Origin: a virus
IMG/VR virus record: IMGVR_UViG_3300037140_000076
Span: 48,375-112,374 of that record
DNA: 64,000 bases
Direction: 5' to 3' (one strand)
Shown here: one piece after another, positions 1 to 64,000 of the stretch
How positions within the stretch are numbered: position 1 is the first letter of the stretch
How the letters are laid out: every line of letters begins with the position of its first letter
Position numbers and translations under genes: made by a program
Notes under the pieces: generated by a model
What the model saw: only the letters and a program-made list of their open reading frames with translations
Databases searched by the model: none
What the model was told of the DNA's origin: nothing

Positions 1-377
1 AATGATTTACATAGCTCAACCAGGTCAATCATATTGATTGCAATAGTATTAAACTTAGCCCAATCTTTTTCATCAATGCGAGAGGTGTAAGTGAATAGAG
101 AGAGATATTGATTATCGTCAATCACAATTGCCTTGATTTCTGAACGATTATCACTTACATATTTTAGAACTTTGGCAATAGTCTTTGTGCTCTTAGTCAC
201 AAGTAAATTACCCTGGCCGGTCTCCATATTAAATTCTGGATACTTTGTTTCGGAACCTGGGAATGGCAGTTCTTTTCCTACTACATTCACAATGAATGTA
301 TTTTTGGAGGGGAGATTCTTAACCGACCTGGATTTACCAGACGCGCTCTCACCAAGTATTAAACTTACTCTTGCCAT
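1..377 (-). CDS. AAA-family (Sak4/AAA_24-like) ATPase, 3' end runs off the window
   Basis: Manual translation from ATG 377: MARVSLILGESASGKSRS (Walker A) ... AIVIDD (Walker B). Not in the ORF track because it has no stop in the window. Confidence 0.8.
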   Translation of the reverse strand, partial: MARVSLILGESASGKSRSVKNLPSKNTFIVNVVGKELPFPGSETKYPEFNMETGQGNLLVTKSTKTIAKVLKYVSDNRSEIKAIVIDDNQYLSLFTYTSRIDEKDWAKFNTIAINMIDLVELCKS

Positions 378-446
378 TTGTTGATTTATTTAAAGCAAAT
401 ATAATAATAATATTTCGAATTCTAAAATGTCTTTGTTAAAGAAATG

Positions 447-677
447 TTAATGTCTATGTCCTCCTCTACCCCCGCCTGAATGTATTCTCCTAACCTGAGA
501 ACGGTATGAATGACGGTAATAACTATCCCCATCATAATAGTGATATGCTTCACGATGACCTCTGTAATAATAGTACCATACCCCCCTTTCATAATAATAC
601 CCATCAGGAGGAGGTGTAGTTCTACAGCTACTTGCTATAGATAGTAAAAAAATAATACTTAATAAAATGTATTTCAT
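447..677 (-). CDS. small putative lipoprotein
   Basis: Signal peptide with lipobox-like IASSC; Tyr-rich mature part. Confidence 0.55.
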   Translation of the reverse strand: MKYILLSIIFLLSIASSCRTTPPPDGYYYERGVWYYYYRGHREAYHYYDGDSYYRHSYRSQVRRIHSGGGRGGHRH

Positions 678-693
678 ATGTGTGTTTTTAGTT

Positions 694-1225
694 TTATAAA
701 TTATTTGCTATTTTAAATGTATCGTTTAATATTGCATCTCCATCCATCTCGGTCTGGACCAAATCAAAACGGGCCACAGACAGGGGAATTGATAATATCA
801 GTTCTTCAAAGAACAGGACCCATTCCCCCGTTTCGACAACTCTTAAAGCTTCTCTTACGGTAAGATAGTCTCCCTTCTTAGGATATTTCAAACCATACCT
901 TTGACGTTCTTCATCAAAGTTATAGTTACATTTAACCATATCTCCTTTCTCAGGTACTCTGTTTTGCATCGTTTTTGTTTTGTGGATACAATATAAGCTC
1001 ATCTTCATAACAGGCAATGATTATGCTTTTTTCAGTTATTACATAGCATCCTCCTATTTCAAAAATTTCAATATCTTCTTCACCCTCTTTTATTTCTTTT
1101 ACAACAAGAGCAATAGCTGCCTTTATTTCAGGATCAACCCTTCCTATTGTTTTGAGTTCTGCCACAACATTGTCCTCAATCCTGCAAGAAATAATTATAA
1201 TATCTTTATCTGATTTCATTATCAC
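694..1225 (-). CDS. two small hypothetical proteins (694-~969 and 950-1225)
   Basis: ORF track; tightly packed in the replication operon. Confidence 0.5.
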
Positions 1226-2376
1226 ATTTTTATTCCTTTCAAAGCTAATTCGAGTTGGGGATTTGAAAAATACTCTGAAAACTCAAAAAGATCTCTTCTA
1301 GTTTCAAAGTTTGTATATCTGTTTTTCTTTCTATCAAAACGAAACCTAAGTTCCATTGGAACTCCAACTAATTTTTGTTTTTTAATCTTCTGAGAAGTAA
1401 ATATTACTTGATCATCAATTTTATCTTTTGCGTATACTGGTCTCTGAATTGATAATATATTATCCGTTCCATCTCCCCAGGTTCCCCCTCCCTTGATAGT
1501 ATAATAACTTGGTTTAGGAAAGTAACCGTTATCCTGCATCCTTGGTGTCAATTGGTGCATTACAAGATGTAAGGAGATATTAGTTTGTCGAGCAAAGTCA
1601 GTACACAACGTTGTAACATATCCTGCATATTTATCATCGGCATTCATGAATTCCTTGGGCCTGTTAATCTTTATTATTGGATCTATAACACAAACCGTTA
1701 CTTCTTCCGTCTCAATTAACTTTTCAAATTCCTTTAATACATTTATTAAAGTGTTTTCTGGAGGACGAATATAAACAAAATAAAAATAGTCCTTAATTGA
1801 ATTATATATTCGTCTGTATGTTGATTCCTTAATACATCCCAGGGGGTTATATTTATCCGTTGATCTCCCGGAAGCTGTATGAATTAAATCATCAAAGAAT
1901 TCTTTAGCCGGAAAATCCTCCGGAGCATAAAACGCAACTCTTGTCTTCTCCACAATACACTTTACAAGGCAAAGAAACCGCAAGAATTGAGATTTACCTT
2001 CATTAGTATAACCGGTCCATATATTAAATTCTCCGCGTCTCCAGGTCCAGGCTTCATCCAAACCTTTAATATATGTTGGGGTTCCTTTCTCTTTACCTTT
2101 TTTAAGATCAGAGATCATATCCTCAATACAATCTTCCATCTTAAGAACACTAAAAAGCTCTCTCTTAGCAATATCCATACCAAGCTTGACCTGTTCTCTT
2201 TGGTATTTATCTACAATTGTCTCGTAAGAAAAGCCTTTTACAAGAGCTTTAAATACTCTTTTGTAATCAATAAATTCAGCATTAGGGAACTCATCAGAAA
2301 ATTGTCTGCACTGTGCTATAATATAAGGAGATGAGTTTTCTGCTAATTCAATAAATTCTATGAATTCTTTGATCAT
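1222..2376 (-). CDS. dnaB: DnaB-like replicative helicase
   Basis: Walker A TGYTNEGKS, Walker B CVIDP, SF4 motifs LVMHQ and IKGGG..D; likely start MIKEF at 2376. Confidence 0.85.
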   Translation of the reverse strand: MIKEFIEFIELAENSSPYIIAQCRQFSDEFPNAEFIDYKRVFKALVKGFSYETIVDKYQREQVKLGMDIAKRELFSVLKMEDCIEDMISDLKKGKEKGTPTYIKGLDEAWTWRRGEFNIWTGYTNEGKSQFLRFLCLVKCIVEKTRVAFYAPEDFPAKEFFDDLIHTASGRSTDKYNPLGCIKESTYRRIYNSIKDYFYFVYIRPPENTLINVLKEFEKLIETEEVTVCVIDPIIKINRPKEFMNADDKYAGYVTTLCTDFARQTNISLHLVMHQLTPRMQDNGYFPKPSYYTIKGGGTWGDGTDNILSIQRPVYAKDKIDDQVIFTSQKIKKQKLVGVPMELRFRFDRKKNRYTNFETRRDLFEFSEYFSNPQLELALKGIKM

Positions 2377-2380
2377 TATA

Positions 2381-3001
2381 TTAAAATAAATCTTTCTTCT
2401 TAATAACCTTAGTTCCCACTTCCTCAAGTTCTTTATTTTGCTGATCTACTTTTTTATCAACAAATGTCTTTGACCACTTCTTATCATTTTCAAGCCAGGT
2501 TCTTAATCTTCTAGTTACATCAAATATTTTCTCAGTTTCAAATCTTAATTTTTTTCCTCCTGGATTCTTTTCTGTCCAATAATCATAAAATTCCGTACAC
2601 ATTTCTTTTTGATAACCTTTCTCTTTTCCAACCTGACGAATAGATTGCCAGAATTCTGATTTACGAGTTTCGATTGGTATAGGTTCGGTTTTAATTTTAA
2701 CTCCAGGATCTTCAGTTACACCGTCTCTAAGTACTGAAATATAAGTTAATAATCTTTCTTCTGTTTTTTGAAACATTTGTTCACTATCTAAACCCATCTG
2801 AAGAGATCTGATAGAAATACCCATATCAAGAGCACCTATTATATCCAGATATACAGATTCTGTTTTAAGAAACACAGACCCATGAAGATCTAACTGATCA
2901 TTAATCTTTTTTAAGAAGAATAAAATAGTTTCATTTGATCCCGAAGCTGTGTTTTTATAACCGCGAGATGACATTATTTGAATTGCTTCTTTTGATTCCA
3001 T
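2381..3001 (-). CDS. replication initiator / helicase-loader-like protein
   Basis: C-terminal FYDYWTE...KLRFETEKIFDVTRRLRTW, typical of Bacteroidota phage replisome organisers; directly upstream of dnaB. Confidence 0.55.
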   Translation of the reverse strand: MESKEAIQIMSSRGYKNTASGSNETILFFLKKINDQLDLHGSVFLKTESVYLDIIGALDMGISIRSLQMGLDSEQMFQKTEERLLTYISVLRDGVTEDPGVKIKTEPIPIETRKSEFWQSIRQVGKEKGYQKEMCTEFYDYWTEKNPGGKKLRFETEKIFDVTRRLRTWLENDKKWSKTFVDKKVDQQNKELEEVGTKVIKKKDLF

Positions 3002-3002
3002 A

Positions 3003-3287
3003 TTAATTTAATTGTGGGTCTTTAGGTAAATCAATAAATTTAACAGAACGTAATCCTCTTAATTCCCGGTCCAGCTTAGTAAACTCTTTTATTTGATCAA
3101 GACATTTAGAAGCATGAACGCCTTTAAGTTGAGGAATAAGTTCCTTCAAACGATTAAACTTTTCAAGATCTTCCTTTGTTTTAATGAAGTCAATATAGTC
3201 TTCATTATATTCTGCAATATAAAAGTCACTCATACTACGTGCGTTTTTAATTCTTTTTAAAGATACTTTTGGGGGTCGTCCTTTCAC
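3003..3287 (-). CDS. hypothetical protein
   Basis: ORF track; coupled to its neighbours. Confidence 0.55.
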   Translation of the reverse strand: MKGRPPKVSLKRIKNARSMSDFYIAEYNEDYIDFIKTKEDLEKFNRLKELIPQLKGVHASKCLDQIKEFTKLDRELRGLRSVKFIDLPKDPQLN

Positions 3288-4450
3288 AGTTTCAATATTT
3301 TTAAATCTATATTTGATATATTTCCTGTTGCTTTTTCAATCCACCCCTTTACTACCGTTGCTTTCCAAGTTGGAGGAGTAACTGTCGTATTGGGTCTTGG
3401 ATTCTTGATTGGAGACGTTTTAAGATACCAGGGAACCATAAATATTACCTGGGCCACTTCATCAATTCCCAAACGTTTCATTCTACCTGCCTTCTGTTCA
3501 AATTTTGTAGTAGATCCTGACATTGATTCGAAAATTGCTATTTCTGCCTTTTTAAGATTAATACCTCTCTGTATTTTACTTACAACGGACAGAGCATTTA
3601 TCTCACCGTTTTGAAATTTAGTAAGATTATCTTCTCCCTCATTCTTTCCGTGAAAAGAATATTTACAACACCGATTAGCCTGTTCTGTAAGTTCACAAAA
3701 TATAACAACTCGATTGTTTTTATCTCTTTGATAAATGAAATTCAGAATTTTTCTACAATTAAGATAAGAACTTTCAAGTGCATTTAAAAAATGTTTTCGT
3801 TTTCTTAACCAAAACCGCATATCAGGATCTTCAAATCCAACTTCCGCTCTCATAAGAGATGAGATCTTCTTAGTCAAACTCTCATAAACTTTGGATTCCG
3901 CTTCACTCATCTTAAAGTTATAAACATAATATTCTGTTCGGTTTACTACTCCTTTATCCTCAGCATCATCCATAGAAAGCTTAAAGACAATAGGAGCAAT
4001 GACTACCAGGATCTTTTTCTTTTCCGGAGTTAAAGTTCCTGAAGCTAAAATTATATACTTCCAACTATTATTTTGAAAGAACTTTACATAAGAGGGGGTT
4101 AGGGCATAATCAACTTCATCCCCAATAACCAAATCAAACTCTATACCGGTCCATTTGTATGTCGTCTGATAACATTGTAGACTTACTGCGTCTTTGAATT
4201 CAGGTGTACCCCACTTCTCCAATTCAGCCGGGAATCCGTCTTTTTCAGAGTCCCTGAGCCTTCTGTTATCACAAAGATATAAAACATTTTTGATTTTACC
4301 AGCATTGAAGAGTTCCAGGGCTAAGTCAATGAATATCTTGCCTTTACCCGATCCAACGGTGGAAAGGAAGGAAGCGTTATAATTTGCTTTTCTGACGGCA
4401 ATTTTACATTCTTCTTGATTCTTTATCCTAGCTTCCAGTGCTTTATCCAT
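3284..4450 (-). CDS. SF2 DExD-type helicase
   Basis: Motif I STVGSGKGK, II DEVD, III SGT, VI QKAGRMKR. Confidence 0.85.
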   Translation of the reverse strand: MDKALEARIKNQEECKIAVRKANYNASFLSTVGSGKGKIFIDLALELFNAGKIKNVLYLCDNRRLRDSEKDGFPAELEKWGTPEFKDAVSLQCYQTTYKWTGIEFDLVIGDEVDYALTPSYVKFFQNNSWKYIILASGTLTPEKKKILVVIAPIVFKLSMDDAEDKGVVNRTEYYVYNFKMSEAESKVYESLTKKISSLMRAEVGFEDPDMRFWLRKRKHFLNALESSYLNCRKILNFIYQRDKNNRVVIFCELTEQANRCCKYSFHGKNEGEDNLTKFQNGEINALSVVSKIQRGINLKKAEIAIFESMSGSTTKFEQKAGRMKRLGIDEVAQVIFMVPWYLKTSPIKNPRPNTTVTPPTWKATVVKGWIEKATGNISNIDLKILKL

Positions 4451-6414
4451 TAGAACAATTTTAAATTCTGTGAATGTGGATCAATCGCGTCTATAATTTT
4501 TCTACAAGATTGAGTATAATATTTATAATTTATGTTATATTCCTCCATTGGTTTATCCTGGAATATATTAAAGTAAGTTGTGTTCCACCCCTTCTCAATC
4601 TCTACAGTTCTTCCAGCAAGCTTGGCTTCCATCTTATACTGCTTTTTAAGAGATTTAAATTCTTTGGATACATAATACCGAACTACGGTTTCGTTTATAA
4701 TATCTTTTTCAATCGTGTTGGTTTCAAAATCTACGTAATGTTCTACAAGATTAAAATCCTTTTTAACTTTCACCCCTCCACAGAAATCATAAATGTCCTT
4801 GCAGCTTTTTATGTAATCCTGAATAGGAACGTTGTTAACATAGAATGCTTCCAGGGCTTTGGGTATAACCAGGAAGGAGGGGTTCTTATGATATTCAAGT
4901 TCCTTGTCTTCCGGCTTCATTGAATATGCAAAGAGGCCCTTTCTCTTTACTTTTCCTTTTTCATCAACAGCAAGATAGTTATTAACGTCCATAATAACAA
5001 TCTTTTTATACATCTTATCTTCCAAAGCAAGTTTTGTATACACTTCCCACTTCTTCATACAGTCCTTAACGTTCTGTTCTTGTTCAACCGGATAACCAAT
5101 CGTAACTCCATCTGTATTTATCTGGTAAAAAACAACTCCTTTTACTTTTATGCTTAATACTTCAGCAAGCATCAAAAGAAGAAGCTGACCATTAACAGTA
5201 ATTGCAAACGTGTACTTCGGGTCATGTAAGTAATTATTAGGTTCCTTACTAAGCCCATAAGTTGCGTTAAGAATAATCTTAAATACCAAATTCTCAGGGT
5301 CTTCTTTTGGAATCTCCTGGCGCATCTTAAAAAGATTTTCATAAACGTCACAAAAGACCTCTGAAAGATGTTCGGGATATAATCTGTTTTTAATACCCAA
5401 GTTGGGATAGAAGGAAGTTACATCAATATCTTTAATCTTCCAGGTCTCTGTGCTGTTGTATACCCCAGGCTTTGTACATCCATGTATACCGCCCAGGCCA
5501 GTAACTACTTCCTGGAGGTTGTGAAACTTGAATTCCTTTTTTACCTTCTTTAATTGCATATTGTTCTCTTCGAACTTGTATGGATTAAATTCCAGGTCCT
5601 CATAAAACTTTTTAACTGCGTTGAGGATGGGGTCCCTAAACTTAATATAGTCGAATAGGACATCTATTGTAGCAATCCTGCTGCGATATGTACGTTTCTC
5701 CTTCAAGTCCTTATAACGTATTCTCATTGCTTCAGAAAGGAACTTTCCAAAGATGTCACGGGCCATGCGTGGCTCTGAAGCATTCATAAGATTTAGTTCA
5801 TACTTTTCTGAGAGCTTAAATCTTAAATCAGTTTCAAATTTGTTAAGTTCAAATAATCTATGAGTTGCATGAACATCGTTTGCATCGTATATAACAATCT
5901 GAGTTACCTGTTCCTGAGAAGTTATTTCTTCAGAGTGATGGATCGGCATTGATTCAATGTTTGGAAATCTCATTGTGAATTCCAACCACTTTAATGAACA
6001 ACGTTTGCCCATTCCATCATAATGCTTCTGCTTATATATGTCAATGTGAGGGATGGTAAATTTCCATTCCGGGATAAGGTTCATCCATTTCTCTTCTCCT
6101 TCTTCAAGACCTATTATCCATTGAGCTTTTTCATGAAGTCTCCGGGCAATATCTTCTCCAGACCAGGATCTCAATTTTTTAAAATTGAACATCATGTATT
6201 CAAGTATCTGGCAGTCAAATCCGTTACAATTGAATCCAACCAGGATATAATAATGGTCCTTTAGCTTCCTTAAGAACTTCATCATCTCAAAGAAGTCATT
6301 CTGGAAGGGACTTATTACAAAATACTTTTCCTTCTTCGTGGTCCAATCCATGAAGTACGCTGTGAAACAGTTTGCAAGAGTTTCTAAATCATATATGGTA
6401 TAGCGTTCTTCCAT
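4450..6414 (-). CDS. polB: family B DNA polymerase with 3'-5' exonuclease
   Basis: Exo motifs YDLET and GFN..FD; polymerase motifs DIDVTSFYP, KIILNATYG, INTDG. Confidence 0.92.
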   Translation of the reverse strand: MEERYTIYDLETLANCFTAYFMDWTTKKEKYFVISPFQNDFFEMMKFLRKLKDHYYILVGFNCNGFDCQILEYMMFNFKKLRSWSGEDIARRLHEKAQWIIGLEEGEEKWMNLIPEWKFTIPHIDIYKQKHYDGMGKRCSLKWLEFTMRFPNIESMPIHHSEEITSQEQVTQIVIYDANDVHATHRLFELNKFETDLRFKLSEKYELNLMNASEPRMARDIFGKFLSEAMRIRYKDLKEKRTYRSRIATIDVLFDYIKFRDPILNAVKKFYEDLEFNPYKFEENNMQLKKVKKEFKFHNLQEVVTGLGGIHGCTKPGVYNSTETWKIKDIDVTSFYPNLGIKNRLYPEHLSEVFCDVYENLFKMRQEIPKEDPENLVFKIILNATYGLSKEPNNYLHDPKYTFAITVNGQLLLLMLAEVLSIKVKGVVFYQINTDGVTIGYPVEQEQNVKDCMKKWEVYTKLALEDKMYKKIVIMDVNNYLAVDEKGKVKRKGLFAYSMKPEDKELEYHKNPSFLVIPKALEAFYVNNVPIQDYIKSCKDIYDFCGGVKVKKDFNLVEHYVDFETNTIEKDIINETVVRYYVSKEFKSLKKQYKMEAKLAGRTVEIEKGWNTTYFNIFQDKPMEEYNINYKYYTQSCRKIIDAIDPHSQNLKLF

Positions 6415-6787
6415 TAAATTTCACTTATTTTTACTTTTATAGATATAGAAAAGTTAAAAAGAATTAAAAGACCATTAGTGAATCTTCCCGTTCCTGGGCC
6501 AATCCCCATCCATTTATATTCGTGGTTTTCTCTTGCATATAATAAAATCAATTGTCCATCCGTAGATGAAGGAGAAATTTCTGCACCCGAATTAAATTCA
6601 TAAACTTCTTTAATTTTCATATTATTTATTTTTACGATTAAAATAAAAAGCCAATACCGAGACCCAGGAAAAGAATACAAAAAAGAAATTGAAAAGCAGT
6701 CCATCCTCTTCCGTTTCTTCATTAAGATATAATGTTCCAGCATATAAACCTCCTAAGATATATAAAAAAAATAATACTTGTTCCATA

Positions 6788-7804
6788 TTATCTATTTAAA
6801 AAGTCTTGTATTGGTGCGCTTAATTCACTATCTTCTAAAAGATCGGCATATTTCATTTTAGCATCTGCTCTTTTTTCTGCAAATCTATTCCTTGCTCCTT
6901 TCCCTAACCAGCTTTCAATTTCTCCTCTAATTAATTCTTCAGCTTTTTTAGGAGTAGTAACAATTGCATTGGCTTCGCATTTTTTTTCTCCTATAGTCCT
7001 TAAATAAGTTTTAACATAAGGAAGTCTATTATTTCTATGGAGAGGGGATGCTAAATTCTTACCTGATCCGGTAATTAGGTTGTCTATCCAAGTATATTTA
7101 TTTTTTATGATAAAATCATAATTTAATCCAAATCTTTTAATTTCCAAATTAGCCGGATCATATCCTGTTTCTCCATCTCCCCAATTAACTTCACTAACTT
7201 GTTCAAGGTTATTACGAAGCGTATCACTTATACGCAATCCGTCCGGATCATGATCACCACAATATAAAAGTACACAAGTTAATCCTTTATATTCGGCTTC
7301 TTTAAATCTCCTGGCATATTCTGCACGTTGCAGGATAGAACTCCATCCCTTTGCATTCGCTACAGGAATATGATACTGAGCACAAATAGGTTCAAATAGA
7401 GTTTTTAAATCTATTTTTTCAACAAGCATTTGTATATAATATTCTTCTCCCTCCCACCAATCAGGAGTATAATATCTATCACCTGTTAAGACATCGTTTA
7501 ACATCCATGCAAGGATGTCTTCCATACTTTTTCCGTCTTCAGAAGACGGTATCTCAACACCTGTAAACGCTCTGGCATCTTCTTCAGCTACAAAGTCAAC
7601 AGGAAGTAATCCTTCCTTTCTACAGCGATTAACTGCTGAATCTACTTTGTCAAACTGGTCCTTATTTATATGACCCGCTTGTTCCATAAGATAACACCAT
7701 CCCCTGGATGATACTTTAAACCCGATTTTATAGCTCATCTCCTGAAGTAGATCCGCAAATTCTTGTAGAGTTTTTTTGGTAAACTTTTTATTAAAGTCAA
7801 ACAT
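6788..7804 (-). CDS. Topo VI-A/DUF2220-like TOPRIM-domain protein
   Basis: SSRGWCY helix, MLVEK, YCGDHDPDGLRI. Confidence 0.65.
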   Translation of the reverse strand: MFDFNKKFTKKTLQEFADLLQEMSYKIGFKVSSRGWCYLMEQAGHINKDQFDKVDSAVNRCRKEGLLPVDFVAEEDARAFTGVEIPSSEDGKSMEDILAWMLNDVLTGDRYYTPDWWEGEEYYIQMLVEKIDLKTLFEPICAQYHIPVANAKGWSSILQRAEYARRFKEAEYKGLTCVLLYCGDHDPDGLRISDTLRNNLEQVSEVNWGDGETGYDPANLEIKRFGLNYDFIIKNKYTWIDNLITGSGKNLASPLHRNNRLPYVKTYLRTIGEKKCEANAIVTTPKKAEELIRGEIESWLGKGARNRFAEKRADAKMKYADLLEDSELSAPIQDFLNR

Positions 7805-8270
7805 GATTTATTTTTTATTTAATAATAAACTAATTCCTGCAAGACAGAAAATCATTCCTGTAATAATTTTTAAGTTAAACCAGTAATGAATTATTGGTAC
7901 ATAATAAGGCTCGGTTGTGAACTCAAGTATAATAAGTATAGGACCTAAAAAGAACAGAACAATAAGAAATATAAGTGCTGCTTTAGTTTTGATTTGTTTC
8001 ATTCTGTTGGCTTTTTAGATATGTAAATTCCAACAAACAACCATTCAATCTCCAAAGACTTGCTGTGGAAGTTTGCGTTTATAGCGGGGATGAATGCCCA
8101 GAAGTATGGATTAAAATCTACATCTATAATAAATGATATTCTTTTCATACTAATAATTTAATGAGGGTCTGGGTCCAATCGCATCATGATTTATATATGC
8201 ATTCACTATCAAGCAAATAACAAGACTTGCAACTATCCCAAAAAAGATCCATCCCCAAAGCTTTTGTTCT

Positions 8271-9080
8271 TTATTTAGGTTTGCCATCTTTTTCCATTTT
8301 AGCTTTGAAGGATTCTAATTTATCTAAGGAGTCTTTACTGATAAAGGAATAATTTAGTCCAACAATTAAAGGTTCCACCAATCCCCTGGGGTAGAAGGGT
8401 TTGTTATCATATACATATTTCTCTGCTGCTGCTTTGGTAGGGAAGAAAGTATCATATGTAACAACGCTACTCTTCTGAATTTCAAAGGCCATTATCTCAA
8501 AATCTTCAGTAAACACAAACCAATATTTATCTCCCTCAAACAGGTCCACATTCTTTCCATTCTCATCTTTTAAAGTGATTATGGGTTTGCGGAGGGGGAT
8601 TTTTCTTAAATCAGAAATATCATCCCACCCAATAACATCAGAATAATAAACTAGCCATGTTTTATTTTCACCTTTTATCTTATCTGGGCGTACTTTATAT
8701 TCAAATGATTTTATAACATGTTTATAGACTTCGGTTTTGTTAGTAACTTTTTCCCCCACACTCCATTCCACTCCATTTACTGAAATGGTGTGGATTGTTA
8801 TATCGCGTAAATTCATATAAGCTTCAACATATTCCTCATAGGAAATATTTTCCTCATTAAAAGGAAAAATTCTTCCACCGCTGGCTTTAAACGAAACTAT
8901 TCCCGGAAGAACTTCTTCTTCATATACTGGTTCATAAGTTTCTGGATATTGTTCTAACTTTAGAGTTCCCATAATAGTAGAATCAATAGCTATATTCATA
9001 GGATTCTTTTTATATATTTCTCCCTTCTTTACAAAAGGACCATTTACTTTTCCTACGTAATGTTTGATTTTCTTGCTCAT
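8271..9080 (-). CDS. hypothetical protein
   Basis: 269-aa ORF. Confidence 0.6.
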   Translation of the reverse strand: MSKKIKHYVGKVNGPFVKKGEIYKKNPMNIAIDSTIMGTLKLEQYPETYEPVYEEEVLPGIVSFKASGGRIFPFNEENISYEEYVEAYMNLRDITIHTISVNGVEWSVGEKVTNKTEVYKHVIKSFEYKVRPDKIKGENKTWLVYYSDVIGWDDISDLRKIPLRKPIITLKDENGKNVDLFEGDKYWFVFTEDFEIMAFEIQKSSVVTYDTFFPTKAAAEKYVYDNKPFYPRGLVEPLIVGLNYSFISKDSLDKLESFKAKMEKDGKPK

Positions 9081-9406
9081 AAATTCTCAAATTTTAATAT
9101 TAAAAATGATTGTAATTCGGAAATTAAAATATTCCACTGGGCCTGGGTAAGGTCGGTAGTGGAAATCTCTTCTTTAAATAACTCTACGAACAGTTCGCTT
9201 TTCACAAGATCATGCAGCATGTCCTTGGTCCACCCGGTATCATAACTCCATTCCCCCAACTGGGCAAAATAGAGTTTCTGGAAATCCCTTGTAGTTCCAT
9301 TATGCTGCTTAATAAGGCACAAAATATAATCTCCATCAGTCATATGACTAACGGAGCGGTTAAATAGCTTACCATCCTTTATTTTTGCGTTACAATAGTA
9401 TGGCAT
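9077..9406 (-). CDS. NinB/YbcN-like recombination protein
   Basis: QKLYFAQL...DTGWTKDMLHDLVK...STTDLT pattern. Confidence 0.55.
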   Translation of the reverse strand: MPYYCNAKIKDGKLFNRSVSHMTDGDYILCLIKQHNGTTRDFQKLYFAQLGEWSYDTGWTKDMLHDLVKSELFVELFKEEISTTDLTQAQWNILISELQSFLILKFENL

Positions 9407-9889
9407 TATTTTTTAGGGCGATTTATAACTCTTAAAAGTAATCCTTTTGTCTTTAACAGTCTCCTCAAAAGAGTGATCTTTTGGGAGGGGGTGGTTGTGA
9501 CATCATCATTTATCTTCACTGCTTTACGTGAAAAGATTGTATTAAAATAAATACCGTCTTTTGAATTTAAAAACTGTATTTTTTTCTTTACTTCGCAGGG
9601 AGTAGATGCATTTAATATATCTTTTATAGAACATCCTAATTGTAAAGAAAATTGTCCTAAACAACATTCATATCCTTCTTTATTAAGTAATCTAGTAAAT
9701 CCTATTCCTAGTTGGTTCCTTGAACCAACCTATCCCCCACTCCTCCATTTTGAATAATCCAGTGTTAATGTTTTCATTGTTTTTATTTTAGTTAAAAGAA
9801 AAGAAAGCTCGAAGATTTTAGCATCTAAATCCCGACAGTTTTCGATGACACTTTCTTACTGTCCTTTTATAGTAGGACAAACACATAGT

Positions 9890-10618
9890 TTATACTAAAT
9901 CAAATTCCTTTACCAGGAAATCGTTTAGTTGAATATGTTGTTTCAGATAAAGAGAAGGATGTGCATCTTTCAGAGCAACCGTAACGTTGTTGAAACTATT
10001 CCACAGCGTTCCTTCAATCCCGTAATTGAAAGAGGGATTCTCAATCTCTCTTTTTATAATTCCAAGCTGAGTATCTGTGATTAGGGCTTCTTCGATAAAG
10101 AGCCTTCCCATAAGTTCGGAAGTAGTTCTCTTTGTCATTTCGATCTCCTTCATTCTTTCACGTTGATACTGGAGCCTTTTAAAGGTATCACCAGCTTTAG
10201 CGATATGACCCTGCATTTGATCAATGAATTCCTGGAGGACCGTTCCGGTATGTCTTCGTTTGAAGGCACCCATATCTCCGATTACCATACCATTTTCACA
10301 CACAATAACGTGGCCTCCCATAGCTATACGCAAAGGCATTGTTTTGTTGTAAGAGTTATGGAACATTAGACTGATGTTCATTTGTGAATCACCATGTTGA
10401 AGTTGGTAACGGCCTATCACCTGTTTACAATCCATTGCGGTATTGTACTGTTCGCTTAAAACTACGATACCAGCCTTATCCAGCCCTTCCAGGACTGTAT
10501 TAATGACTATACCATGTGGAACCGGTGCATAAGACTCGGTTGCCAGGGGAAGAGGTGTGGCAATGATTTCAGCCCGGAGTACCCCTGCTGGCAATTGGGA
10601 AGAAAGAAATTTTGACAT
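9890..10618 (-). CDS. DUF932/DUF945-family protein
   Basis: YAPVPH, NSYNK, VCENG, RRHT, TLWNSFNNVT. Confidence 0.75.
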   Translation of the reverse strand: MSKFLSSQLPAGVLRAEIIATPLPLATESYAPVPHGIVINTVLEGLDKAGIVVLSEQYNTAMDCKQVIGRYQLQHGDSQMNISLMFHNSYNKTMPLRIAMGGHVIVCENGMVIGDMGAFKRRHTGTVLQEFIDQMQGHIAKAGDTFKRLQYQRERMKEIEMTKRTTSELMGRLFIEEALITDTQLGIIKREIENPSFNYGIEGTLWNSFNNVTVALKDAHPSLYLKQHIQLNDFLVKEFDLV

Positions 10619-10928
10619 AATTGTTGATTTTGGGTGATGAATTAGAGCAAAGATAACATAGTTTTCCTATATAACAAGAAATGTTAAAGAAATTAACAAT
10701 ATAATAGGTTAAAAAGATAGGACCTCAGACTCAATACGAGCCTCATGACGGACCTTTGGAGGGCGGGAAGGGATTATATCCACTTTGGAGTAGATAGGCT
10801 CGTCCTTGGCAGATTTATAGCCAAAGAAGAACACCATACAGGTAAAGATACCCAGGCCAAGGAGGATGAAGGGGACAAGGGGGAAGGATAGAACTATCCA
10901 AACCCCGGTAATTGCGTTGTTGAGTTTT

Positions 10929-11363
10929 TTATTTCTCATATTGTTTTTTTAGTTTTAAAGTATATTCTTTGATTTTTGGAACCAGGTCCAAATTGTTCTC
11001 GGCCTTTGTATGCGTTTCCCAAGATACTAATATGATGTTCCACTTCTCATATCTAAATTGTGGGTATGCTGATTTTCGTTTGCCCAGGACATGATGGAAG
11101 TATAACGTTAACGGCTCCCCGTATATCGGTTCTCCTGTCTCAAAGTCTATGTGTGGTCGTTCATTCCAAATCTCAGCAAATAAAAGTCTATCCTTCTGAG
11201 TTAGCTTCGCTCTCTCTCCCAAGATTACGCTTTGGTTTTTGCTTACTTTCCGGATAGATTTAGTTCTGTTTAGAGAATACCCTGTTTTACGTTGATGATA
11301 AATACAATATCCTTTTGAAAATACAGGATTATTACATTCTTTATATTGACAGGTCTTAGGCAT
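10929..11363 (-). CDS. HNH-like nuclease with N-terminal Zn-finger
   Basis: CxxxxC...CxxH; FHH...YPQFRY..WNIILV..ETH. Confidence 0.6.
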   Translation of the reverse strand: MPKTCQYKECNNPVFSKGYCIYHQRKTGYSLNRTKSIRKVSKNQSVILGERAKLTQKDRLLFAEIWNERPHIDFETGEPIYGEPLTLYFHHVLGKRKSAYPQFRYEKWNIILVSWETHTKAENNLDLVPKIKEYTLKLKKQYEK

Positions 11364-11366
11364 TCG

Positions 11367-11918
11367 TTATGCTGCTTTTTTTACTGGATATTCAGAATCG
11401 TTTTCTAACAGTTTATCCTTAGCAAAATCAAATGTATAACCTGTTTTATCCTTAGCGGTATAATAAGCATATCCTTTCAACTTCTGATCTACTGGAATGT
11501 TATAGGTGTCCTTAAGGAGATTACGAAGCACTCTTTTTATGTTAAGGTTTTCGATTGGAGTCTCAGTTGTTAATTCTAGCTCCTCTACGTGACTTCCTTT
11601 TCCAAGATTAATGGTGATCGTATAAATAAGTTTCAATTTGCTTCTTTTCTTAACGTGGAACTTTCCTTTGATCTTTTTATAGTCAAGATATTTGTAGAAC
11701 ATGTCTCCCAGGTGGAATGAAGGTTTCCTTATCTTCTTTGAAGCTATAGGGGTAGCAGGTGCCACAGCGGGTAATTCCGTTTCTTCTAAAGTAAATTCAT
11801 GATCTACTTTCATATCAAGATCAGTTTTTACTTTTAACTTTTCCATCAATTCTTTTACTTCATCCTCTGTACTAATGTTCTGTTTTGTTCTTGACATATT
11901 GATAGTTTTTAATTTCAA
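11367..11918 (-). CDS. hypothetical basic protein
   Basis: ORF track. Confidence 0.55.
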   Translation of the reverse strand: MKLKTINMSRTKQNISTEDEVKELMEKLKVKTDLDMKVDHEFTLEETELPAVAPATPIASKKIRKPSFHLGDMFYKYLDYKKIKGKFHVKKRSKLKLIYTITINLGKGSHVEELELTTETPIENLNIKRVLRNLLKDTYNIPVDQKLKGYAYYTAKDKTGYTFDFAKDKLLENDSEYPVKKAA

Positions 11919-11948
11919 AAAAAAGGCCCAATATAGAAATACCGGGCC
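11916..11948 (-). terminator. intrinsic terminator after tmRNA
   Basis: GGCCC/GGGCC hairpin followed by a U-run on the minus strand. Confidence 0.6.
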
Positions 11949-11973
11949 AATACTTATTTCTAAGGTTTGTCAG

Positions 11974-12331
11974 TGGACTAGTCGGAATTCGAATCCGAGT
12001 CTTCAATACAAAAAATCTTACTTTTCTTTATAGGTTTAGGATAACGATTTAATCTTACTACCGTTCCAAAAGAATTTTCCTACCCTCCACCACTCGGTTT
12101 AGGTCCGAGAACCATGCTACACCAGCCATTTTCTGTTTCAAGGTATGACTACCCATGCATCAAGCTAATTCCAGTTCTTCACTGAAAACCGAAGCGAGTA
12201 TCGCTTCTCCTTCTGCAATACGTTCAGCTTTAGACTTTACGTTTGTTTGTTGCATATTTATTAAGGATGTTATATACTGCATCCACCTAAAATAAAACCT
12301 TTCAATACTGAATCAATAGCCTTTCTAGCCC
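11974..12331 (-). ncRNA. ssrA: tmRNA
   Basis: 5' GGGCUAG pairs with 3' CUAGUCC-A, including the G3:U70 Ala identity pair; T-arm UUCGAAU near the 3' end; 358 nt; internal ORF 12255-12160 MQQTNVKSKAERIAEGEAILASVFSEELELA*. Confidence 0.9.
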
Positions 12332-12338
12332 ATAAATT

Positions 12339-12526
12339 AAAATAGTAGAGAGTCAAAGAGGTACGGATACGTGAAGACTATATTTCCCAATCTTTATAGT
12401 TATTTCCCGTTGCAACAGTAATAACACCTCCAGTTTGTCGGAAGCTTTTTTGATTGGTACATCTCGGACACCGTTTCGACCACGCCCATGATCAGTGGGT
12501 TTGTGCGGTTCTTCATCTACTATTTT
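12339..12526 (-). ncRNA. unknown ~190-nt structured RNA
   Basis: 11-bp terminal helix AAAAUAGUAGA/UCUACUAUUUU; no ORF; lies between the tRNA-like gene and tmRNA. Confidence 0.5.
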
Positions 12527-12687
12527 AAAAAAGTTAAAAAATAAGTCCCTTTCCCTTCACTATCCCAGGGTGGTTAATAAGGACTTATTTTTACGTACGC
12601 TGTTTTAGGCTACAGATACCTCATACGTAACCATTGCCGTTAGAATATAGACCGATTTATGATACTATACAACGGTTGGATTTTTCG

Positions 12688-12756
12688 AACATCCAAGAGG
12701 AATCGAACCCCTGCTTCACCCTACACGGGTGCGTCCTCCCACTAGACCATAGATGT
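12688..12756 (-). tRNA. tRNA-like RNA with a 5-nt anticodon loop (pseudo/decoy tRNA)
   Basis: Acceptor ACAUCUA/UGGAUGU, D arm, CACCC-GUGUA-GGGUG, T arm AGGGG-UUCGAUU-CCUCU. Confidence 0.65.
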
Positions 12757-12806
12757 TGCCATAAACACGTTATTCGGAACACAAAGATAAGTAACTTTTT
12801 TGAAAC

Positions 12807-13346
12807 TTACAAATATTTAAATTTATATCCAAATGCGTGTTTTTCAAGACCATTTAAAACATGCCAAATAGTTGATTGTCTTATTTTTAATTGTCTTGAA
12901 GCTTCCCTTTGAGAAATAAATTTTATTTTTTTGTTTTTAGGAGATATAACTAAAATCTTAGTTGGTTTATTTCCCATGACTTTTTTCAATATATCCCTTG
13001 CATGTTGTATATTTTGTTGCCTTGTACACCATTCAAGCTGAGAGGCCCGGTTATCAAGTTTATTTCCTTTCTTATGATTTATATCAAATCCTTTTTTATA
13101 TCCTTTTACAAAATGTTTTCCAACTAATATATGAACCTGGATTTTAGTAGATTTTCCATTTTTGGTTAAATCTAATTGTAAGTATCCTTTAGCATTTGGA
13201 GAAAGAATTCTATTTCTTCCCTTAAATTTTTGTAAAATTCCATGTTTGGTTTTTATTATTCTATCAAGAGATTTAATATTACCATAATTACTTATTTGAT
13301 AATAACCTTTGTATCCTTTTATATCTTTCCATTCTTTTTTCCTCAT
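12807..13346 (-). CDS. NUMOD4-HNH homing endonuclease
   Basis: EWKDIKGYKGYYQISNYG; INHKKGNKLDNRASQLEW. Confidence 0.9.
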   Translation of the reverse strand: MRKKEWKDIKGYKGYYQISNYGNIKSLDRIIKTKHGILQKFKGRNRILSPNAKGYLQLDLTKNGKSTKIQVHILVGKHFVKGYKKGFDINHKKGNKLDNRASQLEWCTRQQNIQHARDILKKVMGNKPTKILVISPKNKKIKFISQREASRQLKIRQSTIWHVLNGLEKHAFGYKFKYL

Positions 13347-13873
13347 AGTTCAGATAATATTATTTTTTGCTCATCAAGATGAAATTTACCAAAGTGTTGT
13401 TTTACACATGCTTGATAAATTATTTCTGATTTAAGAACTTTAGTATACATAATCCAATCTGCACTTGTTCCTGTTAAATAATCTTTACTTAATCCAATCT
13501 GTTCATAATAAGCTTTGACTTCATCTTCTACAGTAAATTCAAACTTATAACGAGCATGAATATAATCATGGATTGCGCGAAACATTAGATTATAAACTGG
13601 ACCCCAAAGTTCACTATCATTTCCTGATACATTAACCTTAATTCTTCCTTTATTAAAGTCAGGAAGAACTTCCTGAATTGATTCATAGTTATAAGGATCA
13701 TCCTTAGTAAAGTCAAAATGAACAGTATGACTTAATGAATCAAACATTTTACAAATCAAAGTTCTGAATTGAATTCTTTGAAATTCACTTATAATATTAA
13801 TTTCATTATCAGCAGTTACGTATCCTTCTGCAATTCTTTTAATTGCGTTAGGTCTTAAGAAATAATTATCCAT
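13343..13873 (-). CDS. hypothetical protein (FRAIHD motif)
   Basis: 176-aa ORF. Confidence 0.6.
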   Translation of the reverse strand: MDNYFLRPNAIKRIAEGYVTADNEINIISEFQRIQFRTLICKMFDSLSHTVHFDFTKDDPYNYESIQEVLPDFNKGRIKVNVSGNDSELWGPVYNLMFRAIHDYIHARYKFEFTVEDEVKAYYEQIGLSKDYLTGTSADWIMYTKVLKSEIIYQACVKQHFGKFHLDEQKIILSEL

Positions 13874-13878
13874 ATAAA

Positions 13879-14352
13879 TTAATTTTTAACTCCGCTATCA
13901 ATTGCTGAATCACAAATCCAAGCCCAATCGGTTGAATTTTTGTAACCCATTAATATGATAGTAGAAAAATTTTCTTTTATCTGATCCTTTATTCTAAAAT
14001 ATTCAGTCTTGTCATAAGTTTTAGAGGTTCCAACGTCTGTACTACAATAAACATATAGGTAATAAGCAAAACCATTATCCTCATTAACTTTGTTTTCAGC
14101 ATAAACCGTAAAGGTTGTTACACCTGTATAGTTATCCTTTGAATCAAATTTTGCATAAACATTAGTTGCTGTGTTTCCTGTCTTGTAAAAATAGAAAGTA
14201 GCGTTTGTTTGTTCCCATACATTACTCCAGTTTGCATCTGAATCATCTTTGTGACAGATTTTACTAGCGTGAAGGGTGGTGGTGAGAGATTGAGATTTAA
14301 CTCCTGTGATTGCGATCATAATGATGGCAATTAGTAACATGATCTTTTTCAT
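13879..14352 (-). CDS. secreted/periplasmic protein
   Basis: Bacteroidota-type signal peptide MKKIMLLIAI...VKS-Q. Confidence 0.6.
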   Translation of the reverse strand: MKKIMLLIAIIMIAITGVKSQSLTTTLHASKICHKDDSDANWSNVWEQTNATFYFYKTGNTATNVYAKFDSKDNYTGVTTFTVYAENKVNEDNGFAYYLYVYCSTDVGTSKTYDKTEYFRIKDQIKENFSTIILMGYKNSTDWAWICDSAIDSGVKN

Positions 14353-14480
14353 TTGTGTTTGTTGTTTGTTTTTAATTTAAAATAATGCATAACCTATTAA
14401 AGCAATAGCTTCTAATAATAAAAATAATCCAATTGTAAGGAATGGATGCCTCTGCCAAAAACTGTATGGATTCCTCATAA

Positions 14481-15389
14481 TCAATTATTTATGTATACTT
14501 GAATGTATTGAAAGTAATTAATAGTTCCATCCTTATCAACTTCTTTGAGCCTAAAGATACCACTTTTTGCGTTAATGTCAAGGGATGCCTTTTGTTCGGT
14601 CTTGGTACAGGATATAGTTCCCAGGGTGAAGACCAGCATTGTAACCATTGACATGAATACTTTCCTATTCTTTCCCAAGGATAGCAGTAACCCGATAATG
14701 AACAGAATCACAAGACCCGAAGCGATCCCGGCCTGTAGTGATCCGTTAACGTTCCCAGTGGCATAGTAGACTGTTGAGGTATACGTACGCTGTATCTGTG
14801 TATCTCCATAAGAGTCATAATGGGCAACCATCCTTTCACTATTATCCGGCATTAGCTGCCAAACTTCATAGTAGCTTACATTCTGCTCCATACTCAAGGT
14901 CCAATCAAATTCAATCTTGTCTGGTGCCTGATACTTGCCAGTAAAACTTAATAGATTGATCGGGAGGGCCAAGCATTGATCCAACAATGTCTTGTAACTA
15001 TATGTCCCGCTCAACCATGTAGGATTCCCAGGCCAGTTATCATTCTCCGTCCCGTATAGATTAGTGATGTAGGAGGGAACGTTAATCTTAAATTCTGCGT
15101 CTCCAATTGCACCAACCGAATCATTCTTACCAGAGGAAGTCTTTTTGCTAAGATCAATTGTAACACTCCAAACGACAGGGTTATTAACCGTTATCGTTGC
15201 ACTACCGTTCTTTGTAGCATAAACGTATCCCTTTAGATTCTTAGTACCTACAGTCCAATCATCCATTTCAATTGTAACTGTTTTGTTTGCCGAACAGTAT
15301 GCAAAGGGAACAATGTAATGGGCTTCTGCTTTGTAGCCGATTAGGGTAGTCAATAGAATTAGAATGACCCCTAAGATTAATTTTTTCAT
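14481..15389 (-). CDS. membrane protein with T9SS-substrate-like Ig domain
   Basis: Signal peptide; LPINLLSFTG...W...EQNVSYYEV...FRLKEVDKDG..Y, split by two hydrophobic helices. Confidence 0.6.
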   Translation of the reverse strand: MKKLILGVILILLTTLIGYKAEAHYIVPFAYCSANKTVTIEMDDWTVGTKNLKGYVYATKNGSATITVNNPVVWSVTIDLSKKTSSGKNDSVGAIGDAEFKINVPSYITNLYGTENDNWPGNPTWLSGTYSYKTLLDQCLALPINLLSFTGKYQAPDKIEFDWTLSMEQNVSYYEVWQLMPDNSERMVAHYDSYGDTQIQRTYTSTVYYATGNVNGSLQAGIASGLVILFIIGLLLSLGKNRKVFMSMVTMLVFTLGTISCTKTEQKASLDINAKSGIFRLKEVDKDGTINYFQYIQVYINN

Positions 15390-15408
15390 TTGTGTTTTTT
15401 AAAGTGAA

Positions 15409-15588
15409 TTAATAACCGATGAAGTGAACATTCTCAGGACAGCCCATCTTACGGACTTTAATGTAGTCGTGACCTTTTGTTTCGAACTTTACGTTGGGAT
15501 CATGTTTAACGACAACACATGATGAGAAGGAAAATGATACTGAAAAGAGAAGTACCAATATCCACGCTGTAATAATTACCTTTTTCAT
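15409..15588 (-). CDS. small putative lipoprotein (59 aa)
   Basis: Manual translation MKKVIITAWILVLLFSVSFSFSSC...; below the ORF track cutoff. Confidence 0.5.
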   Translation of the reverse strand: MKKVIITAWILVLLFSVSFSFSSCVVVKHDPNVKFETKGHDYIKVRKMGCPENVHFIGY

Positions 15589-15605
15589 TTTGTTTGTTTT
15601 TATGT

Positions 15606-15902
15606 TTAAAAGTTTTTACTGTTTTCATCCCCTTCCTTAGCAGGAAGAACATTTTGGAAATTGAATATACTGGTTGAATATTCCGGCTCCTTAACTTTAA
15701 TACTCCTTTCTACAAAGGAAAGATCATACCCTAACACATTAATGACAGATATAAGAACCTCTATACTATAGTTTTTACGATCCTTCTCCATCTCTAATAT
15801 CCTACGATAGCCCACGCCAGCCCTGTCAGCCAGATCATATTGAGATAGTTTCTGCTCAATTCGTTTTTCACGAATGAAGGAGCCGATGTTTGTTTTGTTC
15901 AT
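15606..15902 (-). CDS. XRE/Cro-C1 HTH regulator
   Basis: IREKRIEQKLSQYDLADRAGVGYRRILEMEK. Confidence 0.85.
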   Translation of the reverse strand: MNKTNIGSFIREKRIEQKLSQYDLADRAGVGYRRILEMEKDRKNYSIEVLISVINVLGYDLSFVERSIKVKEPEYSTSIFNFQNVLPAKEGDENSKNF

Positions 15903-16148
15903 AAAAATGTATTAGCATATTTGATTTGCTCCCTACGATTTGCAATCTGGGCATAGACCGTATTCTTTTCAATCGGTGACTTGCTTTGTAACTGCTGATT
16001 AAGTTCTATTATTGTTTCTTCCAAATCCGATATGAGGGAATGAGCCTTTTTCTTATTTAATATAACATTGTGTTTAATGAAATAAAGAAAATGCTTCTCA
16101 TCTTCTTCACTTAAAAATTCTGCTTCAATCATAAAATTGATTTAGTTG

Positions 16149-17042
16149 TTATACCAAATATTTTTTTGAATATTCGAAACGTTCCTTAAGATTTTTAACT
16201 TTACCTTGTGCTACCAATCTATTATAATCAAACTCTAATTGCTTACAAGCCTCTTTCAATTCATTAACAGCATAATCCGCTGTATATGATTTTTTATTTT
16301 TTCGATGAACAATTATTGTTTTTCCTTTGTTAGTTATATCCCATATCCAATTTAAAAGATGCAGAGCAAAGTCTACATGTAATTCCATTTCTTTTACTGT
16401 CTTAGGCATTACAAAAAATCTCAATTCAATTCTTCGAATATCATTATATAGGTGAGAATTAAGAGAATTAAGAGTCCTCCAAGAATAAAAATCTTCTAAA
16501 GTATCACCATCACTGTCCCTTAATGTCATAAAATCTCCCTTGCATAATAATAATGGATCAGACATAGAAATAACAGAACTTTTATTATCTGTTGGTGCAA
16601 GAAAAGCCCATACTATAGAAGGATTTCTAATAATAAAATTCCTAAGATTATAAAAAAAGGTTTCAATAAGAATTTGATTCTTAATTCTAGGCATAGTTAC
16701 ATTCAAATGACATCCTCCTTCCGTCTCCATATCAATACAGGATGAAGGAACAAATTGAAAGTTATTGCGTAAATAATTAATCATCTTTTCATAATCAATT
16801 AAGAAGTTTCTTTTATATGAATAGATGGTAGAAGGAATTTCTAAATGACCTCCATCCTCATAGGCTTTACGAAACCACGGATGATCATATCTGAATTTCG
16901 TTTTCAACTTATTCTCTAACCAGTCTACTGCATCACATATAACATAAGATTCTGAATGATTATAGAAAAAAGGAAGATTAAAGTTTTTTGCATTAGCACT
17001 GAATGTTGGTTCAACAGCAAATTTTTTGAATACCTTTTTCAT
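16149..17042 (-). CDS. amidoligase-like (COOH-NH2 ligase type 2) protein
   Basis: GGHLEIPS, GGCHLNV, RRIELRFF. Confidence 0.65.
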   Translation of the reverse strand: MKKVFKKFAVEPTFSANAKNFNLPFFYNHSESYVICDAVDWLENKLKTKFRYDHPWFRKAYEDGGHLEIPSTIYSYKRNFLIDYEKMINYLRNNFQFVPSSCIDMETEGGCHLNVTMPRIKNQILIETFFYNLRNFIIRNPSIVWAFLAPTDNKSSVISMSDPLLLCKGDFMTLRDSDGDTLEDFYSWRTLNSLNSHLYNDIRRIELRFFVMPKTVKEMELHVDFALHLLNWIWDITNKGKTIIVHRKNKKSYTADYAVNELKEACKQLEFDYNRLVAQGKVKNLKERFEYSKKYLV

Positions 17043-17053
17043 AATGGATAACT

Positions 17054-19126
17054 TTATTTACCATTAATAAATCCTGTTGCTTTCTGAAAACCATTAAGAT
17101 CAACTTTGTGAAAAATTCCATCCACTTTAAAGCCATCCAATATAATGGAAGCCTTTGCACCTGCTTGTTTACGAAGTGTATTAACTGCTTCTTGATCTAT
17201 TGCTTTAACTTCAAAAAACTCAGTATAAGTTCCTGTCTTATCTGTTGTTCTTACTTTGAAAACCGTTGTAACTTCCATGATTGTATATTTATAAATACAT
17301 GCATCCCGCATGTTAGGATTTTTTTAAAAATCTGCCAAGGAAAATAATTAGTTCTATTGCACTTTCTTCATTGACTGCTATCCATTTTGTATCATTTCCA
17401 CCACTATCAATCCCTCTTATTTTTATAGCGTAACCATAATCCGGGGAGGGATTAAGATATTCAATTTGTTCCTTATAATAGTTATAGGGAACCTTTTCTT
17501 TAGTGTTAGTGTTCATTTCGTTGGCGTTTTAAAGATTCTGTAAAAGATATATAGTCCTAATCCTATAAATGCAATCCCTAGCCATGTTATCCTATCTAAA
17601 ATATAGATGCCTATCATGATTGATCCCATAGCTGAAAGTAGTGTGAACTTTTCCATTGTAGTTATTAATATGGGTAAAGATAAACAATAGTAATGTCTCT
17701 TTTCTTCGCACAATCGTAGATGGCAATCTGTTCGTTGTCGAACCCTCTACTATATGCCTCTTCAAACTCTTTAACGTTATACACAACGTCTATATATAAT
17801 TCGTTGTCATGTTTCCAACAACCTACAAAGGCATTTTCATTATCAACCAGAACATCAAAGGTATTACGATCAAATAGAAACACCCTAACATAATTTTTAA
17901 ATTCTTCAAATGTTGCAGGGATAGAAAACTTTTGTTCGTGTCCTTTAGTGGCAACCATATATCCGGTTGTTGGGTTAAGTTCTCCGGTATTAACGTTGTA
18001 AGACGCACCACCGGAATTCTTAAGACTTTCCCACAGGTGTTTAAAATTCATTGTAGTATTATTTATTTATGTCCGAAAATATTGTTAATGCATCTATTAA
18101 ACTAAGTTCATCAAGTACATAGGAATTGTTACGGCCTAATAGGTGTACTCTGAATGCGTCTACACCTGTTACCTTCCTTCCGTTGGTGTCCTCCCATATC
18201 TTATAAGAAAACATAACCTTGCCTTTTAATTCTCTTTTAATTGAATGTACAATGTTTTGCCTTAATTCTTCCTTGTCCGAAAATGGATCATTGTATTCTA
18301 AAAATGCTTGTTCGGGGGACATTTGCTTTAACATAGATTCAATTTAGAATGTGAAATGCAATGGCTTTTCAAGTCCCACACGATTTGCAGTAGTGTTAAG
18401 GAACTTGTTTGCCTTCTTACCATATTCCAGTTGCCTATCTTCCTTATTACGTATCTTCAATGTAAGAAGCAAGTCCTTTTCTTCCTTAGTCTTTTTAAAG
18501 ATATTAAAATCAATGTCGTAAAAGACTCCGGGCGCGGCCATATACCCATTTTGAATTGCTGGAACTACTTTAAAGACCCCGTTAATAAATCCGCTTTGCT
18601 CAATTTTTGTGTTAGTTCTAATTGCTTGCATGTGTTTATTTTAATAATTAAGACAATATTTTTATGCTGATTCAAAGATACCTTCCCCATTAGAGAAGGA
18701 CCCTATCTTCTTAAGCGAATTTTTTCCAAATGCTTCGTTTATTTTTTTGTTGATCTTAGGCCATACTTGATTAATCCAATGCCTTGCCAAATTTTCATTA
18801 ACGAAATACATCTCACTAACTCTAATTGATACAGAGACTAATCCGCAATATTCAGATAGTCCTATTTCCGCATGATTATTTTCAAGTATAATATTAACTT
18901 CTCCTCCTTCACATCTTTTTGATTTATCAAGGGATGGACAAATATCTTGAATAATTTCAATTATATAATCTTCAAAATCGTCCCAAAGTTCCTTTAAAAT
19001 ATAATAATCCGTTGTCTCTACTTCAATTTCCTTGCCCTCTTCATCCTCTACTAAACTCATTACAGGTTCCATACTAATGTATGCAACATAAGAGGCATGG
19101 TTTAAATAATCTACTGAACGTCCCAT
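17054..19126 (-). CDS. cluster of small hypothetical early genes (17054-17311, 17313-17516, 17665-18051, 18059-18334, 18344-18631, 18662-19126)
   Basis: Closely packed co-directional ORFs with AT-rich leaders. Confidence 0.55.
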
Positions 19127-19144
19127 AAAATTAATTTAGTGTTA

Positions 19145-19846
19145 TTAAAAAGGATTTTCGTTTGTAAAAGGTTTCCATTCTGTTGTTGTGTCGTGTTTCT
19201 TTAAGTCTCTTATCCTGCGATATGTTACCCATGTTATGGCCTGTAATTGGTGCGGTAATATGTCTAACTGTTTTGCAGCCTGTATAAAGCAATGTTGAAA
19301 GAAGTCATATTGCGCCCTTGTTAATTTCCCAGACTTTACACTTAAAGCATAAACGTTATCAGGGTTCTGTATACAACATGCTATAGCATGTCTGTCTATT
19401 GTTACGTCCGTAATTATATCAGGATTAATCATATTAAGGAAAAACCCCTTAGTTTTAAATCCTGCATTCGCAATTGAAAGGGCATTATAAATATCCGGTT
19501 CCGCACTCAAGTTAAGAATTCTCTTAGCTTTGTTCGTTTGAACTAGGGATTTAATACGTCTGGTTGGATTATAAAGGAATGACAAGGCAAAGCGTTTATT
19601 TTCGACCCAACCGGTTTGGGGGCTGAATGCTGCAATGATTCCCGCAGCCTGTTGCAAGCTTATGCCGAACCTTGCAGCAAGTTCCCTGCAATACTTGTTA
19701 GCTTCATTATACCAGCTTAAACCGTCCCGTAATTCGCTTAGGGAGGCAAGTTCATAGAACCGAAGGATCGAATTGATACACTTCTTTTCTGTCAACAATT
19801 CGCCTTTAAATTTTTGCTTCATAACATGAATTTTAAAGGTTAGCAA
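19145..19846 (-). CDS. phage HhH/glycosylase-like protein (DUF7178-like)
   Basis: GLSWY..A, IIAAFSPQTGW..N, KT..F, VTIDRHA, LQAITW. Confidence 0.6.
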   Translation of the reverse strand: MLTFKIHVMKQKFKGELLTEKKCINSILRFYELASLSELRDGLSWYNEANKYCRELAARFGISLQQAAGIIAAFSPQTGWVENKRFALSFLYNPTRRIKSLVQTNKAKRILNLSAEPDIYNALSIANAGFKTKGFFLNMINPDIITDVTIDRHAIACCIQNPDNVYALSVKSGKLTRAQYDFFQHCFIQAAKQLDILPHQLQAITWVTYRRIRDLKKHDTTTEWKPFTNENPF

Positions 19847-21477
19847 TATTGCCTCTTATTGTAAAAATAAACTCTTCATCTTCATTAAGAGAATCTGTAA
19901 TTCCTTCCCAGTCTATATTTTCCTCAATGTCCCCTATAAAAGCAGTATAATAGTTTTCTGCTGCAATTTTTTTGTACTTGTCAACAAGTTCACTGAACTT
20001 GTATAATTTAATTCTTACGGTTTTCATTTTATTTTTACGCCTGTTATAGTCTGCGCCTGACTTTTATTTAAAAATTGGTTGTATGGTTATTAATCTAACT
20101 TGAAAGTAATACTTGCCTCAATATCATGGCCTGAAGGAAGTTTGTGATATTCTTTGTGTAATGACATAAAAGTTTGTTTATAGTTAATTGATTGCATTTG
20201 CGTTCAGTCAGTAATTGATTTTTAAACCTTTGTTTTTTCATTGAAGATTTGTTTTGCCCATTGGTTGAAGTCTCCATAATCGTCTGGTACTTCAATATGG
20301 TGGATTGTTTTGTTTGGCTTAATACCCTTTGGTTGCAGATAGGGATCATAACCAAACAATCTAATTAGGATTAACCGAATAGTTTTCTTTACCATAAAAT
20401 TATTTTAGGGGATTAAATGTAGTTGAAATAAATATCCATTCTGTTTTCCCTTCGCCCTTGCCTATAATTTCAAAGCCTTTTTTCTGCAACCACATCTTTG
20501 CATTTTCCCATACGGAATAATCCCAATCATGATTTATAGTTATAGATTCACGAAATCGGAATGAAGATATTTTAATCCTTTCCCCACGCGAATTAGATTC
20601 AGGAATATATTTTGCTGTGATAAGATGGAAATTAGGAAGGGAGAGGGCCTTCATATCTTTTAAATTCATGATTTTTTATTTAATTGAATGATGTGAAATA
20701 TAATGAAGGCAATGATGTTTACCATATTGAGGTAAAGGAAAGAAAAAAGTGCAAGTGAAGTAAGCTATTAAGAAACCCATTACAGCCCCTATCAATATAA
20801 CAGAGACATCTAGTAATATTCTTTTAATCATTTCAATTTTGTTTTAAGTGAATCTAATTCCAGCCTTGTAAGATAATCTAATCCTACTGTATCTTTGTCT
20901 TGAACAAAAATAACAGAGGTATACCCTCTATTATCTGTGATTTGTTTTATTATCTTGTTTGGGTTAATGTTTGTTTTTATACCAGTTAAGATCAACATTA
21001 GTGAAATAATTGGTGTAAGCAAAGCAAAAAGTAAGATTGATTCGTCTCTGTAAGTTTGTTTCATGGGATTGATTTTAATTATCCGTAAATTATTTCATTC
21101 ATAACTGCTAATTGAAACCATGCATCCGCTGTGCTTGCATCATAATTTTGCTGTAATATTTCTGCAAGATCATAGGCATATTTTTCACTCATTGTTTGTT
21201 CTCCCTGTTCTATAGAATTCATAGATAATTTACCAATTTCTTCGCTTGTTTCAATATCGTGAACGGGAATTTCAAGTCCTGCTTTTAATGCACTCCAAAG
21301 TTTCCAAACAAAAGTACCATCAAAACAAGATTCCTTTGTTGTAGGTAATTCGGGAACACTGTTAATTAAATTACCTGCATGTTCTTCGAACATATACCAA
21401 TAATTTGAACCTCCTTCAATGGCTGAAGTTAATAGATTAGTACGTTGTTCGTCTGTTAGATTGATTGTGATAGGCAT
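19833..21477 (-). CDS. cluster of small hypothetical early genes (19833-20027, 20400-20669, 20828-21064, 21079-21477)
   Basis: ORF track. Confidence 0.5.
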
Positions 21478-21499
21478 AAGATATAATTTAGATAATTGA

Positions 21500-21537
21500 A
21501 TAAAAAGAAAAGGGAGAATGTAGAAACATTCCCCCTG
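21500..21537 (-). terminator. intrinsic terminator closing the large ncRNA
   Basis: Minus strand reads AGGGGAAUG-UUUCUA-CAUUCUCCCU followed by UUUCUUUUU. Confidence 0.65.
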
Positions 21538-22310
21538 CTAAGAAACCCATTGAAAACTAAAAGAATGACCGTCCGTAATAAGATAAAGCAAAGGTACTTG
21601 TTATTGGTTATAGTGTTGAAACATTAGGCGAAGGCTTATAGCTTCAGCGTCCTTGCGATTTGTTAAACTAGTTAACTCTGTGTCCTTAAAGGTAAGGTTA
21701 CCTTTGCTTTAAAGGTCTGGAAGGTAGCAATTGAGCTACTACACTTGTTAAGGTGTAAGATTCTGAATTACTCCCAGACACACTATTCCCGAAGGAATAG
21801 ATTTAAAGATCTTTAATTTTTCACGCCCTTTTAAACTTCGGAATAACATAGTATTCTTACTAGGTCAGCGATTAGTTAACGCTTACTACTTTCCTGCAAC
21901 CTGTAAAAACTCTATGTCGTTTTCACTATCTAATTGCCCGGATTTTATTCACGTTCAAACATTAACCCGAATGCATCCTATGCATTCATAAGGGTGAAAG
22001 GGAAATAAAATCTTTGGTTCGTCCCTTCCTTCGCTCCATTGCCGATTGTCGCACCTATTCGGGCATCCAATTTTCAGGCAATTCAATACAGGTACCGACC
22101 TGCTAACGTGTGGTTACTATCAGATTCACCACGCTAATCCGTTCCGTTCGTTCTAAAAATACGGTTCTCAGGCCGTTAACTACTTCACCATATACTCAAT
22201 TACTGACTTAACAAGGTCAGATGAGAACATGGCCGGAATAATGATAAGAATTTAGCGAACACACGATTCCCAGGATGGGAAGTGGGCATCAATACCCTCA
22301 ACTCATTCGC
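21500..22310 (-). ncRNA. large (~800 nt) structured ncRNA candidate
   Basis: No ORF >=60 aa; nested long-range helices; cUUCGg tetraloop; G:U pairs only on the minus strand; promoter-like element upstream and terminator downstream. Confidence 0.65.
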
Positions 22311-23024
22311 ATATACAATATTACAACTATGCGCTGAAACGTACAAGAGTAAATATACTCATTCTTTAATAATAGCCAATATATAGTTATCCACAATATT
22401 TGGAAGTCTCAATATTATTTCGTATGCGCTAAAACGTACTATGCGAATATCTTTGTATATGTGACAGGATATTTGATTGATCCTATTAGCCCCCTTTGGG
22501 GGTTGGGGGCTGTAGACAACCAGAAGGAATAAATAATGAATTCCCCCTCCCCGCTTCAATCCATTACCGACAACCTGTCATAATCTTATGCGCTAAAACG
22601 TATATGCGCTATAACGTACATGGATTGGAATTAGTCCTGTTGTGGGGTTTTGGGCCTTTTAATAGACAATATTCTCTAAAAGGGACCGCATTCCCAGGAC
22701 GGTCCTATCCTCCCAAAACAAACCACCACCCCCATCCCCAGACTCATTCCGGTATGTACACTTTAACGCATATACATTATAAATCATATTGGTTATGTCA
22801 ACTACTATGTATTACCATGTATGTTTTAGCGCATATTCCCAATCCCCCACTTATTTTTAAAATTGGACAGAATCTAGGATTGGGAATTGAAAACAGAATT
22901 GGGAACGATGCCGGGGGTGGGAGGGCAGTCCCAAAGTTGGACGGCACCCAAGTTGATGGTGCGTGTATTGGAGGGTATATATAATATATTTTGAAATGTA
23001 AATTTAACCTATTATCTTTATATT

Positions 23025-23426
23025 ATGGATCAACAATGGAAAGACATACCAGGATATGAAGAATTGTATCAGGTGAGCGATATGGGTCATATTAGGGGCC
23101 TCAAACCCTCTCCCCGCTTAAAGGGTACCTATCTCATACCTGTCTTACATAATGGAAAGTATCATCGTGTACGCTTTTTCAAGGAAGGTAAGAGAAAATC
23201 ATTTTTTATACATATACTTGTTGGTAAAGCGTTCGTTCCCAACCCCTTAAACCTTACAGAGATTAATCATAAGAAGGGTAATAAACTTGATAATAGGGCT
23301 TCAGAACTTGAATGGACTACAAGGCAAAATAATATTCTTCACTCTTATAGAGTGCTCGGTACTAAATCAAAAGGGAGAAGTTACCCATGTTGTAGATTAA
23401 AACCAGGTTATTTTTCAGTTATATAA
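23025..23426 (+). CDS. NUMOD4-HNH homing endonuclease
   Basis: WKDIPGYEELYQVSDMG; INHKKGNKLDNRASELEW. Confidence 0.88.
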   Translation: MDQQWKDIPGYEELYQVSDMGHIRGLKPSPRLKGTYLIPVLHNGKYHRVRFFKEGKRKSFFIHILVGKAFVPNPLNLTEINHKKGNKLDNRASELEWTTRQNNILHSYRVLGTKSKGRSYPCCRLKPGYFSVI

Positions 23427-23430
23427 TTTT

Positions 23431-23457
23431 CCCGCTTCTAATCTAAGCGGGTTTTTT
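23431..23457 (+). terminator. intrinsic terminator
   Basis: CCCGCTT/AAGCGGG plus T-run. Confidence 0.7.
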
Positions 23458-23793
23458 GGGTCCTGTTTAAAAACTTTAACATTCCTTTGGGAATTTAATT
23501 GATTTAAAAACCGTATCTTTGCCACCGGCCTTCCGTACTAAGGCCCTAACAGGCCGCACAAGGACGGTAAGATGGGGGATACTATATAAAAGACCCCCCC
23601 CCTCCTCTTCTCTCTAACAATAATGTACGCTTTAGCGCATATGCGTTAAAACGTACATAGACAATGTGTCCAACATAATGTCCGAGTTATGCTTTGTAGC
23701 TGGATAAGGACTTTAAAGACAACCGGGAGGGGGAAAATTAAATTTGGATATTAAAAAAACTCTTGTTACCTTTATTCCTAAAATCATAACAGT

Positions 23794-24282
23794 ATGAAAG
23801 GATTGGGAAGATTATGGAAAATGAAAAAGGATACCTCTTATTCTGAGGAGTCCGAGAACTCCTTTCAGTTCCTTAAAAGACAAAAGATATACCGGGAGAC
23901 CGGGGATCTTTACCTGGATAGGTTAATTATAATTCGCTGTTTTCTGGGATCAATTATGTTTCATAAGATCTATCTGACGGACAGCGATTGTATGCATGAC
24001 CATCCCTGGAGCTTCAGAACTATCATTTTAAAGGGAGGATATTTCGAGCAGATTCCCCGGTTCAAAAAAGGTTGTTCATTTTGGCATAATGAACATATTG
24101 AAAAATGGTATAAACCAGGCACAATCCTCTATCGTCCAGCAGGTTGGGTTCATAGATTAAGGATTACAAAGCCAGCTTGGACCTTGGTATTCACCGGTCC
24201 CACCAAACGGGAGTGGGGATTCTGGACTCCGAAGGGATGGCTCAAGTCAAACAAATATAAAAATGTTGGGAATTGTCAATAA
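23794..24282 (+). CDS. cupin-fold phage protein
   Basis: MHDHPWSF..IILKGGYFE...HRL...WTLVFTG...REWGF. Confidence 0.7.
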   Translation: MKGLGRLWKMKKDTSYSEESENSFQFLKRQKIYRETGDLYLDRLIIIRCFLGSIMFHKIYLTDSDCMHDHPWSFRTIILKGGYFEQIPRFKKGCSFWHNEHIEKWYKPGTILYRPAGWVHRLRITKPAWTLVFTGPTKREWGFWTPKGWLKSNKYKNVGNCQ

Positions 24283-24301
24283 TTAAATGTATATTCGCAT
24301 T

Positions 24302-26474
24302 ATGCTCAATAAGAACCTTTTAAATTTTACCCTGGTTGTTTTCTCATATGGTGCTATCTTATTGACAGTCTTATACTTAAAAGATAAATCGAAGAAATGA
24401 AAAAAATCCTGATTGATTTCACAACTGTTTTAAAAAAGAAAGATAGATTTACAGATCATGCCGGGGTTGAACATAAGATAAAAGAAGTAACGTATGCCCC
24501 CTCCAACGGGACGGTATATATAGAGACGACAGAAGGGAAGATGATTAACCTTACTAAAGCGTTGATTAACAAAGATATATTATGTCTACTCAAGAAATGA
24601 TTCGTTGGATACCTTTAGAAGAATATAAAATAATGCAACAATCTGAAGAGGAATGGAAAAAGATGAATTATAGAATATTCATGAGTACTTTTTGGGGTAT
24701 GGAAATACCTAAACCATTAATAAATAAAGAGTTATGATTAACACCCTTCTTTGTTTTTTAGGTATTCATAGATGGCATTCCGTTAGAAATGGACCTAAAA
24801 TCCCTTTTTCAAGATGTAGATATATTTTTTGTACTCGTTGCGGAAAACAAAAATAACACACTGATAAATAAAGACTTATGAACTTTGCAAAACTCTTCTC
24901 TATTGATGACGATACCCAGGTGCTTGTTAGGCTCGAAGATGGGTTTGATGAAACCACCGGAGAAGAAATTACAAACGTTACTCAAACAACTGAGTACAAC
25001 GGAGTTACAATGGAATGTTCTAAAGGATTCCTGGAAGTAAAAGACGCTGAAGAATATTTTAAAAAGTTCTCCCTGGCTCTTGCCATTACTTTTCATGAGG
25101 ATGCCCGGAAGGTTATTTTCGATATGGTGGAGGAAGGCTGATTTGGAATTGTGAAGGTTTTGTTATAATTTTATACCTATGCCTGAATTAACCTATGCCT
25201 TTCAAATCCTCACTGCAACTGATCTGATGGTCCTTCAAGACGATATGAACGATCTTGGTATATGTGGATACACAGCGGTTGGGGGAGTGACCTATTCCTT
25301 CTTTGATCCAAACAGCCCTAGTGGATTTACCTACGTCCAGGTTATGAAATTAATAATAAAGAACTTTTAACTTTTTGTTAACTTTAGATTGATTATATTC
25401 GCATTATGAAAGAACATAGATCAAAACAAATGGGACCTGGAGGCGGTGGATGGCTTTCAGACCTGGAAAGAGATCAACCTATAAAATCAGGAGCAACACC
25501 CCTTACATTACCAGGCACCACCTCAACAAGGTTTGAAGTTTTCTTTCAATTCAATGATGATGCACCGGTTAGGTTTGCAGAAACAAGAACAGGACTTAGG
25601 ATAGACCTAACTGAAGATGGTCAAGACGTTGAATGGAGGGATGGGGATAAGAGATTTAGAATTTTTTTAAAAAAGAAGACATGACAAAAATAAAACCAGA
25701 CGTCACCGAAACTAACCCATTCGTTATCTATCCCCCCGATTCCAATGTAATTTTAAATCTTCCAAAACCAAATTCTGTATCTAATTTTGAAAAGGATTTG
25801 CTTGAAAAGTTTAACGAATATGATGGTCCTAAAAGCACCCGTGGTAAAGTACCCGATGAAATTCAACCTCTTAAAGATAAAGAAAATATTTTTCAAGATA
25901 CCCATGCTATAAACAATTCAATGGTTTTGCAAAAATTAGGATTTGAAGAAAGATCAGCTACCCAATGGTATCACCCAGTTCTTGGAGATGATATGGAACA
26001 TAACTGGCTTCATTTTGATACTCAATATGATGATACTGAATCTATTGTACCAAAGATTTATAAAACAGGATTTGTACAAGGTCAGAAAAATATTCGGATG
26101 GGTATTAAAAAGGTACTCGATATTTAAAAACAACAATTACATGGCAGCTAAAAAAGAAACTAGAAAATCATTTTGTATTACCGCTAAGATTATTATCACA
26201 ACAAGTATTGAAGTTTATGCTAATACGTTTACTGAAGCTGTGGATTTATCAAGAGGTTTAGGAGTAGATAATTTTGTTGAAGTCATTGGTGATCACATTG
26301 ATAGTGAATTCGGCATAGAAGGTATTTCTGCTTTTCCGAATACCGCAACACTTTAATTATGTACGAAGACTTATTAAAGGACCCTCCCGACACTGAGGAA
26401 GATATTCCAGATATACTTCAACCCCCAGGCCCCGCTGTTCCGGTGGCTGGATTATGTTTTGCTGAAAGATTATA
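24302..26474 (+). CDS. cluster of small hypothetical genes (24302-24400, 24397-24600, 24878-25141, 25179-25370, 25406-25684, 25681-26127, ~26141-26356)
   Basis: ORF track plus manual translation; several have their own Bacteroidota-type promoters. Confidence 0.5.
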
Positions 26475-26543
26475 ACAAAACTCAGTGATAATTATCATTG
26501 GATTTAGTGATAAAAATAAAATTATAACAAAATTTTGTTATAA
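26470..26543. promoter_or_regulatory. three copies of the 22-bp palindromic operator TTAT(A/C)ACAAAATTTTGT(T/G)ATAA
   Basis: Perfect palindrome at 26522-26543 just upstream of -33 TTTG; degenerate copies at 26470 and 26492. Confidence 0.75.
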
Positions 26544-26545
26544 AA

Positions 26546-26577
26546 TTTGGTAGATTAAAAAATTCTTCTTAGGTTTG
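26546..26577 (+). promoter_or_regulatory. Bacteroidota sigma-A promoter (-33 TTTG, -7 TAGGTTTG)
   Basis: Matches TTTG ... TAnnTTTG. Confidence 0.7.
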
Positions 26578-26595
26578 TAGTCTAAATGATTTTTT

Positions 26596-26742
26596 ATGGT
26601 AGTAGGTATAATAATTGGTTTCGTTGCTGGCTTTGTAATTGGAGCACTTGTGTTCAGAAACAATACTACAAAAGCTAATGCCGTAATAGCAACTGTTCAG
26701 GCAGATACTGCAACCGTAGTAGCTGACGCTAAAAAAGTTTAA
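26596..26742 (+). CDS. small single-pass membrane protein (48 aa)
   Basis: MVVGIIIGFVAGFVIGALVFRNN... Confidence 0.6.
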   Translation: MVVGIIIGFVAGFVIGALVFRNNTTKANAVIATVQADTATVVADAKKV

Positions 26743-26773
26743 TCAAATGGGTGGAGACGCTTAAAATATTACA

Positions 26774-26851
26774 ATGCAACAATTTACAATGATAGTGGAT
26801 AATAGAATTAATGCCGGAGGCGAAAATCGTCTTTCAGGGATTCTATTGTAA
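26774..26851 (+). CDS. leader peptide 1 of tRNA array 1 (MQQFTMIVDNRINAGGENRLSGILL)
   Basis: A-rich TIR; codons 6-17 match all ten downstream tRNAs; overlaps the antiterminator strand. Confidence 0.8.
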   Translation: MQQFTMIVDNRINAGGENRLSGILL

Positions 26852-26876
26852 CATCATTAATAATATGTTAAACCTT

Positions 26877-26913
26877 TAGAACCCTGGATAATAAATCCAG
26901 GGTTTTTTATTTT
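26877..26913 (+). terminator. attenuator terminator 1
   Basis: AACCCTGGAT/ATCCAGGGTT stem plus T-run, directly before tRNA-Val. Confidence 0.85.
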
Positions 26914-26985
26914 AGACAATTAGCTCATCGGGAGAGCGGAGCCTTTACACGGCTTGCGTAGAGGGTTCAATTCCTTCATTGTCTA
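26914..26985 (+). tRNA. tRNA-Val(TAC)
   Basis: Cloverleaf; GAGCC-TT-TAC-AC-GGCTT. Confidence 0.88.
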
Positions 26986-27041
26986 CATAATGACCGTTAT
27001 AACGGACATTCTCCCCAGGAAATGACCGCTATAACAAACAT

Positions 27042-27112
27042 TTTCCTCTCGTTCAATGGAAGGACGACTGCCTTCTAAGCAGTGAATAAGTGTTCGACTC
27101 ACTTGGGGAAAA
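27042..27112 (+). tRNA. tRNA-Arg(TCT)
   Basis: ACTGC-CT-TCT-AA-GCAGT. Confidence 0.88.
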
Positions 27113-27117
27113 CATAA

Positions 27118-27191
27118 GGCTTGTTAGCTCAGTGGCCCAGAGCGGGACTTTGTTAAAGTTCGGGTCCTTGGTTCGAATCCAAGACGAGCCT
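27118..27191 (+). tRNA. tRNA-Asn(GTT)
   Basis: GGACT-TT-GTT-AA-AGTTC. Confidence 0.9.
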
Positions 27192-27238
27192 CAAAATTAA
27201 TTTGGATATGTCACAAACTTTATGTATATTGTGTCATA

Positions 27239-27640
27239 ATGAAAATTTGTACACGATGTAAAGATAAAAAAGAACTATCTGAGTTCTATAAAAGTCCAGG
27301 CAGTAAGGATGGTTATCGCATTTATTGTAAAACATGTTATAGTAAGTTACGAAAGAGGACATATAATTTTCAAAAAGCAAAGAAATTATTTTTAAAAAGT
27401 AAATACAAAATAACTTTAGAAGAATTGGAAGTTTTATTTTTAAAACAAAAGAAAAAATGTGCTATTTGTAATGAACCAAATGAAGAAGTGTCTACTAGAA
27501 GTGGGTTACATATAGACCATGATCATGTTACAGGAAAAGTCAGAGGTTTACTTTGTAAAAACTGTAATCAATTGATAGGCAATGCTAAAGATAATATAAA
27601 TATTTTAGAAAATAGTATAAAATATTTATTATGTTCTTAA
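27239..27640 (+). CDS. endonuclease VII-type HNH nuclease
   Basis: CAIC...LHIDHDHVTGKVRGLLCKNCN. Confidence 0.88.
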   Translation: MKICTRCKDKKELSEFYKSPGSKDGYRIYCKTCYSKLRKRTYNFQKAKKLFLKSKYKITLEELEVLFLKQKKKCAICNEPNEEVSTRSGLHIDHDHVTGKVRGLLCKNCNQLIGNAKDNINILENSIKYLLCS

Positions 27641-28437
27641 CATTCACAGAAGAAGGGCATTCGTATGAGTCAATTCCAGCCGTTTCCTGGACTTCTGTGA
27701 CTAAATTAATAGAAAGCTACTGCAATCCTTTTGATGAGGAGGATCAAGCTCTGAGGAGTTCACAGAATATGAATTCAAAATGGTTTGGGATGGACCCAGT
27801 GGAGATTATCAAACTCTGGAAGGCTGAAAACCTTCGTTCCACTGATGCCGGAACCTGGGTCCACAACAAATGGGAAAAAAATGTTAGCTCTTTAAAGCAC
27901 AAAGAGTGGGAAGGAAAGAAATTAAAAGTTTTTCCTGGAAAATGGGAAGGAGAAACTAAAATTGCACCGGCCCAGGAACTTGAAGAAGGGGTTTACCCTG
28001 AACATATTATATATAATGAAAATCTTCAGGTGTGTGGACAGGCTGATATTGTTAATGTTAGGGATGGTTTTGTAGATGTAATTGATTATAAGACTAGTAA
28101 GGAGATTGAGGACCACTCTTATGGATTCAAGTATGGAAATGCGAGTATGATGTTGGAACCGGTGAACCATTTAGAGGATTGCAACCTTTCTCATTATGTT
28201 CTTCAGCTTGGTATCTATATGAGGCTCATCCTGTTAAAGAATCCGGCTCTGAAACCTGGTAAACTGATCCTCATTCATGTAAAAATGGATATTAATGAGC
28301 TTGATCAATATGGATTTCCTATCCTAAAAAGGACAAAAGAAAACGGATATAAAATTAAAAGAACAAAAAATTATAATATAAAATACATTGAGAATGAAGT
28401 TCGTAGTGTATTAAAAGATCATTATTTAAAATTGTAG
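27631..28437 (+). CDS. PD-(D/E)XK exonuclease
   Basis: SVTKLI, GTWVH, PEH...CGQAD...IDYKT, YVLQLGIY. Confidence 0.8.
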   Translation: MFLTFTEEGHSYESIPAVSWTSVTKLIESYCNPFDEEDQALRSSQNMNSKWFGMDPVEIIKLWKAENLRSTDAGTWVHNKWEKNVSSLKHKEWEGKKLKVFPGKWEGETKIAPAQELEEGVYPEHIIYNENLQVCGQADIVNVRDGFVDVIDYKTSKEIEDHSYGFKYGNASMMLEPVNHLEDCNLSHYVLQLGIYMRLILLKNPALKPGKLILIHVKMDINELDQYGFPILKRTKENGYKIKRTKNYNIKYIENEVRSVLKDHYLKL

Positions 28438-28582
28438 GGTGGCGAAATTGGCAGACGCAACCGCTTGTCTCGCGGTCGTGGATAAGGAAATAGATAGTAG
28501 ATAGACGGTTGACCAGCAATGAATTAACTTCTTTTGTCTCCTGTTGAATCCCCACTTAATGGTTCGAATCCATTTTCTACAG
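28433..28582 (+). ncRNA. tRNA-like RNA with ~81-nt variable region (loop centre GTC)
   Basis: Acceptor TGTAGGG/TTCTACA, Leu-type D loop, ACCGC-TTGTCTC-GCGGT, T arm AATGG-TTCGAAT-CCATT. Confidence 0.7.
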
Positions 28583-28702
28583 CAATTGATCAGTATGTTG
28601 CAGATAGAATCTGATCTGGCCCTACGCACTGCAAAGCGTTGAGGGAGCGCGTCCGGGATAAGTAGACCTGGTAAGACTACGCTAGGAAAAAGTCTTTTAT
28701 AT

Positions 28703-28777
28703 TGCGGGATAGAGTAAATGGATAACTCGAAGGTCTCATAAGCCTTGTCTATGTCGGATCGTACCCGGCTCCCGCAA
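28703..28777 (+). tRNA. tRNA-Met(CAT)
   Basis: TGCGGGA/TCCCGCA; AAGGT-CT-CAT-AA-GCCTT. Confidence 0.85.
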
Positions 28778-28778
28778 C

Positions 28779-28886
28779 GGTGGTGTCTTGAACGTAGTCC
28801 TGGGAAACAACAAGGGAAGTACAACTAACGGGTTACTGAAAGGGCTTTGTAGTTCAAGAATTAAACAGGTAAAGCTGGCCGCTACT
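28779..28886 (+). ncRNA. unknown ~108-nt structured RNA
   Basis: GGTGGTG/CGCTACT closing stem; TCTTGAAC/GTTCAAGA helix; fills the gap between two tRNAs. Confidence 0.5.
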
Positions 28887-28888
28887 TT

Positions 28889-28962
28889 GCGCCATACGCA
28901 TTCCGGTAGTGTGCCTGGCTTCCAACCAGGATGAGTCGGTTCGATTCCGACATGACGCACCA
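28889..28962 (+). tRNA. tRNA-Gly(TCC)
   Basis: CCTGG-CT-TCC-AA-CCAGG; CCA encoded. Confidence 0.88.
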
Positions 28963-29042
28963 GGACAAGACGGAGGTTCGAATCCTCCCGGCTATGTATC
29001 CGTAATTGGGTGACGCAGTAGTTTAGTGGTTAGAATATGTCC
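28963..29042 (+). ncRNA. circularly permuted tRNA-like (YrlA-type) RNA
   Basis: GGACA/TGTCC closing stem; T arm GGAGG-TTCGAAT-CCTCC comes before the D arm TAGTTTAGTGGTTAGAATA. Confidence 0.7.
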
Positions 29043-29045
29043 AAT

Positions 29046-29117
29046 GCTCCTTTCGTCTACTGGCTAGGACATCACTCTTTCCAAGTGATTAAGACAGATC
29101 GAAACTGTCAGGGAGTA
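29046..29117 (+). tRNA. tRNA-Glu(TTC)
   Basis: TCACT-CT-TTC-CA-AGTGA. Confidence 0.85.
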
Positions 29118-29123
29118 CAATAT

Positions 29124-29198
29124 GGTACATTAGGGGAGTCCGGAGTCCCTGCCTCACTGTCTATGAGGAGATCATCGGTTCAAATCCGATATGTACTG
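29124..29198 (+). tRNA. tRNA-Asp(GTC)
   Basis: CCTCA-CT-GTC-TA-TGAGG. Confidence 0.88.
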
Positions 29199-29255
29199 CA
29201 AGATGGAACGTTTAGTACGTCTGAACACGAAATAATGGTTCCCCATCTTTTCTAT

Positions 29256-29330
29256 ATTCGGATAACTCAGTCTGGTCAGAGGGCGACTCTTATAAGGTCG
29301 CAGTCAGTGGTTCAAATCCACTTCCGAATA
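29256..29330 (+). tRNA. tRNA-Ile(TAT)
   Basis: CGACT-CT-TAT-AA-GGTCG. Confidence 0.88.
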
Positions 29331-29402
29331 CTGGTTCGTATAAAGGCACGAATTGTTCGAAAGATTCGTGTAAATACGTAATTTGCAAATTGCAAATTAT
29401 AC

Positions 29403-29476
29403 TGACCTATGGCGCAGCTTGGTAGCGCAGCACTCTGATAAGGTGAAGGTCCCTGGTTCAAATCCAGGTGGGTCAA
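29403..29476 (+). tRNA. tRNA-Ile(GAT)
   Basis: CACT-CT-GAT-AA-GGTG. Confidence 0.9.
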
Positions 29477-29519
29477 CTCTGTTCATATTTTTTCTCTGTT
29501 CACGAAAAGTGAACAACCT

Positions 29520-29590
29520 GGGCCAGATCCCGAAGGCAGGGCATCTCGCTTGCACCGAGAATGAAGCGGGTTCGATTCCCCATGTGTCCA
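29520..29590 (+). tRNA. tRNA-Ala(TGC), divergent
   Basis: TCTCG-CT-TGC-AC-CGAGA; G3:U70 present; mismatches in acceptor and T stems. Confidence 0.7.
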
Positions 29591-29631
29591 CTTTTTTCCC
29601 AAATTTGGAAATGTGAAAAATTTTCACTATA

Positions 29632-30159
29632 TTGAATTCTTCACATCCAAATTTAAATAATATGTTAAAGTTCATCCTAGACAACCCAGAGAAGACACTT
29701 TTCGGTAAGATTAGAAACATTGGTTTTGTATTTGCACTGGAATTAATTTACTTAAGTATCATTGTTTTTTTATTGAAACAACTAGATCCCTTTGATCTAT
29801 ATACTCTTATGCATCAATATAGTTTACCACATGTTATAGACGCTAATGCTATTGGGATATTTTTCTTTGCTTGTATTTGGGCACCCCTATGGGAAGAAGC
29901 GGCTTTCAGGTATGCTCCTATAACGATTGCCAAGAACTTTGGACCTCAATTTTTGTTCCCGGTTATAATAATTAGTAGTGTTTTATTTGGTTGGGGTCAT
30001 GGATCTGGACCTGTTAGTCTTCTTATTCAGGGAGTTGGGGGATTCTTGTTTTCCCTGCTTTATATTAAAAATGGTTTTAGTTATAAATCTTCAGTAACTG
30101 CCCACTTCCTTTGGAACCTTTCTCTTATGTTCCTCCTTCCTGTTTTAATAGCAAATTAA
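29632..30159 (+). CDS. CPBP/Abi (CAAX-II) intramembrane protease
   Basis: EEAAFR, FGWGH, H..WN; multiple TM helices; likely start at 29662. Confidence 0.8.
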   Translation: MNSSHPNLNNMLKFILDNPEKTLFGKIRNIGFVFALELIYLSIIVFLLKQLDPFDLYTLMHQYSLPHVIDANAIGIFFFACIWAPLWEEAAFRYAPITIAKNFGPQFLFPVIIISSVLFGWGHGSGPVSLLIQGVGGFLFSLLYIKNGFSYKSSVTAHFLWNLSLMFLLPVLIAN

Positions 30160-30210
30160 ATTTTGTAATATCAATTCTTTTAAGTACTTTAGGGTCATAA
30201 TTTAGTTATT

Positions 30211-30990
30211 ATGGCCCTAATTGCTATGGCGGTATACTCAACTGAGGAGAACGGAAAAAATGAATATCTGGATAAAACTCTTCAATCATTGGAAGAGACT
30301 GTAGATTTTACTAAACATCGTCTAATTCTATCTGTTAATGCTTATACAGCAGAAACTCTTTTGATATTCAGAAGATTTAAAGGCATGTTTGAATTGATTT
30401 TCAATAAAGAAAATCTTGGAACCGCTGAAGCAATTAACCTTGCTTGGAAAGATCAATGGCCGGGAGAAAATCTCATTAAGATGGATGATGATGTTGTCAT
30501 AAATGTTAATGGATGGGTTGATCGCATGGAAGAAGCTATTCAGAGAGATCCAACGATAGGTCAATGTGGTCTAAAAAGAAGAGATTGTACAGAAACTCCC
30601 TGGAATCCCGACCCCTTTTATAAATCAAAACTTGAAATGCTTCCTCACTCCCCCGGTGAGAAATGGATTGTAGTAGAAGAAGTATCTCACGTTATGGGGA
30701 CTTGTGTCATGCACTCTGCTGCACTACTTCACAAAGTAGGATACCTTTATCAACCAAAACTTTATGGATTTGATGATTCGTTTATGAGTCTTCGGTCCCG
30801 AATTGCGGGATTTAGAAATGTATTTTTGCCTGGTATAGATATTGAGCATATTGATAGAGGAGATACCGGGTTTCAAAAATGGAAAGAGAAACATGCTGGA
30901 GAGTGTTGGCAAGAATATATGCAAGTGGTAAGAGATTATACATCAGGTAAAAAAAGCGTTTATTATAATCCATTCGAAAATGATAAATGA
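30211..30990 (+). CDS. GT2-family glycosyltransferase
   Basis: ENLGTAEAIN, KMDDD, YGFDDSFMSLR. Confidence 0.8.
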   Translation: MALIAMAVYSTEENGKNEYLDKTLQSLEETVDFTKHRLILSVNAYTAETLLIFRRFKGMFELIFNKENLGTAEAINLAWKDQWPGENLIKMDDDVVINVNGWVDRMEEAIQRDPTIGQCGLKRRDCTETPWNPDPFYKSKLEMLPHSPGEKWIVVEEVSHVMGTCVMHSAALLHKVGYLYQPKLYGFDDSFMSLRSRIAGFRNVFLPGIDIEHIDRGDTGFQKWKEKHAGECWQEYMQVVRDYTSGKKSVYYNPFENDK

Positions 30991-31684
30991 TACAATAGTT
31001 CTTACTGCAATATATCATGAGTTTTGGGGAACAGAACAGTTTAGAAAATCTGTTGAGAGAGTAGGTCTGGATGTTTATAATGTATTTCCTGAAAACACCC
31101 CATATAGAGGAAACGGTTTTATTTATCAATACTTTTACAAAGCCTTTTTAGATCTTAAAGATAAATATAAAACAGTTATTTATTCGGATGGAGCAGATAC
31201 AGTTTTTCAAAAAGCATTTGTACCACCAACTGATAGAATAATTTATTCTGTTGAAAAAGCAATATGGCCTCCTGCCGAACGCTTCCCACATCTTAAAGTT
31301 CTTTATGATAACTATTATAACAAACACTGGCGTAGAAATGATTGGCCTTGGAAATATTTGAATGGGGGAAACTGGTGTGGTCCCATTCATCTATTAATTG
31401 AATGGTATGAACGATACGGATTGAAAGATTTGACAGGAGATATAAATGGTCAGAGAGAGCAAGCCGAAGCTTTTATGAAAGCAGATGCAGATGGTTTTCC
31501 AATTAAGTTCGATCATAATTGCGAATATTTTCAGACAACAGGTTTTGAAAATCAAGGAGATTTCAGTTTAGCGGAAGATGGAAAATCAATTATAAATAAT
31601 TTAACAGGGACGATTCCTTGCGTTCTTCATGGGAACGGGCGAACTCCGATGAATGCCATATATAATAGATATAACGTACAATAA
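30980..31684 (+). CDS. PLOD/LH3-type glycosyltransferase
   Basis: YSDGADT, YSVEKAIWP, KYLNGGNWCG, EYFQ, LHGNG. Confidence 0.75.
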   Translation: MINDTIVLTAIYHEFWGTEQFRKSVERVGLDVYNVFPENTPYRGNGFIYQYFYKAFLDLKDKYKTVIYSDGADTVFQKAFVPPTDRIIYSVEKAIWPPAERFPHLKVLYDNYYNKHWRRNDWPWKYLNGGNWCGPIHLLIEWYERYGLKDLTGDINGQREQAEAFMKADADGFPIKFDHNCEYFQTTGFENQGDFSLAEDGKSIINNLTGTIPCVLHGNGRTPMNAIYNRYNVQ

Positions 31685-31685
31685 A

Positions 31686-32741
31686 ATGACGAACAAAGAA
31701 AAAGCAAAACGACAAAGAGACCGAAGAAAAACCTATTCATTGTCAAAAAGAAAAAAAATAGCAAAGCAGGTGAAGGCGTATGCCGAAGCAAATAAAGAAA
31801 GACTTTCTTTTTTAAAAGCAGAAATGTATAGAATAAATAGAGAGTATATTTTACACTTCAAAGCAACACATCCTTGTGTAATTTGTGGACAGACTGATCC
31901 TTTCGTTTTAGACTTTGACCATTTAGATCCTTCTAAAAAGGAAGCAACGGTTGCAAATATGTTAGGTAGAACAGCTTCTCTAGAAAAAATAAAAAAAGAG
32001 ATAGCCAAATGCCAGATATTGTGTGCTAATTGTCATAGAAGAAAACATTTTTATGAAAAGAACAAATACAATTTTAAACAAAATATTGTTTTAATCGGAG
32101 GCGGTAATCATGTTCAGTACTGTATTGATATAATTAAAAAACAAAACAAATACAATATTGTCGGTATCATTGATTCAGTTAAAGATATTGGAGAAATTGT
32201 ATACGATTATCCTGTCATAGGAAGACAAAAAAATATTGTTGAACTTTCAAAACAATATGGGTTTGAAAGTGGTATAATTACTGTTGGAGATAATTGGGCA
32301 AGATATAAAATATATGGAGATATTATTGAGGCTTATCCATCATTTATGTTTGTAAACGCAATTCATCCTTCAGTATTAATAGGCAATAATGTAAAGATAG
32401 GTAAAGGAGTAATAGCAATGGCGGGTGTAATATTTAATCCTGGAGCAAATATTGGAGATTTTACTTTCTTTGCAACAGGTGCGCAAGTAGAACACGATTG
32501 TATAATAGAACATTTTGCAAGTGTATCAGCGGGGTCTATTCTTGGTGGTCATGTTCATATAAAAGAGTTTGCTGCTATTACTCTAGGGGTAACAATAATT
32601 GATCGTCTTACTATTGGATGGAATACAGTAATTGGATCAGGGTCTCTTGTAACAAAAGATATAGATGATAATGTGTTGGCATATGGAAGCCCTGCGAAAG
32701 TAATAAGAATAAGACAACAAGGAGAAAGATTTTTAAAATAA
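31686..32741 (+). CDS. HNH nuclease fused in-frame to a NeuD/PglD-like sugar acetyltransferase
   Basis: N-terminal CVICG..LDFDH..CANCHRRK; C-terminal IVLIGGGNH, hexapeptide repeats, AYGSPAKVIR. Confidence 0.8.
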   Translation: MTNKEKAKRQRDRRKTYSLSKRKKIAKQVKAYAEANKERLSFLKAEMYRINREYILHFKATHPCVICGQTDPFVLDFDHLDPSKKEATVANMLGRTASLEKIKKEIAKCQILCANCHRRKHFYEKNKYNFKQNIVLIGGGNHVQYCIDIIKKQNKYNIVGIIDSVKDIGEIVYDYPVIGRQKNIVELSKQYGFESGIITVGDNWARYKIYGDIIEAYPSFMFVNAIHPSVLIGNNVKIGKGVIAMAGVIFNPGANIGDFTFFATGAQVEHDCIIEHFASVSAGSILGGHVHIKEFAAITLGVTIIDRLTIGWNTVIGSGSLVTKDIDDNVLAYGSPAKVIRIRQQGERFLK

Positions 32742-32746
32742 TAAAT

Positions 32747-33538
32747 ATGTCACCATCCCACGCAATAGAATTAAACCATAGAGGTTATACTATTATACCA
32801 AATTTGATACCGCCTATTATTGTTGATGGATTGAGATATGCGTTGAACTTTTCATTTGATAAACACAGACAGATACAAATTGATAATAATAATGATATAG
32901 TTACGGAAGGCGTTGCTCTACATGTTTTATTAGATAATAGAAGATTTATTGAATTCTTACAATATCTTATGTTTGATATTAAGTTGTATTCCTTTCTGGA
33001 AGAAAATTATTTTAAATCAAAATTCATATTGAATTCGATGAGTGGCTTGAATAACTTACCAAACCAACCAAACTTTTCGTCCATAGTTCACCGTGATTTG
33101 AGATTTTATACTGGCGAAATACCAGTCATGATAAATGCCCTTGTGATGGTTGACGAATTCACTGAAGATAATGGTCCCACCTTGTTATTACCATATTCTC
33201 ATATTGATTTCGAAGAAAAACCAACCAATGAATACTTTCGAAGAAGTTCAGTGAAAGCTCTCGGTGAAGCCGGTAGTGTTTTATTATTTAATGCAAACGT
33301 TTGGCACGCATCTAGCTTAAATACTTCTCGTAACGGAAGAAGAGCATTACCAATAACATTCACTAAATCACTTATAAAGCAGTTATTGGATTATCCCAGG
33401 GCTTTAGGATACGATAGAATGGAAAGCTTTAGCGAACCAATGCAACAGCTTCTTGGGTATCATGCCCGTGTACCAGCCAACTTAGATGAATGGTATCAAC
33501 CTTTTGATAAACGATTTTATAAAAAAAACCAAGATTAA
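32747..33538 (+). CDS. PhyH-family 2OG-Fe(II) dioxygenase
   Basis: VHRD, DEFTEDNGPT..LPYSH, GSVLLF...WH..S.N. Confidence 0.85.
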   Translation: MSPSHAIELNHRGYTIIPNLIPPIIVDGLRYALNFSFDKHRQIQIDNNNDIVTEGVALHVLLDNRRFIEFLQYLMFDIKLYSFLEENYFKSKFILNSMSGLNNLPNQPNFSSIVHRDLRFYTGEIPVMINALVMVDEFTEDNGPTLLLPYSHIDFEEKPTNEYFRRSSVKALGEAGSVLLFNANVWHASSLNTSRNGRRALPITFTKSLIKQLLDYPRALGYDRMESFSEPMQQLLGYHARVPANLDEWYQPFDKRFYKKNQD

Positions 33539-33547
33539 AATAAACCA

Positions 33548-33794
33548 TATGCCAATATTAATTTCTCGAAAACAGAATATAGTTCGATCATATACTTTTG
33601 AACTTAATCCAATAGAAACTCAAAAATTTGAAGATGAGATTTTGAGTAATTTTTGGGATGCAACCAAAATTCCTGAAGACGAAAGAGCAGAGTTCAAAGT
33701 AACGTATACTATAGATTTTTATAAAAAACCAGTAGAAGAAGAACCCCAACCCCAGGATGGGTCACATATTATACTAGGATTACCTTCTATCTAA
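33548..33794 (+). CDS. hypothetical protein
   Basis: ORF track 33486-33794; likely start MPIL. Confidence 0.5.
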
Positions 33795-33796
33795 TA

Positions 33797-33828
33797 TTTG
33801 GTAATTTCAATTATTTTACATATATTTG
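33797..33828 (+). promoter_or_regulatory. Bacteroidota promoter of array 2 (-33 TTTG, -7 TATATTTG), 4 nt before the leader ATG
   Basis: Consensus match. Confidence 0.75.
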
Positions 33829-33832
33829 TTTT

Positions 33833-33901
33833 ATGAAACATATCAATTCATATTATTCACTGAGTCTACTCTTATCGTCTTACGATACGGACCTGGGATA
33901 A
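33833..33901 (+). CDS. leader peptide 2 of tRNA array 2 (MKHINSYYSLSLLLSSYDTDLG)
   Basis: 12 consecutive Ser/Tyr/Leu codons upstream of Leu/Ser/Tyr tRNAs. Confidence 0.85.
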   Translation: MKHINSYYSLSLLLSSYDTDLG

Positions 33902-33936
33902 TATTGAATTAACCGAACTGATTCGGAAAAGTTATT

Positions 33937-33970
33937 ACCCTGGGATTTTTATCCTGGGGTTTTTTGTTTT
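33937..33970 (+). terminator. attenuator terminator 2
   Basis: ACCCTGGGAT/ATCCTGGGGT plus T-run abutting tRNA-Leu. Confidence 0.85.
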
Positions 33971-34044
33971 AGGGATGTGCTGCAATTGGTAGATAGCTAC
34001 GCCTCAAAAGCGCATGTGTGTGGGTTCGAATCCCTCCTTCCCTA
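33971..34044 (+). tRNA. tRNA-Leu(CAA), short variable arm
   Basis: Loop CT-CAA-AA; TTCGAAT T loop. Confidence 0.78.
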
Positions 34045-34073
34045 CTAAAAGCGTTACTAACGCTTTTCAGTAT

Positions 34074-34153
34074 ACCTTCGTGACTTATACGAAATGGCAC
34101 AGTTACCGGTCTTAGAAACCGGGTCCTTGTGGGTTCGACTCCCACCGAAGGTA
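34074..34153 (+). tRNA. tRNA-Leu(TAG), enlarged D loop, short variable arm
   Basis: CCGGT-CT-TAG-AA-ACCGG. Confidence 0.82.
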
Positions 34154-34190
34154 CAATGTTTCCCTTATTAATGAGGTAAACAATTTATAA

Positions 34191-34270
34191 CCCTCTGTGG
34201 CTTATAGAAATAGGTACACTTAACCGACTTAAAATCGGAGCTTGTCATGGTTCGAATCCATGCAGGGGGA
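34191..34270 (+). tRNA. tRNA-Leu(TAA), enlarged D loop, short variable arm
   Basis: CCGA-CT-TAA-AA-TCGG. Confidence 0.8.
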
Positions 34271-34275
34271 CATAC

Positions 34276-34362
34276 GGAAGGCCCCAGTTGACTGAGGTAC
34301 ACGGTCCTGAACACCGCTAGGAGGCTAATACCCTTGTAAGAGTTGGACTCTCTTGCTTTCCG
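34276..34362 (+). tRNA. tRNA-Ser(TGA)
   Basis: CGGT-CC-TGA-AC-ACCG; long V arm; G73. Confidence 0.8.
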
Positions 34363-34480
34363 CTTTATATCTTTTAACATATAAAATCAGTAATATATTA
34401 CCGATTATATCTAATAACGTATAATAAGGTAGAATATTTTGCAACAATCGGCAATTTATTACCGATTTTGCCGAAAGTTT

Positions 34481-34564
34481 GGAAAGTTAATTAGCAAGAG
34501 CTAACCCTCCCCGCTAAGGAGTGGGACCGGGAAACTGGTTGTGGTTCGTGTCCACAACTTTCCG
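34481..34564 (+). tRNA. tRNA-Ser(GCT)
   Basis: CTCC-CC-GCT-AA-GGAG; long V arm; G73. Confidence 0.82.
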
Positions 34565-34612
34565 CAAGAGGAAACATTTGGAAGTTTCCTCTTTATTTCG
34601 TATGTTTGTAAA

Positions 34613-35059
34613 ATGAAAAAGATATGTTCAAAATGCAATATTGAAAAAGAAGTACAAGATTTCAATAAACGCACAAACAGTAAAGACGGATATGATCCAA
34701 GATGTAGAACTTGTACAAAAGAACGAGATGTTTTAAGATATACTAAAAATCCCAAACTTTTTAAAGAAAGGGCAAAAGTTAAAAACACTTTTATAAGAGA
34801 TAGAAACAGACAATTTTTAATTGAATATTTAATTGATAAATCATGTATTGATTGTGGAGAAACCGATGCTGTTGTATTGGAGTTCGATCATATAGAACCT
34901 TCAACAAAAATTGATTGTATTTCAGAAATGATTCCACGATCAAGTATTGAAAATATTAAAACTGAATTAAATAAATGTGAAATAAGATGTGCAAATTGTC
35001 ATAGAAGAAAAACAGCTAAACAATTTGGCTGGAAAAGAAAACACCTGGAATTATGTTAA
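34613..35059 (+). CDS. HNH endonuclease
   Basis: KICSKC..CRTC; CIDCGE...LEFDH...CANCHRRKT; start MKKI 4 nt after TATGTTTG. Confidence 0.85.
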   Translation: MKKICSKCNIEKEVQDFNKRTNSKDGYDPRCRTCTKERDVLRYTKNPKLFKERAKVKNTFIRDRNRQFLIEYLIDKSCIDCGETDAVVLEFDHIEPSTKIDCISEMIPRSSIENIKTELNKCEIRCANCHRRKTAKQFGWKRKHLELC

Positions 35060-35083
35060 GATTAGATAAAACTTTACTCTTAT

Positions 35084-35154
35084 TGATTGAATACCAGGGC
35101 AGTAGGCACTGTCTGTAAAACAGAGGCACGTAGGTTCGAGTCCTACTCAGTCAA
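35084..35154 (+). tRNA. tRNA-Tyr(GTA), short variable arm
   Basis: CTGT-CT-GTA-AA-ACAG; GTAGG-TTCGAGT-CCTAC. Confidence 0.78.
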
Positions 35155-35158
35155 CAAA

Positions 35159-35213
35159 TTATAACTGAATTTTGTTATAAATTTGGAAATTTGAAAAAGT
35201 ATTATTAAGTTTG
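35159..35213 (+). promoter_or_regulatory. 22-bp palindromic operator plus promoter of array 3 (-33 TTTG, -7 TAAGTTTG)
   Basis: TTATAACTGAATTTTGTTATAA followed by ATTTGG ... TAAGTTTG. Confidence 0.72.
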
Positions 35214-35224
35214 CAGTTAAGATT

Positions 35225-35317
35225 ATGAAACAGACTATCAACACGCGATTTTTTTGGCATCAACCGACCCCTCAAGGTCCAAGGGCTAAAGTTATGCGTG
35301 ATACAGATATAGGTTAA
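35225..35317 (+). CDS. leader peptide 3 of tRNA array 3 (MKQTINTRFFWHQPTPQGPRAKVMRDTDIG)
   Basis: Codons 7-19 TRFFWHQPTPQGP cover all seven amino acids of the downstream tRNAs. Confidence 0.85.
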   Translation: MKQTINTRFFWHQPTPQGPRAKVMRDTDIG

Positions 35318-35345
35318 ATAATCTCTTTTCTGCTTGCAACTTTTC

Positions 35346-35381
35346 AACCCTTGATTTTTCTAAACCGAGGGTTTTTTATTT
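35346..35381 (+). terminator. attenuator terminator 3
   Basis: AACCCTTGATTT/AAACCGAGGGTT plus T-run abutting tRNA-Pro. Confidence 0.82.
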
Positions 35382-35457
35382 CTAGTAATGGAGGAGTCCG
35401 GCCATCCTCGCGTGCCCTGGAAGCATGAGAACCCAGGTTCAAATCCTGGTTACTAGA
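35382..35457 (+). tRNA. tRNA-Pro(TGG)
   Basis: CGTGC-CC-TGG-AA-GCATG. Confidence 0.85.
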
Positions 35458-35462
35458 CAAAT

Positions 35463-35534
35463 TCCTCTTAAGCTTTAATGGTGAAGCTCCAGTTTTGTAA
35501 ACTGGTGAATGGGGATCGTTACCTCAAAGAGGAT
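35463..35534 (+). tRNA. tRNA-Thr(TGT)
   Basis: CCAGT-TT-TGT-AA-ACTGG. Confidence 0.85.
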
Positions 35535-35618
35535 CGAAGCCGGTTACCAAAATGTAAAAAAGCCGCCAGAACGTGTCTGGTTACTTGTTAAGACAAGTTG
35601 TAAAAAAGTTTGGGTTAT

Positions 35619-35693
35619 GTGTCTTGGGCAGGTCTGGTGACATTGCATCCGTTTGAAGAACGGACTAACAAGGTTCGATTCCTTGAGGATACG
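35619..35693 (+). tRNA. tRNA-Phe(GAA)
   Basis: TCCGT-TT-GAA-GA-ACGGA. Confidence 0.82.
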
Positions 35694-35698
35694 CTTAT

Positions 35699-35770
35699 TC
35701 CTGGATCGTATAACGTGTAGTACAGCCGTCTCTGACACGGTTAGCAATTGTTCGACTCAGTTTCCGGGAA
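35699..35770 (+). tRNA. tRNA-Gln(CTG)
   Basis: GCCGT-CT-CTG-AC-ACGGT. Confidence 0.85.
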
Positions 35771-35775
35771 CTTAA

Positions 35776-35846
35776 ACCCCTTTAGCATAAAGGTAATGCT
35801 GGTGGCCTTGACCCACCAGAAGTTCGGTCGGTACGAGCAGGGGGTT
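35776..35846 (+). tRNA. tRNA-Gln(TTG)
   Basis: GGTGG-CC-TTG-AC-CCACC; atypical T loop. Confidence 0.78.
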
Positions 35847-35847
35847 C

Positions 35848-35918
35848 TGTGAATCTAGTTCAATGGTAGAACGGCTGGCTGTGAACCAGGCAATTAGGGT
35901 TCGATCCCCGGTTTCACA
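35848..35918 (+). tRNA. tRNA-His(GTG)
   Basis: CTGG-CT-GTG-AA-CCAG. Confidence 0.78.
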
Positions 35919-35964
35919 CAACGCATGAATTTTTAATAAAAATTCATGCAAAATATTAACATAA

Positions 35965-36036
35965 CCTCCTTTCGTTCAACGAATAGGACCTCTGGCAACG
36001 AACCAGAAAATAAAGGTTTGATTCCTTTAGGGAGGT
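35965..36036 (+). tRNA. tRNA-Arg(ACG)
   Basis: TCTGG-CA-ACG-AA-CCAGA. Confidence 0.8.
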
Positions 36037-36041
36037 CAATT

Positions 36042-36110
36042 ACGTGCCAGGCTAAGGCAGCCAAGCAAACTCCAAATCTGTAGGAGATAGTTCGATTCTA
36101 TCGGTGCGTG
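36042..36110 (+). tRNA. tRNA-Trp(CCA)
   Basis: Loop CT-CCA-AA; GATAG-TTCGATT-CTATC; G73. Confidence 0.8.
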
Positions 36111-36591
36111 CAAATTATAACAAAAAGCAATTATAATTACTTTTTGTGATAATATTCACACAAAATTTTGTGATAAATGTTGGAAGTGTCAAAAGTATTG
36201 TTTTACTTTGCACCCAACTTTCACCAGTAAAGGACACGCCACCACGAAAAAACAATGATATGAAGTGGCGCAACTACGTCTTGGCTTTTTTTGGGGGAAC
36301 CTACGGAGGGGGGCCTCACCCCTCTCATATTATTGATTTATAATACGTTAAATGATTACCGGGTAATTTACTGGGCCTGGTAAAGCTTATAATTTGGTTA
36401 TGTGCTTTGAATTACATATATTTACAGAGGTAAAAAGCACAAAAAATATAAAAAGAGATTCAAGGGGATCATTTAAGATATTACCATCACAAAAATTCCT
36501 ATCTGGTTATAATCAAAAAACGTAATCTGCGTCCATTTAAAACGTTTAAGCAGATGGCAGTGAATTAGGAAACACTGTTGCCCGGTGGTAT

Positions 36592-36620
36592 AAAAGATGC
36601 AATTTATTGCATCTTTTTTT
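36592..36620 (+). terminator. intrinsic terminator
   Basis: AAAAGATGCAAT/ATTGCATCTTTT plus T-run. Confidence 0.7.
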
Positions 36621-36674
36621 ATTTAACATAGTCTTAACTTGGTTTTATAATAAAAAACAGTTACATTTGCAAGT

Positions 36675-37022
36675 ATGAGAGCGTTGAAGATAGAAAAAAA
36701 GACTGATTCGAAAACTCAACAGATAAAGCTTGTATTATCAATCATTTGTCTATTGAATAATATTACTCTCTCAGAAACAGATTATATATCTCTTGCTTTT
36801 TTTATTCAGTATAAAATGAGCCACAAAACCGATGATTTGATAATCAAGAGTGGGGTGGTCAAGAACATGGACGTTTTAAGAAACGTTAAAACCAGGTTAT
36901 GTAAGAAAGGATTTTTAAAAAGAGATCCTAAAGAATACAAAACCTATGATTTGAACATGAGTGCGGGGGAGTTTAATTGGGAAGACAATGATATTCGATT
37001 AATTATAAAACTCAATAATTGA
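36675..37022 (+). CDS. hypothetical (possible winged-helix) protein
   Basis: 115-aa ORF with promoter TACATTTG. Confidence 0.55.
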   Translation: MRALKIEKKTDSKTQQIKLVLSIICLLNNITLSETDYISLAFFIQYKMSHKTDDLIIKSGVVKNMDVLRNVKTRLCKKGFLKRDPKEYKTYDLNMSAGEFNWEDNDIRLIIKLNN

Positions 37023-37372
37023 AAAATATTGACTATATAATTTTGAAGACCTCCAGGGACATGGATATTCCTAAAGAAAAGGTTAAGATAATAGTGGATA
37101 CCTATTGGGATGGAGTGTATAAAAAACTTTTAAATTTAGATTCTACAACTGTTTTTATAAGGAATGTGGGGCTGATAACAATAAGTAAATTTAAATTAAG
37201 AAAGTTTATTTATAAATTTATTGATAAAATAAGATTTTTAAATAAAGGAGATAATTATTCTGAACAACAAAAACAAAAACTCAATCCTCTTTATATTAAA
37301 AAATTGAGGAAAGCTCTTTCTCAAAGAAACATTATTGCTAAAGACTACGCTAAAAAATTTGGAAACACATGA
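37019..37372 (+). CDS. HU/IHF-like protein
   Basis: IILKTSRDMDIPKEKVKIIVDTYW...TVFIRNVGLI, HU-fold pattern common in crAss-like phages. Confidence 0.55.
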   Translation: MKNIDYIILKTSRDMDIPKEKVKIIVDTYWDGVYKKLLNLDSTTVFIRNVGLITISKFKLRKFIYKFIDKIRFLNKGDNYSEQQKQKLNPLYIKKLRKALSQRNIIAKDYAKKFGNT

Positions 37373-39218
37373 GTTTAAGAAAAACTTTTGGTGAGTATTT
37401 GGACATGGTGAAGAATGGTTTTAAAAACAAAGATAAGATCATTGAAGCAATGCAGGTCTCTGCTATGATAAAGAACGGGAAGATTGGAAATGGTTTGGAG
37501 GTTACTAATGAGGCTGTTGCTGAAATACTTAAAAGGAAAGATATTTGTGCTGAGTGTCCTTTCAATAGTAGAAACACAAATAAAGAAACTTATAAATCTA
37601 ATTTACCCTGGGAGCATTGTACTCTTTGTAAATGCAGGATAGGATATGATGATAGCAAAGAATATTGTTTATCTTGTGTATGTGGAGCCGAAGCCTGGAA
37701 TGAAATGAATCCTGATATGGAACCGATGGAAGTGAAATGGACAGCATTTAAAAACTAAAAATAAATATTATGTGCGTAGTTAGTATGGTAGGAGATCATT
37801 ACTCCGATAAATTTAAGGATGATTGGTATAAAAGGTTTGTACCTTGGACTCCTCCTTCTACTTCCCCTTATACGCCAAATCCTTTGAGTATACCAACATT
37901 TATTCCAATGGCAACAAAGGAAGAGTTTGATGTTTTAAAGAAAGAAGTTGAAGAAATGAAAAAACTTTTAATTAGAGCAAAGATATACGATGAAAAAAAC
38001 AATGAACCAGATTGCGAAATAGATGCCAAGATAGAGCTTCTTAAAAAGTTTGCAGAGTTGGTTGGTATAGACTTAAGTGACATTTTTAAAAAAACAACAT
38101 GAAAAAAAGCACAAAGATTATTTTATTTGTAATATTTCTTGTAAGTATCCTTTTTTATAGTATCTTTGTATCAGCACAAAACCCAATAAAGAAGTTTCAT
38201 CCTGCGACTTATGAATCTGATAGTGTTGTTTATGTTCGTGGTGATCAAACTATTTCTGTAAATGATAGCATTGATGTAATTTTTACAGATACTGCAAACT
38301 TAATAAGAATTGTTAATATAACTAAAAAAACAATTCTTAATGTTGAAATAGTACACGCGGTACGTTCAGAAGTTATTGAATCATATAATGAGAAAGGAGA
38401 AAAAGAAAATTTAACTGTAGGTTGGTTTTATTGTTTAGTAAACGATCAAGAGCAAATGGTATTTACAACAATATCTCTTCAAGATGGAGAGATCGCGGGG
38501 GTTGGTATAGGCACCGAAACATATTTTACAGTCATGTCATTAAAAAGAAAGAAACAATACGATAAAAAACTTAAATAAACAGTATGACCACAGAAAGAAC
38601 GCTTCCAGGTAAGCCTGATAAGCAAAGAATGCAGACCACACAGCAGATTTTTCATAATCTTCTGGAGATCGTGGAACTTTATCCTCAGTATTCTGTGGCC
38701 CAACATGTGGCTGCAATCAGTCGAAGAAAAAGTTCAACCGGTAAAGATTTATTTCATTGGTCTGATGATGAACTTCTTAAAAAGATCGAAGCTCACAAGA
38801 CAGAACTCGAAGGAGAAGACATTATGAATTATGATGATGGTGAAATTGATTAAAATATTTTATGACCATAAAGAAAACGTTTTATATAGACATTTATAGT
38901 TGTAATGTGCATGTAACGGCGGCTGATGATGTAAGACGATCAATAAATTATTATTTAAAAAAACACGGAGAAAAAATCATAGAGTATGATGTAGAAGGAC
39001 TTTTTTTCGTTCCTATAGATCAAGTTTCTGATTATTATTTATTTTTTAATCTTAAAGGTTTAGATGTAAATACTTTGAATCATGAAATATCTCATCTTAT
39101 TGAAGAAATTTTAATACATCGTCATATTAAAGCATCAGGAGAACAGAGAGCGTACTTACACGGATCTACATGTGAAAGAATATATAATTTCTTTAAAAAG
39201 AAAAAATGTATTAAATAA
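37369..39218 (+). CDS. hypothetical genes (37369-37758 Cys-rich; 37770-38102; 38099-38578 signal peptide; 38584-38853; 38862-39218 HExxH zincin-like)
   Basis: ORF track; motifs CAECPF..C..C.C and LNHEISH. Confidence 0.55.
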
Positions 39219-39219
39219 C

Positions 39220-39295
39220 GGCCAGGTACCCAATGCTGGACGCGGGGTTAGTCTGCAAAACTTACTTAACACCAGTTCGATTCTGGTTCTGGTCT
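39220..39295 (+). tRNA. tRNA-Cys(GCA), stand-alone
   Basis: GGCCAGG/TCTGGTC-T; loop CT-GCA-AA; U73. Confidence 0.82.
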
Positions 39296-39307
39296 CAAAA
39301 AACAATT

Positions 39308-39751
39308 ATGCCAGCAAAGAAAAAAACAAATTTTGTATCTTACGAACTTGCTCGTCTTGATAAATATCTAAAACAACTTACTTCTTATCTTGATGCCCAC
39401 CCTCCCGATAAAATGGAAGATAGAATAGAGTGGATTGAGACTCCCAGAGGTGCAGAAATTCCAAAAGTTATTTCTTCAATAGAAACACAACTCAAAGTGT
39501 TTATGTCTACACTGGAAAAACTTCCAAAACTTTTATCTGACGTTAATAATCTTCGTAAAGAAGTAGAGGGAGGACCAAAAGAAATTGAATTAAGAGGAGG
39601 AGCAGAACGCCCAGGATTTATGGATAATGATGAACAAACCGGAGATGAATTTGAAGATATTCCAAACGACAAAACACTTCCCCCTTCCACCACAGAAGAA
39701 ATTAAGGACCCGGAATTTGATGATGAAACGTACTGGCAGGAGCCTGATTAA
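39308..39751 (+). CDS. probable terminase small subunit
   Basis: Directly upstream of TerL; helical with ELRGG and an acidic tail; the ORF-track start overlaps tRNA-Cys. Confidence 0.5.
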   Translation: MPAKKKTNFVSYELARLDKYLKQLTSYLDAHPPDKMEDRIEWIETPRGAEIPKVISSIETQLKVFMSTLEKLPKLLSDVNNLRKEVEGGPKEIELRGGAERPGFMDNDEQTGDEFEDIPNDKTLPPSTTEEIKDPEFDDETYWQEPD

Positions 39752-39753
39752 TT

Positions 39754-41856
39754 ATGAGTATAATAACCAGTCCGGAGTTTTTTATTAATATAAAAAAGAT
39801 ACCGGATAAAGCTTCCAAAGAATATCTGCCCTTCTTCAGGGCAGAAATGAATAAAGTAAAACAGGGTGTAACCATTGCTGGAGTAAGAATTCCAGGATGG
39901 TTATATTGGCATATAAACCACTGGGTAATTGATATAGATGTTCCAGTACAAGGCACAAATATTAATTATGTTGAGCGTAGACCATCACATCCTTTTTTAA
40001 GGGATAATGATTGGATTATTGCAGAACATATTGAAAGAGCAGAAAGTTTAAAAAAAGGTGTATTACTTCTTGGTACTCGTCAGCTTGGTAAAAGCGAAAT
40101 AGGAGCTTCTTATAACGGGAGAAGAGGTATTGCTTTTGAAAATAGTCAAAATGTTATTGCTGGTCTTTCTGATCCGGATTTAAAACTTCTTCTTGGTAAG
40201 TTGGATAGAGGGTTTACAAATCTTCATCCCTATTTTAAACCAATAAAAATAATAAACGATCCTAAGAAAGAAATTATTCTTGGATATAAAGACCCCCAGG
40301 GAGAAAGAGTTAAATATTCTGAATTCCTAATTCGAAATTTAGATTCAGGAAAGAATACTGAAAACTTAGCGGGTCCTACTACTTCTTCACTTACTTTGGA
40401 TGAGTGTGGTAAAGGAGATTTCCTTGAAGCCTTCATTGCTGCTAAACCTGCTCTTGAAACCGCTTATGGTTGGAGAGGTATGCCTTTATTTATAGGGACC
40501 TCTGGTAGCTTTGATAAGGCTGAGGATCTTCAAAGGTTCCGGGAAAATCTTGACACTTATAATTTTATTGAAGTTGAACTTAAGGATGAAAAAAAACAGG
40601 ATATATATTTTATTCCAGGTTGGATGTCATCTCGTGCGAAAAGAAAAAAAATAAGATTATCTACTTATAAAAAAGTACCCAAAGGAAGCGAACTTGATAC
40701 TATTGCTATTCATGTTGTAGAAAACCCTGAAGAAGAAATACAAAGAATTTTAGATTATAGAGAGTCATTAAAAGTTGCTGGAGAAATAACATTGATGAAG
40801 AAAGAGACAATGTATTATCCTTTAAATGAAGAGGAATTATTTTTAATTGATGATAGTGATAATATATTTTCTGATGTAAAAGAAATATGTAAAGCTCATT
40901 TACTTTATTTGGAAACAATTGAAGTGAGTGAAGAATATGGATGGATGACAAGAGACGAAAATGGTAAACCAAAATTCGTTCCAACTAAGAATGCTTTTCC
41001 TATTAAAGATTTTCCTGCTGGAGAACATGAAGATAAAGATGCCCCTATTATTATATGGTCCCATCCTATGGAAGGCCAAGAATTCGGGATTTTGCATGTA
41101 GGTGGAATTGACCCTTATAACCAGGATGAATCATTTTATTCCCCTTCCCTGGGAACCCTATATATTTATCGTAGGACATATGATCCTTTAAAAGGCAATC
41201 ATCAAGAATCATTTGTTGCTTCATATTCTGCTCGTACAAAGACTATATCTAAATGGAGGGAGCAAGTAAGACTTCTTTTAGAATATTACGGAGCTACTGC
41301 TTTACCGGAAAATGAAGAGCCGGGTCTTATTCGTTGGTTTGATGAAAAACATATTGGACATTATCTTGAAGACGGTCTTGATCTAGCAAAGGAAATAAAC
41401 CCCAATACCACCAGTAATAGAAATAAAGGATTATCAGCTACTACAGCAAATATAAGATATGGAAATGGTCTTTTAAAATCTCATATTAACGAAGATCTGG
41501 TTATGGGCCAGGACCCTTTAAGCGGGGAGAATATAATAAAGAAAGGAGTAATCCGGATAAAGGATAAGGTTTTATTAAAAGAGGTAATTGCTTATACCCC
41601 TGCCATGAGCATTAAAAGTAGGGCAGGGACCTCTTCAAATGCAAGGACTAAAAAGAAAGCTACCAACGTTGACCGGATTGTAGGGGCAAGACATGCTCTG
41701 ATCCTGGCAAAATTAAAAGATAAATATTTTCCCCTTGCTAAGATAAAGAACCCCCTCTCTACAAATAAGCCTGAAAAAAAGGCTATTAAAAGCCCTTTTA
41801 CAGGTATAAACAGTCCTTTCGGATCTCGAAGATTTCCCTTCGGTGGAAAATTATAA
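39754..41856 (+). CDS. terL: terminase large subunit
   Basis: GTRQLGKS, LDECGK, IGTSG, nuclease VGGIDPY; upstream of portal. Confidence 0.88.
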   Translation: MSIITSPEFFINIKKIPDKASKEYLPFFRAEMNKVKQGVTIAGVRIPGWLYWHINHWVIDIDVPVQGTNINYVERRPSHPFLRDNDWIIAEHIERAESLKKGVLLLGTRQLGKSEIGASYNGRRGIAFENSQNVIAGLSDPDLKLLLGKLDRGFTNLHPYFKPIKIINDPKKEIILGYKDPQGERVKYSEFLIRNLDSGKNTENLAGPTTSSLTLDECGKGDFLEAFIAAKPALETAYGWRGMPLFIGTSGSFDKAEDLQRFRENLDTYNFIEVELKDEKKQDIYFIPGWMSSRAKRKKIRLSTYKKVPKGSELDTIAIHVVENPEEEIQRILDYRESLKVAGEITLMKKETMYYPLNEEELFLIDDSDNIFSDVKEICKAHLLYLETIEVSEEYGWMTRDENGKPKFVPTKNAFPIKDFPAGEHEDKDAPIIIWSHPMEGQEFGILHVGGIDPYNQDESFYSPSLGTLYIYRRTYDPLKGNHQESFVASYSARTKTISKWREQVRLLLEYYGATALPENEEPGLIRWFDEKHIGHYLEDGLDLAKEINPNTTSNRNKGLSATTANIRYGNGLLKSHINEDLVMGQDPLSGENIIKKGVIRIKDKVLLKEVIAYTPAMSIKSRAGTSSNARTKKKATNVDRIVGARHALILAKLKDKYFPLAKIKNPLSTNKPEKKAIKSPFTGINSPFGSRRFPFGGKL

Positions 41857-41894
41857 CAAAATTTAGTGATAATTATAACAAAATTTTGTGATAA
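41851..41894. promoter_or_regulatory. two tandem 22-bp palindromic operators upstream of portal
   Basis: TTATAACAAAATTTAGTGATAA + TTATAACAAAATTTTGTGATAA. Confidence 0.75.
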
Positions 41895-41961
41895 TTTGTT
41901 ATAATTTAAAAATAATTGGTAATTTTGTAGTTACTTTAATTATAATTTGTTATAACTCAAT

Positions 41962-44619
41962 ATGTTACCTGAAAGTACACCAATAGATTCGTTACCGGCC
42001 CAGATGATTTCTTATAAGCAGAAGGTAGCGAAGAATAAAAAATGGGGTAAGGCTTGCATGGATGCCTTGGAAACGCTTGGTCGTAGACAATTCTATGAAA
42101 ATCTGCGTTTTGTAGAGAACTATCAGATGGTGAATGGTAAATTTATGCCCCACCATTATATTGAAGAAGAAGGGTATAAGGACATGATTACCCAGTTGAC
42201 CAGGGAGTTCGAGATTCCGTCAACATTAAGACATTACGACATTATAGGTAAGCTCATCAATAATCTCACAGAAAAGCTTAGTGAATTCCCCGATGTATTC
42301 CGGGTTGAAGAAATATTCGAATCAGATTTAACGAACGAATATGTCCGTACTCAAACGGATCTTATGCATAAATCGGTACAGGCCGATATTAACAACGAAA
42401 TAATGGCCCGTTTAGTGGCTGAAGGGATTGATCCCAATAAACAAGATTTTAAATCTGAAGACGAAGCTATGCAGTATCAGAAAGAGATTCAGGACCTTAA
42501 GCAGTCCATGACTCCTCCTCAGATACAGAATTATATGGCTACCTCCTGGCAAAGTCAGGGAGAAATATGGGGGGAACATCAACTTACCCTGGACCGTCAA
42601 AGATATAAGCTGGATGATATGGAACGTAAAGAGTTTAGAGATATGCTCTTTACTGATCGTTGTTTTCGTCATTACTTTCTTACTGCTGACGGTTTTGAAC
42701 AGGAGACATGGAATCCATTAAATACTTTTGTTCATCTGGCTCCGGAACTTGATTGGGTTCAGGACGGAGATTATGCAGGACGCATAATATACTATACAAA
42801 GGCAGATATTATTAAAAGATATGGTTGGAGAATGAATGATAAAGATCTCAAGGCCCTGGAATCGTTGGATGAGGATGAGGCCGAGAATCTGGATTTTAGT
42901 GGTTATCCTTATAAAACTTATGCTCCTTTCGCAGATCATAAAGCTTATGATATTATAAGAAGAACAAGCGGTTATGATCCAATTCAGAACATACCACTTC
43001 TCGGAGATGATACTCTTTTTCAAATAACTAATAATCTTCCTTTTGTAGATCGTCAGGCTGGTTTATTTAGGGTAACTGAATCATATTGGCTTAGTCAAAA
43101 GAAAATTTCAAAATGGGTTTATATTGATCCTCAAACAGGGATGTTAACAAAAGATCTCGTAGATGAAAATTTTGTTTTACCAGACGGAGCCACTGAAGTG
43201 AAAGGTGATTTTTTGGATGGTAGTGATGTCAATACATTATATACTACCTGGGCAGATGAGCTTTGGTTTGGAATAAAGATTTGTTTTGCTGTTAAGGATA
43301 CTGACGCTATTTATCTGGGTCTGGAACCATGCGATTTTCAATTTAGAAGTGATGAAAATCCATTCCTGGCAAAATTGCCGGTATGTGGACGTATATTCAA
43401 TAATCGTAATGCTCAATCAATGTCCCTGGTAGATATGGTTAAACCGCATCAGATTGGATATACTATGTGTATGAATCAAGCTTATCAAATACTTGAAAAA
43501 GAAATCGGAAAGTTCATGGTTTGGGATGTAGCATTTTTTAACACCTTAAAAGATTGGGGTGGAGAAGATAGTTTCCAGAAAGTGGCATTACTTGCTAAGG
43601 AACTCGGTCATGTGTTCGGAGATACTTCTCCGACTAATATGAAAGGAGCCAATCCAGGAAATACTTTACCGAAAATGGTAGATATGGATCTTACTGCTCA
43701 ACTTGTTAGTCGTATGAAGGCAGCAGACTATTTTGAACAAAAGGCACTTTCACAATTAGGTATTAGTGAACAATTTATAGGGCAAACAAAGGCTACTGAA
43801 ACGGCTGAAGGAATAAAGAGTTCTATCAGTCAGACTCAGCTTACTGTTCAGAAATATTATACAGATTTTTTCCAGTATAAACAACAGTGTCTTTCAATGA
43901 ATTTAGATATTGCTCAATATGTCCAATCTAAAAATAAAGATTTTACAATTAATTATACTAAATCTGATCAGAGCCGTGTATTTATTAAGATGCTTGGTAC
44001 TGATCTTTTGTTAAGAGATCTTCATGTGTATGTTGTTAATTCTCAACAACTATTGCAGCAAATGCAACAGTTGAAACAGTTATTCATGAGTAGTAACACA
44101 ACAGGAGCTTCACCTCTTGATCTGGCAGAGGTTATTACTGCTACCTCTCCATCAGCTATAAAGGTCAAGCTCAAAGAATCTTTTGAAAAACAACAGCAGC
44201 AACAGCAGCAGGAATTCCAGCAGAAGCAAGATCAGATTAAGGGTGAACAAGACACCGCTATGGAGAAGGAAAATCGCCAGGATAATAGAAATGATCAAAA
44301 CAATACAACTAAGATCCAGGTTGCTGAGATTTTGGCTACTAAGGGTTCTACTAAAGAAGCGGCCCCTGAACGTTATGATCAGCAAAGCCAGGGAGATTAT
44401 GCCCGTTTCAATGCTAAGGCTCAAGTGGATAGCGATAAAACAAACTTGCAGCGTGAAAAAAACGAGATCGAAAGAGAAAAGAATACAAACACTAATGTAT
44501 TAAAAGCTAAAGAATTAGATATAAAGAGGGAAGCAATCGCTGCTAAGAATAGAGAATCTAGTGCAAAAGTTCACGTAGAAAAAATAATTCACAATAAACG
44601 TGACCGGAAGACGAAATGA
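41962..44619 (+). CDS. portal protein
   Basis: 885 aa after TerL; LRHYDII, SLVDMVKPHQ..Y, coiled-coil C-terminus; crAss-like gene order. Confidence 0.85.
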   Translation: MLPESTPIDSLPAQMISYKQKVAKNKKWGKACMDALETLGRRQFYENLRFVENYQMVNGKFMPHHYIEEEGYKDMITQLTREFEIPSTLRHYDIIGKLINNLTEKLSEFPDVFRVEEIFESDLTNEYVRTQTDLMHKSVQADINNEIMARLVAEGIDPNKQDFKSEDEAMQYQKEIQDLKQSMTPPQIQNYMATSWQSQGEIWGEHQLTLDRQRYKLDDMERKEFRDMLFTDRCFRHYFLTADGFEQETWNPLNTFVHLAPELDWVQDGDYAGRIIYYTKADIIKRYGWRMNDKDLKALESLDEDEAENLDFSGYPYKTYAPFADHKAYDIIRRTSGYDPIQNIPLLGDDTLFQITNNLPFVDRQAGLFRVTESYWLSQKKISKWVYIDPQTGMLTKDLVDENFVLPDGATEVKGDFLDGSDVNTLYTTWADELWFGIKICFAVKDTDAIYLGLEPCDFQFRSDENPFLAKLPVCGRIFNNRNAQSMSLVDMVKPHQIGYTMCMNQAYQILEKEIGKFMVWDVAFFNTLKDWGGEDSFQKVALLAKELGHVFGDTSPTNMKGANPGNTLPKMVDMDLTAQLVSRMKAADYFEQKALSQLGISEQFIGQTKATETAEGIKSSISQTQLTVQKYYTDFFQYKQQCLSMNLDIAQYVQSKNKDFTINYTKSDQSRVFIKMLGTDLLLRDLHVYVVNSQQLLQQMQQLKQLFMSSNTTGASPLDLAEVITATSPSAIKVKLKESFEKQQQQQQQEFQQKQDQIKGEQDTAMEKENRQDNRNDQNNTTKIQVAEILATKGSTKEAAPERYDQQSQGDYARFNAKAQVDSDKTNLQREKNEIEREKNTNTNVLKAKELDIKREAIAAKNRESSAKVHVEKIIHNKRDRKTK

Positions 44620-44716
44620 TAATGCGAGTATGCGTTGAAATTTAGACTTGCTTTTATAATTTCAAAAACATTATATACTTTTACGATCTGCTCAACAAAT
44701 TAAACCAACAAAGAAT

Positions 44717-46063
44717 ATGTTTGACAATTTATCAACTGCGGTAATACCCGCAACCGAAGAAGACATATTATCAGTCTTTGGTGATGAAACAAAGGACAAA
44801 AAAGATAAGAAAACTCCTGATAAAAATCAAGACCCGAAGGATTTTAAAACAAAGAATCAACCTTCAGGTAAAACCAAAGATAAGAAAACCACATCTGCAA
44901 CGGGAAATACTGACCTAGTAACAAAGAAAAATACTCTTACTGATTTTTCTGAAGCGGATGACAAAGATGTTTTTGAATCTCAGGATGACGATGATGATGA
45001 CGATGATGAACCAGAAGAGGATACAACTAAAAAGAAAGTTGTAAAAAAGAAAGATGATGAGGAAGAAGATACTTCTGACGATAATGAGGATAATGAAGAT
45101 AATGAGGATGCAGAAGACGATAATGAAGATAAAAATGAGGATGACGATGAGGAAGAAGGTGCTGATGCCGTAGATGAGGAAGCTCAGATAAAGAATTTTT
45201 TGAAAACAAGGGCCGATTTTCTTATAAAGAACGGAGAATGGGTTGATTTTGAAGGAAGTGAAGACGTTGATTGGACTGAAGAAGAATTTGCTAAGATCGA
45301 AATTGATCAAAGAAATTATCAGAAACAACAAATGTCTGATGAAATCCTGGATAGCTTTGGACCAATCGGAAGAGACATTGCTACTTACGCACAAAATGGC
45401 GGGGACCCTGACAAGCTCATTGATATTTTTAAAGAACAACAGCGCGTTGAAAATCTTTCAGTTGAAACTGAAGATGGACAAAAAGCTGTAGTACTTAAGT
45501 ACCAAACTGAATTCCTTAATCAGAAACCGGAACGTGTAAAAAAATACATTGATTCTCTGATTGCTGATAAAGATCTTGCTGCTGCTGCAAAAGAAGCTAA
45601 AGAAGAAATGGAAGGCATTTTGACTCAACAATCTGATGAATTACAGAAACAACAGGATACTAAAATAAAAGCTCAAAGAGATAATCAGAAAGCAAGTATT
45701 CAAAAGTTTTCAACAGACGTTACTAAACTCATAACAGCGGATGCTACCATTCCTGAAGATGAAAAGAAGAAACTGATAAAAGTTCTTACAAAGTACGATA
45801 AGAGACTTCCAAATGGAACTCCTGTAAATGAATTTTATCAAATATTTGCAGATTTAAAAAAAGATTTACCTGGTTATATAAAGTTTGTACGTTTCGCAAT
45901 GAATCCTGAAAAGTATGAAAAGGCTTTGAAAACAAAAGGTAATAATGAAGCAACCGATAAAGATTTTAAATTGATTCGGACTGCAAACAAAATAAAGAAA
46001 ATTAAATCGAAAGACACCGCCTCTAAAAGCGGAAAGATTGGAACTAAATTCCAGTTATTATAA
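44717..46063 (+). CDS. acidic scaffolding-like protein
   Basis: D/E-rich tract; lies between portal and MCP. Confidence 0.6.
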   Translation: MFDNLSTAVIPATEEDILSVFGDETKDKKDKKTPDKNQDPKDFKTKNQPSGKTKDKKTTSATGNTDLVTKKNTLTDFSEADDKDVFESQDDDDDDDDEPEEDTTKKKVVKKKDDEEEDTSDDNEDNEDNEDAEDDNEDKNEDDDEEEGADAVDEEAQIKNFLKTRADFLIKNGEWVDFEGSEDVDWTEEEFAKIEIDQRNYQKQQMSDEILDSFGPIGRDIATYAQNGGDPDKLIDIFKEQQRVENLSVETEDGQKAVVLKYQTEFLNQKPERVKKYIDSLIADKDLAAAAKEAKEEMEGILTQQSDELQKQQDTKIKAQRDNQKASIQKFSTDVTKLITADATIPEDEKKKLIKVLTKYDKRLPNGTPVNEFYQIFADLKKDLPGYIKFVRFAMNPEKYEKALKTKGNNEATDKDFKLIRTANKIKKIKSKDTASKSGKIGTKFQLL

Positions 46064-46082
46064 AAAGTAAAAGCAGAATAAT

Positions 46083-47732
46083 ATGTCAACTTTCTCTCTC
46101 CCAAGTTTCGCCTCACAGAATGGCTATACCGTCATTGCTCGCCATAAAATGGATTGGGGCAAATTTACAGACAGTAATCACATCTATCAGGCTCTTGGAC
46201 AGCAAGCGTTCATTGATAACCTGGGCTTGGTAACTCCTTTTAATCAGTATGGTTTGGTGAACACACCAATTCTTAATCTGATTAACGTTAAGAAATCTGC
46301 ATTATATCTGGATAATGTTGAAGGTAAATTCCGCTTCCAGATGCCGTATAAGCGTGGTCTTCCTTATGTTGTTGACACATTTTATACAAGTACTATTGAA
46401 AGACCCGGATTAGACGGTGCTCGTTTTATCATTAAATTGAGCGAACCATATACTAACGGTGATGTAATAAGCACAGATCTTCGTAATTCTCCTTCCTTGG
46501 TTGTAACTGAAGAAGAAGTTGTTTATGAACAAGATGGTTGGTTACACACTGTAGAAGTTGCTTCTCAGAATCGTAAGAATACTTACTACTCTAAGAGATG
46601 GCTTAAACCCGGATCTCAGTTCATTAAAATTGATCATGCGATTGACGAATATTCTTCTCAAGGATCTTCTGTTACTTCTCAGCGTTTAGGTTGGTTAGAA
46701 ATGGAAGCAAATCTTGGTTCTGGAGAACGTAAAGTTGAACACTGGATTACTTTGCAAGGTGCTATCATGGCCCTGGCTGCTGACGATAAATTGAAATCAA
46801 AAATCAATGGTCAGTATGACTTAACAAGTCTTGGTTCTATCCTGGCATTCTTTAATAGAGATAAGAAAGGTAAAAATATTCCTGGCTCTGGTTCATGGTT
46901 GGCTACTATTGATGCAATGGTACTTGCTGAACTTATGGCAATGCAGGAAATGAGTTTCATGTGGGGTAAAGGTGGTGAAGTAAGAGTTTCTGGTCGTAAG
47001 ACCGTTAAACTTGGGCTTGGTATCTACGAACAGTTGCGTACCGGTAACAGAATCACTTATTCTCGTGGACGTTTGAATTTGGATTTGATTGATGCTGCAA
47101 TTGCGAATTTGTACCGTGGTACAGGTATTCCAGTTGAAGATCGTAGAACAACTCTGGAAGTTGGTAGTGGTTTCTTAACTGAAATCTCTAAACTTATCCA
47201 GTTGGAAGCTACAAGTAAGAATATTGGTATCGTTAACACTGATCAGTTAGGTATTATATCTGGTAAGGACCCGATGAATTTAACTTTCGGTTTCAGATTT
47301 ACCTCATTGAGGTTCCCGAATGCCGGTCTAGTTGAATTCCGTTTGAACCAGGCTTTTGATACTGAATATGGACTTCGTAACACTGATCGCCTGTATGGTG
47401 AATTCCCTGACTATTCTTATTCAGCGGCTATCCTGGACGTAACTGATGCAAGAGCTTCAAACTCTGCTAAGAAATTTGAAAAGAATGAAATTCGTAATGC
47501 AACCGATTTTAACAAAGAAAGCAATTTCTATCTTGTTAAACCACGCGCTGCTTCTGAAGATTATTGGGGTTATATAGCTGGATCGGTTTCTCCTTATGGT
47601 CTATCAAGAACTAAGGGTGCTCTCCACGCTTCTAACAGACCTGGTTACGGTATGTTTGCTTACAACTTTGGTAACGTTTGGGTGAAAGATCCATCACGTA
47701 CCCTGTTGATTGAAATTGACGAGACTTGCTAA
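46083..47732 (+). CDS. major capsid protein
   Basis: 549 aa; FTDSNH near the N-terminus, GIYEQL, VWVKDPSR C-terminus; codon usage typical of highly expressed genes. Confidence 0.85.
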   Translation: MSTFSLPSFASQNGYTVIARHKMDWGKFTDSNHIYQALGQQAFIDNLGLVTPFNQYGLVNTPILNLINVKKSALYLDNVEGKFRFQMPYKRGLPYVVDTFYTSTIERPGLDGARFIIKLSEPYTNGDVISTDLRNSPSLVVTEEEVVYEQDGWLHTVEVASQNRKNTYYSKRWLKPGSQFIKIDHAIDEYSSQGSSVTSQRLGWLEMEANLGSGERKVEHWITLQGAIMALAADDKLKSKINGQYDLTSLGSILAFFNRDKKGKNIPGSGSWLATIDAMVLAELMAMQEMSFMWGKGGEVRVSGRKTVKLGLGIYEQLRTGNRITYSRGRLNLDLIDAAIANLYRGTGIPVEDRRTTLEVGSGFLTEISKLIQLEATSKNIGIVNTDQLGIISGKDPMNLTFGFRFTSLRFPNAGLVEFRLNQAFDTEYGLRNTDRLYGEFPDYSYSAAILDVTDARASNSAKKFEKNEIRNATDFNKESNFYLVKPRAASEDYWGYIAGSVSPYGLSRTKGALHASNRPGYGMFAYNFGNVWVKDPSRTLLIEIDETC

Positions 47733-47816
47733 TAAAGAGAGGGAGGGTATCCGAACAGTCGAAAGGCAGGTGACCCTTCCGGACACTCTTTCATATAATA
47801 AAAAAACAACAACAAA

Positions 47817-48701
47817 ATGGAATCTAAGATTATCATTAAACAGGTAGCTAATCCTGATAACCCACAGTTATCAGTAAAGTACATTGGATCAAAAGAATAC
47901 GCTACTCCAAAACTAGGTAAAGACGGAAAAATAATTACAGGGTTTGATGAAAACTCTTATGAACTTTTAAGTGCTCAGGATAAGGACGATGAGACAGGCA
48001 AGGAAGCTAAAAAGAAACAAAACGCTATAAAAAAACTTAGGGAAGAACTTGAAAGACTTTTAAGTGTTTCGCTTACTACGGATTCTTCTTTTTGGAATGA
48101 ATTCTTTATAGTTCTTGAAGATGAAAGGGAACTTGATCCTTTGAATCCAAGAGATATTCTTCATGAGAAGTTTTTATTAGCCAATAAATATGTGGCTCCT
48201 TCTTTTGAAGCCGTTACAACTGATCCTGAATATTTTAATTGTTTATTTTATATTCATAGAGAAAAAGAAGAAACAGCAAAGAAGGCCCAGAGTGAACGTA
48301 AACTTGATAAAGCTACTTCAATTCTTTATGCTCTTAGTGAGGAAAATCCGAATAAGTTACAGCAAGTTAGTGCTGATATATTTGGTTATGATGCTCATGA
48401 GATTTCACCTGATACTGCTTATATTAAACTTAAAGAGTATTTAGAAAATTCTGATGAAACACTTCAGAAACAAAACATAGCTCGTTTCTTATTGACAGTT
48501 CAAAAGACTCCAGAAGAAATAGCAATAAAAAAGATTTTTGATAAAGCTTTAAAAAAGAGATTTGTTACTTCCAAAGGTAATGTGTTCCGTAGAGGAGATC
48601 TTATTTATGGAAATAATTATGATGAAGCTCTGGAGTTTTTAGGATCACCGGAAAACTCTGGTGAATTGATTTCCTTGCAGAAGCAAACGGATAAAGCCTA
48701 A
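47817..48701 (+). CDS. conserved crAss-like structural-module protein
   Basis: Position after MCP; LDPLNPRD. Confidence 0.6.
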   Translation: MESKIIIKQVANPDNPQLSVKYIGSKEYATPKLGKDGKIITGFDENSYELLSAQDKDDETGKEAKKKQNAIKKLREELERLLSVSLTTDSSFWNEFFIVLEDERELDPLNPRDILHEKFLLANKYVAPSFEAVTTDPEYFNCLFYIHREKEETAKKAQSERKLDKATSILYALSEENPNKLQQVSADIFGYDAHEISPDTAYIKLKEYLENSDETLQKQNIARFLLTVQKTPEEIAIKKIFDKALKKRFVTSKGNVFRRGDLIYGNNYDEALEFLGSPENSGELISLQKQTDKA

Positions 48702-48703
48702 AA

Positions 48704-49384
48704 ATGACAGTACAAGAATTATATAAGAGGTTTTTATTAATGCTTAATAAAAACGATACTAACGAAGGTATCAATATTGCACCAGGGGTGTTTGTACTTT
48801 TATATAACTCTGAAATGTTGAGATGGTTAGATGAGGAGTTAAAGAAGGATGAGGATAACATAGATGTAAATAAGATTGAATTTTTATATCAAGGTGATTT
48901 TCCTGTAGTTCCCGCTGGCCCTCCCGATAAAAGAAAAAAGTTCATTGAATTTACATTACCGGCTGATTTCTACCAACTTTATGGATCTTACTCTTATGCT
49001 GATAAAGGCAGATGTAAAGATGTTATAATTTGGAATTGGGAAAAGAAACCGGGCGAAAATATTGCTGCTCGTTCTGATGAAAACAGCAAACCTTCGTTTG
49101 ATTATCAGGAAGCTCCTTTTGTAGTTGGTGCTGATAAGATGAAGATTTATTTCGATGATTATATTGTTAAAGATACATTCATAAATTATTACAGAACAGC
49201 AAGAAAAATTGACATAAAAGGATACATTCATTTTGATGGAACGGCATCAGTGAATATTGATCCAGAGTTAGATGATGATCTAACAATGGAAATCCTTGAA
49301 AGAACAGTGTTGGAAGTGACTAGAGAAGTTGTAGATGCAGAAGGATTTCAACTTGCAAAAGACCGTAAAGACGAAGACTATTAA
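48704..49384 (+). CDS. tail ring/adaptor protein
   Basis: KPSFDYQE, INYYR...D.EL; crAss-like position. Confidence 0.6.
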   Translation: MTVQELYKRFLLMLNKNDTNEGINIAPGVFVLLYNSEMLRWLDEELKKDEDNIDVNKIEFLYQGDFPVVPAGPPDKRKKFIEFTLPADFYQLYGSYSYADKGRCKDVIIWNWEKKPGENIAARSDENSKPSFDYQEAPFVVGADKMKIYFDDYIVKDTFINYYRTARKIDIKGYIHFDGTASVNIDPELDDDLTMEILERTVLEVTREVVDAEGFQLAKDRKDEDY

Positions 49385-49412
49385 GAATTTTAATAATTAA
49401 ATTTAGATTAAC

Positions 49413-51356
49413 ATGGGAAACGCTAAATCGTTTAGAGACGTATTTGTTGTAAACAATCCCGCTCTCTTAGGATCAGGTGCAAGTTCAGACGAATTGGCAA
49501 TCAGCCAAATCGGTATTTTTAACTATGACGTTAAAAAGGATCGTTTGTCAACAAGTGCTCCGAATTATAATGTAGATAAAGCTATTCAGCTTATTGTTGG
49601 TACTCCTGAAGTACCTACCAACTTGCTTGGTGCAGTAGCTGATGCAAGTAAAGTTTCTAAACCTATTAAAGGTAAGAAAATTACAAGTTGGAGCGGTCGT
49701 GCTGCTCAACGTGGTCAAACTCAGATCTTAACCCTTGGTTATGATGGTTTTGATACATTTAAGACGATTCGTTCTCATTGTAACGAACATAAAACCGTAT
49801 TTTTGAAATTGTCTGGTGGACCAATTGACCAGGGATTCCATACTGAAGGTCGTGGCCTGGTACGTGAATACTCTATATATAGTGGTTGCTGTGATGATTG
49901 CGGAGTTGATTGTGATAATGTATCTGCTGAACGTATGGCCGATGATTTAGTTTATCGGATCAATACTGACCCAATTTTATCTTTGGGTTCAGCTACAAAT
50001 CATCCTTACTCTCAAAAGAGCTTTACTAATAGATTAGTAAGAGCTAAAAAGATAACATCCTTGGCACCTCCCGTTCCAACTTCAACAGGTACTGGATACT
50101 TGTTACCAGTTTGTGATAACGGTGATGATACTTCTCTCGGTGCGGTTCAGGCTCAGTATCCTGGTGTACACATTAAAAGGCTAAATAGACTTGGTTCTAC
50201 CTCTACCTACGGGCAGATATTGCCATCTCTTTCTCCGGCTCCGGCTGCTTTTAATGATTCTGGTATTCCTATCATTACTGATTGTCCTACATGTCCTTCT
50301 GGATATACTGAAGTAAACGGACAATACGTTACTGAAGTTAGTCGTTTGGATGCTGGTAATGGTGCTGCTTTGATCGCAGTAGGTGCCGCTTATGGTGCTA
50401 CCGGTGTAACAGCCGTTGTTTCTCGTATAATTTATCAATTCGGTACTTCTACTTATATAATCGTTACTCCTTTTGAGATAACTTCTCCAATTGGAAGCGA
50501 CAGTATACTAGAACTTGGTTTTACTCGTAATAGTTGCGTGTTGACTACTCCGATTAGTATTCCTTGGAATGTCGGTGCTACTTTCGATGTATTTAGCAGA
50601 ACATATCAGATAACTTTAGAAGATAATGTTTGCGGAGTAAGCCGTTTGGCTGAACTTCAAACTGCTTATCCTGATCTCGTGATCACAGATAATGGCCCTG
50701 GTACTGGTGGTGGTGTATGCGTACACAACTTCTCTACCGTTGTATCTTCTAACTTTGTAGAACCTGGATGTCCAGCAGATGCTCCAATTTATATTCATCC
50801 GGATGCTTATCTGGGTATTTGTTGGAAACCAATCTTTACTCCTGAAACAGCTACAGTAGTTGGGGTTGTGGTTGAAGCTGCATATGTTGACTTAATTGCC
50901 AGCGAATGTGCATTCATCTTCTGGAGATATGATGCTGAACCTGTGTTCATTGAAATTTCTCAACATAGCCAGAACTATAATGACAATCCAACAATTTGTC
51001 ACGATGAATGGCCTACAACTGAGATCCAGCCTGTTAAGTTACCAATCGGTGTTGGTAGCCAGGTACGTGAAGAAGAAGCTTACTTCAAAGGATACGAAAG
51101 AAAGTACTGGGATATTAATCCTATCGTTCGTCAATATCAGGATTCTCTGTTACAGGCTGATCCGCTGAGATATTACGATCAGTACACAATAGCATTTGAA
51201 TTTGATTACCACGAATTCTGGTTCTCTGAAAAGTATACTGACAGCTATCGTGTTGAAGTATATTTCCCAGAAGGAACCGGTGGTGCATTCCAGAACGCAA
51301 TTAATTCATACGTTGCGAGTGTTGGAATTGACCTGGACCCTGTGGTTATTGTATAA
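49413..51356 (+). CDS. virion structural (auxiliary capsid/vertex-like) protein
   Basis: 647 aa, Cys-containing; position in the module. Confidence 0.55.
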   Translation: MGNAKSFRDVFVVNNPALLGSGASSDELAISQIGIFNYDVKKDRLSTSAPNYNVDKAIQLIVGTPEVPTNLLGAVADASKVSKPIKGKKITSWSGRAAQRGQTQILTLGYDGFDTFKTIRSHCNEHKTVFLKLSGGPIDQGFHTEGRGLVREYSIYSGCCDDCGVDCDNVSAERMADDLVYRINTDPILSLGSATNHPYSQKSFTNRLVRAKKITSLAPPVPTSTGTGYLLPVCDNGDDTSLGAVQAQYPGVHIKRLNRLGSTSTYGQILPSLSPAPAAFNDSGIPIITDCPTCPSGYTEVNGQYVTEVSRLDAGNGAALIAVGAAYGATGVTAVVSRIIYQFGTSTYIIVTPFEITSPIGSDSILELGFTRNSCVLTTPISIPWNVGATFDVFSRTYQITLEDNVCGVSRLAELQTAYPDLVITDNGPGTGGGVCVHNFSTVVSSNFVEPGCPADAPIYIHPDAYLGICWKPIFTPETATVVGVVVEAAYVDLIASECAFIFWRYDAEPVFIEISQHSQNYNDNPTICHDEWPTTEIQPVKLPIGVGSQVREEEAYFKGYERKYWDINPIVRQYQDSLLQADPLRYYDQYTIAFEFDYHEFWFSEKYTDSYRVEVYFPEGTGGAFQNAINSYVASVGIDLDPVVIV

Positions 51357-51376
51357 TAATTTATGATTTAGTTTTT

Positions 51377-51425
51377 GAGGCACTGTGGAAGTGGTATTTA
51401 ACCTGACCACAGTGCCTTTATTTTT
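51377..51425 (+). terminator. intrinsic terminator
   Basis: GGCACTGTGG/CCACAGTGCC plus T-rich tail. Confidence 0.7.
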
Positions 51426-51478
51426 AATATTATTTATTCATATTAAATTTTATCAGTTTTTAAAAAACTGTTCTAATT

Positions 51479-52183
51479 ATGCCAAAGATTATAGATTTTC
51501 CATCTCAGTTGCACTTTCATACGGATTCAAGACATTCAAGATTTTTAAAAGAACTTAAAAAGATTCTTATATTTTTAGGAGTTCCTTTTTCTGATCCGTG
51601 TTGTTCAAATAATCCAACACCTCCGGTATATCCAGTTTGTACAGATGATGTTACAATACTAGGAAATGGTTTACCAGGAAACTGTCTTCGTGTTGGTGTT
51701 CCACCTCCTTCATTTGGAGGACCATTTGCTAATTTTTATGGTTTGACAGCAGGAACCGGTAACGGTGGACCAACTGATTATGCTGCAACAGTTGCAGTTA
51801 AAACTTCAGCGGGTACAGGTAGAGTTCCATTTCCAAGAAATGGTGCAACTACAGGTGGTGCCGTTAACATTGATGGTTCAAGTTTCAGATTACCTAATAT
51901 AGGAATATATGAAGTTACTTTTGATGTACAAACTACTGAACCGGGTCAATTAGAACTTGAGCTTAATGGTGCTGATTTACCAGCAACTGCTACAGGTAAT
52001 CAGAACCCAACTTCTGGTGGACATCTATTCAGTGCTACATTTATTATTACAACTGTTGTAATAAATTCAGTATTGGCTGTAATTAATCCTGAAGGTAACT
52101 CACCTGCTTTGACAATTGTTCCGGCTTCCGGATCAAGCACTCATGCAAATGCTCAGAATTTGATCATTAGACAGATTGGATAA
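51479..52183 (+). CDS. fibre/decoration protein with BclA-C/C1q-like domain
   Basis: SSFRLPNIGIYEVTF...LELNG...AQNLIIRQIG. Confidence 0.6.
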   Translation: MPKIIDFPSQLHFHTDSRHSRFLKELKKILIFLGVPFSDPCCSNNPTPPVYPVCTDDVTILGNGLPGNCLRVGVPPPSFGGPFANFYGLTAGTGNGGPTDYAATVAVKTSAGTGRVPFPRNGATTGGAVNIDGSSFRLPNIGIYEVTFDVQTTEPGQLELELNGADLPATATGNQNPTSGGHLFSATFIITTVVINSVLAVINPEGNSPALTIVPASGSSTHANAQNLIIRQIG

Positions 52184-52264
52184 TAATATTTTTAAGCAGA
52201 AGATGTATGGTTTGAGAATCCGTTTAACTTCTTCTCTGAACTATACAAAGCAAAAATAATTAAT

Positions 52265-53324
52265 ATGCCATTAGGATTATATCGTAATAATTTAGATTTT
52301 GAGATATTAGAAACTGGAAATCCATCAACATTAGTTTTTGTAGATTCTTCACAATATATCGAACCTCCTGATAGACCTCTCCTTGAGGTTTTTATCCCAG
52401 GGTATTCTAAATACCTACTCGTTAATATAATACCTAATCAGGTAAATACATTCAATTCTAGCACACTTAGATTATCAGAAGCTTTACGTATAAGTCATTT
52501 AACTATTCTTCCAGACGGAGTTTGGAATTTTAAATATAAGATTTGTCCTTATGAATATGTCTTTATTGAAAAGAGCATAATGAGAACAACGCTTATAAAT
52601 CAAAAATTGGATAGAGCATATAATGAAATTGATCTTGAAAGATGTACTGATAAAACAAGTACATTTATTTTAGATCAATTAACAAGGGTTCAAATTTTAA
52701 TTAGAGGATCAAAAGCTGTTGTGAGAAAGGATCAAAAAAGAGCTTCTGAATATTACAATCTGGCTGATAGATTGCTGGATCAGGTATTAGATAAATTTTG
52801 TAAAAATTGTAATCAATGGGGTGCTCAACTTGCGGCCAACAGGGAGTAACGCCTGAACCTTATCAGTTTAAATATCATCCTCATATTCAGACACCGGTTG
52901 ATCCTCCAGTGGATGAAAATTGTGAATATACAACAAGTCAGCTTAATGTGTGGCTTTCTAAGTTAATTTGTTGTAAGGATACTGGTCTTTATGTTACATT
53001 AAAGATTAAGGCTTCAACGTTAAATAAATATTTGGGTATCGTAGGGTCGGCAATAAATTATAAATCCCATCCTTGTTGGTTTAAAAAAGAATTAGACAAT
53101 ATTGCGAATATAATAATTATTATTGAAAATAGTGGGAAATGTTAGATTTGAATCAAAAATTTATTTCATTAGCGGAGAGTGTGAGGGCAGAAGCTCTTTA
53201 TGATATGGCTTTTATTATTAGCGCGAATGAATTTCATTCATTAGACTTTTTTAAAGAACTATCTGATCAACGTAATTTAAACTTTAACATCTATACAAAT
53301 CATATACAGAATGCTCCTTTGTGA
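52265..53324 (+). CDS. tail hub/structural genes (52265-52849, 52816-53145, 53139-53324)
   Basis: LPDGVWNFKY motif; overlapping ORFs. Confidence 0.5.
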
Positions 53325-54345
53325 TAAAGCTAAATATAATTGTGGATTAATAGTTCCTTCATCTTGTGTTCCTTATACAGGGACAGATTTGACCGTATTA
53401 AGAGATCCTTCCTTATTACCTTGTAATGCAAACATTAATGAAGTTATAGGAGTTTTTGATTTTATTTTAAAAGAAGTTATAGATGGTAATGATCTTACAA
53501 ATTTAAATGCAAGATGTTTAGCTTTTACTCCTTCTATTGTAAAAATAAATCAACTTCATCAAATTGAAATTGATCAGATTTGTGCTAATACTGCGTCCTT
53601 ATCTTCGTTACAAACACAATTTAATGATTTAAATATTGGAACAGAGCCTATACAAATAAATTTGTTGTGTTTAACTCCGGCTGCTGCTGCTTGTTTGACA
53701 CCACCTAATACTTATCCATTAATTGCTGTATTAAATACAATAGTTAATGAAATTTGTACATTAATAACAGACGTTGCAGATATTTCAATACCTCAAATTT
53801 GTACAGACGGTGTTACAATACTGGGAAATGGTACACTAGGTAACTGTCTTCGTACAGGAACCGTTCCTCCTTCTTCTCTTCCGTTTGCTGATTTCTTTGG
53901 ATTAACAGCAGGAACGGGGAATGTTGGACCGACTGATTATCCGTCAACTATTCCGGTTAAAACGGGTGTTGGTACTGGTAGGATTCCATTTCCAAGAAAT
54001 GGAGCAACCATTGCTGGTGCGGCTACAAGAATTGATTCGTCAAGTTTTACGTTACCTAACGTTGGAACTTACGAAATCATATTCTCAGTTCATACAACAG
54101 AACCAGGTCAGTTGCAAGTTGAATTGAATGGCGTTGATATAGCAGAATCGGTTACTCCGAACATGAATCCAACTGCGGGTGGACATCCTATGTTTGGTTA
54201 TATTATTGTTACGACTACTTTACCAAATGAAATAGTAGCAATAGTTAATGCTGACGGTAATTCAACAGCTTTGACAATTACTCCTCCTAATGGGGCAAAC
54301 ACTCATGCGAACGCACAAAGATTAATAATTAAACAAATTGCCTAA
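53311..54345 (+). CDS. tail fibre protein with BclA-C/C1q-like C-terminus
   Basis: SSCVPYTG N-terminus; C-terminal domain paralogous to 51479-52183. Confidence 0.6.
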   Translation: MLLCDKAKYNCGLIVPSSCVPYTGTDLTVLRDPSLLPCNANINEVIGVFDFILKEVIDGNDLTNLNARCLAFTPSIVKINQLHQIEIDQICANTASLSSLQTQFNDLNIGTEPIQINLLCLTPAAAACLTPPNTYPLIAVLNTIVNEICTLITDVADISIPQICTDGVTILGNGTLGNCLRTGTVPPSSLPFADFFGLTAGTGNVGPTDYPSTIPVKTGVGTGRIPFPRNGATIAGAATRIDSSSFTLPNVGTYEIIFSVHTTEPGQLQVELNGVDIAESVTPNMNPTAGGHPMFGYIIVTTTLPNEIVAIVNADGNSTALTITPPNGANTHANAQRLIIKQIA

Positions 54346-54360
54346 TTAAAGTTATATACT

Positions 54361-55131
54361 ATGTGGAACAATAATAATGGATTTTTACATTGCGACTCTT
54401 GTGGTGGAAGAGGATGTGATCGTTGCCGTGGAAGTTATCCCTTTCCTGCTGAACCGTGTAGTCCACGTTTTTCATCATGTGGTAATGATGGATGTCCAAT
54501 TTTATTAGATACTTCTTGTTCTATTTATCATAAAAATAAGAATCAAATTTCAGGTTTAATTAATTTGAATTTACCAAACGGATCTACTCTTCAATTAATA
54601 CTTGAAACTATTGATGCTCAGTTAGGAAGCCTAAATGTTAATAATTGGAATATTCCTTTCTTAAGATCTGTTCCCTATACTATAAATAATTTGCCACAAT
54701 TTGCTGGTGCCGTGGATAGTGAATTTTCATTAATCGCTGGACAGATCACTACTTTACAAGCTGATGTAAATATACCAAATACTTCTACAGATACTTCTAC
54801 TGTTCATTTTGTTTTAACGGGAACACTAAGTAGAAATATAAGTGCAGATGTAAAAGTATCGGCTGTAGCAGGTAATCAATTATCTATTCAACCGGATGGA
54901 TTGTTCTCCCAGGCTCAAAATCTATCAATAGACTACATAGCCAAGACCTTGACCATTACAGACGGCAATACAGTAGACTTTTCATCTATTGTTAATGGTA
55001 ATGCTGGCTTCTTAGGAAACTTTACGGGATCTGATCCAACGGCTACTGACGGACAATATTGGTATAGAACAGATACTACTCAATTGAAAATAAAAGTAGG
55101 TGGAGTTGTGAAAATAATAACCATAAGCTAA
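54361..55131 (+). CDS. tail fibre-like protein
   Basis: Cys-rich N-terminus; ISADVKVS...GN.LSI..DGLF; DGQYWYRTD. Confidence 0.55.
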   Translation: MWNNNNGFLHCDSCGGRGCDRCRGSYPFPAEPCSPRFSSCGNDGCPILLDTSCSIYHKNKNQISGLINLNLPNGSTLQLILETIDAQLGSLNVNNWNIPFLRSVPYTINNLPQFAGAVDSEFSLIAGQITTLQADVNIPNTSTDTSTVHFVLTGTLSRNISADVKVSAVAGNQLSIQPDGLFSQAQNLSIDYIAKTLTITDGNTVDFSSIVNGNAGFLGNFTGSDPTATDGQYWYRTDTTQLKIKVGGVVKIITIS

Positions 55132-55144
55132 ATTAATTAAAGAT

Positions 55145-56524
55145 ATGTGCTCAATTTGTGGACGGCCTGATTATGTAAGATGTGATTGTCAAAGCGCACA
55201 GCCTTTTTGTGACCAGTGTGCTGAGGATAGTGTATGTCTTGATAAATTAGATTCAGCATGTCTTATATATCATTTTGGTAATCCTGCTTTACCTACTCGT
55301 CTTATTAATTTAGATTTACCTAACGGATCATCTGCTCAAACAATATTTGAAGCTATAGATGCAGCACTCGGTAGATCTGGAAGTGGCCCATTATCATCAA
55401 CCGATACTAATGCGATTCATCTATTATTAGACGGCCCAGGTAATCGTCATATAACTGCTACTTTAATTCTTTCTGCACAATCAGGAAATACCGCTGTAAT
55501 AAACAGTGATGGTTTATTTGTTCCTCTCCCAAATAATTTATATAAGGTTCAAGTTGATGGAAGTCACATTCCATATTATCTTGAAGATGCTCTTATTGGA
55601 GGAACTGATGGAATTGTATCTCTTAGTTTTGAACCATCAAACGGAATATTGTTTGGATTACCGTCAATAAATATGACGGCTGTTGTAGATGCTATAACAG
55701 GAAATCAGGCATTGATAGATTCTTTGTCGGGTTCTATACTAAATGATCTATTAAATAATCCTTCATATTTCTCTCAATTACTGGGTGCAATTGAAACTGG
55801 TATATTAAATGATCCTAATTTCATTACTGCTCTTACTCAGGCTATCTTGAATAACCCGGCAGCTAAAGCACTGCTTTGTAGCGAACTTGAAGCTTGTCTT
55901 AATCCAACAGGAAGCACTTGTAATGCCCCTATAATTACTGATGCAACAACAATGATTTCAAGTACCGGAGTTACTGTTGTATTGACTATTACTTACACAG
56001 ATGCTTCTCCATTACCTGATGACGGATACTTAGTATTCTATAGAAAGTTTGGAAGCTTGGGTGCATATACATCTGCTGGACCATTCCCTAATAGTTCAAG
56101 CCCGATTATAATACCTGGACTTTCTCCTTCCGATTATGAAGGTTATGTGGAATCTGATTGTGATGGATCATTCAGTAGTGGTGCAACATTTGTAACAAAT
56201 GATTATTATAATGTTGATATAACAAATGATCTTCCAAATCTGGTTATAACAAACGTCACTGGAATAGGAGGCTTCACATTTAGTGGACCGGTGGGCGTAG
56301 GTGGAAGAGATACAGGCGTTCATACAGGATTTACAGGAATTATTCAGGTTACCACAACAGGAACCGCTGCAATAACTGGAAATCTAGCCCTTGTTAAGAA
56401 TGGTGTAGTTGTAGATTGTATAAATATAACTGCAAGTAGTACCCCAGGAACCTTGACGTTTACTTCACAGACATTCCTTTCTACCGATCTTATACAGATT
56501 GAGCTTAATACAGGAACTTGTTAA
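55145..56524 (+). CDS. tail fibre-like protein with FN3/Ig-like domain
   Basis: LINLDLPNGS shared with the previous gene; GYLVFYRK...GLSP..YE. Confidence 0.55.
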   Translation: MCSICGRPDYVRCDCQSAQPFCDQCAEDSVCLDKLDSACLIYHFGNPALPTRLINLDLPNGSSAQTIFEAIDAALGRSGSGPLSSTDTNAIHLLLDGPGNRHITATLILSAQSGNTAVINSDGLFVPLPNNLYKVQVDGSHIPYYLEDALIGGTDGIVSLSFEPSNGILFGLPSINMTAVVDAITGNQALIDSLSGSILNDLLNNPSYFSQLLGAIETGILNDPNFITALTQAILNNPAAKALLCSELEACLNPTGSTCNAPIITDATTMISSTGVTVVLTITYTDASPLPDDGYLVFYRKFGSLGAYTSAGPFPNSSSPIIIPGLSPSDYEGYVESDCDGSFSSGATFVTNDYYNVDITNDLPNLVITNVTGIGGFTFSGPVGVGGRDTGVHTGFTGIIQVTTTGTAAITGNLALVKNGVVVDCINITASSTPGTLTFTSQTFLSTDLIQIELNTGTC

Positions 56525-56628
56525 TAAATTAAAAGGACTGAGTTTTGTTGGTTTTTTCTCAGCACTCTTTCTATCCCGGTTTCTACCGGGATTTTTGTTT
56601 TTATGAAATATTGTATTATATTTACATT

Positions 56629-57060
56629 ATGGAACAATGGAAGGACATAAAGGGTTATGAGGGTTTATATAAAATTAGTAGTCATGGAAGAGTAAAATCT
56701 TTGAAATTTAATAAAAAACGAATATTAAAATTTTGTTATGCTGGTGATGGTCGTTATTTAAAAGTTATATTGTTTAATAATGGAAAATTAAAAGGTTTTA
56801 GAATTCATAGATTAGTAGCGGAAACGTTTATTTCTAATTTTGAAAATAAATTAGAAGTTAATCATAAAGATGGAAACGCTTTTAATAATAATGTATCTAA
56901 TTTGGAATGGGTTACGCATAAAGAAAATATACATCATTCGAGACATATAAGTAAAAGTGGTGCTGTAATTTCTGTTAAAAAGATTAAATTGTTACATTTT
57001 AAAAATCCTAATTTAATATTACAAGATTTTGTTAATTTATTGATAAATAATTGTAATTAA
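56629..57060 (+). CDS. NUMOD4-HNH homing endonuclease
   Basis: EQWKDIKGYEGLYKISSHG; VNHKDGN..NN.VSNLEW. Confidence 0.88.
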   Translation: MEQWKDIKGYEGLYKISSHGRVKSLKFNKKRILKFCYAGDGRYLKVILFNNGKLKGFRIHRLVAETFISNFENKLEVNHKDGNAFNNNVSNLEWVTHKENIHHSRHISKSGAVISVKKIKLLHFKNPNLILQDFVNLLINNCN

Positions 57061-57114
57061 TTTTTGTTATAAATTCTTTGTTTTACCGATAATTGTATTA
57101 TATTTGTATAAAAT

Positions 57115-58491
57115 GTGTCCATTATGAGTAATTTCTCTTCGAATAAGGAAACGTTAAGTCAACAAATTAATACTTTTATTAAGGAAAACCCTATAAAATA
57201 CAGAGAAAGAGGATGTTATAACCAGTGTGCTGAGAGATTTGGATTAACTGCTGAACAGGTTAGGAGGATATACAGAACTTTAAAGTCCAGGGACGTTAAT
57301 TTTTGTCATGTAGAGGGAACTGAAATTCCAAAAACTACTTTAACAACAGCTTCGAATACAAACAGTTTTAAAGAAAATGTTAAAACTGGAGAAGCCGATC
57401 TTATAACTGTCACTAATAAGCGTATCAAGACCCTGGGTGATCTTATCGCAATTTGCGAGATAGATCTTGAAGTTTGGGATATTGTTTCATGGGAGTGTAA
57501 CAAATGGGAGGTTGGTGCCAAGAACGCAGCTAAAGAAATCGTTGTATCGCCCCTTTTCCAGGTCAAGGCGAAGCTATCTCGTAGGAAGATAGATACTGAC
57601 CTTCGTTTACAGAAAGAAGCCCTCCTTGAGGAGCTAAAGGGCTTTAAACCCAATTACGATCTGGATGTCATTAATCGTATACATACCGGGATTCTGAGAC
57701 CGGATAATCAAAGGCTCCTGGAGATCTGTATTTTTGATCCTCACTTTGGTAAGCTGTCCTGGAGAGAAGAAGCCGGGGAGGATTATGACATCAAGATCGC
57801 AGAAAAGAGGGTTAAGGACGCAATTAAAGATTTACTGAGCGAAGTTAACCTATCTACAGTTGAAAGAATCCTGTTACCCCTTGGTAATGATCTCATTAAC
57901 GTAGACAGCAGCAATAATATGACTTTCGCTGGTACCCCACAGAGCACCGATGTAAGGTATCCTAAAATAATCAAGGTCGTTCGTAGAGTCCTGACCCAGA
58001 TCATTTTAGATCTTTCCCTAATCGCTCCTGTGGATGTGGTAATTGTACCAGGGAACCACGATACGATCTCCTCCTTCATGATGGGAGAGATCCTGGACGC
58101 TACATTTTCCAGTAACCCGCGTGTAAACGTGGATAACGGTCCAAAATTAAGAAAATACTACAGATACGGTCTAAATTCTTTTCAATTTTCTCACGGAAAT
58201 GAAGAGAGGCATGAGGCTCTTGGATTAATCTTTGCTACAGAAGAAAAGAACCTTTGGGCGGCAACAAAGTTCAGATTCTCGCAACTCGGTCATTATCATA
58301 AGAATAAGAAGATCAATTATGTTAGCGTGGATGAACACCAGGGATTCCAGATTCAGATTTTGCCCAGTTTATCGGGGGTAGATGCATGGCACTACAAGAA
58401 GGGATACAAATCTCTTCATCAGGCCAAGGCACTCCTTTACGATAAAGATAAGGGGCCAGTCGGTGAATTTACCACAACCTCAACCCTTTAG
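57115..58491 (+). CDS. calcineurin-like metallophosphoesterase with N-terminal HTH
   Basis: DPHFG, LGND, PGNHD, SHG, GHYH. Confidence 0.82.
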   Translation: MSIMSNFSSNKETLSQQINTFIKENPIKYRERGCYNQCAERFGLTAEQVRRIYRTLKSRDVNFCHVEGTEIPKTTLTTASNTNSFKENVKTGEADLITVTNKRIKTLGDLIAICEIDLEVWDIVSWECNKWEVGAKNAAKEIVVSPLFQVKAKLSRRKIDTDLRLQKEALLEELKGFKPNYDLDVINRIHTGILRPDNQRLLEICIFDPHFGKLSWREEAGEDYDIKIAEKRVKDAIKDLLSEVNLSTVERILLPLGNDLINVDSSNNMTFAGTPQSTDVRYPKIIKVVRRVLTQIILDLSLIAPVDVVIVPGNHDTISSFMMGEILDATFSSNPRVNVDNGPKLRKYYRYGLNSFQFSHGNEERHEALGLIFATEEKNLWAATKFRFSQLGHYHKNKKINYVSVDEHQGFQIQILPSLSGVDAWHYKKGYKSLHQAKALLYDKDKGPVGEFTTTSTL

Positions 58492-58495
58492 ATAT

Positions 58496-58520
58496 AACCC
58501 CCTTTTAGGGGGTTTTTTAT
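58496..58520 (+). terminator. intrinsic terminator
   Basis: AACCCCCT/AGGGGGTT plus T-run. Confidence 0.72.
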
Positions 58521-58522
58521 TT

Positions 58523-58616
58523 TTATAACAAAATTTTGTGATAATTTTCGCATTTAAGAAAATATTCCATAATTTTGATCATTCCTGATCAAATTTATCA
58601 CAAAATTTTGTTATAA
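58523..58616. promoter_or_regulatory. two 22-bp palindromic operators
   Basis: 58523-58544 and 58595-58616. Confidence 0.75.
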
Positions 58617-58624
58617 TTTTTATT

Positions 58625-59317
58625 ATGCCTACCGTTTCTCAAGTAATATCCGATGTAAGACAAACTTTAAATGCTGTAAGTCTGGATGGATATATTCCTG
58701 CCAAGTACTTACATTCCAAGCTGTTAGACGCTGCTAAACTCTTTATTAAAAGAGAAGCTGATGATCGTAGGCTTTATTTATACCCAAATGTTTGGGTAAC
58801 AATTGACGATCTTGAATTGGCCGAAACCGAACTCATAGGATGTGCCGATATTGCGGTTCCCTACTGTACCAAGATAATGAAGTCCACAGTTAGGCTTCCT
58901 GAAATCTATACCACTCGGTATGGTTATCTTTTAAATATTAGTTCAGTAGACTATACAAGGAACTATATTCAGACTACTCCCAAACAATACAATTCCATAA
59001 AAAATAGAAAATATCAAGATCCTAATCTTAGATATTTTTGGATTTATAATAATCACCTGGTCATTCCGGAGGCAATGGTTAAGTCTGTTACTCTGAGGGC
59101 AATGTTCTGCGATAAGGCTCAAGGGCTTAGAATCGAAGGTTGTAAGGACCCAGGTTGTATTAAGACGCTGGATCAGGAATTTACTGTACCTGGTCATCTT
59201 CTTGATAATGTTAAAGATTATACTATACAAAAAATTGCAGGTGTTAAATTAAAAATACCTAAAGACGAATACCCTAATCTAAACGAAGGTAGAAAACAAG
59301 GGGACGAAACCAAATAA
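58625..59317 (+). CDS. tail ring protein
   Basis: KS...LP, YFWIYNNHL, F.VP; crAss-like position. Confidence 0.6.
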   Translation: MPTVSQVISDVRQTLNAVSLDGYIPAKYLHSKLLDAAKLFIKREADDRRLYLYPNVWVTIDDLELAETELIGCADIAVPYCTKIMKSTVRLPEIYTTRYGYLLNISSVDYTRNYIQTTPKQYNSIKNRKYQDPNLRYFWIYNNHLVIPEAMVKSVTLRAMFCDKAQGLRIEGCKDPGCIKTLDQEFTVPGHLLDNVKDYTIQKIAGVKLKIPKDEYPNLNEGRKQGDETK

Positions 59318-59319
59318 TA

Positions 59320-59844
59320 ATGCCAGCCAAAGGATCAGTTCTAAAATACGGGAATAGGGATTACGTGGTTAATAAAGATTTCTATAATAAACTTATAGAA
59401 AAAAATGATATTGGCCTTTCCTATTCAGAGGTATCAAACGTTATAAAAGAACATACAAAAAACATAGCCGAAGTAGTCGAAGACGAGCTTGATGGTTTTA
59501 AACTACCAAAGGGTCTTGGCTATATCTGTGTAGTCAAATATAAATCTACAAAGCTATTAATAAACTTTAGAAAAACAAAAGAGATTGGTAAAAAAGTATA
59601 TTTTACTAATCTTGATACAATGGGTTTTTGTGTATCTGTAAAGTTATTTAGAGTAGGGAGACCAGGTAATAATTCTTTTTATGATCTCTTTATGTTTAAG
59701 CCTTGTAAAAAGATAATGCAATCTGTTGTAAGAAAATTTAAATTGGGAAAACTTTATTCAGATTATACTATTTCCGATTTTATGGAAAAAAGCCGGTTAG
59801 AAAATTTATATTCTAAAAGATACAGAAAAGATTTAAAGAAATAA
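59320..59844 (+). CDS. IHF-like crAss protein
   Basis: GFKLPKGLGYICV, IN..KT......VYFTN. Confidence 0.6.
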   Translation: MPAKGSVLKYGNRDYVVNKDFYNKLIEKNDIGLSYSEVSNVIKEHTKNIAEVVEDELDGFKLPKGLGYICVVKYKSTKLLINFRKTKEIGKKVYFTNLDTMGFCVSVKLFRVGRPGNNSFYDLFMFKPCKKIMQSVVRKFKLGKLYSDYTISDFMEKSRLENLYSKRYRKDLKK

Positions 59845-59845
59845 T

Positions 59846-60796
59846 ATGGGAGTTATTAATCCAGAAAACACGCTTCAGTTTAGATCCACTGCACAACTGT
59901 TCAGCAGGGTTAAAGATAAGCTGAAGTCATTTGATTCTCAAAACATGATTGATGAAGGAACCTTCTTTGATCATGTTGCTTATATATTGGGTCAATTGGG
60001 TGCTGCTGTTTATAAGGAATGTGAAGCTGTTATTGAGGTTAGAGATCACAGAGCGGCATTACCTTGTAATTTTAAATTGTGGTATGCAGCATACAAATGT
60101 CATCGTGGTCATGAGGGACAAGGTGCTCCAGATATAAATGAACAAAACAATTTTGGTCAACCTTTTATATTTATACAGCAGATAGAAGAATCTGTTATTT
60201 GTCCTGAAAATTGTTGTATAAGCTGCGATAGAGGTAATGAAAAATCAAGAATAGTTGTAAGAAACTTTGTAAACGGACATAGATTTGAAAATCATTTTCA
60301 TGAACCTATGCCTCTTATTCTTAGTCCAAACGTAAAAGATAAATGTGCTCCTGAGTGTATGAAAGTTGTTCATGCTGGATGGAATGAGGTTACAATAGCT
60401 GATGGATTTATAAGAACGAAGTTTGACAAAGATTGTATTTATATGCAATACTTCGGTATACCGATTGATAAGGATTATCTTCCTATGATCCCAGATGAAG
60501 AAAGTATTGAAAAAGCAATCGAATATTATATTTACAAAATGCTTTTTGAAGAGTGGTATTTAAATTCAGCCGTTCAGAATATTGTTCAACAACTACAATA
60601 CGCTTCTGCTGAATATGATAAATATCTTACCCAGGCAAGATATTGGTGTAGACTTCCATCATTCCAGAAATGTTTACAGATGGTTAGAATTCAGAGACAG
60701 AATAACAAATTTTATCAATTCAATGTTGATAAAACAGTAGTAGGTTCAAATTATTTTGGATGGGGTGGTGAGCATGGAGGTTATCGTAGATTTTAA
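59846..60796 (+). CDS. tail tubular/ring protein
   Basis: IRT.F....YMQY.GIP.D...LPMIPD..SIEKAIEYYI. Confidence 0.65.
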   Translation: MGVINPENTLQFRSTAQLFSRVKDKLKSFDSQNMIDEGTFFDHVAYILGQLGAAVYKECEAVIEVRDHRAALPCNFKLWYAAYKCHRGHEGQGAPDINEQNNFGQPFIFIQQIEESVICPENCCISCDRGNEKSRIVVRNFVNGHRFENHFHEPMPLILSPNVKDKCAPECMKVVHAGWNEVTIADGFIRTKFDKDCIYMQYFGIPIDKDYLPMIPDEESIEKAIEYYIYKMLFEEWYLNSAVQNIVQQLQYASAEYDKYLTQARYWCRLPSFQKCLQMVRIQRQNNKFYQFNVDKTVVGSNYFGWGGEHGGYRRF

Positions 60797-60807
60797 AATA
60801 ACAATTA

Positions 60808-63800
60808 GTGGCAAATCGTTCTAAAAGTATATCACAGACAATAAAGGGTATGATCTGGGACCTGCATCCAATGCACTTCTCAGACGGCATGTATGCTTTT
60901 GCTCAGAATGCTGTTGTAGAGGGTATTGATGGTAATGGTTTTCCGGTTTTGCAGAACGAACCAAGTAATACGCTTGGTGTCAATTTTCCTTCCGGCTCTA
61001 CTGTAGTAGGGTTTACTGTTGTTCCCGAACAAAGTCGTATTATTTGGATGTTAGCCTTTCCTGAAACAGGAATGTCTGAAATAGGAGAAACCCTAAATCC
61101 TGATATTTGTCGTCAGTTTGCTAAGAACGCCCTGGGAAGCTGTGATGATTGCTCTTTGAATTTATTGGAAACAACTCCTTTGGAAAGCGGTCCACAAACC
61201 CCTTGTGCTAATTATACTACAATACAACCAGACGCATGTCTTAATTTTACTACTGCATTTCCTGTAACATCCAGTACATATAGGTTAACAGACTGTACTT
61301 TACAATTGGTGTTTACTGATGCTAATAATGCAAGAAGATATTTGGAATTTAATTACGTAAATGATGATCCTACGCAAGGATTGGTTATAAGAAACATTTT
61401 TTATCAAATAATTGGTTTTGCAAACCCTCCTTGTGATAATCCTATATATGGTCCTAATTTAGATTGTAATGCTTTAAACATACAGCCTAATTTTGAAACA
61501 CCTTGTATTCAGTTTGACGGTTTAACGGGGGGAGGATCTAACCTGGCCGGGGTATATCAGTTCTTTATTGCAATGTCTGATATTAACGGAGTTACCCTTT
61601 CTTCTTATTTATCGGCTACAAACCCAATACCTATTTTTACTAAGGCGGTTACTGTTGCTACAAATTATCCTACAGACCGGTCAATAAAGTTGACGATTGA
61701 GAATTTGGACCCAACTGGAGCATTTCAATATTATACTCTTGCTGTTGCAAAAACTATTGATGGAGTAACTTCATTCTTTTTAGTGGGGAACTTCCCTGTT
61801 ACTCAAACACTATATACCTACACAGGAAACAACCCATCTGAAATACCTTTAACAGCAGAGGTTATTTTTGCTTTATACCCATATTATGAAACTGCTGGAA
61901 CAGTAGGGCAATCAAATGGTATATTGTTTTTTGGAAATGTTAAAGAATATCCTAGACCAAATCTTCAAAGGGTTGCAAATGAAATTATCCTTCAATGGCA
62001 AACAATTGCCATACCTGAAGAAGTTTATTATGACCCAAACAACGTTGTAGAGTTTAGGAGTGCCATGAGAGATGAGGTTTACCCTTATGGTATTCAATTT
62101 ATCTGGGCGTGGGGTGATGAATCAAACGCATATCATATACCGGGTCGTGTAGCAATAGCTTCTGATTTGGAAATAATAACTAATGATGACGTTGTATCCC
62201 CAGATAATTGTTCAGGAACCCCTTTAGATCAAAGATGGCAGGTATATAATACGGCTACTATTTTAGGTGGAGATCTTTCTATTTATAATGGTTGTATAGA
62301 ATCTTGTTATCAATATGGAGATTTCTCTTATTGGGAATCAACCGAAACTTATCCAAACCTTCCTTTAATTTGGGGAGAACTTTGTGGTTTCCCTATTCGT
62401 CATCATAAATTTCCTGATTCATTAGTTACCCATATTCATAATCGTCAGAACGGGACTGTTGATGCATCTGGGGCAACTTTTCATCAGAATAATATTGTAT
62501 ATCCTATTGGGGTTAAGGTAGATCATGATAGTGTTAGAGCGGCAATAGCAAACGCGGTTACCCTGGGGTTAATAACGGCTACTGATGCTGCAAATATAGT
62601 CGGTTACAGAATTTTGAGGGGGAACAGGGTTGGTAATAAATCGGTAATTGCAAAAGGTTTACTATATGATGTTAACCAATATCAAAGAGTTGATATGGGG
62701 AATGGTAATAATTCTGTTGTTGACCTGGAACCTATTTTCTTTGCTAATTATCCATATAATGATTTAAGGTCAAATCCTTTTTTGACAAATAACTTTGAGA
62801 ACTATGCGTTAAATAATATACCAGAGGGTCCTGATTTACCTTTTACCTTTTCTAATAGATACACCTTCCATTCCCCTGACACTCATTTTAATCAACCTGG
62901 GCTTGGTACAGAGTTAAAATTGGAGACTGTAGAATACGGACAGTCACAAGGATTTTATAATAAATGTCAAAAACAACCTAAAGAAAAATTATTATCTGAG
63001 TTTTCTTATGGTCTTGCTTTTACTGGCGGTACCGCTCTTGCGATAGCGAAATTGGCTCCTCCAAGAACCTCTTCATATACGGTAAAAGGAACTATTGAAA
63101 CAACAGGTACTATACCAGAGATGCAATTTGCAGATGGTACTTCTTCTACCACCCTTCCATCAACTCCGGCAGATTATGATTTAATGGCAAAACATTTACC
63201 TCTTGCTGATGATACAATTTTGGATAGAGGGTTTGGTACTAAAACATATGATCCGTTAATTGCCGATGAGTATACTATTGTAAATACACCTTCTGCTGTG
63301 TTTCAAAATCTTAGCCCAACTGCGGCAGATGCTATTGGACAGGGTTCAGATAACCCTGATATGGCTGCTCTTGGGGTATTTGCTTCTGCACTGGGTATTA
63401 TAGGTTTATTAGGAGGATTAGTATTTATACTTAGTCAGATATTATCTGAAATGACTGTGATACTTGATCTTATAGATGCTCTTGTTCCTTATAAAGATTG
63501 GGCGATTCAATATAATTCGATTGGAAAATATAATGAATATACAACAGTCGCAAACGATAATGGAGTTAAAAGAAGAGTTATTTCAGCTTGGGATTATTTA
63601 GATGATACAAATCAATTTGTAAATGAACCAGTAGATCCAATAACAGGATTATTTGATGCTATTAAATTTAATAACCTATATAGAGAAGACTCTGTTTATT
63701 TAAAATACGCAGGAGACGCTTTTCCAGATGCGGGAACATCTTCTGGAATTGTAGATACAAGTAGGACGAGATTATCTGATTTCCCTTTTAATTGTACACT

Positions 63801-64000
63801 AAATGTTCCAAAGTATGAACCAATTTCTTCTTATTATGCGTCTATTAAAAATTATATTCCCGATCAATATGGGACGATTTATAATATTCAATATTTAAGA
63901 ACAGGTTCTTGTGCGTTCGATATGAATGTTCCGAATAGTTTATGTCGCGGAGTGTATGGTGGGGATACTTTTATAAGTAGATTTGCGCTTAAAATAAAAG
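60808..64000 (+). CDS. tail stabilisation / muzzle protein, runs off the window
   Basis: Manual translation from GTG 60808: KGMIWD..P...YAFAQNA...LQNEPSN; RDEVYPYGI; IRHHKFPD; GGDTFISRF in the same frame at the window end. Confidence 0.8.
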   Translation, partial: MANRSKSISQTIKGMIWDLHPMHFSDGMYAFAQNAVVEGIDGNGFPVLQNEPSNTLGVNFPSGSTVVGFTVVPEQSRIIWMLAFPETGMSEIGETLNPDICRQFAKNALGSCDDCSLNLLETTPLESGPQTPCANYTTIQPDACLNFTTAFPVTSSTYRLTDCTLQLVFTDANNARRYLEFNYVNDDPTQGLVIRNIFYQIIGFANPPCDNPIYGPNLDCNALNIQPNFETPCIQFDGLTGGGSNLAGVYQFFIAMSDINGVTLSSYLSATNPIPIFTKAVTVATNYPTDRSIKLTIENLDPTGAFQYYTLAVAKTIDGVTSFFLVGNFPVTQTLYTYTGNNPSEIPLTAEVIFALYPYYETAGTVGQSNGILFFGNVKEYPRPNLQRVANEIILQWQTIAIPEEVYYDPNNVVEFRSAMRDEVYPYGIQFIWAWGDESNAYHIPGRVAIASDLEIITNDDVVSPDNCSGTPLDQRWQVYNTATILGGDLSIYNGCIESCYQYGDFSYWESTETYPNLPLIWGELCGFPIRHHKFPDSLVTHIHNRQNGTVDASGATFHQNNIVYPIGVKVDHDSVRAAIANAVTLGLITATDAANIVGYRILRGNRVGNKSVIAKGLLYDVNQYQRVDMGNGNNSVVDLEPIFFANYPYNDLRSNPFLTNNFENYALNNIPEGPDLPFTFSNRYTFHSPDTHFNQPGLGTELKLETVEYGQSQGFYNKCQKQPKEKLLSEFSYGLAFTGGTALAIAKLAPPRTSSYTVKGTIETTGTIPEMQFADGTSSTTLPSTPADYDLMAKHLPLADDTILDRGFGTKTYDPLIADEYTIVNTPSAVFQNLSPTAADAIGQGSDNPDMAALGVFASALGIIGLLGGLVFILSQILSEMTVILDLIDALVPYKDWAIQYNSIGKYNEYTTVANDNGVKRRVISAWDYLDDTNQFVNEPVDPITGLFDAIKFNNLYREDSVYLKYAGDAFPDAGTSSGIVDTSRTRLSDFPFNCTLNVPKYEPISSYYASIKNYIPDQYGTIYNIQYLRTGSCAFDMNVPNSLCRGVYGGDTFISRFALKIK

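What the first reader, a model, noticed from the sequence alone, without database searches (positions are those of the whole stretch)
21500..22310. ~800-nt highly structured ncRNA at the head of the leftward arm
ORF-free stretch with nested helices: 21862-69/22094-101, 21899-905/22087-93, 21932-40/22075-83, 21941-50/22003-12, a perfect 12-bp 21585-96/21699-710, 21715-20/21774-79, and many local hairpins. G:U pairs and a cUUCGg loop (21783-21800) indicate the minus strand. It is bounded by a promoter-like element (~22315-22347) and a terminator (21500-21537). The size resembles GOLLD/ROOL-type large phage RNAs, but I cannot assign it to a family.
Basis: partly seen in the sequence, partly recalled or inferred. 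Interest (0 to 1): 0.75.

Follow-up and report, generated by a model that had tools for sequence, protein, structure and literature searches.

The report
Modular structured RNA in peat crAss-like phage
The gene-free stretch in front of the leftward (replication) genes of this uncultured peat crAss-like phage most likely encodes a roughly 800-base folded non-coding RNA of an undescribed family, built as a chain of hairpin modules, three of which differ sharply between two otherwise near-identical phage strains yet keep their base pairs; its transcription and function are untested.

Summary
The stretch is truly non-coding. No ORF appears under standard or recoded genetic codes, and the neighbouring 162-aa ORF is also spurious, so window 21478-23024 has no gene. 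A strong minus-strand intrinsic terminator (21536-21511 plus a U-run) ends 24 nt before the first leftward gene.

No Rfam family matches (GOLLD, ROOL, OLE, introns, 6S). Only one relative holds the element. Its flanks are 97-98% identical, but three RNA segments are only 61-76% identical.

In those segments eight local hairpins keep pairing:
- 15 doubly compensated pairs, against 0-1 in slid controls and a mean of 4.3 (maximum 9) in 180 column shuffles
- 10 one-sided changes, all G·U-compatible on the minus strand
- no broken pair

This supports a minus-strand structured RNA.

Transcription is untested, because no RNA run was listed. Function is unknown. My best guess is a stable early RNA like the abundant early lncRNAs of crAss-like phage phi14:2.

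This scan has noted analogous large RNAs in other crAss-like phages on other DNA, none sharing sequence with this one. The case rests on two sequences.

The parts
22316..22347 (-). Candidate promoter P1: cTTG (22347-22344), a 20-nt spacer holding one copy of the 17-bp repeat GTACGTTTCAGCGCATA (22344-22328), then the -7-like box TAATATTG (22323-22316). The inferred start is near 22310.
   Evidence: The spacing equals that of this phage's exact TTTG-N20-TAnnTTTG promoters. It is identical in L004. The match is weak and unverified.
22410..22439 (-). Second copy of the same repeat (22439-22423) followed by TAATATTG (22417-22410). This is an alternative upstream start that would add about 95 nt, including the single perfect DnaA box (22387-22395).
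22185..22300 (-). Module D1: hairpins H02 (22297-22284) and H03 (22281-22267) and the long hairpin H06/H07 (22233-22187).
   Evidence: H06 has pair probability 0.95-0.97. The module is 97% identical in L004, so there is no covariation to test.
22036..22178 (-). Module D2, a hypervariable cassette (64% identity to L004). It holds hairpins H08 (22176-22161), H09 (22132-22110) and H10 (22103-22088) and the compound hairpin H11/H12 (22082-22038) with a conserved GAAUA loop. Conserved islands lie between the stems.
   Evidence: 11 of the 15 doubly compensated pairs lie here. H11/H12 is predicted identically from each sequence folded alone. Of 50 substituted columns, 25 lie in pairs and all stay paired.
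21790..22033 (-). Module D3, the conserved core (98% identity). It is a multibranch domain closed by nested long-range helices H13, H14 and H15, enclosing hairpins H16, H19/H20 and H21/H22.
   Evidence: z is -3.53 on the minus strand but -5.16 on the plus strand, so the strand is not decided here. H14 has probability 0.71-0.84 and H16 0.8. There is no variation, so the fold is untested.
21783..21800 (-). 7-bp hairpin with a C(UUCG)G tetraloop. It is an alternative to the 3' strands of H13 and H05.
   Evidence: Pair probability is 0.25 in the window and 0.49 in L004. It is invariant.
21715..21779 (-). Module D4: an invariant 9-bp stem H23 (21779-21771/21723-21715) closing a variable insert with hairpins H24 and H25.
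   Evidence: z is -3.87 and -2.82 in the two haplotypes. H23 has probability 0.95-0.99. There are 2 doubly compensated and 3 one-sided G·U changes.
21584..21711 (-). Module D5: an invariant 13-bp stem H26 (21711-21699/21596-21584) closing a hypervariable insert (102 nt here, 84 nt in L004) that begins with hairpin H27.
   Evidence: (I13). z is -3.36 and -3.73. H27 has 2 doubly compensated pairs.
21498..21582 (-). Module D6 (weak hairpin H29, 21582-21546) and the intrinsic terminator (stem 21536-21511, U-run to about 21498).
   Evidence: z -3.1 and -3.2. It is conserved in L004 with one G·U change and a 6-nt insertion in front.
21079..21477 (-). First gene of the leftward arm (132 aa, phrog_2355). 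Its ATG lies 24 nt after the terminator's U-run. It is not part of the RNA but defines its setting.
   Evidence: In L004 a different 76-aa ORF replaces it, with the breakpoint at the start codon.

Best explanation
Window about 22310 (or about 22403) down to about 21500, minus strand, is the gene of an undescribed structured non-coding RNA of about 800 nt.

Shown:
- It is non-coding.
- It ends in a strong intrinsic terminator 24 nt before the first leftward gene.
- It folds as a chain of stem-closed modules (D1-D6).
- In three modules the sequence has diverged to 61-76% identity between two phage strains that are otherwise 97-98% identical, while every consensus pair is kept.

Inferred:
- It is transcribed leftward from the repeat-bearing control region at the strand-switch point, among the first phage transcripts.
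- Most transcripts stop at the terminator hairpin, which also protects the 3' end, giving a discrete and stable RNA.
- A fraction of transcripts read through and feed the leftward replication genes, which have no room for a promoter of their own behind the terminator.
- The RNA acts in trans as a protein-binding scaffold or decoy. The conserved modules would carry the common function. The swappable hairpin cassettes would be exchanged by recombination at the conserved stems and would track a variable partner.

The biochemical function is unknown. This is the reading I think most likely, not a demonstrated one.
For: Non-coding: (small ORFs are not shared, except one of 31-33 aa inside an invariant block).

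Terminator.

No known family.

Selection on pairing:
- RNAalifold on the minus strand gives 213 pairs, with 15 changed on both sides and kept, 10 changed on one side and kept, and 0 broken.
- Slid-partner controls give 0-1 double changes.
- Column-shuffled alignments give a mean of 4.3 and a maximum of 9 double changes in 180 shuffles. Their consensus energy is -113 to -129 ± 7-8 against -199 observed.
- A structure predicted from L004 alone keeps 13 double changes in the window, against 6.8 ± 1.9 in the null (none of 2000 permutations reached 13).

Strand:
- Consensus energy is -199 on the minus strand and -156 on the plus strand. One-sided changes number 10 and 2.
- 50 of 426 paired cells are G·U and would be A·C on the plus strand.
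- The terminator works only on the minus strand.

Other support:
- Module stability is z -2.8 to -3.9 in both haplotypes.
- G+C is 0.37-0.43 here against 0.29-0.34 in the leftward genes.
- Precedent: in crAss-like phage phi14:2 two long intergenic regions are transcribed early, more strongly than most genes, and persist. Their function is unknown (bioRxiv 10.1101/2020.03.07.982082).
- The closest cultured relative, Lbo-JY46, has a 990-nt ORF-free stretch in the same place, with z -2.97.
Against: - There are only two sequences. The consensus structure was derived from them, which inflates apparent compensation.
- About 70% of the RNA is invariant between them, so the core fold and all long-range helices are untested.
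- The structure predicted from the window alone is poorly kept in L004: 41 of 62 changed pairs break.
- The whole-stretch z-score is modest and equal on both strands. The core scores better on the plus strand.
- D2 has no thermodynamic excess, with z about 0.
- The promoter is a weak match, and the transcript's existence, ends and abundance are untested.
- The trans-acting decoy or scaffold role and the read-through are inference with no direct support.
Confidence: 0.62

Rival explanations
1. The stretch is a cis-acting leader. The 800-nt RNA is the 5' untranslated leader of the leftward operon, and its terminator is a regulated attenuator. A phage or host factor, or the phage's own RNA polymerase, would override it to switch on the replication genes. 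This would resemble the lambda PL-nutL-tL1 arrangement or the HK022 put RNA, which makes RNA polymerase terminator-resistant.
For: - The terminator's U-run ends 24 nt before the ATG at 21477, leaving no room or match for a separate promoter.
- The terminator and the spacing are kept in L004 although the downstream gene is replaced.
- The RNA and the genes share an orientation.
Against: - Known attenuator and antitermination leaders are 70-300 nt, not 800 nt (established knowledge).
- No alternative antiterminator pairing with the terminator's 5' arm was seen. The terminator has pair probability 1.0 in the window sequence.
- No T-box, riboswitch or other leader family matches. The only weak L20-leader hit (E 0.2, 21.5 bits against a 58.7 gathering score) rests on the terminator itself.
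- Hypervariable cassettes are not expected in a sensor.
- This reading is compatible with the main explanation rather than exclusive of it.
Confidence: 0.2
2. The stretch belongs to the replication origin or control region. It would work as DNA, or as an origin transcript that primes or activates replication, as ColE1 RNA II or the T7 and lambda origin transcripts do. The hairpins would then be DNA or R-loop features.
For: - Directly to the right lie eight copies of a 17-bp repeat in divergent orientation (22328-23656, against 0.13 expected) and the window's only perfect DnaA box.
- The cumulative GC skew has its minimum at about 22.6-22.9 kb.
- Folding z-scores are equal on both strands, and the core is better on the plus strand.
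- The phage encodes a family-A DNA polymerase.
Against: - None of the repeats lies inside 21500-22310, except the copy in the promoter.
- The one-sided changes are G·U-compatible on one strand only, which DNA hairpins would not require.
- The discrete intrinsic terminator argues for a released RNA, not a primer.
- G+C is above the genome mean, not an AT-rich unwinding element.
- The GC-skew switch is confounded by the switch in gene orientation.
Confidence: 0.1
3. The stretch has no function of its own. It would be spacer or decayed sequence, and the apparent compensation would come from fitting a structure to two mosaic sequences whose variable patches arrived by recombination.
For: - There are two sequences only.
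- The conserved blocks are no more conserved than the flanking genes, at about 98%.
- The genome pair is mosaic elsewhere, at 73-98% identity.
- The structure from the window alone is poorly kept.
Against: - Shuffled alignments fitted in the same way reach at most 9 double changes, against 15 observed, and a much worse consensus energy.
- H11/H12 is predicted independently in both sequences at 64% identity.
- Invariant stems H23 and H26 exactly frame the variable inserts.
- Phage genomes rarely keep 0.8 kb of spacer. The same position is also gene-free in Lbo-JY46.
Confidence: 0.08

Closest known systems
Early long non-coding RNAs of Cellulophaga crAss-like phage phi14:2 (g004-g005 and g005-g006 junctions; Drobysheva et al., bioRxiv 10.1101/2020.03.07.982082)
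   Same: - Both are long gene-free stretches (about 1.7 kb in phi14:2, L134:2905-4601) among the early or replication-side genes of a crAss-like phage.
- Both lie in the sense orientation of those genes.
- The function is unknown in both.
   Different: - There is no sequence similarity (nhmmer and blastn).
- The phi14:2 RNAs are known from RNA-seq with no published structure. This one is known from structure conservation with no RNA data.
- In phi14:2 the RNAs lie inside the early region. Here the RNA lies at the strand-switch point, next to a repeat cluster.
ROOL (RF03087) and GOLLD (RF01998), large ornate RNAs often carried by phages and prophages
   Same: - Size class of 500-800 nt.
- Multi-domain fold.
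- Phage-borne, in a tRNA-rich phage genome.
- No known biochemical function.
   Different: - No match to either covariance model, even at E up to 10.
- It is not adjacent to tRNA genes: the nearest array is 4.6 kb away, on the other arm and the other strand.
- Evidence for a globally ornate fold is lacking here.
Lambda PL-nutL-tL1 and the HK022 put RNA (early leftward transcript that meets a terminator before the delayed-early genes)
   Same: - An early leftward transcript leaves a divergent control region.
- A strong terminator stands directly in front of the downstream genes.
   Different: - No N-like gene or put-like two-hairpin element was identified.
- The RNA is ten times longer than put.
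- Nothing here was tested functionally. The comparison comes from established knowledge.
ColE1 RNA II pre-primer
   Same: Both are a structured RNA of several hundred nt made next to a presumed origin, in a replicon that uses a family-A DNA polymerase.
   Different: - RNA II has no terminator at the origin and is cut by RNase H.
- This RNA runs away from the repeat cluster and ends in an intrinsic terminator.

Membership tests
GOLLD (Rfam RF01998) | Match to the family covariance model | tested here: not met
   There is no hit at the gathering score in the whole window. There is none at E up to 10 in 21300-22600 or at E up to 1 in the L004 copy.
ROOL (Rfam RF03087) | Match to the family covariance model | tested here: not met
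   Searches give no hit.
ROOL / GOLLD | Frequent position next to tRNA genes in phage or prophage DNA | tested here: not met
   The nearest tRNA genes are at 26914 (+ strand, other arm) and 12756 (- strand), 4.6 and 8.7 kb away.
OLE, group I and group II introns, 6S RNA, RNase P, tmRNA, riboswitch and leader families (Rfam 15) | Match to any of the 4227 covariance models | tested here: not met
   Only sub-threshold chance-level hits appear. The best is L20_leader at 21.5 bits against 58.7, resting on the terminator.
phi14:2-type early lncRNA of crAss-like phages | Long gene-free stretch on the early or replication side of a crAss-like phage, sense to the neighbouring genes | tested here: met
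   - The portal and DNA polymerase place the phage among crAss-like phages.
- The stretch is ORF-free.
- The orientation follows from the terminator.
phi14:2-type early lncRNA of crAss-like phages | Abundant transcript from the earliest time point that persists through infection | not testable with these tools
   There is no cultured host, and no RNA run was listed for this DNA.
phi14:2-type early lncRNA of crAss-like phages | Sequence or structure homology to the phi14:2 RNAs | tested here: not met
   nhmmer and blastn against L134 find nothing. The D2 covariance model R1 finds nothing in L134.
Intrinsically terminated bacterial-type RNA gene | G+C-rich hairpin followed by a U-run on the sense strand | tested here: met
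   The stem at 21536-21511 has 11 pairs (5 G-C), followed by UUUUCUUUUUA. It is conserved in L004.

The most novel reading that the evidence does not exclude
The RNA would be a cassette-bearing large RNA. A conserved scaffold carries hairpin modules that phage strains exchange by recombination at invariant closing stems (H23, H26 and the islands of D2). These modules would be specificity determinants in an arms race, for example decoys or baits for variable host RNA-binding defence or RNA-processing proteins. That would make large crAss-phage RNAs a diversifying counter-defence or host-takeover device rather than a housekeeping RNA.
Probability: 0.15. Interest if true: 0.8.

Novelty: new variant of a known kind. 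Interest (0 to 1): 0.5.

Why it matters
crAss-like phages are among the most abundant phages known. The one transcriptome of a cultured member shows very abundant early non-coding RNAs whose role is still unexplained. This candidate comes from an environmental (peat and permafrost) lineage and adds three things.

- It defines an RNA gene with clear borders and a module map that can be probed.
- It shows base-pair-preserving hypervariation between near-identical strains. This points to which parts interact with something variable.
- Its position links it to the control region or presumed origin and to the entry into the replication genes.

If large early RNAs at this position prove general in the order, they would be a conserved but unexplored layer of crAss-phage biology. 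On present evidence it is a well-supported candidate, not an established RNA.

Tried and rejected
1. Recoded ORFs (TAG=Q, TGA=W, TAA=Q): none found. The 162-aa ORF at 22496-22984 is rejected as a gene. Its substitutions against L004 fall 6/6/7 by codon position, its translation is junk-like, and it has no family. A protein search with it found only its own cluster.
2. Homologue hunting:
   - GenBank phages by blastn: no match.
   - IMG/VR by four neighbouring proteins: only one close contig (L004) plus distant loci without the RNA.
   - IMG/VR word scans with five patterns: only L004 and chance hits.
   - The single metagenome scan: my 18-specified-base pattern was too loose.
   - The genome contigs 21-mer: two chance hits inside ORFs of high-G+C MAGs.
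   - Covariance model R1 of D2: only the two known copies.
3. RNA evidence: no RNA holder was listed for this DNA. The runs laid were DNA contigs. They showed only the two haplotypes, X5 the window type and X9 the L004 type.
4. Pairing between the variable cassettes and the swapped downstream gene: no excess, with z between -1.1 and +2.1.
5. Similarity to the phi14:2 lncRNA region or to the Lbo-JY46 junction: none.
6. RNase P-like words (AAAUCCGGGC on one strand, AAGGGUGAAAGGG on the other) noticed by eye: rejected, because there is no Rfam RNase P hit and the words lie on opposite strands.
8. Two broad literature searches gave nothing specific.

Full report
**Setting**

The window is bases 48375-112374 of a 112-kb IMG/VR virus record.
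- The portal (phrog_6547) and a family-A DNA polymerase place the phage among crAss-like phages. The nearest GenBank relative is Leptolyngbya phage Lbo-JY46, with 45% portal identity. Next come csAssE-Sib and the Cellulophaga crAss-like phages.
- The DNA occurs in peat and permafrost metagenomes from about 13 studies.
- Genes left of 21477 run leftward (replication side). Genes right of 23025 run rightward (tRNA arrays, then structural genes).
- Exact Bacteroidetes-type promoters (TTTG, about 20 nt, TAnnTTTG) stand before the tRNA arrays, the portal gene and the tmRNA region.

**Is the stretch non-coding?**

Yes.
- No ORF above 43 aa exists in 21478-22495.
- Reading TAG, TGA or TAA as sense opens nothing convincing, and no suppressor tRNA is present.
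- The adjacent 162-aa ORF (22496-22984) is not a gene. It starts with TTG and its translation is low-complexity-like. It has no family, and its 19 substitutions against the relative fall 6/6/7 over the three codon positions.
- So window 21478-23024 (about 1.55 kb) is gene-free.
- Small ORFs inside the stretch differ between the two haplotypes. The exception is a 31-33-aa ORF that lies in an invariant block and is therefore uninformative.

**Borders**

- On the minus strand a terminator (11-bp stem, 5 G-C, 4-nt loop, then UUUUCUUUUUA) lies at 21536-21511. The first leftward gene starts at 21477, 24 nt after the U-run.
- Upstream, two copies of the 17-bp word GTACGTTTYAGCGCATA (22344-22328 and 22439-22423) are each followed after 4-5 nt by TAATATTG.
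- The first copy sits in a cTTG-20 nt-TAATATTG arrangement. This has the spacing of this phage's consensus promoters but misses two of ten specified positions.
- The promoter is therefore plausible and no more. The 5' end could be near 22310 or near 22403.

**Known families**

- None of the 4227 Rfam models reaches its threshold in the window, apart from tRNAs.
- With permissive filters the best hit in 21300-22600 is a 21.5-bit L20-leader match that rests on the terminator.
- The relative's copy gives nothing either.
- GOLLD, ROOL, OLE, introns, 6S and RNase P are thus excluded as families.

**Relatives**

- Only one other contig holds the element: IMGVR_UViG_3300050123_000043 (loci L004, L006-L008).
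- Its flanking genes are 97-98% identical to the window.
- The RNA stretch is a mosaic:
  - D1 97% identity
  - D3 core 98%
  - D2 64%
  - D4 76%
  - D5 61%, with an 18-nt length difference
  - 3' end 86%
- The conserved blocks are no better conserved than the genes. What stands out is the three hypervariable patches.
- Contigs of four further runs showed only these two haplotypes.
- Every other search failed to add a member. This covers GenBank phages, IMG/VR through neighbouring proteins and five DNA words, one metagenome scan, one genome scan, nhmmer and a covariance model of D2.

**Structure**

Whole-stretch and module stability:
- Whole-stretch folding gives z -2.16 on the minus strand and -2.14 on the plus strand. 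This is modest and strand-neutral.
- By module, D4, D5 and D6+terminator give z -2.8 to -3.9 in both haplotypes.
- The core D3 gives -3.5 on the minus strand but -5.2 on the plus strand.
- D2 gives about 0.

Comparison with L004:
- The minus-strand RNAalifold consensus has 213 pairs. Fifteen changed on both sides and stayed paired, ten changed on one side and stayed paired through G·U, and none is broken.
- The compensated pairs sit in eight local hairpins:
  - H08-H12 in D2
  - H24 and H25 in D4
  - H27 in D5
- The invariant stems H23 (9 bp) and H26 (13 bp) exactly frame the variable inserts.

Controls:
- Sliding the 3' partners by 1-3 columns leaves 0-1 double changes and about 40% of cells paired.
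- 180 column-shuffled alignments, refolded in the same way, give a mean of 4.3 and a maximum of 9 double changes. Their consensus energy is -113 to -129 against -199 observed.
- A structure predicted from L004 alone keeps 13 double changes in the window, against 6.8 ± 1.9 expected.
- The compound hairpin H11/H12 is predicted identically from either sequence folded alone at 64% identity.

Caveats:
- The consensus was derived from the same two sequences.
- The window-alone MFE structure is badly kept (41 of 62 changed pairs broken). This shows that single-sequence long-range predictions here are unreliable.
- Ensemble probabilities show competing folds for the core closure: H13 at 0.01 and 0.50, the UUCG hairpin at 0.25 and 0.49.

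- 21585-96/21699-710 (H26) and 21715-20/21774-79 (H23) stand.
- The UUCG hairpin exists as an alternative.
- Helices 21899-905/22087-93 and 21932-40/22075-83 each lose a pair in L004. The competing local hairpins H10 and H11 explain the same substitutions as compensated doubles.
- Helices 21862-69/22094-101, 21899-905/22087-93 and 21941-50/22003-12 have probability about 0, and 21932-40/22075-83 has 0.14.
- The supported architecture is a chain of stem-closed modules, not one nested 800-nt fold.

**Strand, and RNA versus DNA**

- Folding the plus strand of the same alignment gives -156 against -199 kcal/mol, 12 double changes and only 2 one-sided changes.
- All ten one-sided changes on the minus strand involve G·U. 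Fifty of 426 paired cells are G·U and would be A·C on the other strand or in DNA.
- The terminator works only on the minus strand, which is also the sense strand of the downstream genes.
- G+C is raised here (0.37-0.43 against 0.29-0.34 in the leftward genes), as is usual for structured RNAs in A+T-rich genomes. The repeat region to the right is also G+C-richer.
- I put the odds that this is a structured minus-strand RNA at roughly 0.7.

**Surroundings**

- To the right, eight copies of the 17-bp word (0.13 expected by chance) lie between 22328 and 23656. Leftward-pointing copies are on the left and rightward-pointing copies on the right, plus a head-to-head pair at 23625-23656.
- The window's only perfect DnaA box is at 22387-22395.
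- The cumulative GC skew turns at about 22.6-22.9 kb.
- This looks like the phage's control region and perhaps its origin. The RNA runs out of it.
- An HNH/NUMOD4 homing endonuclease gene (23025-23426) is present here and absent from L004.
- The first leftward gene is swapped between the haplotypes, with the breakpoint at its start codon.
- The variable cassettes show no excess complementarity to either version of that gene.

**Comparison with what is known**

- Drobysheva et al. (bioRxiv 10.1101/2020.03.07.982082, read) report on phi14:2. Two long intergenic regions are transcribed above most genes from the earliest time point and do not decline. [quoted passage not shown] Early transcripts made by the virion RNA polymerase share no upstream motif.
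- That region (L134:2905-4601) has no sequence similarity to this RNA.
- Lbo-JY46 keeps a 990-nt ORF-free stretch at the equivalent junction, directly upstream of the first gene of its replication arm. Its folding z is -2.97 and it ends in a long hairpin. It too has no sequence similarity.
- Earlier notes of this scan report comparable uncatalogued large RNAs in other crAss-like phages. None shares words with this stretch. I used them as leads only.

**How it most likely works**

Shown:
- a non-coding stretch
- a terminator
- modular hairpins under selection for pairing
- minus-strand polarity

Inferred:
- The stretch is transcribed leftward from the control region. It ends mostly at the terminator, giving a stable RNA, and some read-through feeds the replication genes.
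- The conserved modules carry a common function, most likely binding a protein as scaffold or decoy.
- The cassettes are exchanged by recombination at conserved stems and track something variable.

Rivals are a regulated leader or attenuator (0.2), an origin-linked element or transcript (0.1) and no function (0.08).

**Verdict**

This is a credible new family of large phage RNA, of a kind already known to exist in crAss-like phages. Its unusual feature is pairing-preserving hypervariable cassettes. The case rests on two sequences and no RNA data.

Noticed in passing
window 22328-23656: Eight copies of the 17-bp word GTACGTTTYAGCGCATA occur here (0.13 expected by chance). Leftward-pointing copies lie on the left and rightward-pointing copies on the right, with a head-to-head pair at 23625-23656. 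The window's only perfect DnaA box (22387-22395) and C-rich and G-rich runs lie among them. The region is a candidate master control region and/or origin.
   Followed up: partly
window 22496-22984 (+): The 162-aa ORF is almost certainly not a gene. It has a TTG start and no family. Its substitutions against L004 fall 6/6/7 by codon position, and four copies of the 17-bp repeat lie inside it. Gene callers do call it (cluster P0001).
   Followed up: yes
window 22975-23470: An HNH/NUMOD4 homing-endonuclease gene (23025-23426) is inserted here. It is absent from the otherwise 97% identical relative L004.
   Followed up: partly
window 21079-21477 (-) and L004:2759-2989 (-): The first gene behind the terminator is replaced between the two haplotypes (132 aa, phrog_2355, against an unrelated 76-aa ORF). 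The breakpoint lies exactly at the start codon.
   Followed up: partly
L136:8324-9313 (PP438436.1 124323-125312): Leptolyngbya phage Lbo-JY46, the closest cultured relative, has a 990-nt ORF-free stretch at the equivalent strand-switch point. Its folding z is -2.97 and it ends in a long hairpin just before the first gene of the other arm. It has no sequence similarity to this RNA.
   Followed up: partly
window 11973-12331 (-): ARAGORN calls a tmRNA gene here (tag peptide ending ...EELELA). The Rfam gathering-score scan of the window lists no tmRNA family at that place.
   Followed up: no
window 12782-12813 (-), 26546, 33797, 34577, 35182, 41895 (+): Exact Bacteroidetes-type promoters (TTTG, about 20 nt, TAnnTTTG) stand before the tmRNA region, the tRNA arrays and the portal gene. 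This suggests a Bacteroidota host and host-polymerase transcription of these units. The leftward replication arm lacks such sites near its head.
   Followed up: no
window 21751-21849 (-): A 33-aa ATG ORF (31 aa in L004) lies inside the invariant core of the RNA. It cannot be judged from two near-identical copies.
   Followed up: partly

Follow-up and report, generated by a model that had tools for sequence, protein, structure and literature searches.

Candidate leader-peptide attenuators in front of three tRNA arrays of a phage

Enterobacterial attenuators (trp, his, leu and pheA, and the multivalent thr, which senses Thr and Ile, and ilvGMEDA, which senses Ile, Leu and Val) combine a short translated leader containing sensor codons with protector, antiterminator and terminator helices that form as alternative pairings, the terminator lying directly before the regulated genes. 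As read from their sequence, the phage cassettes described here resemble them in each of these respects and, like the multivalent members, have leaders that address more than one amino acid. In E. coli pheST, with its pheM leader, a component of the translation apparatus is likewise controlled through leader-peptide attenuation by the supply of charged tRNA; it differs from the phage cassettes in that the gene encodes a synthetase, only one amino acid is involved and the genome is cellular. An inducible array of tRNA genes is known from Anabaena PCC 7120, where the tRNA L-array (trn operon) is repressed by TrcR (PMC8421152, PMC10272220). For phages, the abstracts of two papers on phage tRNA function and nuclease resistance describe the replacement of host tRNAs destroyed by defence nucleases, which offers a rationale for a phage wanting tRNAs on demand, and these abstracts do not mention regulation of phage tRNA genes (PMC10264068, PMC11464382). 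An earlier note on the DNA analysed here knew of no description of attenuator-controlled tRNA arrays in phages; our literature searches likewise found none, nor any published account of trp-operon-style leader-peptide control of tRNA genes.

Layout of the three cassettes

The window, which is the whole stretch of 64,000 nucleotides that was analysed, contains three cassettes (26546-26912, 33797-33968 and 35182-35379). In all three the order of parts is the same, namely a Bacteroidota-type promoter, an ORF of 22-30 codons, an intrinsic terminator and then, after a gap of 8-9 nt, the first tRNA gene (Table 1). This bears out the claim of the earlier note that each array directly follows a strong terminator (hairpins of -15.0, -14.4 and -9.9 kcal/mol with T tracts) preceded by a leader ORF of 22-30 residues. 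The promoter motif scan gave 8 matches in the window, against 2.6 expected, and 14 in the 112-kb genome. Only 4 nt separate the ATG of leader 2 from the -7 box upstream, which would make its mRNA leaderless or nearly so, and leader 3 starts 11 nt after its promoter box. Membership of the Crassvirales, which the earlier note had implied, was not supported: the terminase is 21-31% identical to those of crAss-like phages and 28.5% identical to that of Cellulophaga phage phi4:1.

The tRNA genes were called with ARAGORN at default settings, which confirmed those that had been placed by the earlier note, and then with relaxed ARAGORN together with homology to the confident tRNAs of relatives. As arrays 1 and 2 are split by endonuclease ORFs, every tRNA as far as the next cassette was counted as belonging to the array. 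Two such ORFs separate the proximal and distal parts of array 1, and the interruptions amount to 1.2 kb in array 1 and 0.45 kb in array 2. One interrupting ORF has a promoter motif and hairpin of its own (34566-34608, the promoter-like motif being at 34577-34608), so that expression of the distal tRNAs (Met to Ala; Tyr) may not be governed by the attenuator alone, which weakens the case for attenuation.

Table 1. Features of the three cassettes and their tRNA arrays (positions in the window)
Feature	Position	Strand	Basis
Promoter, cassette 1 (TTTG-N-TAnnTTTG, Bacteroidota type)	26546-26577	+	motif scan
48-codon membrane-type ORF between promoter 1 and leader 1, co-transcribed	26596-26742	+	ORF scan
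Leader ORF 1, 25 codons	26774-26851	+	
Sensor run 1, codons 6-18: Met-Ile-Val-Asp-Asn-Arg-Ile-Asn-Ala-Gly-Gly-Glu-Asn (all array 1 identities covered)	26789-26827	+	
Putative antiterminator strand 1; predicted to pair with 26877-26887 (11 bp) when ribosome stalled in run	26832-26849	+	constrained folds
Terminator 1: 12-bp hairpin 26878-26906 and T tract	26878-26912	+	
Array 1, proximal: tRNA Val-UAC, Arg-UCU, Asn-GUU	26914-27192	+	ARAGORN
Array 1, distal: tRNA Met, Gly-UCC, Glu, Asp, Ile-UAU, Ile-GAU, Ala-UGC	28703-29591	+	ARAGORN (Met to Ile-GAU, 28703-29477); relaxed ARAGORN and homology (Ala-UGC, 29521-29591)
Promoter, cassette 2	33797-33828	+	motif scan
Leader ORF 2, 22 codons	33833-33901	+	
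Sensor run 2, codons 6-17: Ser, Tyr and Leu only	33848-33883	+	
Putative antiterminator strand 2, across the stop codon; predicted to pair with 33933-33944 (11 bp)	33891-33904	+	constrained folds
Terminator 2: 10-bp hairpin 33937-33960 and T tract	33937-33968	+	
Array 2 (class II tRNAs): Leu-CAA, Leu-UAG, Leu-UAA, Ser-UGA-like (weaker), Ser-GCU	33971-34565	+	default ARAGORN (Leu-CAA, 33971); relaxed ARAGORN and homology (Leu-UAG, 34083-34154; Leu-UAA, 34191-34271; Ser-GCU, 34481-34565); Ser-UGA-like at 34276-34363
tRNA Tyr-GUA, last member of array 2, behind inserted HNH-type ORF	35084-35155	+	ARAGORN
Promoter, cassette 3	35182-35213	+	motif scan
Leader ORF 3, 30 codons	35225-35317	+	
Sensor run 3, codons 7-17: Thr-Arg-Phe-Phe-Trp-His-Gln-Pro-Thr-Pro-Gln	35243-35275	+	
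Putative antiterminator strand 3; predicted to pair with 35335-35358	35274-35298	+	constrained folds
Terminator 3: hairpin 35346-35373 and T tract	35346-35379	+	
Array 3: tRNA Pro, Thr, Phe, Gln-CUG, Gln-UUG, His, Arg-ACG, Trp-CCA	35382-36111	+	default ARAGORN (Pro to Arg-ACG, 35382-36037); relaxed ARAGORN and homology (Trp-CCA, 36042-36111)

Leader codons and array content

Each leader contains a run of 11-13 codons for the amino acids of its own tRNA array, down to the isoacceptor families of Arg, Ile, Ser and Leu. The best windows of 12 residues matched at 12, 12 and 11 positions in leaders 1, 2 and 3, and the isoacceptor match proposed in the earlier note also held: leader 1 has AGA for Arg-UCU and both ATA and ATT for its two Ile tRNAs, leader 3 has CGA for Arg-ACG, and run 2 uses both Ser boxes (TCN and AGY) and both Leu boxes (CTN and TTR). 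Cys is absent from all three leaders and tRNA-Cys is solitary at 39220, again as had been observed. When the 402 small ATG ORFs from the two strands of the window were ranked, leaders 2 and 3 were the single top scorers for their own sets (12 against 9 for the next best, and 11 against 10), while leader 1, owing to its large set of 10 amino acids, tied with three other small ORFs, each scoring 12/12. The signal was present only in the ATG frame (10.9/12, the other five frames giving about 5). Two features of the codons count against attenuation. Under strict wobble rules, GCC, GGC, ACT, ACC, CCT, CTC and TCT are among the run codons that need four-way reading by U34 tRNAs, and the one to three codons per tRNA in the runs give less of a stall signal than hisL or pheL with their tandem runs.

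The same correspondence was found in a comparison set of 23 leader/array units from 10 related phage sequences; the cultured phages Cellulophaga phage phi4:1 and Leptolyngbya phage Lbo-JY46 have the same layout. The leader contained 137 of the 140 array identities of its own unit, and the best 12-residue window scored 10.9 for its own array but only 3.4 for arrays elsewhere in its genome (odds ratio 45, Fisher p 4e-28), which is the enrichment that the earlier note would predict. Leader codons also tracked array content across six different tRNA partitions. Thus, in L016/L020, Asp and Asn are in array 3 and leader 3 has acquired both residues, which leader 1 lacks, and Arg-ACG is in array 1, where leader 1 has both AGA and CGC. 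Lys and Cys tRNAs in array 1 of L011 and Lbo-JY46 are accompanied by Cys and Lys codons in the leaders, and L088 has two re-partitioned arrays with two leaders to match. L015, whose array has Pro, Gln and His only, carries a leader run made up of His, Pro and Gln codons, and phi4:1 represents a third partition, with leaders matched at 10-12 of 12. In every unit the Arg codon family within the run is that of the array's Arg isoacceptor, and both Ser and both Leu boxes are used in 9/9 class II leaders. Several tRNAs missed by default ARAGORN were nevertheless predicted from the leaders (Lys, Gln, Phe and Leu-CAA in relatives; Ala, Trp, Ser and Leu in the window). One case among the relatives counts against an attenuation reading, in that L012 retains an orphan leader 3 and its terminator although no tRNAs follow.

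The predicted RNA switch and competing readings

The earlier note held that the 3' part of each leader ORF can pair with the 5' arm of the terminator, and a strand able to do so was found in all three units. In the absence of a ribosome strand 1 is predicted to be held in a protector helix with 26778-26813; protector helices were also obtained for unit 2 (33845-33867 with 33889-33910) and unit 3 (35220-35261 with 35283-35324), and so for 3/3 window units. The antiterminator of unit 1 had a dG of -15.8 (z -3.0, p 0.010; leader fold z -3.5) and that of unit 3 a dG of -13.0 (p 0.017). Unit 2 was the weakest of the three, its pairing (dG -11.2) being no better than shuffles (p 0.10-0.23) and ranking 18th of 22 in the cross test. 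Compared with dinucleotide shuffles, antiterminator pairing gave a mean z of -3.0, with p<0.05 in 18/22 units and a combined p of 2e-20, and a unit's own strand ranked first among the 22 upstream regions in 13/22 units (permutation p 5e-5). As judged from sequence, the 5' arm of the terminator and the putative antiterminator strand co-vary.

This strand stops short of the last nucleotide of the stop codon by a median of about 8 nt. In folds without a ribosome the terminator forms in 21/22 units. When a footprint of 30 nt was placed on a run codon, the 5' arm was predicted to be sequestered (P 0.7-0.9); modelled stalls in the matched run freed the antiterminator strand, a ribosome further on masked it, and in nearly all units the switch to a free 5' arm came where the matched run ends. 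Matched codons were enriched in the stall window in which the antiterminator stays free (odds ratio 2.8, p 1e-8). A stall abolished the modelled terminator even at equilibrium in about 10 units. Against this, in units 1 and 2 the terminator wins at equilibrium for every ribosome position, and the switch must therefore be kinetic. The terminator of the E. coli trp leader is likewise favoured at equilibrium by published energies, and its switch is kinetic. A further difficulty is that the strand of unit 3 ends 23 nt before the stop and would stay unmasked by a ribosome standing there, so that termination would depend on the protector helix re-forming. The trp/his-type layout that had been proposed (sensor codons, an antiterminator overlapping the 3' part of the ORF, and a terminator) is thus supported by the relatives and in silico, where the parts, their order, the match and co-variation of codons and arrays, and the alternative pairings are demonstrated.

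We consider it likely that the cassettes act by multivalent leader-peptide attenuation feeding back on tRNA supply, one cassette per array, with nothing yet shown experimentally. Transcription would begin at the Bacteroidota-type promoter and the short leader would be translated at once. With the aminoacyl-tRNAs for the run all plentiful, the ribosome would reach the 3' part of the ORF and mask the antiterminator strand, or the strand would return to its protector helix; the terminator would then form and RNA polymerase would stop 8-9 nt before the first tRNA. Scarcity of any single run tRNA would stall the ribosome inside the run, allowing the free antiterminator strand to capture the 5' arm of the terminator, and polymerase would enter the array. 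Since the leader consists of the array's own codons and is followed by a switchable stop, the tRNA block is probably made only when those codons are read slowly; as the codons of the run correspond exactly to the tRNAs of its own array, the loop would close, more array tRNA giving faster leader translation and then termination. It is inferred that the leaders are translated, that transcription ends at the hairpins and that the cassettes respond to tRNA supply, there being no expression, ribosome-occupancy or 3'-end data for the phage. It is speculative that the cassettes are triggered in nature by the cleavage or loss of host tRNAs in the course of infection and not by slow decoding of whatever cause, and an anti-defence purpose is an inference.

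The leaders might instead be translated and decoding speed sensed, but with Rho access, RNase cleavage or precursor stability as the output and the hairpins serving mainly in processing or insulation. This seems improbable, although the thermodynamic dominance of the terminator in every modelled state of units 1 and 2 and the non-significant antiterminator of unit 2 lend it some support: a hairpin and T tract lie 4-13 nt before the first tRNA wherever this tRNA was detected, in 22/23 units by one scan (in the 23rd, L011 unit 1, a hairpin was found by another scan), and a strand complementary to the 5' arm, and co-varying with it, has no role in such a model. We regard as very doubtful that the codon run is read as RNA, tRNA anticodons binding it in the manner of a T-box with many specifiers and so stabilising the antiterminator. 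Direct pairing would also give a match at the codon/anticodon level, but no T-box or other riboswitch family match was found in 25500-40500 at E<=1, the signal is restricted to one frame, and in each unit a start codon (ATG, but GTG in one) opens an intact frame whose stop keeps a fixed spacing to the terminator. Leaders begin with Met-Lys in 13/23 cases, the ATG being 4-27 nt after the -7 box, and Ser positions of homologous leaders alternate between the TCN and AGY boxes, as selection on decoding predicts.

Still less credible is the idea that the terminators merely close upstream units, the short ORFs being small proteins or chance frames and the arrays being transcribed from elsewhere. Terminator 1 could serve the 48-codon ORF in front of leader 1 (similar small ORFs adjoin the leaders of L014 and L015), and promoter-like motifs do exist within the arrays, as at 34577-34608. 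However, leaders 2 and 3 follow their own promoter boxes so closely that there is nothing else to terminate, the 8-9 nt between terminator and first tRNA contain no promoter motif, and the tracking of composition over six partitions is left unexplained. A chance resemblance of AT-rich low-complexity ORFs to the array sets, favoured only by the large set of leader 1 and the three ORFs that equal it, is refuted by the 23-unit Fisher test, the ranking among 402 ORFs, the frame specificity and the concordant change of leaders when tRNAs move between arrays.

Comparison with known systems

Read as multivalent attenuators of tRNA supply, the cassettes resemble the Anabaena L-array in that a supernumerary tRNA array would stay silent until impaired translation turns it on; that array, however, has a ribbon-helix-helix repressor at its promoter and no leader peptide or codon roster, and is a cellular or plasmid-borne single operon of 23-26 tRNAs (PMC8421152, PMC10272220). 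Like T-box riboswitches they would use codon-like specifiers to read the status of tRNAs and would act by transcription antitermination, but a T-box itself binds a single uncharged tRNA, no ribosome being involved, and is marked by Stem I and a conserved T-box sequence, whereas the phage elements are conserved ORFs. Enterobacterial attenuators control biosynthetic enzymes, and hence amino-acid supply, by means of tandem runs for one to three amino acids; the phage leaders list up to 13, mostly once or twice each, on near-leaderless mRNAs in a phage of a Bacteroidota-type host, and would control tRNAs, feeding back on tRNA supply itself.

The same four parts at the head of three tRNA arrays

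The virus is uncultured and has a genome of 112 kb with 35% G+C, of which the window is the right-hand 64 kb. Its DNA was found in peat and permafrost DNA metagenomes, with no RNA dataset among the listed sequencing runs, and a megablast search of cultured phages with positions 26500-36400 gave zero matches. ARAGORN detected 19 tRNA genes across the stretch that holds the arrays and, elsewhere in the window, a tmRNA and a second tRNA-Thr. Most class II and some other phage tRNAs were missed by both the Rfam tRNA model and default ARAGORN; additional genes were obtained with relaxed ARAGORN settings and checked by homology to the confident tRNAs of relatives (see table). Relaxed calls within ORFs at 27782, 31869, 34820 and 36257 were false and were removed by a neighbour rule and homology, and a 'Ser-CGA' call was rejected because homology identified that gene as Leu-UAA.

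The tRNA genes of the + strand form three groups, arrays 1 to 3; grouping of the Leu, Ser and Tyr (class II) tRNAs in a single array was also seen in most relatives. Together, the phage tRNAs are a minimal, near-complete decoding set in which Lys alone is missing, no tRNA-Lys having been found genome-wide. The four-codon boxes of Val, Ala, Thr, Pro, Gly, Ser and Leu are each served by one U34 tRNA, alongside Arg-ACG (tRNA set 12687-39296).

All three arrays are headed by the same four parts, here called a cassette: a promoter, a short ORF starting with ATG, a hairpin followed by a T tract, and the first tRNA 8-9 nt further on. The strict promoter motif occurs 14 times in the entire genome, and the terminator hairpins have folding energies of -9.9 to -15.0 kcal/mol. 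An earlier note had described three arrays lying directly behind intrinsic terminators, each preceded by a leader ORF of 22-30 amino acids, with tRNA-Cys standing alone elsewhere; these observations were confirmed, and its description proved right in each detail checked, including the tRNA genes for which it had proposed an ARAGORN run.

Arrays 1 and 2 are split by endonuclease ORFs, and their distal tRNAs consequently sit beyond inserted genes, one of which has its own promoter motif; this is a caveat for any model in which a cassette controls its whole array. As the arrays of relatives are either unbroken at these points or broken at other places, the endonuclease ORFs look like recent homing insertions.

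Several other features were noted in and around the arrays. The tmRNA match was barely over the Rfam cut-off of 47; a ribosome-rescue RNA thus co-occurs with putative stalled-ribosome sensing in one phage. The second tRNA-Thr has neither a leader nor a terminator ahead of it. A tRNA-like gene whose anticodon and T arms are separated by an insertion of ~75 nt matched no Rfam intron or other Rfam family; it is kept in the related phage locus L010 with compensatory changes in the anticodon stem, and its nearest counterpart is a 96-nt 'Asp-GUC' call in another such locus, L016. In some cassettes a small membrane-type ORF lies between promoter and leader, and in the relatives L014 and L015 its stop codon overlaps the leader ATG, pointing to translational coupling of the leader to this ORF. 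A 22-bp palindrome is present at the listed positions and nowhere else in the genome, and in units 1 and 3 it touches the promoter's -33 box; a DNA-binding regulator might use it as its operator, forming a second control layer, and extra protein-level control of the units therefore cannot be excluded. The same class of promoter-like element occurs a fourth time, ahead of a short ORF containing a G+C-rich hairpin, without a T tract and with no tRNA behind it.

Coordinates of the cassettes, arrays and associated features (window positions unless another sequence is named)
Feature	Position	Strand	Remarks
Promoter 1	26546		Bacteroidota type (TTTG, 17-21 nt, TAnnTTTG), by motif
Promoter 2	33797		as promoter 1
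Promoter 3	35182		as promoter 1
Leader ORF 1	26774-26851		25 codons
Leader ORF 2	33833-33901		22 codons; ATG 4 nt past -7 box
Leader ORF 3	35225-35317		30 codons; ATG 11 nt past -7 box
Terminator 1	26878-26912		hairpin + T tract
Terminator 2	33937-33968		hairpin + T tract
Terminator 3	35346-35379		hairpin + T tract
Antiterminator, unit 1			dG -15.8 kcal/mol; p 0.010
Antiterminator, unit 2			dG -11.2 kcal/mol; p 0.10
Antiterminator, unit 3			dG -13.0 kcal/mol; p 0.017
Predicted 11-bp helix, unit 1	26834-26845/26877-26887		footprint on codon 10
Predicted 11-bp helix, unit 2	33892-33903/33933-33944		footprint on codon 10
Predicted 11-bp helix, unit 3	35274-35285/35348-35358		footprint on codon 10
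Array 1		+	Val, Arg-UCU, Asn; beyond two endonuclease ORFs Met, Gly, Glu, Asp, Ile-UAU, Ile-GAU, Ala
Array 2		+	class II: Leu x3, Ser x2; beyond HNH-type ORF Tyr
Array 3		+	Pro, Thr, Phe, Gln x2, His, Arg-ACG, Trp
tRNA-Ala-UGC	29521-29591	+	relaxed ARAGORN + homology
tRNA-Leu-UAG	34083-34154	+	relaxed ARAGORN + homology
tRNA-Leu-UAA	34191-34271	+	relaxed ARAGORN + homology
tRNA-Ser-GCU	34481-34565	+	relaxed ARAGORN + homology
tRNA-Trp-CCA	36042-36111	+	relaxed ARAGORN + homology
Ser-UGA-like gene		+	weaker; relaxed ARAGORN + homology
tRNA-Cys	39220		isolated
tRNA-like gene	28437-28583		
Endonuclease VII-like ORF	27239-27640		splits array 1
PD-(D/E)XK ORF	27631-28437		splits array 1
HNH-like ORF	34613-35059		splits array 2; own promoter motif 34577-34608, hairpin 34566-34593
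Small membrane-type ORF	26596-26742		also L014 5540-5653 and L015 185-313
22-bp palindrome	26470, 26522, 35159, 41851, 41873, 58523, 58616		TTATAAC, 8 nt, GT(T/G)ATAA
Fourth promoter-like element and ORF	36170-36343		ORF 36258-36343, 27-28 codons; hairpin 36306-36326
tmRNA	11971-12331	-	Rfam RF00023, 48.9 bits
Second tRNA-Thr-UGU, region	12687-12813	-	begins 26 nt past same-class promoter (12813-12782)
Terminase-like protein	39754-41853		700 residues
Orphan cassette, L012	5696-5866		
Cassettes, Lbo-JY46 (L089, PP438436.1)	1839-6790		
Cassettes, phi4:1 (NC_021788.1)	87065-90926		

Leader codons and the content of the arrays

Each leader contains a run of codons naming the amino acids of the array behind it. 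Codons 6-18 of leader 1 include all of Met, Ile, Val, Asp, Asn, Arg, Ala, Gly and Glu, codons 6-17 of leader 2 specify Ser, Tyr and Leu only, and codons 7-17 of leader 3 specify Thr, Arg, Phe, Trp, His, Gln and Pro. Leaders 2 and 3 were each the single top scorer for their own tRNA set among 402 small ORFs, and the match was confined to the ATG frame. For Arg, Ile, Ser and Leu it reaches isoacceptor level: leader 1, whose array has Arg-UCU, uses AGA whereas leader 3, followed by Arg-ACG, uses CGA; leader 1 has both ATA and ATT; and leader 2 uses both Ser codon boxes and both Leu codon boxes. The agreement of runs with anticodons, and its extension to isoacceptors, had both been claimed previously and both hold. 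Two caveats apply, namely that the runs contain few codons per tRNA and that several of these codons require four-way wobble by the phage U34 tRNAs.

The proposal would have been refuted had leader codons failed to track array content in homologous phages. Relatives were found via the terminase-like protein, which has hundreds of homologues; 80 loci were taken from IMG/VR, and the analysis was limited to those with tRNA arrays and supplemented with two cultured phages, Leptolyngbya phage Lbo-JY46 (terminase identity 41%) and Cellulophaga phage phi4:1 (28.5%). The same cassettes were present in all relatives analysed and in both cultured phages. (The Bacteroidota-type promoters of Lbo-JY46 are at odds with its recorded cyanobacterial host.) The leader ORF was kept in 23/23 leader/array units from related phages and in the 3 units of phi4:1, and a terminator preceded the first tRNA in 22/23 by the main scan, the remaining one (unit 1 of L011) having a terminator by another scan. 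Over the 23 units, 137 of the 140 array identities were found in the array's own leader, and the best 12-residue window scored 10.9 when compared with its own array and 3.4 with the genome's other arrays (Fisher odds ratio 45, p 4e-28). As the units are homologous, this p value overstates their independence, and the informative evidence is instead the rearrangement of tRNAs between phages.

In L016 and L020, array 3 holds Asp and Asn, and leader 3 has acquired codons for both and lacks an in-run Arg; Arg-ACG lies in array 1, and leader 1 lacks Asp and Asn and has both AGA and CGC. Where array 1 is headed by Lys and Cys (L011 and Lbo-JY46) the leader includes Cys and Lys. L088 has two arrays only, differently split, and both leaders follow the split, including Trp, Phe and Thr, while the array of L015 consists of Pro, Gln and His only and its leader run of His, Pro and Gln codons. 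The arrays of phi4:1 show another three-way split, with leaders matching 11, 12 and 10 of 12. The leaders also foretold tRNAs that default annotation had overlooked: in L020 those for Lys and Gln, in L010 Phe and Leu-CAA. The tRNA-Cys predicted by the leader of phi4:1 unit C was not found in that unit, where only Ser-UGA and one odd tRNA-like gene were seen. One exception was L012, in which leader 3 and its terminator are retained with no tRNAs behind them. In this orphan cassette a promoter is followed by a leader whose run reads Arg-Phe-Trp-His-Gln-Thr-Pro and by a terminator, beyond which lie a second hairpin and a new promoter; a recent tRNA deletion is the simplest explanation. Thus, leader codons do track array content, and change with it when arrays are rearranged.

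Pairing and predicted switching of the leader RNA

In each unit the 3' part of the ORF is complementary to the 5' arm of the terminator and a few preceding bases. With the arm extended by 8 nt, since a narrower arm understated the antiterminators, this pairing had a mean z of -3.0 against dinucleotide shuffles and was significant at p<0.05 in 18/22 units (combined p 2e-20), window unit 2 not being significant alone. The antiterminator strand co-varied with the arm, the unit's own upstream region being the best partner among 22 in 13 units (permutation p 5e-5). The pairing postulated in the earlier note is supported in silico, including by the covariation it had suggested looking for in relatives.

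Constrained folds of the three window leaders gave the classical four-segment picture of leader-peptide attenuators. Without a ribosome, the sensor run paired with the antiterminator strand, forming a protector helix, and the terminator formed; a 30-nt ribosome footprint on codon 10 gave an 11-bp antiterminator; and a ribosome at the stop codon masked the antiterminator strand in units 1 and 2. Relative to the end of the stop codon, this strand finishes 2 nt upstream in unit 1, 3 nt downstream in unit 2 and 23 nt upstream in unit 3, the last being too distant for such masking. The minimum-energy folds likewise contained the protector helix in all three units (fold z -3.5, -1.8 and -1.4).

In the absence of a ribosome, the terminator had a probability of at least 0.78 in 21/22 units. 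At equilibrium, a stall abolished the terminator in about 10 units, with the no-ribosome and stop-codon states retaining it, and no flip occurred in units 1 and 2 when the entire terminator was present. Truncated transcripts were folded instead. In these, however, the 5' arm was still paired without a ribosome (mean P 0.62), which leaves the protector's part in termination only tentative. In nearly all units the arm changed from sequestered to free where the matched run ends; matched codons were overrepresented in the stall window before the switch (odds ratio 2.8, p 1e-8). On these models, units 1 and 2 would need a kinetic, not an equilibrium, switch.

Attenuation as the likely mechanism, and its relation to known systems

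The most economical mechanism, and in our judgement a probable one, is that the cassettes act by multivalent leader-peptide attenuation with negative feedback via the array's own products; there are no RNA data for this phage. The tRNAs of an array would feed back negatively on read-through of their own cassette. A T-box riboswitch was rejected, as no T-box was listed in an Rfam scan of 25500-40500 at E<=1. The sole leader-type match in that scan, to the greA leader (26789-26913; 36.7 bits against a cut-off of 60), was taken as a generic likeness between hairpins followed by terminators.

Such a sensor cannot distinguish tRNA loss, poor charging and a general slowdown at the run codons. Making more tRNA helps only against a shortage, so tRNA shortage is the likely natural signal, an inference for which there are no experimental data on the trigger. 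The shortage could possibly arise from host tRNA cleavage, from decay after host shut-off or from AT-rich phage codons being poorly matched to the host pool. A more specific idea, which we put forward only tentatively and consider rather unlikely, is that the leader rosters jointly monitor the host tRNA pool as a multiplexed sensor, responding to tRNA-targeting defence (anticodon nucleases and systems of the PrrC, RloC, VapC, colicin D/E5 or PARIS kind) or to infection-induced tRNA loss by switching on the matching block of replacement tRNAs within seconds; combined with the tmRNA and the near-complete U34-based decoding set that the phage encodes, the result would be a translation supply that regulates itself and depends little on the host.

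If attenuation is confirmed, the phage gauges decoding speed codon by codon and delivers tRNAs on demand, and textbook attenuation would extend to non-coding products and to a sensor of 7-13 amino acids. The reason for phage tRNA genes has been debated for decades (PMC10264068), and supply on demand would bear directly on the codon-compensation and counter-defence hypotheses. The cassettes also provide compact, naturally occurring reporters of how available chosen tRNAs are, and because the leaders foretold tRNA genes missed by a standard tool they are an aid to annotation. As cultured phi4:1 and Lbo-JY46 have the same layout, the system is testable now.

Phage tRNAs can stand in for host tRNAs that defence systems have destroyed, and by their abstracts the papers concerned do not deal with the regulation of phage tRNAs (PMC10264068, PMC11464382). 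A full-text literature search, which did not cover subscription-only papers, likewise found nothing on the regulation of phage tRNA genes and no description of tRNA genes preceded by leader peptides or attenuators, consistent with the earlier claim of novelty; the system is apparently unpublished. The nearest published regulated tRNA array is the Anabaena trn operon, which is silent until translation is impaired (PMC8421152, PMC10272220); however, control there is by the repressor TrcR, rather than by leader/terminator cassettes as proposed here. The trp/his-type attenuation layout recognised in the earlier note is supported, the ORF, sensor codons, terminator and antiterminator that define this family at sequence level all being present, and the mechanism is closest to that of the thr and ilvGMEDA attenuators.

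Follow-up and report, generated by a model that had tools for sequence, protein, structure and literature searches.

Leader-peptide transcription attenuators have been described for the enterobacterial ilvGMEDA (Ile/Leu/Val) and thr (Thr/Ile) operons and for the trpL, hisL, leuL and pheL leaders. Such attenuators are recognised by a short upstream ORF enriched in codons tied to the regulated function, by an intrinsic terminator located between this ORF and the regulated genes, and by an antiterminator that uses the terminator 5' arm together with a region 2 in the 3' part of the ORF and thereby excludes the terminator. In addition, the geometry must be such that region 2 is released when a ribosome stalls on the regulatory codons, whereas the terminator can form when the RNA is free or the ribosome is at the stop codon. 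In the E. coli trp leader, the terminator state is the more stable one by the classical values. The regulated genes of all described members are amino-acid biosynthesis or synthetase genes. For example, the pheM leader of the E. coli pheST operon (phenylalanyl-tRNA synthetase) attenuates a component of the translation machinery, wherein slow decoding raises the supply of the decoding system.

The state of a specific tRNA is also read by T-box riboswitches, and one accessory tRNA array is known to be switched on under stress. The trn operon of Anabaena sp. PCC 7120 is a long tRNA array that is silent by default, is induced under translational stress and is adjoined by homing endonuclease genes (PMC8421152). 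It is controlled at its promoter by the RHH repressor TrcR (PMC10272220). There is no mention of a leader peptide, attenuation or a terminator in either of these two papers. A full-text search, by which most subscription journals are not covered, found no published leader-peptide attenuation of tRNA genes, although this absence is not proof.

The locus described here is located in the window, by which we mean the whole 64,000-nucleotide stretch of DNA that was analysed. The window is the final 64 kb of the 112,374-bp single-contig genome (35% G+C) of a crAss-like phage, which encodes a large terminase (TerL), a portal protein, a major head protein and a DNA polymerase. The best TerL matches are Leptolyngbya phage Lbo-JY46 (41%), Cellulophaga phages phi4:1 and phi17:2, and crAss-like gut phages. 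There are many TerL relatives, and they are found on contigs of 110-125 kb. A nucleotide search of phages with positions 26400-29700 gave only tRNA-sized matches. Besides a tmRNA gene, the window carries about 27 tRNA genes, most of them in three plus-strand blocks that we call arrays 1 to 3, and tRNA-Lys is absent from all of it.

A short ORF, which we call leader 1, is located just upstream of array 1. We conclude with considerable confidence that leader 1 serves as a multivalent leader-peptide transcription attenuator with feedback on tRNA supply, because of its codon match to the array, its RNA structures and their energetics, and its conservation with covariation. This case rests on computation only, without any experiment. 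Translation of the leader ORF, its coupling to RNA polymerase and the physiological signal are all inferred, in the absence of expression data. The features of the leader and of its array are as follows.

26774-26851, plus strand: leader ORF 1, 25 codons, with ATG at 26774, stop codon TAA at 26849-26851 and the predicted peptide MQQFTMIVDNRINAGGENRLSGILL.
26789-26824, plus strand: regulatory codon run, codons 6-17 (ATG ATA GTG GAT AAT AGA ATT AAT GCC GGA GGC GAA).
26914-27192, plus strand: proximal part of array 1, with tRNA-Val(UAC) at 26914-26986, tRNA-Arg(UCU) at 27042-27113 and tRNA-Asn(GUU) at 27118-27192, predicted by ARAGORN and Rfam.
28703-29591, plus strand: distal part of array 1, beginning with tRNA-Met(CAU) at 28703-28778, tRNA-Gly(UCC) at 28889-28962 and tRNA-Glu(UUC) at 29046-29118.
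Last genes of the distal part, plus strand: tRNA-Asp(GUC) at 29124-29199, tRNA-Ile(UAU) at 29256-29331, tRNA-Ile(GAU) at 29403-29477 and a weak tRNA-Ala(UGC) at 29521-29591.

A preliminary description of this DNA had proposed that the 12 codons of the run cover all 10 tRNAs of array 1. The sequence at 26789-26824 is identical to the codons that it listed, and the nine firm tRNAs are indeed represented under standard wobble (Val UAC, Arg UCU, Asn GUU, Met CAU, Gly UCC, Glu UUC, Asp GUC, Ile UAU and Ile GAU), with 10 of the 12 codons readable by array-1 tRNAs. The claim is weaker for the tenth tRNA. The Ala(UGC) gene, with its poor D arm and mismatched stems, is missed by Rfam and is detected by ARAGORN only with relaxed thresholds. 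Moreover, GCC is not read by Ala(UGC) under standard wobble, nor is GGC read by Gly(UCC), and both codons would need four-way wobble. Four-way reading by U34 is plausible because all family-box tRNAs of the phage carry U34, but it has not been shown.

To judge the match against chance, every stop-free 12-codon segment in the six frames of the whole 112-kb genome served as the null (n = 114,540). Only one of these segments covers all nine firm array-1 tRNAs, and it is the leader 1 run. Eight of the nine are covered by 18 segments, of which three overlap the leader 1 run. Similarly, MIVDNRINAGGENR is the sole run of array-1 amino acids, in any of the six frames, that holds the full set. A Monte Carlo simulation with the phage's own composition gives P of about 3e-5 per leader-sized peptide. 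The first hallmark given above, a short upstream ORF enriched in codons tied to the regulated function, is therefore met.

A far simpler account would be that the region contains an ordinary terminator of the small upstream gene plus a chance ORF, with tRNAs that match the commonest codons of the phage. The codons AAT, ATT, GAA, GAT, ATA and AGA are common at 35% G+C, and the terminator does follow a protein gene. However, the null comes from this very genome, and hence shares its codon usage, and still yields a single segment, and this account is, in our judgement, barely credible. Additional evidence against it comes from two other ORFs. Leader 2 (33833-33901, SYYSLSLLLSSY) is the longest Leu/Ser/Tyr run of the genome, and leader 3 (35225-35317, TRFFWHQPTPQ) is its longest F/H/P/Q/R/T/W run and the only complete one. 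Both directly precede the matching tRNA block.

The number of codons decodable by arrays 1, 2 and 3 is 13, 3 and 5 for leader 1, 5, 11 and 2 for leader 2, and 7, 0 and 13 for leader 3, and thus the matrix is diagonal. Even the choice of Arg codon follows the array, wherein AGA is used in the leader 1 run (the array has Arg(UCU)) and CGA in the leader 3 run (the array has Arg(ACG)). These numbers bear on the main rival to the attenuator reading, in which the switch is the same but the signal is general translation capacity, for example a lack of amino acids or of ribosomes, or how far the infection has advanced. The codon match would then only cause the leader to be translated like an average phage mRNA, so that the mechanism is kept and the specificity of the signal is doubted. 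There is one codon per tRNA in run 1, whereas classical leaders have tandem repeats. Sensitivity to a single scarce tRNA is accordingly uncertain, and specificity would be weak. On the other hand, a sensor of general capacity does not need three leaders in one genome whose codon sets are almost disjoint and each match their own array, and the production of extra tRNA would not relieve amino-acid starvation. We consider general capacity an unlikely signal.

The RNA elements that could carry out the switch are listed here.

26788-26858, plus strand: protector and possible pause hairpin 1:2, about -23 to -24.6 kcal/mol, present in the MFE and centroid folds.
26832-26849, plus strand: core of region 2, UUUCAGGGAUUCUAUUGU, codons 20-26, which has two alternative partners, region 1 and the terminator 5' arm.
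26877-26889, plus strand: region 3, the terminator 5' arm, UAGAACCCUGGAU, from folds and RNAduplex.
26878-26913, plus strand: intrinsic terminator, with a G+C-based stem of 12 bp at 26878-26906, loop AAUAA and U-tract UUUUUUAUUUU, -17.4 kcal/mol.

The MFE structure of 26774-26913 consists of hairpin 1:2 and the terminator (-42 kcal/mol; z = -5.9 versus 200 shuffles), and region 1, which is the 5' strand of the protector hairpin, falls on the codon run. The pairing strands had been placed exactly in the preliminary description, with the protector formed by AATAGAAT (26801-08) and ATTCTATT (26840-47) and the antiterminator by CAGGGATTCTA (26835-45) and TAGAACCCTG (26877-86). It had drawn the terminator at 26880-26904. 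A terminator is present there, but its stem is slightly wider. The stem ends 7 nucleotides, and the U-tract 1 nucleotide, before the start of tRNA-Val at 26914. This gap is too small for a promoter, and therefore the array can be reached by read-through only. Thus, an intrinsic terminator separates the leader ORF from the regulated genes, as in the described attenuators.

Region 2 (26832-26849) and positions 26877-26889 form a duplex of -15.8 kcal/mol according to RNAduplex (z = -3.3, p = 0.005 versus dinucleotide shuffles). The same comparison was made for ten array terminators from five phages. The energy of region 2/3 pairing is below the shuffle mean in all ten (z from -1.35 to -5.0), with p values of 0.001-0.025 in eight and of 0.067 and 0.092 in the other two, and region 2 is always located in the 3' part of the ORF, near the stop codon. 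In the window there are seven terminators that do not precede tRNAs, and upstream complementarity is significant for none of them (z from -1.7 to +1.0). The lack of an upstream complement at these control terminators is a further argument against a chance ORF. The antiterminator therefore meets the third hallmark, since it uses the terminator 5' arm and a region 2 in the 3' part of the ORF and excludes the terminator.

The effect of a ribosome was modelled by folds in which the RNA under the ribosome (the A site plus 12 nucleotides) was masked and the transcript was shortened as it would emerge. With free RNA, hairpin 1:2 is kept and the terminator then forms. When a ribosome is placed on any of codons 6-14, the predicted fold becomes the antiterminator. 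For codons 10-14, UUUCAGGG.AUUCUA (26832-26845) pairs with UAGAACCCUGGA (26877-26888) at -13.4 to -16.6 kcal/mol, a helix that is already in place when arm 4 has yet to be transcribed. If the ribosome has instead reached the stop codon, region 2 is masked and the terminator is formed (-17.4 kcal/mol). Correspondingly, upstream pairing takes up 0.83-0.92 of the terminator 5' arm when the ribosome stalls early or midway along the run, compared with 0.25 both for free RNA and for a ribosome that has reached the stop codon. The geometry expected of an attenuator is thus obtained, albeit by computation only.

These folds support, at the same level, the earlier proposal that stalling on the run would free the antiterminator strand, with this outcome obtained for codons 6-14, and the interpretation of the locus as an attenuator is likewise supported computationally, since each of its predictions that was put to a computational test was borne out. 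Folding of the alternative states also indicates that the antiterminator competes energetically with the terminator. The full-length RNA favours the terminator state over the antiterminator state by about 3 kcal/mol, and therefore control must be kinetic. None of this helps to identify the signal, since structures and geometry cannot tell what slows the ribosome. Furthermore, free RNA already adopts the antiterminator in several relatives, where the loss of translation alone would give read-through. Both points leave room for general translation capacity as the signal.

The relatives compared are an IMG/VR contig (L001, TerL 98%), a metagenome contig (L010, 64%), two more IMG/VR contigs (L006, 56%; L008, 39%) and the cultured phages Lbo-JY46 (41%) and phi4:1 (28%). 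A short ORF and a terminator are found before each array in all of these, with the exception of leader 1 in L006. This relative has arrays 1-3, and its contig ends 67 nucleotides before tRNA-Val, hence the missing leader. The cassette is thus kept in phages down to 28% TerL identity, which would not be expected of a chance ORF. An exact-pattern scan of IMG/VR with the leader core recovered L001 only, and a loosened pattern gave 50 chance matches, none of which is located before a tRNA. L010, which came from a metagenome scan, is the one further leader 1 homologue.

Codons 1-16 of leader 1 are identical in L001, after which the L001 frame gains one codon, carries several substitutions and reaches its stop codon later (MQQFTMIVDNRINAGGNEKSAPGNLLFDTRG). 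The terminator of L001 is different, and its region 2 (GCCCCAGGG) and terminator arm (CCCUGGGGC) have changed together. In L010, leader 1 is MQTTRIIDNRNNAEVTIKCGSGFLLYDTDAC, and GGCUCUGGG pairs with CCCGGAGCC. When the three 2:3 helices are aligned by eye on their common GGG/CCC core, both bases are changed in three of the nine pairs (two C-G to U-A, one C-G to G-C). A MAFFT alignment of the three leader-1 3' halves shifts the terminator arm by one base; RNAduplex and visual inspection therefore served to compare the helices. L010 retains the ATG-CAA start, and the L001 indel preserves the reading frame, which gives indirect support, and no more, to translation of the ORF. Two other readings of the ORF were rejected. 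The second ATG (codon 6) is ATC in L010, and an alternative-frame ORF at 26811-26879 lacks its ATG in L010 and crosses the terminator in L001.

The codon content of the leaders changes with the content of the arrays. The arrays of L001, L010 and Lbo-JY46 start with tRNA-Lys, and their leaders contain AAA. Leader 1 of the window has AAT at the homologous codon, and its array has no tRNA-Lys. Array 1 includes a tRNA-Cys in Lbo-JY46 alone, whose leader (MINSIDIRNIDIVCAEGVNKCSCGLSFMCDGGCGCN) contains six Cys codons. The L008 array Pro-Asp-Phe-Gln is preceded by a leader that contains FFPCIFQDQPD. In phi4:1, the leader QRLHLQELEQP is located before Pro, Glu, Gln, His, Leu, Leu and Arg, and TKTGITVIDKTKGARAY before Ala, Lys, Ile, Gly, Met, Asp, Thr, Val, Arg, Met and Tyr. 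Another ORF of phi4:1, gp076, precedes Ser, Trp and Phe and contains W, F and S codons, and it was not counted since its terminator is unclear. The match is imperfect. There is a Glu codon in the L010 and Lbo-JY46 leaders, and a Val codon in that of L010, without a detected tRNA, and the L010 leader has Cys codons with no Cys tRNA in the locus. Nevertheless, such changes of leader codons with the array (Lys, Cys, Asp) would not be required of a sensor of general translation capacity. The weak tRNA-Ala(UGC) of the window is the syntenic final array-1 member in L001, L010, L006 and Lbo-JY46, and it is possibly a decayed copy.

The transcript that carries leader 1 appears to begin farther upstream, where there are three further features.

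26522-26543, plus strand: perfect palindrome TTATAAC-N8-GTTATAA, a candidate operator directly upstream of the promoter motif, whose function is inferred.
26546-26577, plus strand: promoter-like motif of the Bacteroidota type, with -33 TTTGG and -7 TAGGTTTG, kept in L001 and L010.
26596-26742, plus strand: 48-codon gene for a small hydrophobic protein, the first cistron, from the ORF list.

The motif at 26546-26577 likely starts the transcript with the small gene, leader 1 and array 1. The pattern TTTGG-N16-22-TAnnTTTG has four matches in the window, namely before the 48-codon gene, before leader 2, before leader 3 and before the HNH gene inside array 2. There is no PHROG match for the 48-codon protein. 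Its L001 homologue differs by an in-frame deletion of 21 nucleotides, and a longer homologue precedes leader 1 in L010, such that the order of promoter, small hydrophobic protein, leader, terminator and array is common to the window, L001 and L010. Leader 1 is the second cistron and has no Shine-Dalgarno sequence. Both characteristics are expected for Bacteroidota-type hosts, which is unproven here.

A scan for the -33 promoter motif found more than 100 loci, of which 12 have tRNAs within 450 nucleotides, and none of the 12 has a leader 1 homologue. In two further phage contigs of the Bacteroidota type (L077 and L115) with similar tRNA sets, the first tRNA is located about 48 nucleotides after the beginning of the motif, without an ORF or a terminator. 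Since tRNAs can directly follow the same motif elsewhere, the leader cassette is an added layer of control rather than a by-product of array architecture.

The palindrome is identical in L001 and has a near copy at 35159-35180, before leader 3. Its position beside the promoter suggests added control by a protein, and this gives some support to the possibility that the hairpins work without translation. Perhaps the terminator is overridden by a phage antitermination factor or RNA polymerase, or the hairpins are elements for pre-tRNA processing or stability. CrAss-like phages have their own RNA polymerases for part of their programme, and a terminator immediately in front of a tRNA array would be compatible with temporal gating as well. 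However, this leaves unexplained the genome-unique codon runs, the conserved open frame with its start codon and in-frame indel, the tracking of array content by leader codons, and the position of region 2 near the stop codon of the ORF. We judge translation-independent hairpins to be quite improbable, and return to the attenuator reading.

Control of array 1 by this attenuator might not extend equally to all ten genes, because of the genes and the motif located inside the array.

27239-28437, plus strand: two nuclease genes inside array 1, identified by Pfam, encoding an endonuclease VII family protein (27239-27640) and a PD-(D/E)XK protein (27631-28437).
About 27201-27231: near-consensus promoter motif before the nuclease genes, read by eye.

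The endonuclease VII gene is missing from L001. The motif before the nuclease genes may let the distal tRNAs (Met to Ala) bypass attenuator 1. A bypass promoter would weaken the case for single-switch control of all ten genes, but it does not affect the reading of the switch itself.

The proposed sequence of events is as follows. RNA polymerase starting from about 26546-26577 would transcribe the 48-codon gene, followed by the 25-codon leader. Without translation of the leader, region 1 would pair with region 2, the terminator at 26878-26906 would form, and transcription would stop 1-7 nucleotides before tRNA-Val. A ribosome that reaches the stop codon at 26849 would cover region 2, and termination would likewise be expected. 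In contrast, a ribosome slowed on any of codons 6-17 would hold region 1, and thus region 2 could pair with the emerging terminator 5' arm and permit read-through into the array. Since the run holds one codon for each downstream tRNA, what the switch senses is most likely how much of precisely these decoders is available, from host and phage together. The result would be negative feedback, wherein a shortage of these tRNAs gives read-through and an adequate supply gives termination. Possible sources of a shortage include codon-usage mismatch, decay of host tRNAs during infection, and tRNA-cleaving defence nucleases.

It is probable, in our view, that a crAss-related clade that includes phi4:1 and Lbo-JY46 operates a tRNA homeostat for each array. 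Each tRNA block would be gated by its own leader, which serves as a codon barcode, such that a shortage of any decoder switches on the block that supplies it and accumulation shuts it off. If true, this would be the first leader-peptide attenuation that controls tRNA genes and the first known viral sensor of the host tRNA pool. The regulation of phage tRNA expression is largely unknown, and current work covers why these genes are carried (codon bias, loss of host tRNAs, escape from anticodon nucleases). A leader that lists its downstream tRNAs would link decoding speed to tRNA synthesis in a direct and self-correcting manner. It would also supply synthetic biology with a natural multi-input sensor of translation speed. 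Moreover, leader sequences may predict which array tRNAs matter and which copies decay, as here for Ala(UGC) and a lost Gly(GCC). The same cassettes are present in two cultured phages, and thus the hypothesis can be tested directly.

Sequence families of known leaders do not reveal the relationship. The Rfam leader families (Trp, His, Leu, Thr, Phe and others) give no match to the locus at E values up to 1, and the T-box gives none at the gathering or E-value threshold. The sole leader-type match in Rfam is to the greA leader (36.7 bits versus a gathering score of 60), which reflects a generic resemblance of a hairpin plus a terminator.

There are clear similarities in architecture to several of the systems introduced above. 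T-box riboswitches, like leader 1, use a terminator/antiterminator switch that reads the state of specific tRNAs and have translation-related targets. However, they bind uncharged tRNA through a specifier codon and the T-box sequence and have no ORF, whereas the codons of leader 1 would be read by ribosomes. The nearest published case is the Anabaena trn array, which, as is proposed for array 1, is an accessory tRNA array that is turned on when translation is impaired, although by means of a repressor and not an attenuator. The pheM leader shares with leader 1 the use of leader-peptide attenuation to feed the translation apparatus. It differs in that it serves one amino acid and regulates a synthetase, wherein the loop is closed by charging capacity and not by tRNA.

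The enterobacterial leaders are alike in mechanism. They and leader 1 have a short ORF whose regulatory codons lie on region 1, mutually exclusive 1:2, 2:3 and 3:4 pairings, and an intrinsic terminator immediately upstream of the genes under control. In both, region 2 is masked once a ribosome reaches the stop codon, and the terminator is stronger than the antiterminator, with kinetic control. The run of leader 1 has about one codon for each of 9-10 tRNAs, whereas the enterobacterial leaders have repeats for one to three amino acids. Also unlike them, leaders of this type occur in a phage, with three per genome that have different codon sets, and leader 1 is a second cistron. Finally, leader 1 would regulate tRNA genes and not biosynthetic enzymes, and in this it departs from the one hallmark that all described members share, that of amino-acid biosynthesis or synthetase genes as targets. 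The locus would thus extend trp/his/ilv attenuation to non-coding products. These tRNA targets are what is new relative to the described leader-peptide attenuators, and they have no bearing on the mechanism.

Short leader ORFs that precede the tRNA arrays have a common C-terminal motif, found as YDTDLG*, RDTDIG*, YDTDAC* and FDTRG* at the following sites.

Window 33884-33898 and 35300-35314: leader-end motif
L010 (metagenome contig) 1380-1397: leader-end motif
L001 (IMG/VR contig) 9383-9397: leader-end motif

Leader 1 of the window has lost this end motif because it has TAA where L010 has TAT. An MK..IN start is likewise common to leaders 2 and 3, so the leader cassettes look paralogous. A palindrome is located directly upstream of the -33 box of the promoter-like motif, where it precedes the leader-1 transcript and leader 3, but not leader 2. 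This palindrome is a candidate operator.

Window 26522-26543 and 35159-35180, + strand: palindrome TTATAAC-N8-GTTATAA

In addition, the 55-nt spacer between the Val and Arg tRNAs (26987-27041) also repeats GTTATAAC-like words.

Two tRNA-like sequences lie in the array 1 region.

Window 28433-28583, + strand: tRNA-like sequence that carries a very long insert and has a GUC anticodon loop, right behind the PD-(D/E)XK gene
Window 28963-29042, + strand: rearranged tRNA fragment, a T arm followed by a D-arm-like piece, between Gly(UCC) and Glu

For the first of these, ARAGORN in intron mode reports Glu(ttc) and a 70-nt intron, a call that is probably in error. The position corresponding to the second holds tRNA-Gly(GCC) in the IMG/VR contig L006, and the fragment may be the remnant of a tRNA that formerly read the GGC codon of leader 1. 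Where the window (29256-29331) and L001 have tRNA-Ile(UAU), a second CAU tRNA is present in L010 (4443-4517) and in the cultured Leptolyngbya phage Lbo-JY46 (L066, 4563-4639). It is probably an Ile tRNA that requires lysidine; ATA codons are present in every version of leader 1.

The array 2 region carries class II tRNAs that were missed or miscalled by the tools.

Window 34191-34271, 34275-34363 and about 34477-34565, + strand: class II tRNAs

The first has the anticodon loop CUUAAAA and is Leu(UAA), reported as 'Stop(tta)' by relaxed ARAGORN. Ser(UGA) and Ser(GCU) were recognised among these tRNAs by eye only. Two further RNA genes adjoin one another on the opposite strand.

Window 11973-12331, - strand: phage-encoded tmRNA gene, tag peptide VKSKAERIAEGEAILASVFSEELELA
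Window 12687-12756, - strand: tRNA-Thr(UGU)

Across the whole genome (G000), phage tRNAs serve 19 amino acids and there is none for Lys, whereas Lys(UUU) and Lys(CUU) open array 1 in L001, a relative with 98% TerL identity.

Homing-type nuclease genes are found inside two of the arrays.

Window 27239-27640, + strand: endonuclease VII family gene inside array 1, absent from L001
Window 34614-35059, + strand: HNH-like gene inside array 2

The HNH-like gene has its own -33/-7 motif at 34577. A homing endonuclease is also located within array 1 of Lbo-JY46. In the public record of that phage (PP438436.1), the second 'tRNA-Cys' (2168-2241) is called Val(tac) by ARAGORN. The public record of the cultured Cellulophaga phage phi4:1 has an annotation point of its own.

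L067 (NC_021788.1) 15352-15471, - strand: phi4:1 gp075, annotated 'hypothetical protein'

As annotated, gp075 overlaps the promoter, and it is better read as a leader with a GTG start.

Follow-up and report, generated by a model that had tools for sequence, protein, structure and literature searches.

Why should a phage place a short open reading frame with an unbroken run of serine, leucine and tyrosine codons, followed by a transcription terminator, directly ahead of tRNA genes for the same three amino acids? The locus lies in a genome of 112,374 bp (35% G+C), the final 64 kb of which form the window, that is, the whole 64,000-nucleotide stretch analysed here. Genes for a large terminase, portal, major head protein and DNA polymerase mark this genome as that of a tailed phage, and its sequence is present in public peat and permafrost metagenome runs; among the public runs listed as containing it, none was an RNA run. 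The tRNA genes of the window, as called by ARAGORN, lie between 26.9 and 36.1 kb, all on the + strand, and the genome contains three leader/array units: the leader examined here (leader 2) has sister units at 26774-26851 and 35225-35317, where leaders 1 and 3 precede the genome's other two tRNA arrays. A first-pass annotation had read leader 2 as a leader-peptide attenuator with a protector, an antiterminator and a terminator before Leu, Ser and Tyr tRNAs, and this core reading gained strong comparative support in our analysis. We consider it likely, from the features of the sequence, that the element is a ribosome-mediated (leader-peptide) transcription attenuator which controls the phage tRNA array and feeds back on tRNA supply. 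Because a Ser/Leu/Tyr mini-gene is set between a promoter and a switchable stop, ahead of the tRNAs, slow reading of these codons by ribosomes is probably the one condition under which the phage makes its Leu, Ser and Tyr tRNAs.

Promoter, leader frame and tRNA array

Behind a gene that ends at 33794, the promoter is directly succeeded by the leader ORF, the terminator and the first tRNA (Table 1). As is characteristic of attenuators, an intrinsic terminator lies between the leader ORF and the first tRNA, with the promoter upstream of both; it ends 10 nt ahead of tRNA-Leu(CAA), and since the U tract reaches the first base of this tRNA, there is no space for a second promoter, so transcription of the array has to pass the terminator. 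A second region with an HNH-like ORF (31653-32741) and several genes part array 1 from leader 2, in this lineage only.

Table 1. Positions of the leader, its RNA helices and the tRNA array in the window, and of the corresponding leaders in four relatives
Feature	Position	Strand	Remarks
-33 element TTTG	33797-33800	+	Bacteroidota-type sigma-A promoter; read from the sequence
-7 box TATATTTG	33821-33828	+	TAnnTTTG type; read from the sequence
Leader ORF	33833-33901	+	22 codons and TAA stop (33899-33901)
Region 1, 5' strand of protector	33845-33858	+	Lies within the run; minimum-energy fold
Regulatory run	33848-33883	+	12 codons, Ser/Leu/Tyr only; codons 6-17 of leader ORF
Region 2	33892-33910	+	33896-33910 pairs with region 1; 33892-33903 (including stop codon) pairs with region 3
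Small spacer hairpin inside antiterminator	33913-33926	+	-3.5 kcal/mol; not kept in relatives
Region 3, 3' strand of antiterminator	33933-33944	+	Covers 8 of 10 nt of terminator 5' arm
Intrinsic terminator hairpin	33937-33960	+	10-bp stem, 4-nt loop, -14.3 kcal/mol
U tract	33961-33970	+	Ends at first base of tRNA-Leu(CAA)
tRNA-Leu(CAA)	33971-34045	+	75 nt, short variable region; ARAGORN, Rfam 37.7 bits
tRNA-Leu(UAG)-like	34074-34154	+	Relaxed ARAGORN; partial Rfam 21.4 bits, anticodon loop CUUAGAA
tRNA-Leu(UAA)-like	34191-34271	+	Paralogue of Leu(UAG)-like; partial Rfam 21.0 bits, loop CUUAAAA
tRNA-Ser(UGA)-like	34276-34362	+	Long variable arm; full-length alignment to Ser(UGA) genes of four relatives
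tRNA-Ser(GCU)-like	34481-34565	+	Long variable arm; relaxed ARAGORN
Array-splitting insertion	34566-35059	+	Terminator-like hairpin (34566-34593), own promoter, HNH endonuclease gene (34613-35059)
tRNA-Tyr(GUA)	35084-35155	+	72 nt; ARAGORN; Rfam 27.4 bits, below family cut-off of 29
L009 leader	L009:5181-5249		Ser/Leu/Tyr run within the 9-11-codon range of the four relatives
L005 leader	L005:2854-2928		Run within the same range
Lbo-JY46 leader	L013:5391-5471		Run within the same range
L014 leader	L014:5196-5279		Run within the same range

The promoter has the layout of a Bacteroidota sigma-A promoter, with a spacer of 20 nt between TTTG and the -7 box, and the same TTTGG..TAnnTTTG arrangement stands ahead of the leader in four relatives and ahead of other genes in the window phage. 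In Flavobacterium the sigma-A box TAnnTTTG spans -12 to -5 (PMC9723704), and the predicted +1 is therefore 33833, the A of the ATG. The ATG begins 4 nt past the final G of the -7 box, just as the first-pass annotation had it, and this spacing is repeated at two protein genes, namely the HNH gene (34613) and, on the opposite strand, a gene for a protein of 117 aa. The accompanying proposal of a leaderless mRNA is thus consistent with the published promoter geometry and with two genes of the phage itself; a leaderless state is not essential, though, since in one relative a leader of about 75 nt precedes the ATG. Leaderless mRNAs are a minority in Bacteroidota (5.5% in F. psychrophilum), and in B. 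thetaiotaomicron 3.7% of 5' UTRs are shorter than 10 nt.

Codons 6-17 of the leader proved to match the annotated list exactly, including its ten distinct Ser/Leu/Tyr codons and the absence of TTG. When all six frames of the 112,374-bp genome were searched, this run of 12 was the longest, followed by one of 11 codons on the opposite strand, within a gene; Ser, Leu and Tyr account for 23.8% of all six-frame codons, and none of 200 genomes randomised with an order-2 Markov model contained a run of at least 12. The locus thus carries a cluster of regulatory codons in a short 5' leader ORF, as attenuators do, and about 90 nt separate the run from the genome's sole Leu/Ser/Tyr tRNA block downstream.

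That the block consists of Leu, Ser and Tyr tRNAs of class II, as annotated, holds in part. Only Leu(CAA) is a clean tRNA call; Tyr is borderline, with a score under the family cut-off, Leu(UAG), Leu(UAA) and Ser(GCU) appear in relaxed or partial searches, and Ser(UGA), which no tRNA finder called in the window, is recognised solely through its orthologues. The class-II label fits by amino-acid identity but not by shape, as only the two Ser tRNAs are class II, with short variable regions in Leu(CAA), Leu(UAG), Leu(UAA) and Tyr; in the relatives the Tyr tRNA measures 83-86 nt with a long variable arm, versus 72 nt in the window. Since relaxed ARAGORN anticodon calls were unstable (those for the Leu(UAA)-like gene were inconsistent), the odd tRNAs were typed by Rfam partial alignments and orthologues instead. 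In both extra Leu-like genes the acceptor stem is perfect (7 bp by eye in the Leu(UAG)-like gene), the D stem has 3 bp and the D loop 15 nt, and a short variable region stands in place of a long arm. The anticodon loop of the Ser(UGA)-like gene carries C33 in the alignment to its orthologues, and the Ser(GCU)-like gene appears to have C33 too, instead of U. Four of the six array tRNAs are non-canonical and their tRNA function is putative; the odd features may reflect decay, or else an escape from nucleases that target tRNAs.

The insertion that splits the array sits between Ser(GCU) and Tyr, and its HNH promoter is of the leaderless type. It is missing from the arrays of L009, L005 and L014, and Tyr is split off in the window phage alone, where it may be transcribed from the HNH promoter and not solely via the attenuator.

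Several further features surround the arrays. Between the called tRNAs lie tRNA-like pieces with T-arm and acceptor-like segments (28437-28700, 28960-29045 and 29480-29600), one of which is a possible tRNA split by an insert of about 70 nt and another an Ala(UGC)-like gene found at the relaxed threshold only. A 23-bp palindrome of the type TTATAAC AAAATTTT GTTATAA occurs at six sites versus none expected by chance (26522-26544, 35159-35181, 41851-41895 and 58523-58617), with copies immediately ahead of the leader 1 and leader 3 promoters but none at that of leader 2. The palindrome resembles an operator bound by a dimeric regulator, and if it is one, two of the three arrays would have a second control layer. 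Past array 3, at 36115-36620, a promoter-like region with a palindrome variant is followed by a 27-codon ORF (36260-36343) that overlies a G+C-rich hairpin (36305-36326) and by about 250 nt free of genes, up to a strong terminator (36592-36617). The region may represent a non-coding RNA, or else a fourth leader that has no tRNAs.

Alternative helices and ribosome position

The minimum-energy fold of the free leader RNA consists of the protector helix, then the small hairpin, then the terminator. The protector proposed in the first-pass annotation was thus recovered in this fold, and its region, 33845-33910, reaches -15.7 kcal/mol (p=0.0135 versus shuffles). When the run was masked, 33892-33903 paired with 33933-33944, in agreement with the antiterminator placed earlier at 33892-902 and 33934-43. 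With the enclosed hairpin the antiterminator has -12.6 kcal/mol, and the duplex alone has -11.0 versus a shuffle mean of -6.2; in the window it is modest, having 11 pairs that include two G-U (p=0.04 versus shuffles). The relations between these helices are those of an attenuator: the 1:2 helix sequesters the antiterminator strand, beating shuffles in four of five lineages with L014 marginal (p=0.054), and in folding the antiterminator overlaps the terminator 5' arm, its other strand being freed by a stall.

For the switch itself, the transcript was cut before the terminator 3' arm and a 30-nt ribosome mask was moved along it codon by codon. With the A site at codons 2-15, the terminator 5' arm was paired upstream with a probability of about 0.7, and from codon 16 to the stop this fell to 0.27-0.43. 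The partner of the arm under the mask was 33892-33903, and within the run the stall codons that left the antiterminator strand free were 6-15. At equilibrium the full-length leader kept its terminator at every ribosome position in four of the five lineages, the window phage among them; in L014 a stall at codons 7-14 left the terminator a probability of 0.00-0.01, and ribosome positions between codon 15 and the stop gave it one of 0.91-0.96. Because the switch was visible in L014 only, equilibrium folding of the complete leader was dropped as a switch test. Since the terminator is retained at equilibrium, the switch would have to be kinetic, and folding cannot prove kinetics; the switch of the trp operon likewise acts kinetically.

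On these helices the following course of events can be proposed. Transcription would start at or beside the ATG, and a ribosome would translate the 22-codon leader as the polymerase nears the terminator. Were charged Leu, Ser and Tyr tRNAs plentiful, the ribosome would reach the stop codon inside region 2, which would then either lie under the ribosome or pair again with region 1; with region 2 unavailable, the terminator would form and transcription would stop 10 nt before the first tRNA. If any Leu, Ser or Tyr tRNA were scarce, the ribosome would instead stall in codons 6-15 and hold region 1, region 2 would pair with the terminator 5' arm once that arm is made, and past the blocked terminator the polymerase would enter the Leu and Ser (ancestrally also Tyr) tRNA genes. 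Since the product of read-through would be the molecule whose shortage caused the stall, this would constitute negative feedback on tRNA supply. For three relatives, whose stop codon is too far downstream for a terminating ribosome to cover region 2, default termination would depend on the protector re-forming.

The window also encodes a phage tmRNA with a 26-residue tag (11973-12331, - strand; ARAGORN), adjoining a tRNA-Thr. A ribosome-rescue tmRNA deserves mention where control of tRNAs would rely on stalled ribosomes.

Leader and array in related phages

At 33700-36200 the DNA contigs of four peat or permafrost runs showed no differing letters, so population variation could not be used here. 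The terminase has about 200 homologues in metagenomes. Pattern scans gave the loci L001/L004, L009, L005, L014 and L007/L069, and Leptolyngbya phage Lbo-JY46 (L013, PP438436.1) and Cellulophaga phages came from a protein search of GenBank phages; GTDB genome contigs scanned with the terminase alignment gave no match, and blastn of the region against GenBank phages gave tRNA-sized matches only. The L001/L004 leader is identical to that of the window. In the clade with 44-45% terminase identity most loci are without tRNA arrays near the terminase. A leader-terminator unit ahead of Leu and Ser (and Tyr) tRNAs was found in L009, L005, L014 and Lbo-JY46, at 41-64% terminase identity, and all four share the promoter type and a terminator abutting Leu tRNAs, followed by Ser and then, except in Lbo-JY46, Tyr. 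Because the four close lineages are related to one another, they do not count as fully independent cases.

Across these leaders the nucleotides have diverged while the codon content has been kept. In pairwise comparison the changed run codons comprised 36 synonymous changes, 31 from one Ser/Leu/Tyr codon to another and 18 that leave the set, so that 79% of changed codons stayed within Ser/Leu/Tyr versus 33% for single-base neighbours. The terminator arms vary by lineage, and every ORF finds in its own terminator the best partner for its 3' part, this assignment being the best of 120 permutations; over the five lineages the shuffle p values were 0.001-0.06 for the antiterminator and 0.0015-0.05 for the protector. 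A functional small peptide encoded by the ORF, whose location before the tRNAs would be incidental, might account for the core motif YYSLSL, which is repeated in four lineages, but the C-terminal half is kept as the pairing partner of its own terminator and not as a peptide, length and ends vary, and sister leaders in the same genomes have a common layout with different sequences. We find that reading hardly credible. It is also very unlikely that the leader is an untranslated structured RNA with a leaky terminator, which would damp or process the tRNA precursor and leave the Ser/Leu/Tyr reading as a by-product of base-pairing: the leader frame, beginning with an ATG in promoter-proximal position, is the sole frame open in all five lineages and contains the genome's longest Ser/Leu/Tyr run, 79% of the codon changes remain within the set, and the paralogous leaders differ strongly in composition, each fitting its own array, even though the TCA TAT TAT of the run forms the protector strand and is hence constrained as RNA too. 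The leader of the proposed attenuator would presumably be translated.

The fit between leaders and arrays was measured in five genomes with three units each (the window phage, L009, Lbo-JY46, L014 and Cellulophaga phage phi17:2), the content score being the share of codons 2-17 that name amino acids of the unit's own array. This score was 0.44-0.88, with one exception, a phi17:2 unit whose annotated start is doubtful, and in all five genomes the true assignment of leaders to arrays was the best of six permutations. Rearranged arrays are accompanied by matching leaders. In L014 the Asn and Asp tRNAs have moved to array 3, and its leader 3 contains Asn and Asp codons; in Lbo-JY46 Cys tRNAs stand in array 1, and its leader 1 has six Cys codons. 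In phi17:2, where Leu tRNAs are grouped with those for Pro, Glu, Gln, His and Arg, the leader is rich in Q, R, L, H, E and P, and where Tyr and Ser tRNAs are grouped with those for Asn, Trp and Phe, it is rich in N, Y, S, W and F. Such tracking of array content by leader content would be difficult to account for if the ORFs were not read as codons.

Judged from these comparisons, the codon-to-tRNA match seems robust at the level of amino acids. The further suggestion of the first-pass annotation, that the many synonymous codons point to sensing of individual isoacceptors, was not established: TTG is absent from the run although Leu(CAA) heads the array, Lbo-JY46 retains Tyr and AGY codons while lacking tRNAs for Tyr and Ser(GCU), and the excess in codon diversity is only marginal in the window (10 distinct codons versus 7.5 expected, p=0.034) and not significant in the four relatives, with about 0.07 when combined by hand.

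Which shortage would such a leader report? A stalled ribosome cannot distinguish an uncharged from a missing tRNA pool, and the architecture equals that of amino-acid operons, as would be expected of a classical sensor of amino-acid starvation (low Leu, Ser or Tyr) whose signal is used otherwise, for example for timing; we nevertheless hold this unlikely, because behind the terminator there are only tRNA genes and the later HNH insertion, extra tRNA gives no relief from amino-acid starvation, and across genomes the content of the leader tracks the tRNA set rather than any metabolic gene. For an attenuator that feeds back on tRNA supply, the signal in infected cells would presumably be a shortage of tRNA and not of amino acids, and it might arise from host tRNA decay, anticodon nucleases or a shifted codon demand.

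Two relatives show further peculiarities. In Lbo-JY46, whose host is recorded as cyanobacterial, TTTG, about 20 nt and TAnnTTTG precede all three leaders (L013 1790-1830, 5350-5390 and 6075-6115); either the motif of these Bacteroidota-type promoters is phage-specific or the host assignment deserves a check. In L001, a relative with 95% identity, array 1 begins with two inserted Lys tRNAs, and in leader 1 (L001:734-829 versus window 26774-26851) the 3' half and the terminator have been replaced, a Lys codon now being included.

Relation to known attenuators and biological meaning

The closest counterparts in architecture are the attenuators of enterobacterial amino-acid operons (trpL, hisL, leuL, pheL and the multivalent thrL and ilvL). 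Like the phage leader, they carry regulatory codons clustered within a short ORF, form helices 1:2, 2:3 and 3:4 that exclude one another, have an intrinsic terminator before the first regulated gene, and show a similar order of energies in which the terminator is stabler than the antiterminator; in the thr and ilvGMEDA attenuators several amino acids are sensed together, as proposed here. Unlike these systems, the phage element would control tRNAs and not enzymes, and its output would be the sensed molecule; it is phage-borne, has a Bacteroidota-type promoter, is probably leaderless and has no sequence similarity to them. The element works like a member of the attenuator family outside its known scope, since classical attenuators precede amino-acid biosynthesis or synthetase genes, whereas tRNA genes and an HNH insertion follow here. 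In an Rfam scan no curated leader family (Leu, His, Thr, Trp and others) or riboswitch reached its gathering score, and the chance-level matches to the L10 leader (20 bits) and the greA leader (15 bits) were far below the cut-offs.

Two known systems regulate components of translation in related ways. The pheST attenuator of E. coli (pheM leader) also places a component of the translation apparatus under leader-peptide attenuation; it is chromosomal and controls a synthetase, for a single amino acid, by decoding its own codons. T-box riboswitches, too, tie the state of the tRNA pool to terminator read-through before translation-related genes, but in their case the RNA itself binds the uncharged tRNA and no ribosome is required; at the phage locus no T-box match came from Rfam scans at E up to 10, and no specifier features were found. 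The nearest functional precedent is the trn tRNA array of Anabaena sp. PCC 7120, which is silent by default and induced on impaired translation, control being exerted at the promoter by the repressor TrcR (PMC8421152, PMC10272220). Like the phage locus, it is an accessory tRNA array with an adjoining homing endonuclease gene, but its control by TrcR differs, and the words leader, attenuator and terminator are absent from the 2021 paper (PMC8421152). Full-text literature searches yielded no account of leader-peptide attenuation of tRNA genes.

More tentatively, the three leaders could form a codon-resolved panel that monitors the loss of particular host tRNA species during infection, caused for example by host anticodon nucleases or by phage-induced tRNA decay, and switches on only the matching replacement block; the device would then be a self-tuning counter-defence with isoacceptor resolution, widespread in tRNA-rich phages whose hosts span several phyla. 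Because the device is present in the cultured phages phi17:2 and Lbo-JY46, it is directly testable, and its natural, modular design may lend itself to sensing the availability of tRNAs.

Phage tRNA genes are usually viewed as constitutive cargo that serves codon usage or counters host tRNA decay and tRNA-cleaving defences. If our reading is true, trp-type attenuation would extend to RNA genes and to cases where the sensed molecule directly regulates its own supply, and the locus would offer one of the rare examples in which ribosome-coupled attenuation uses signals of Bacteroidota type that are possibly leaderless. With an attenuator for each array, the phage would measure decoding speed by codon class and make its tRNAs on demand.
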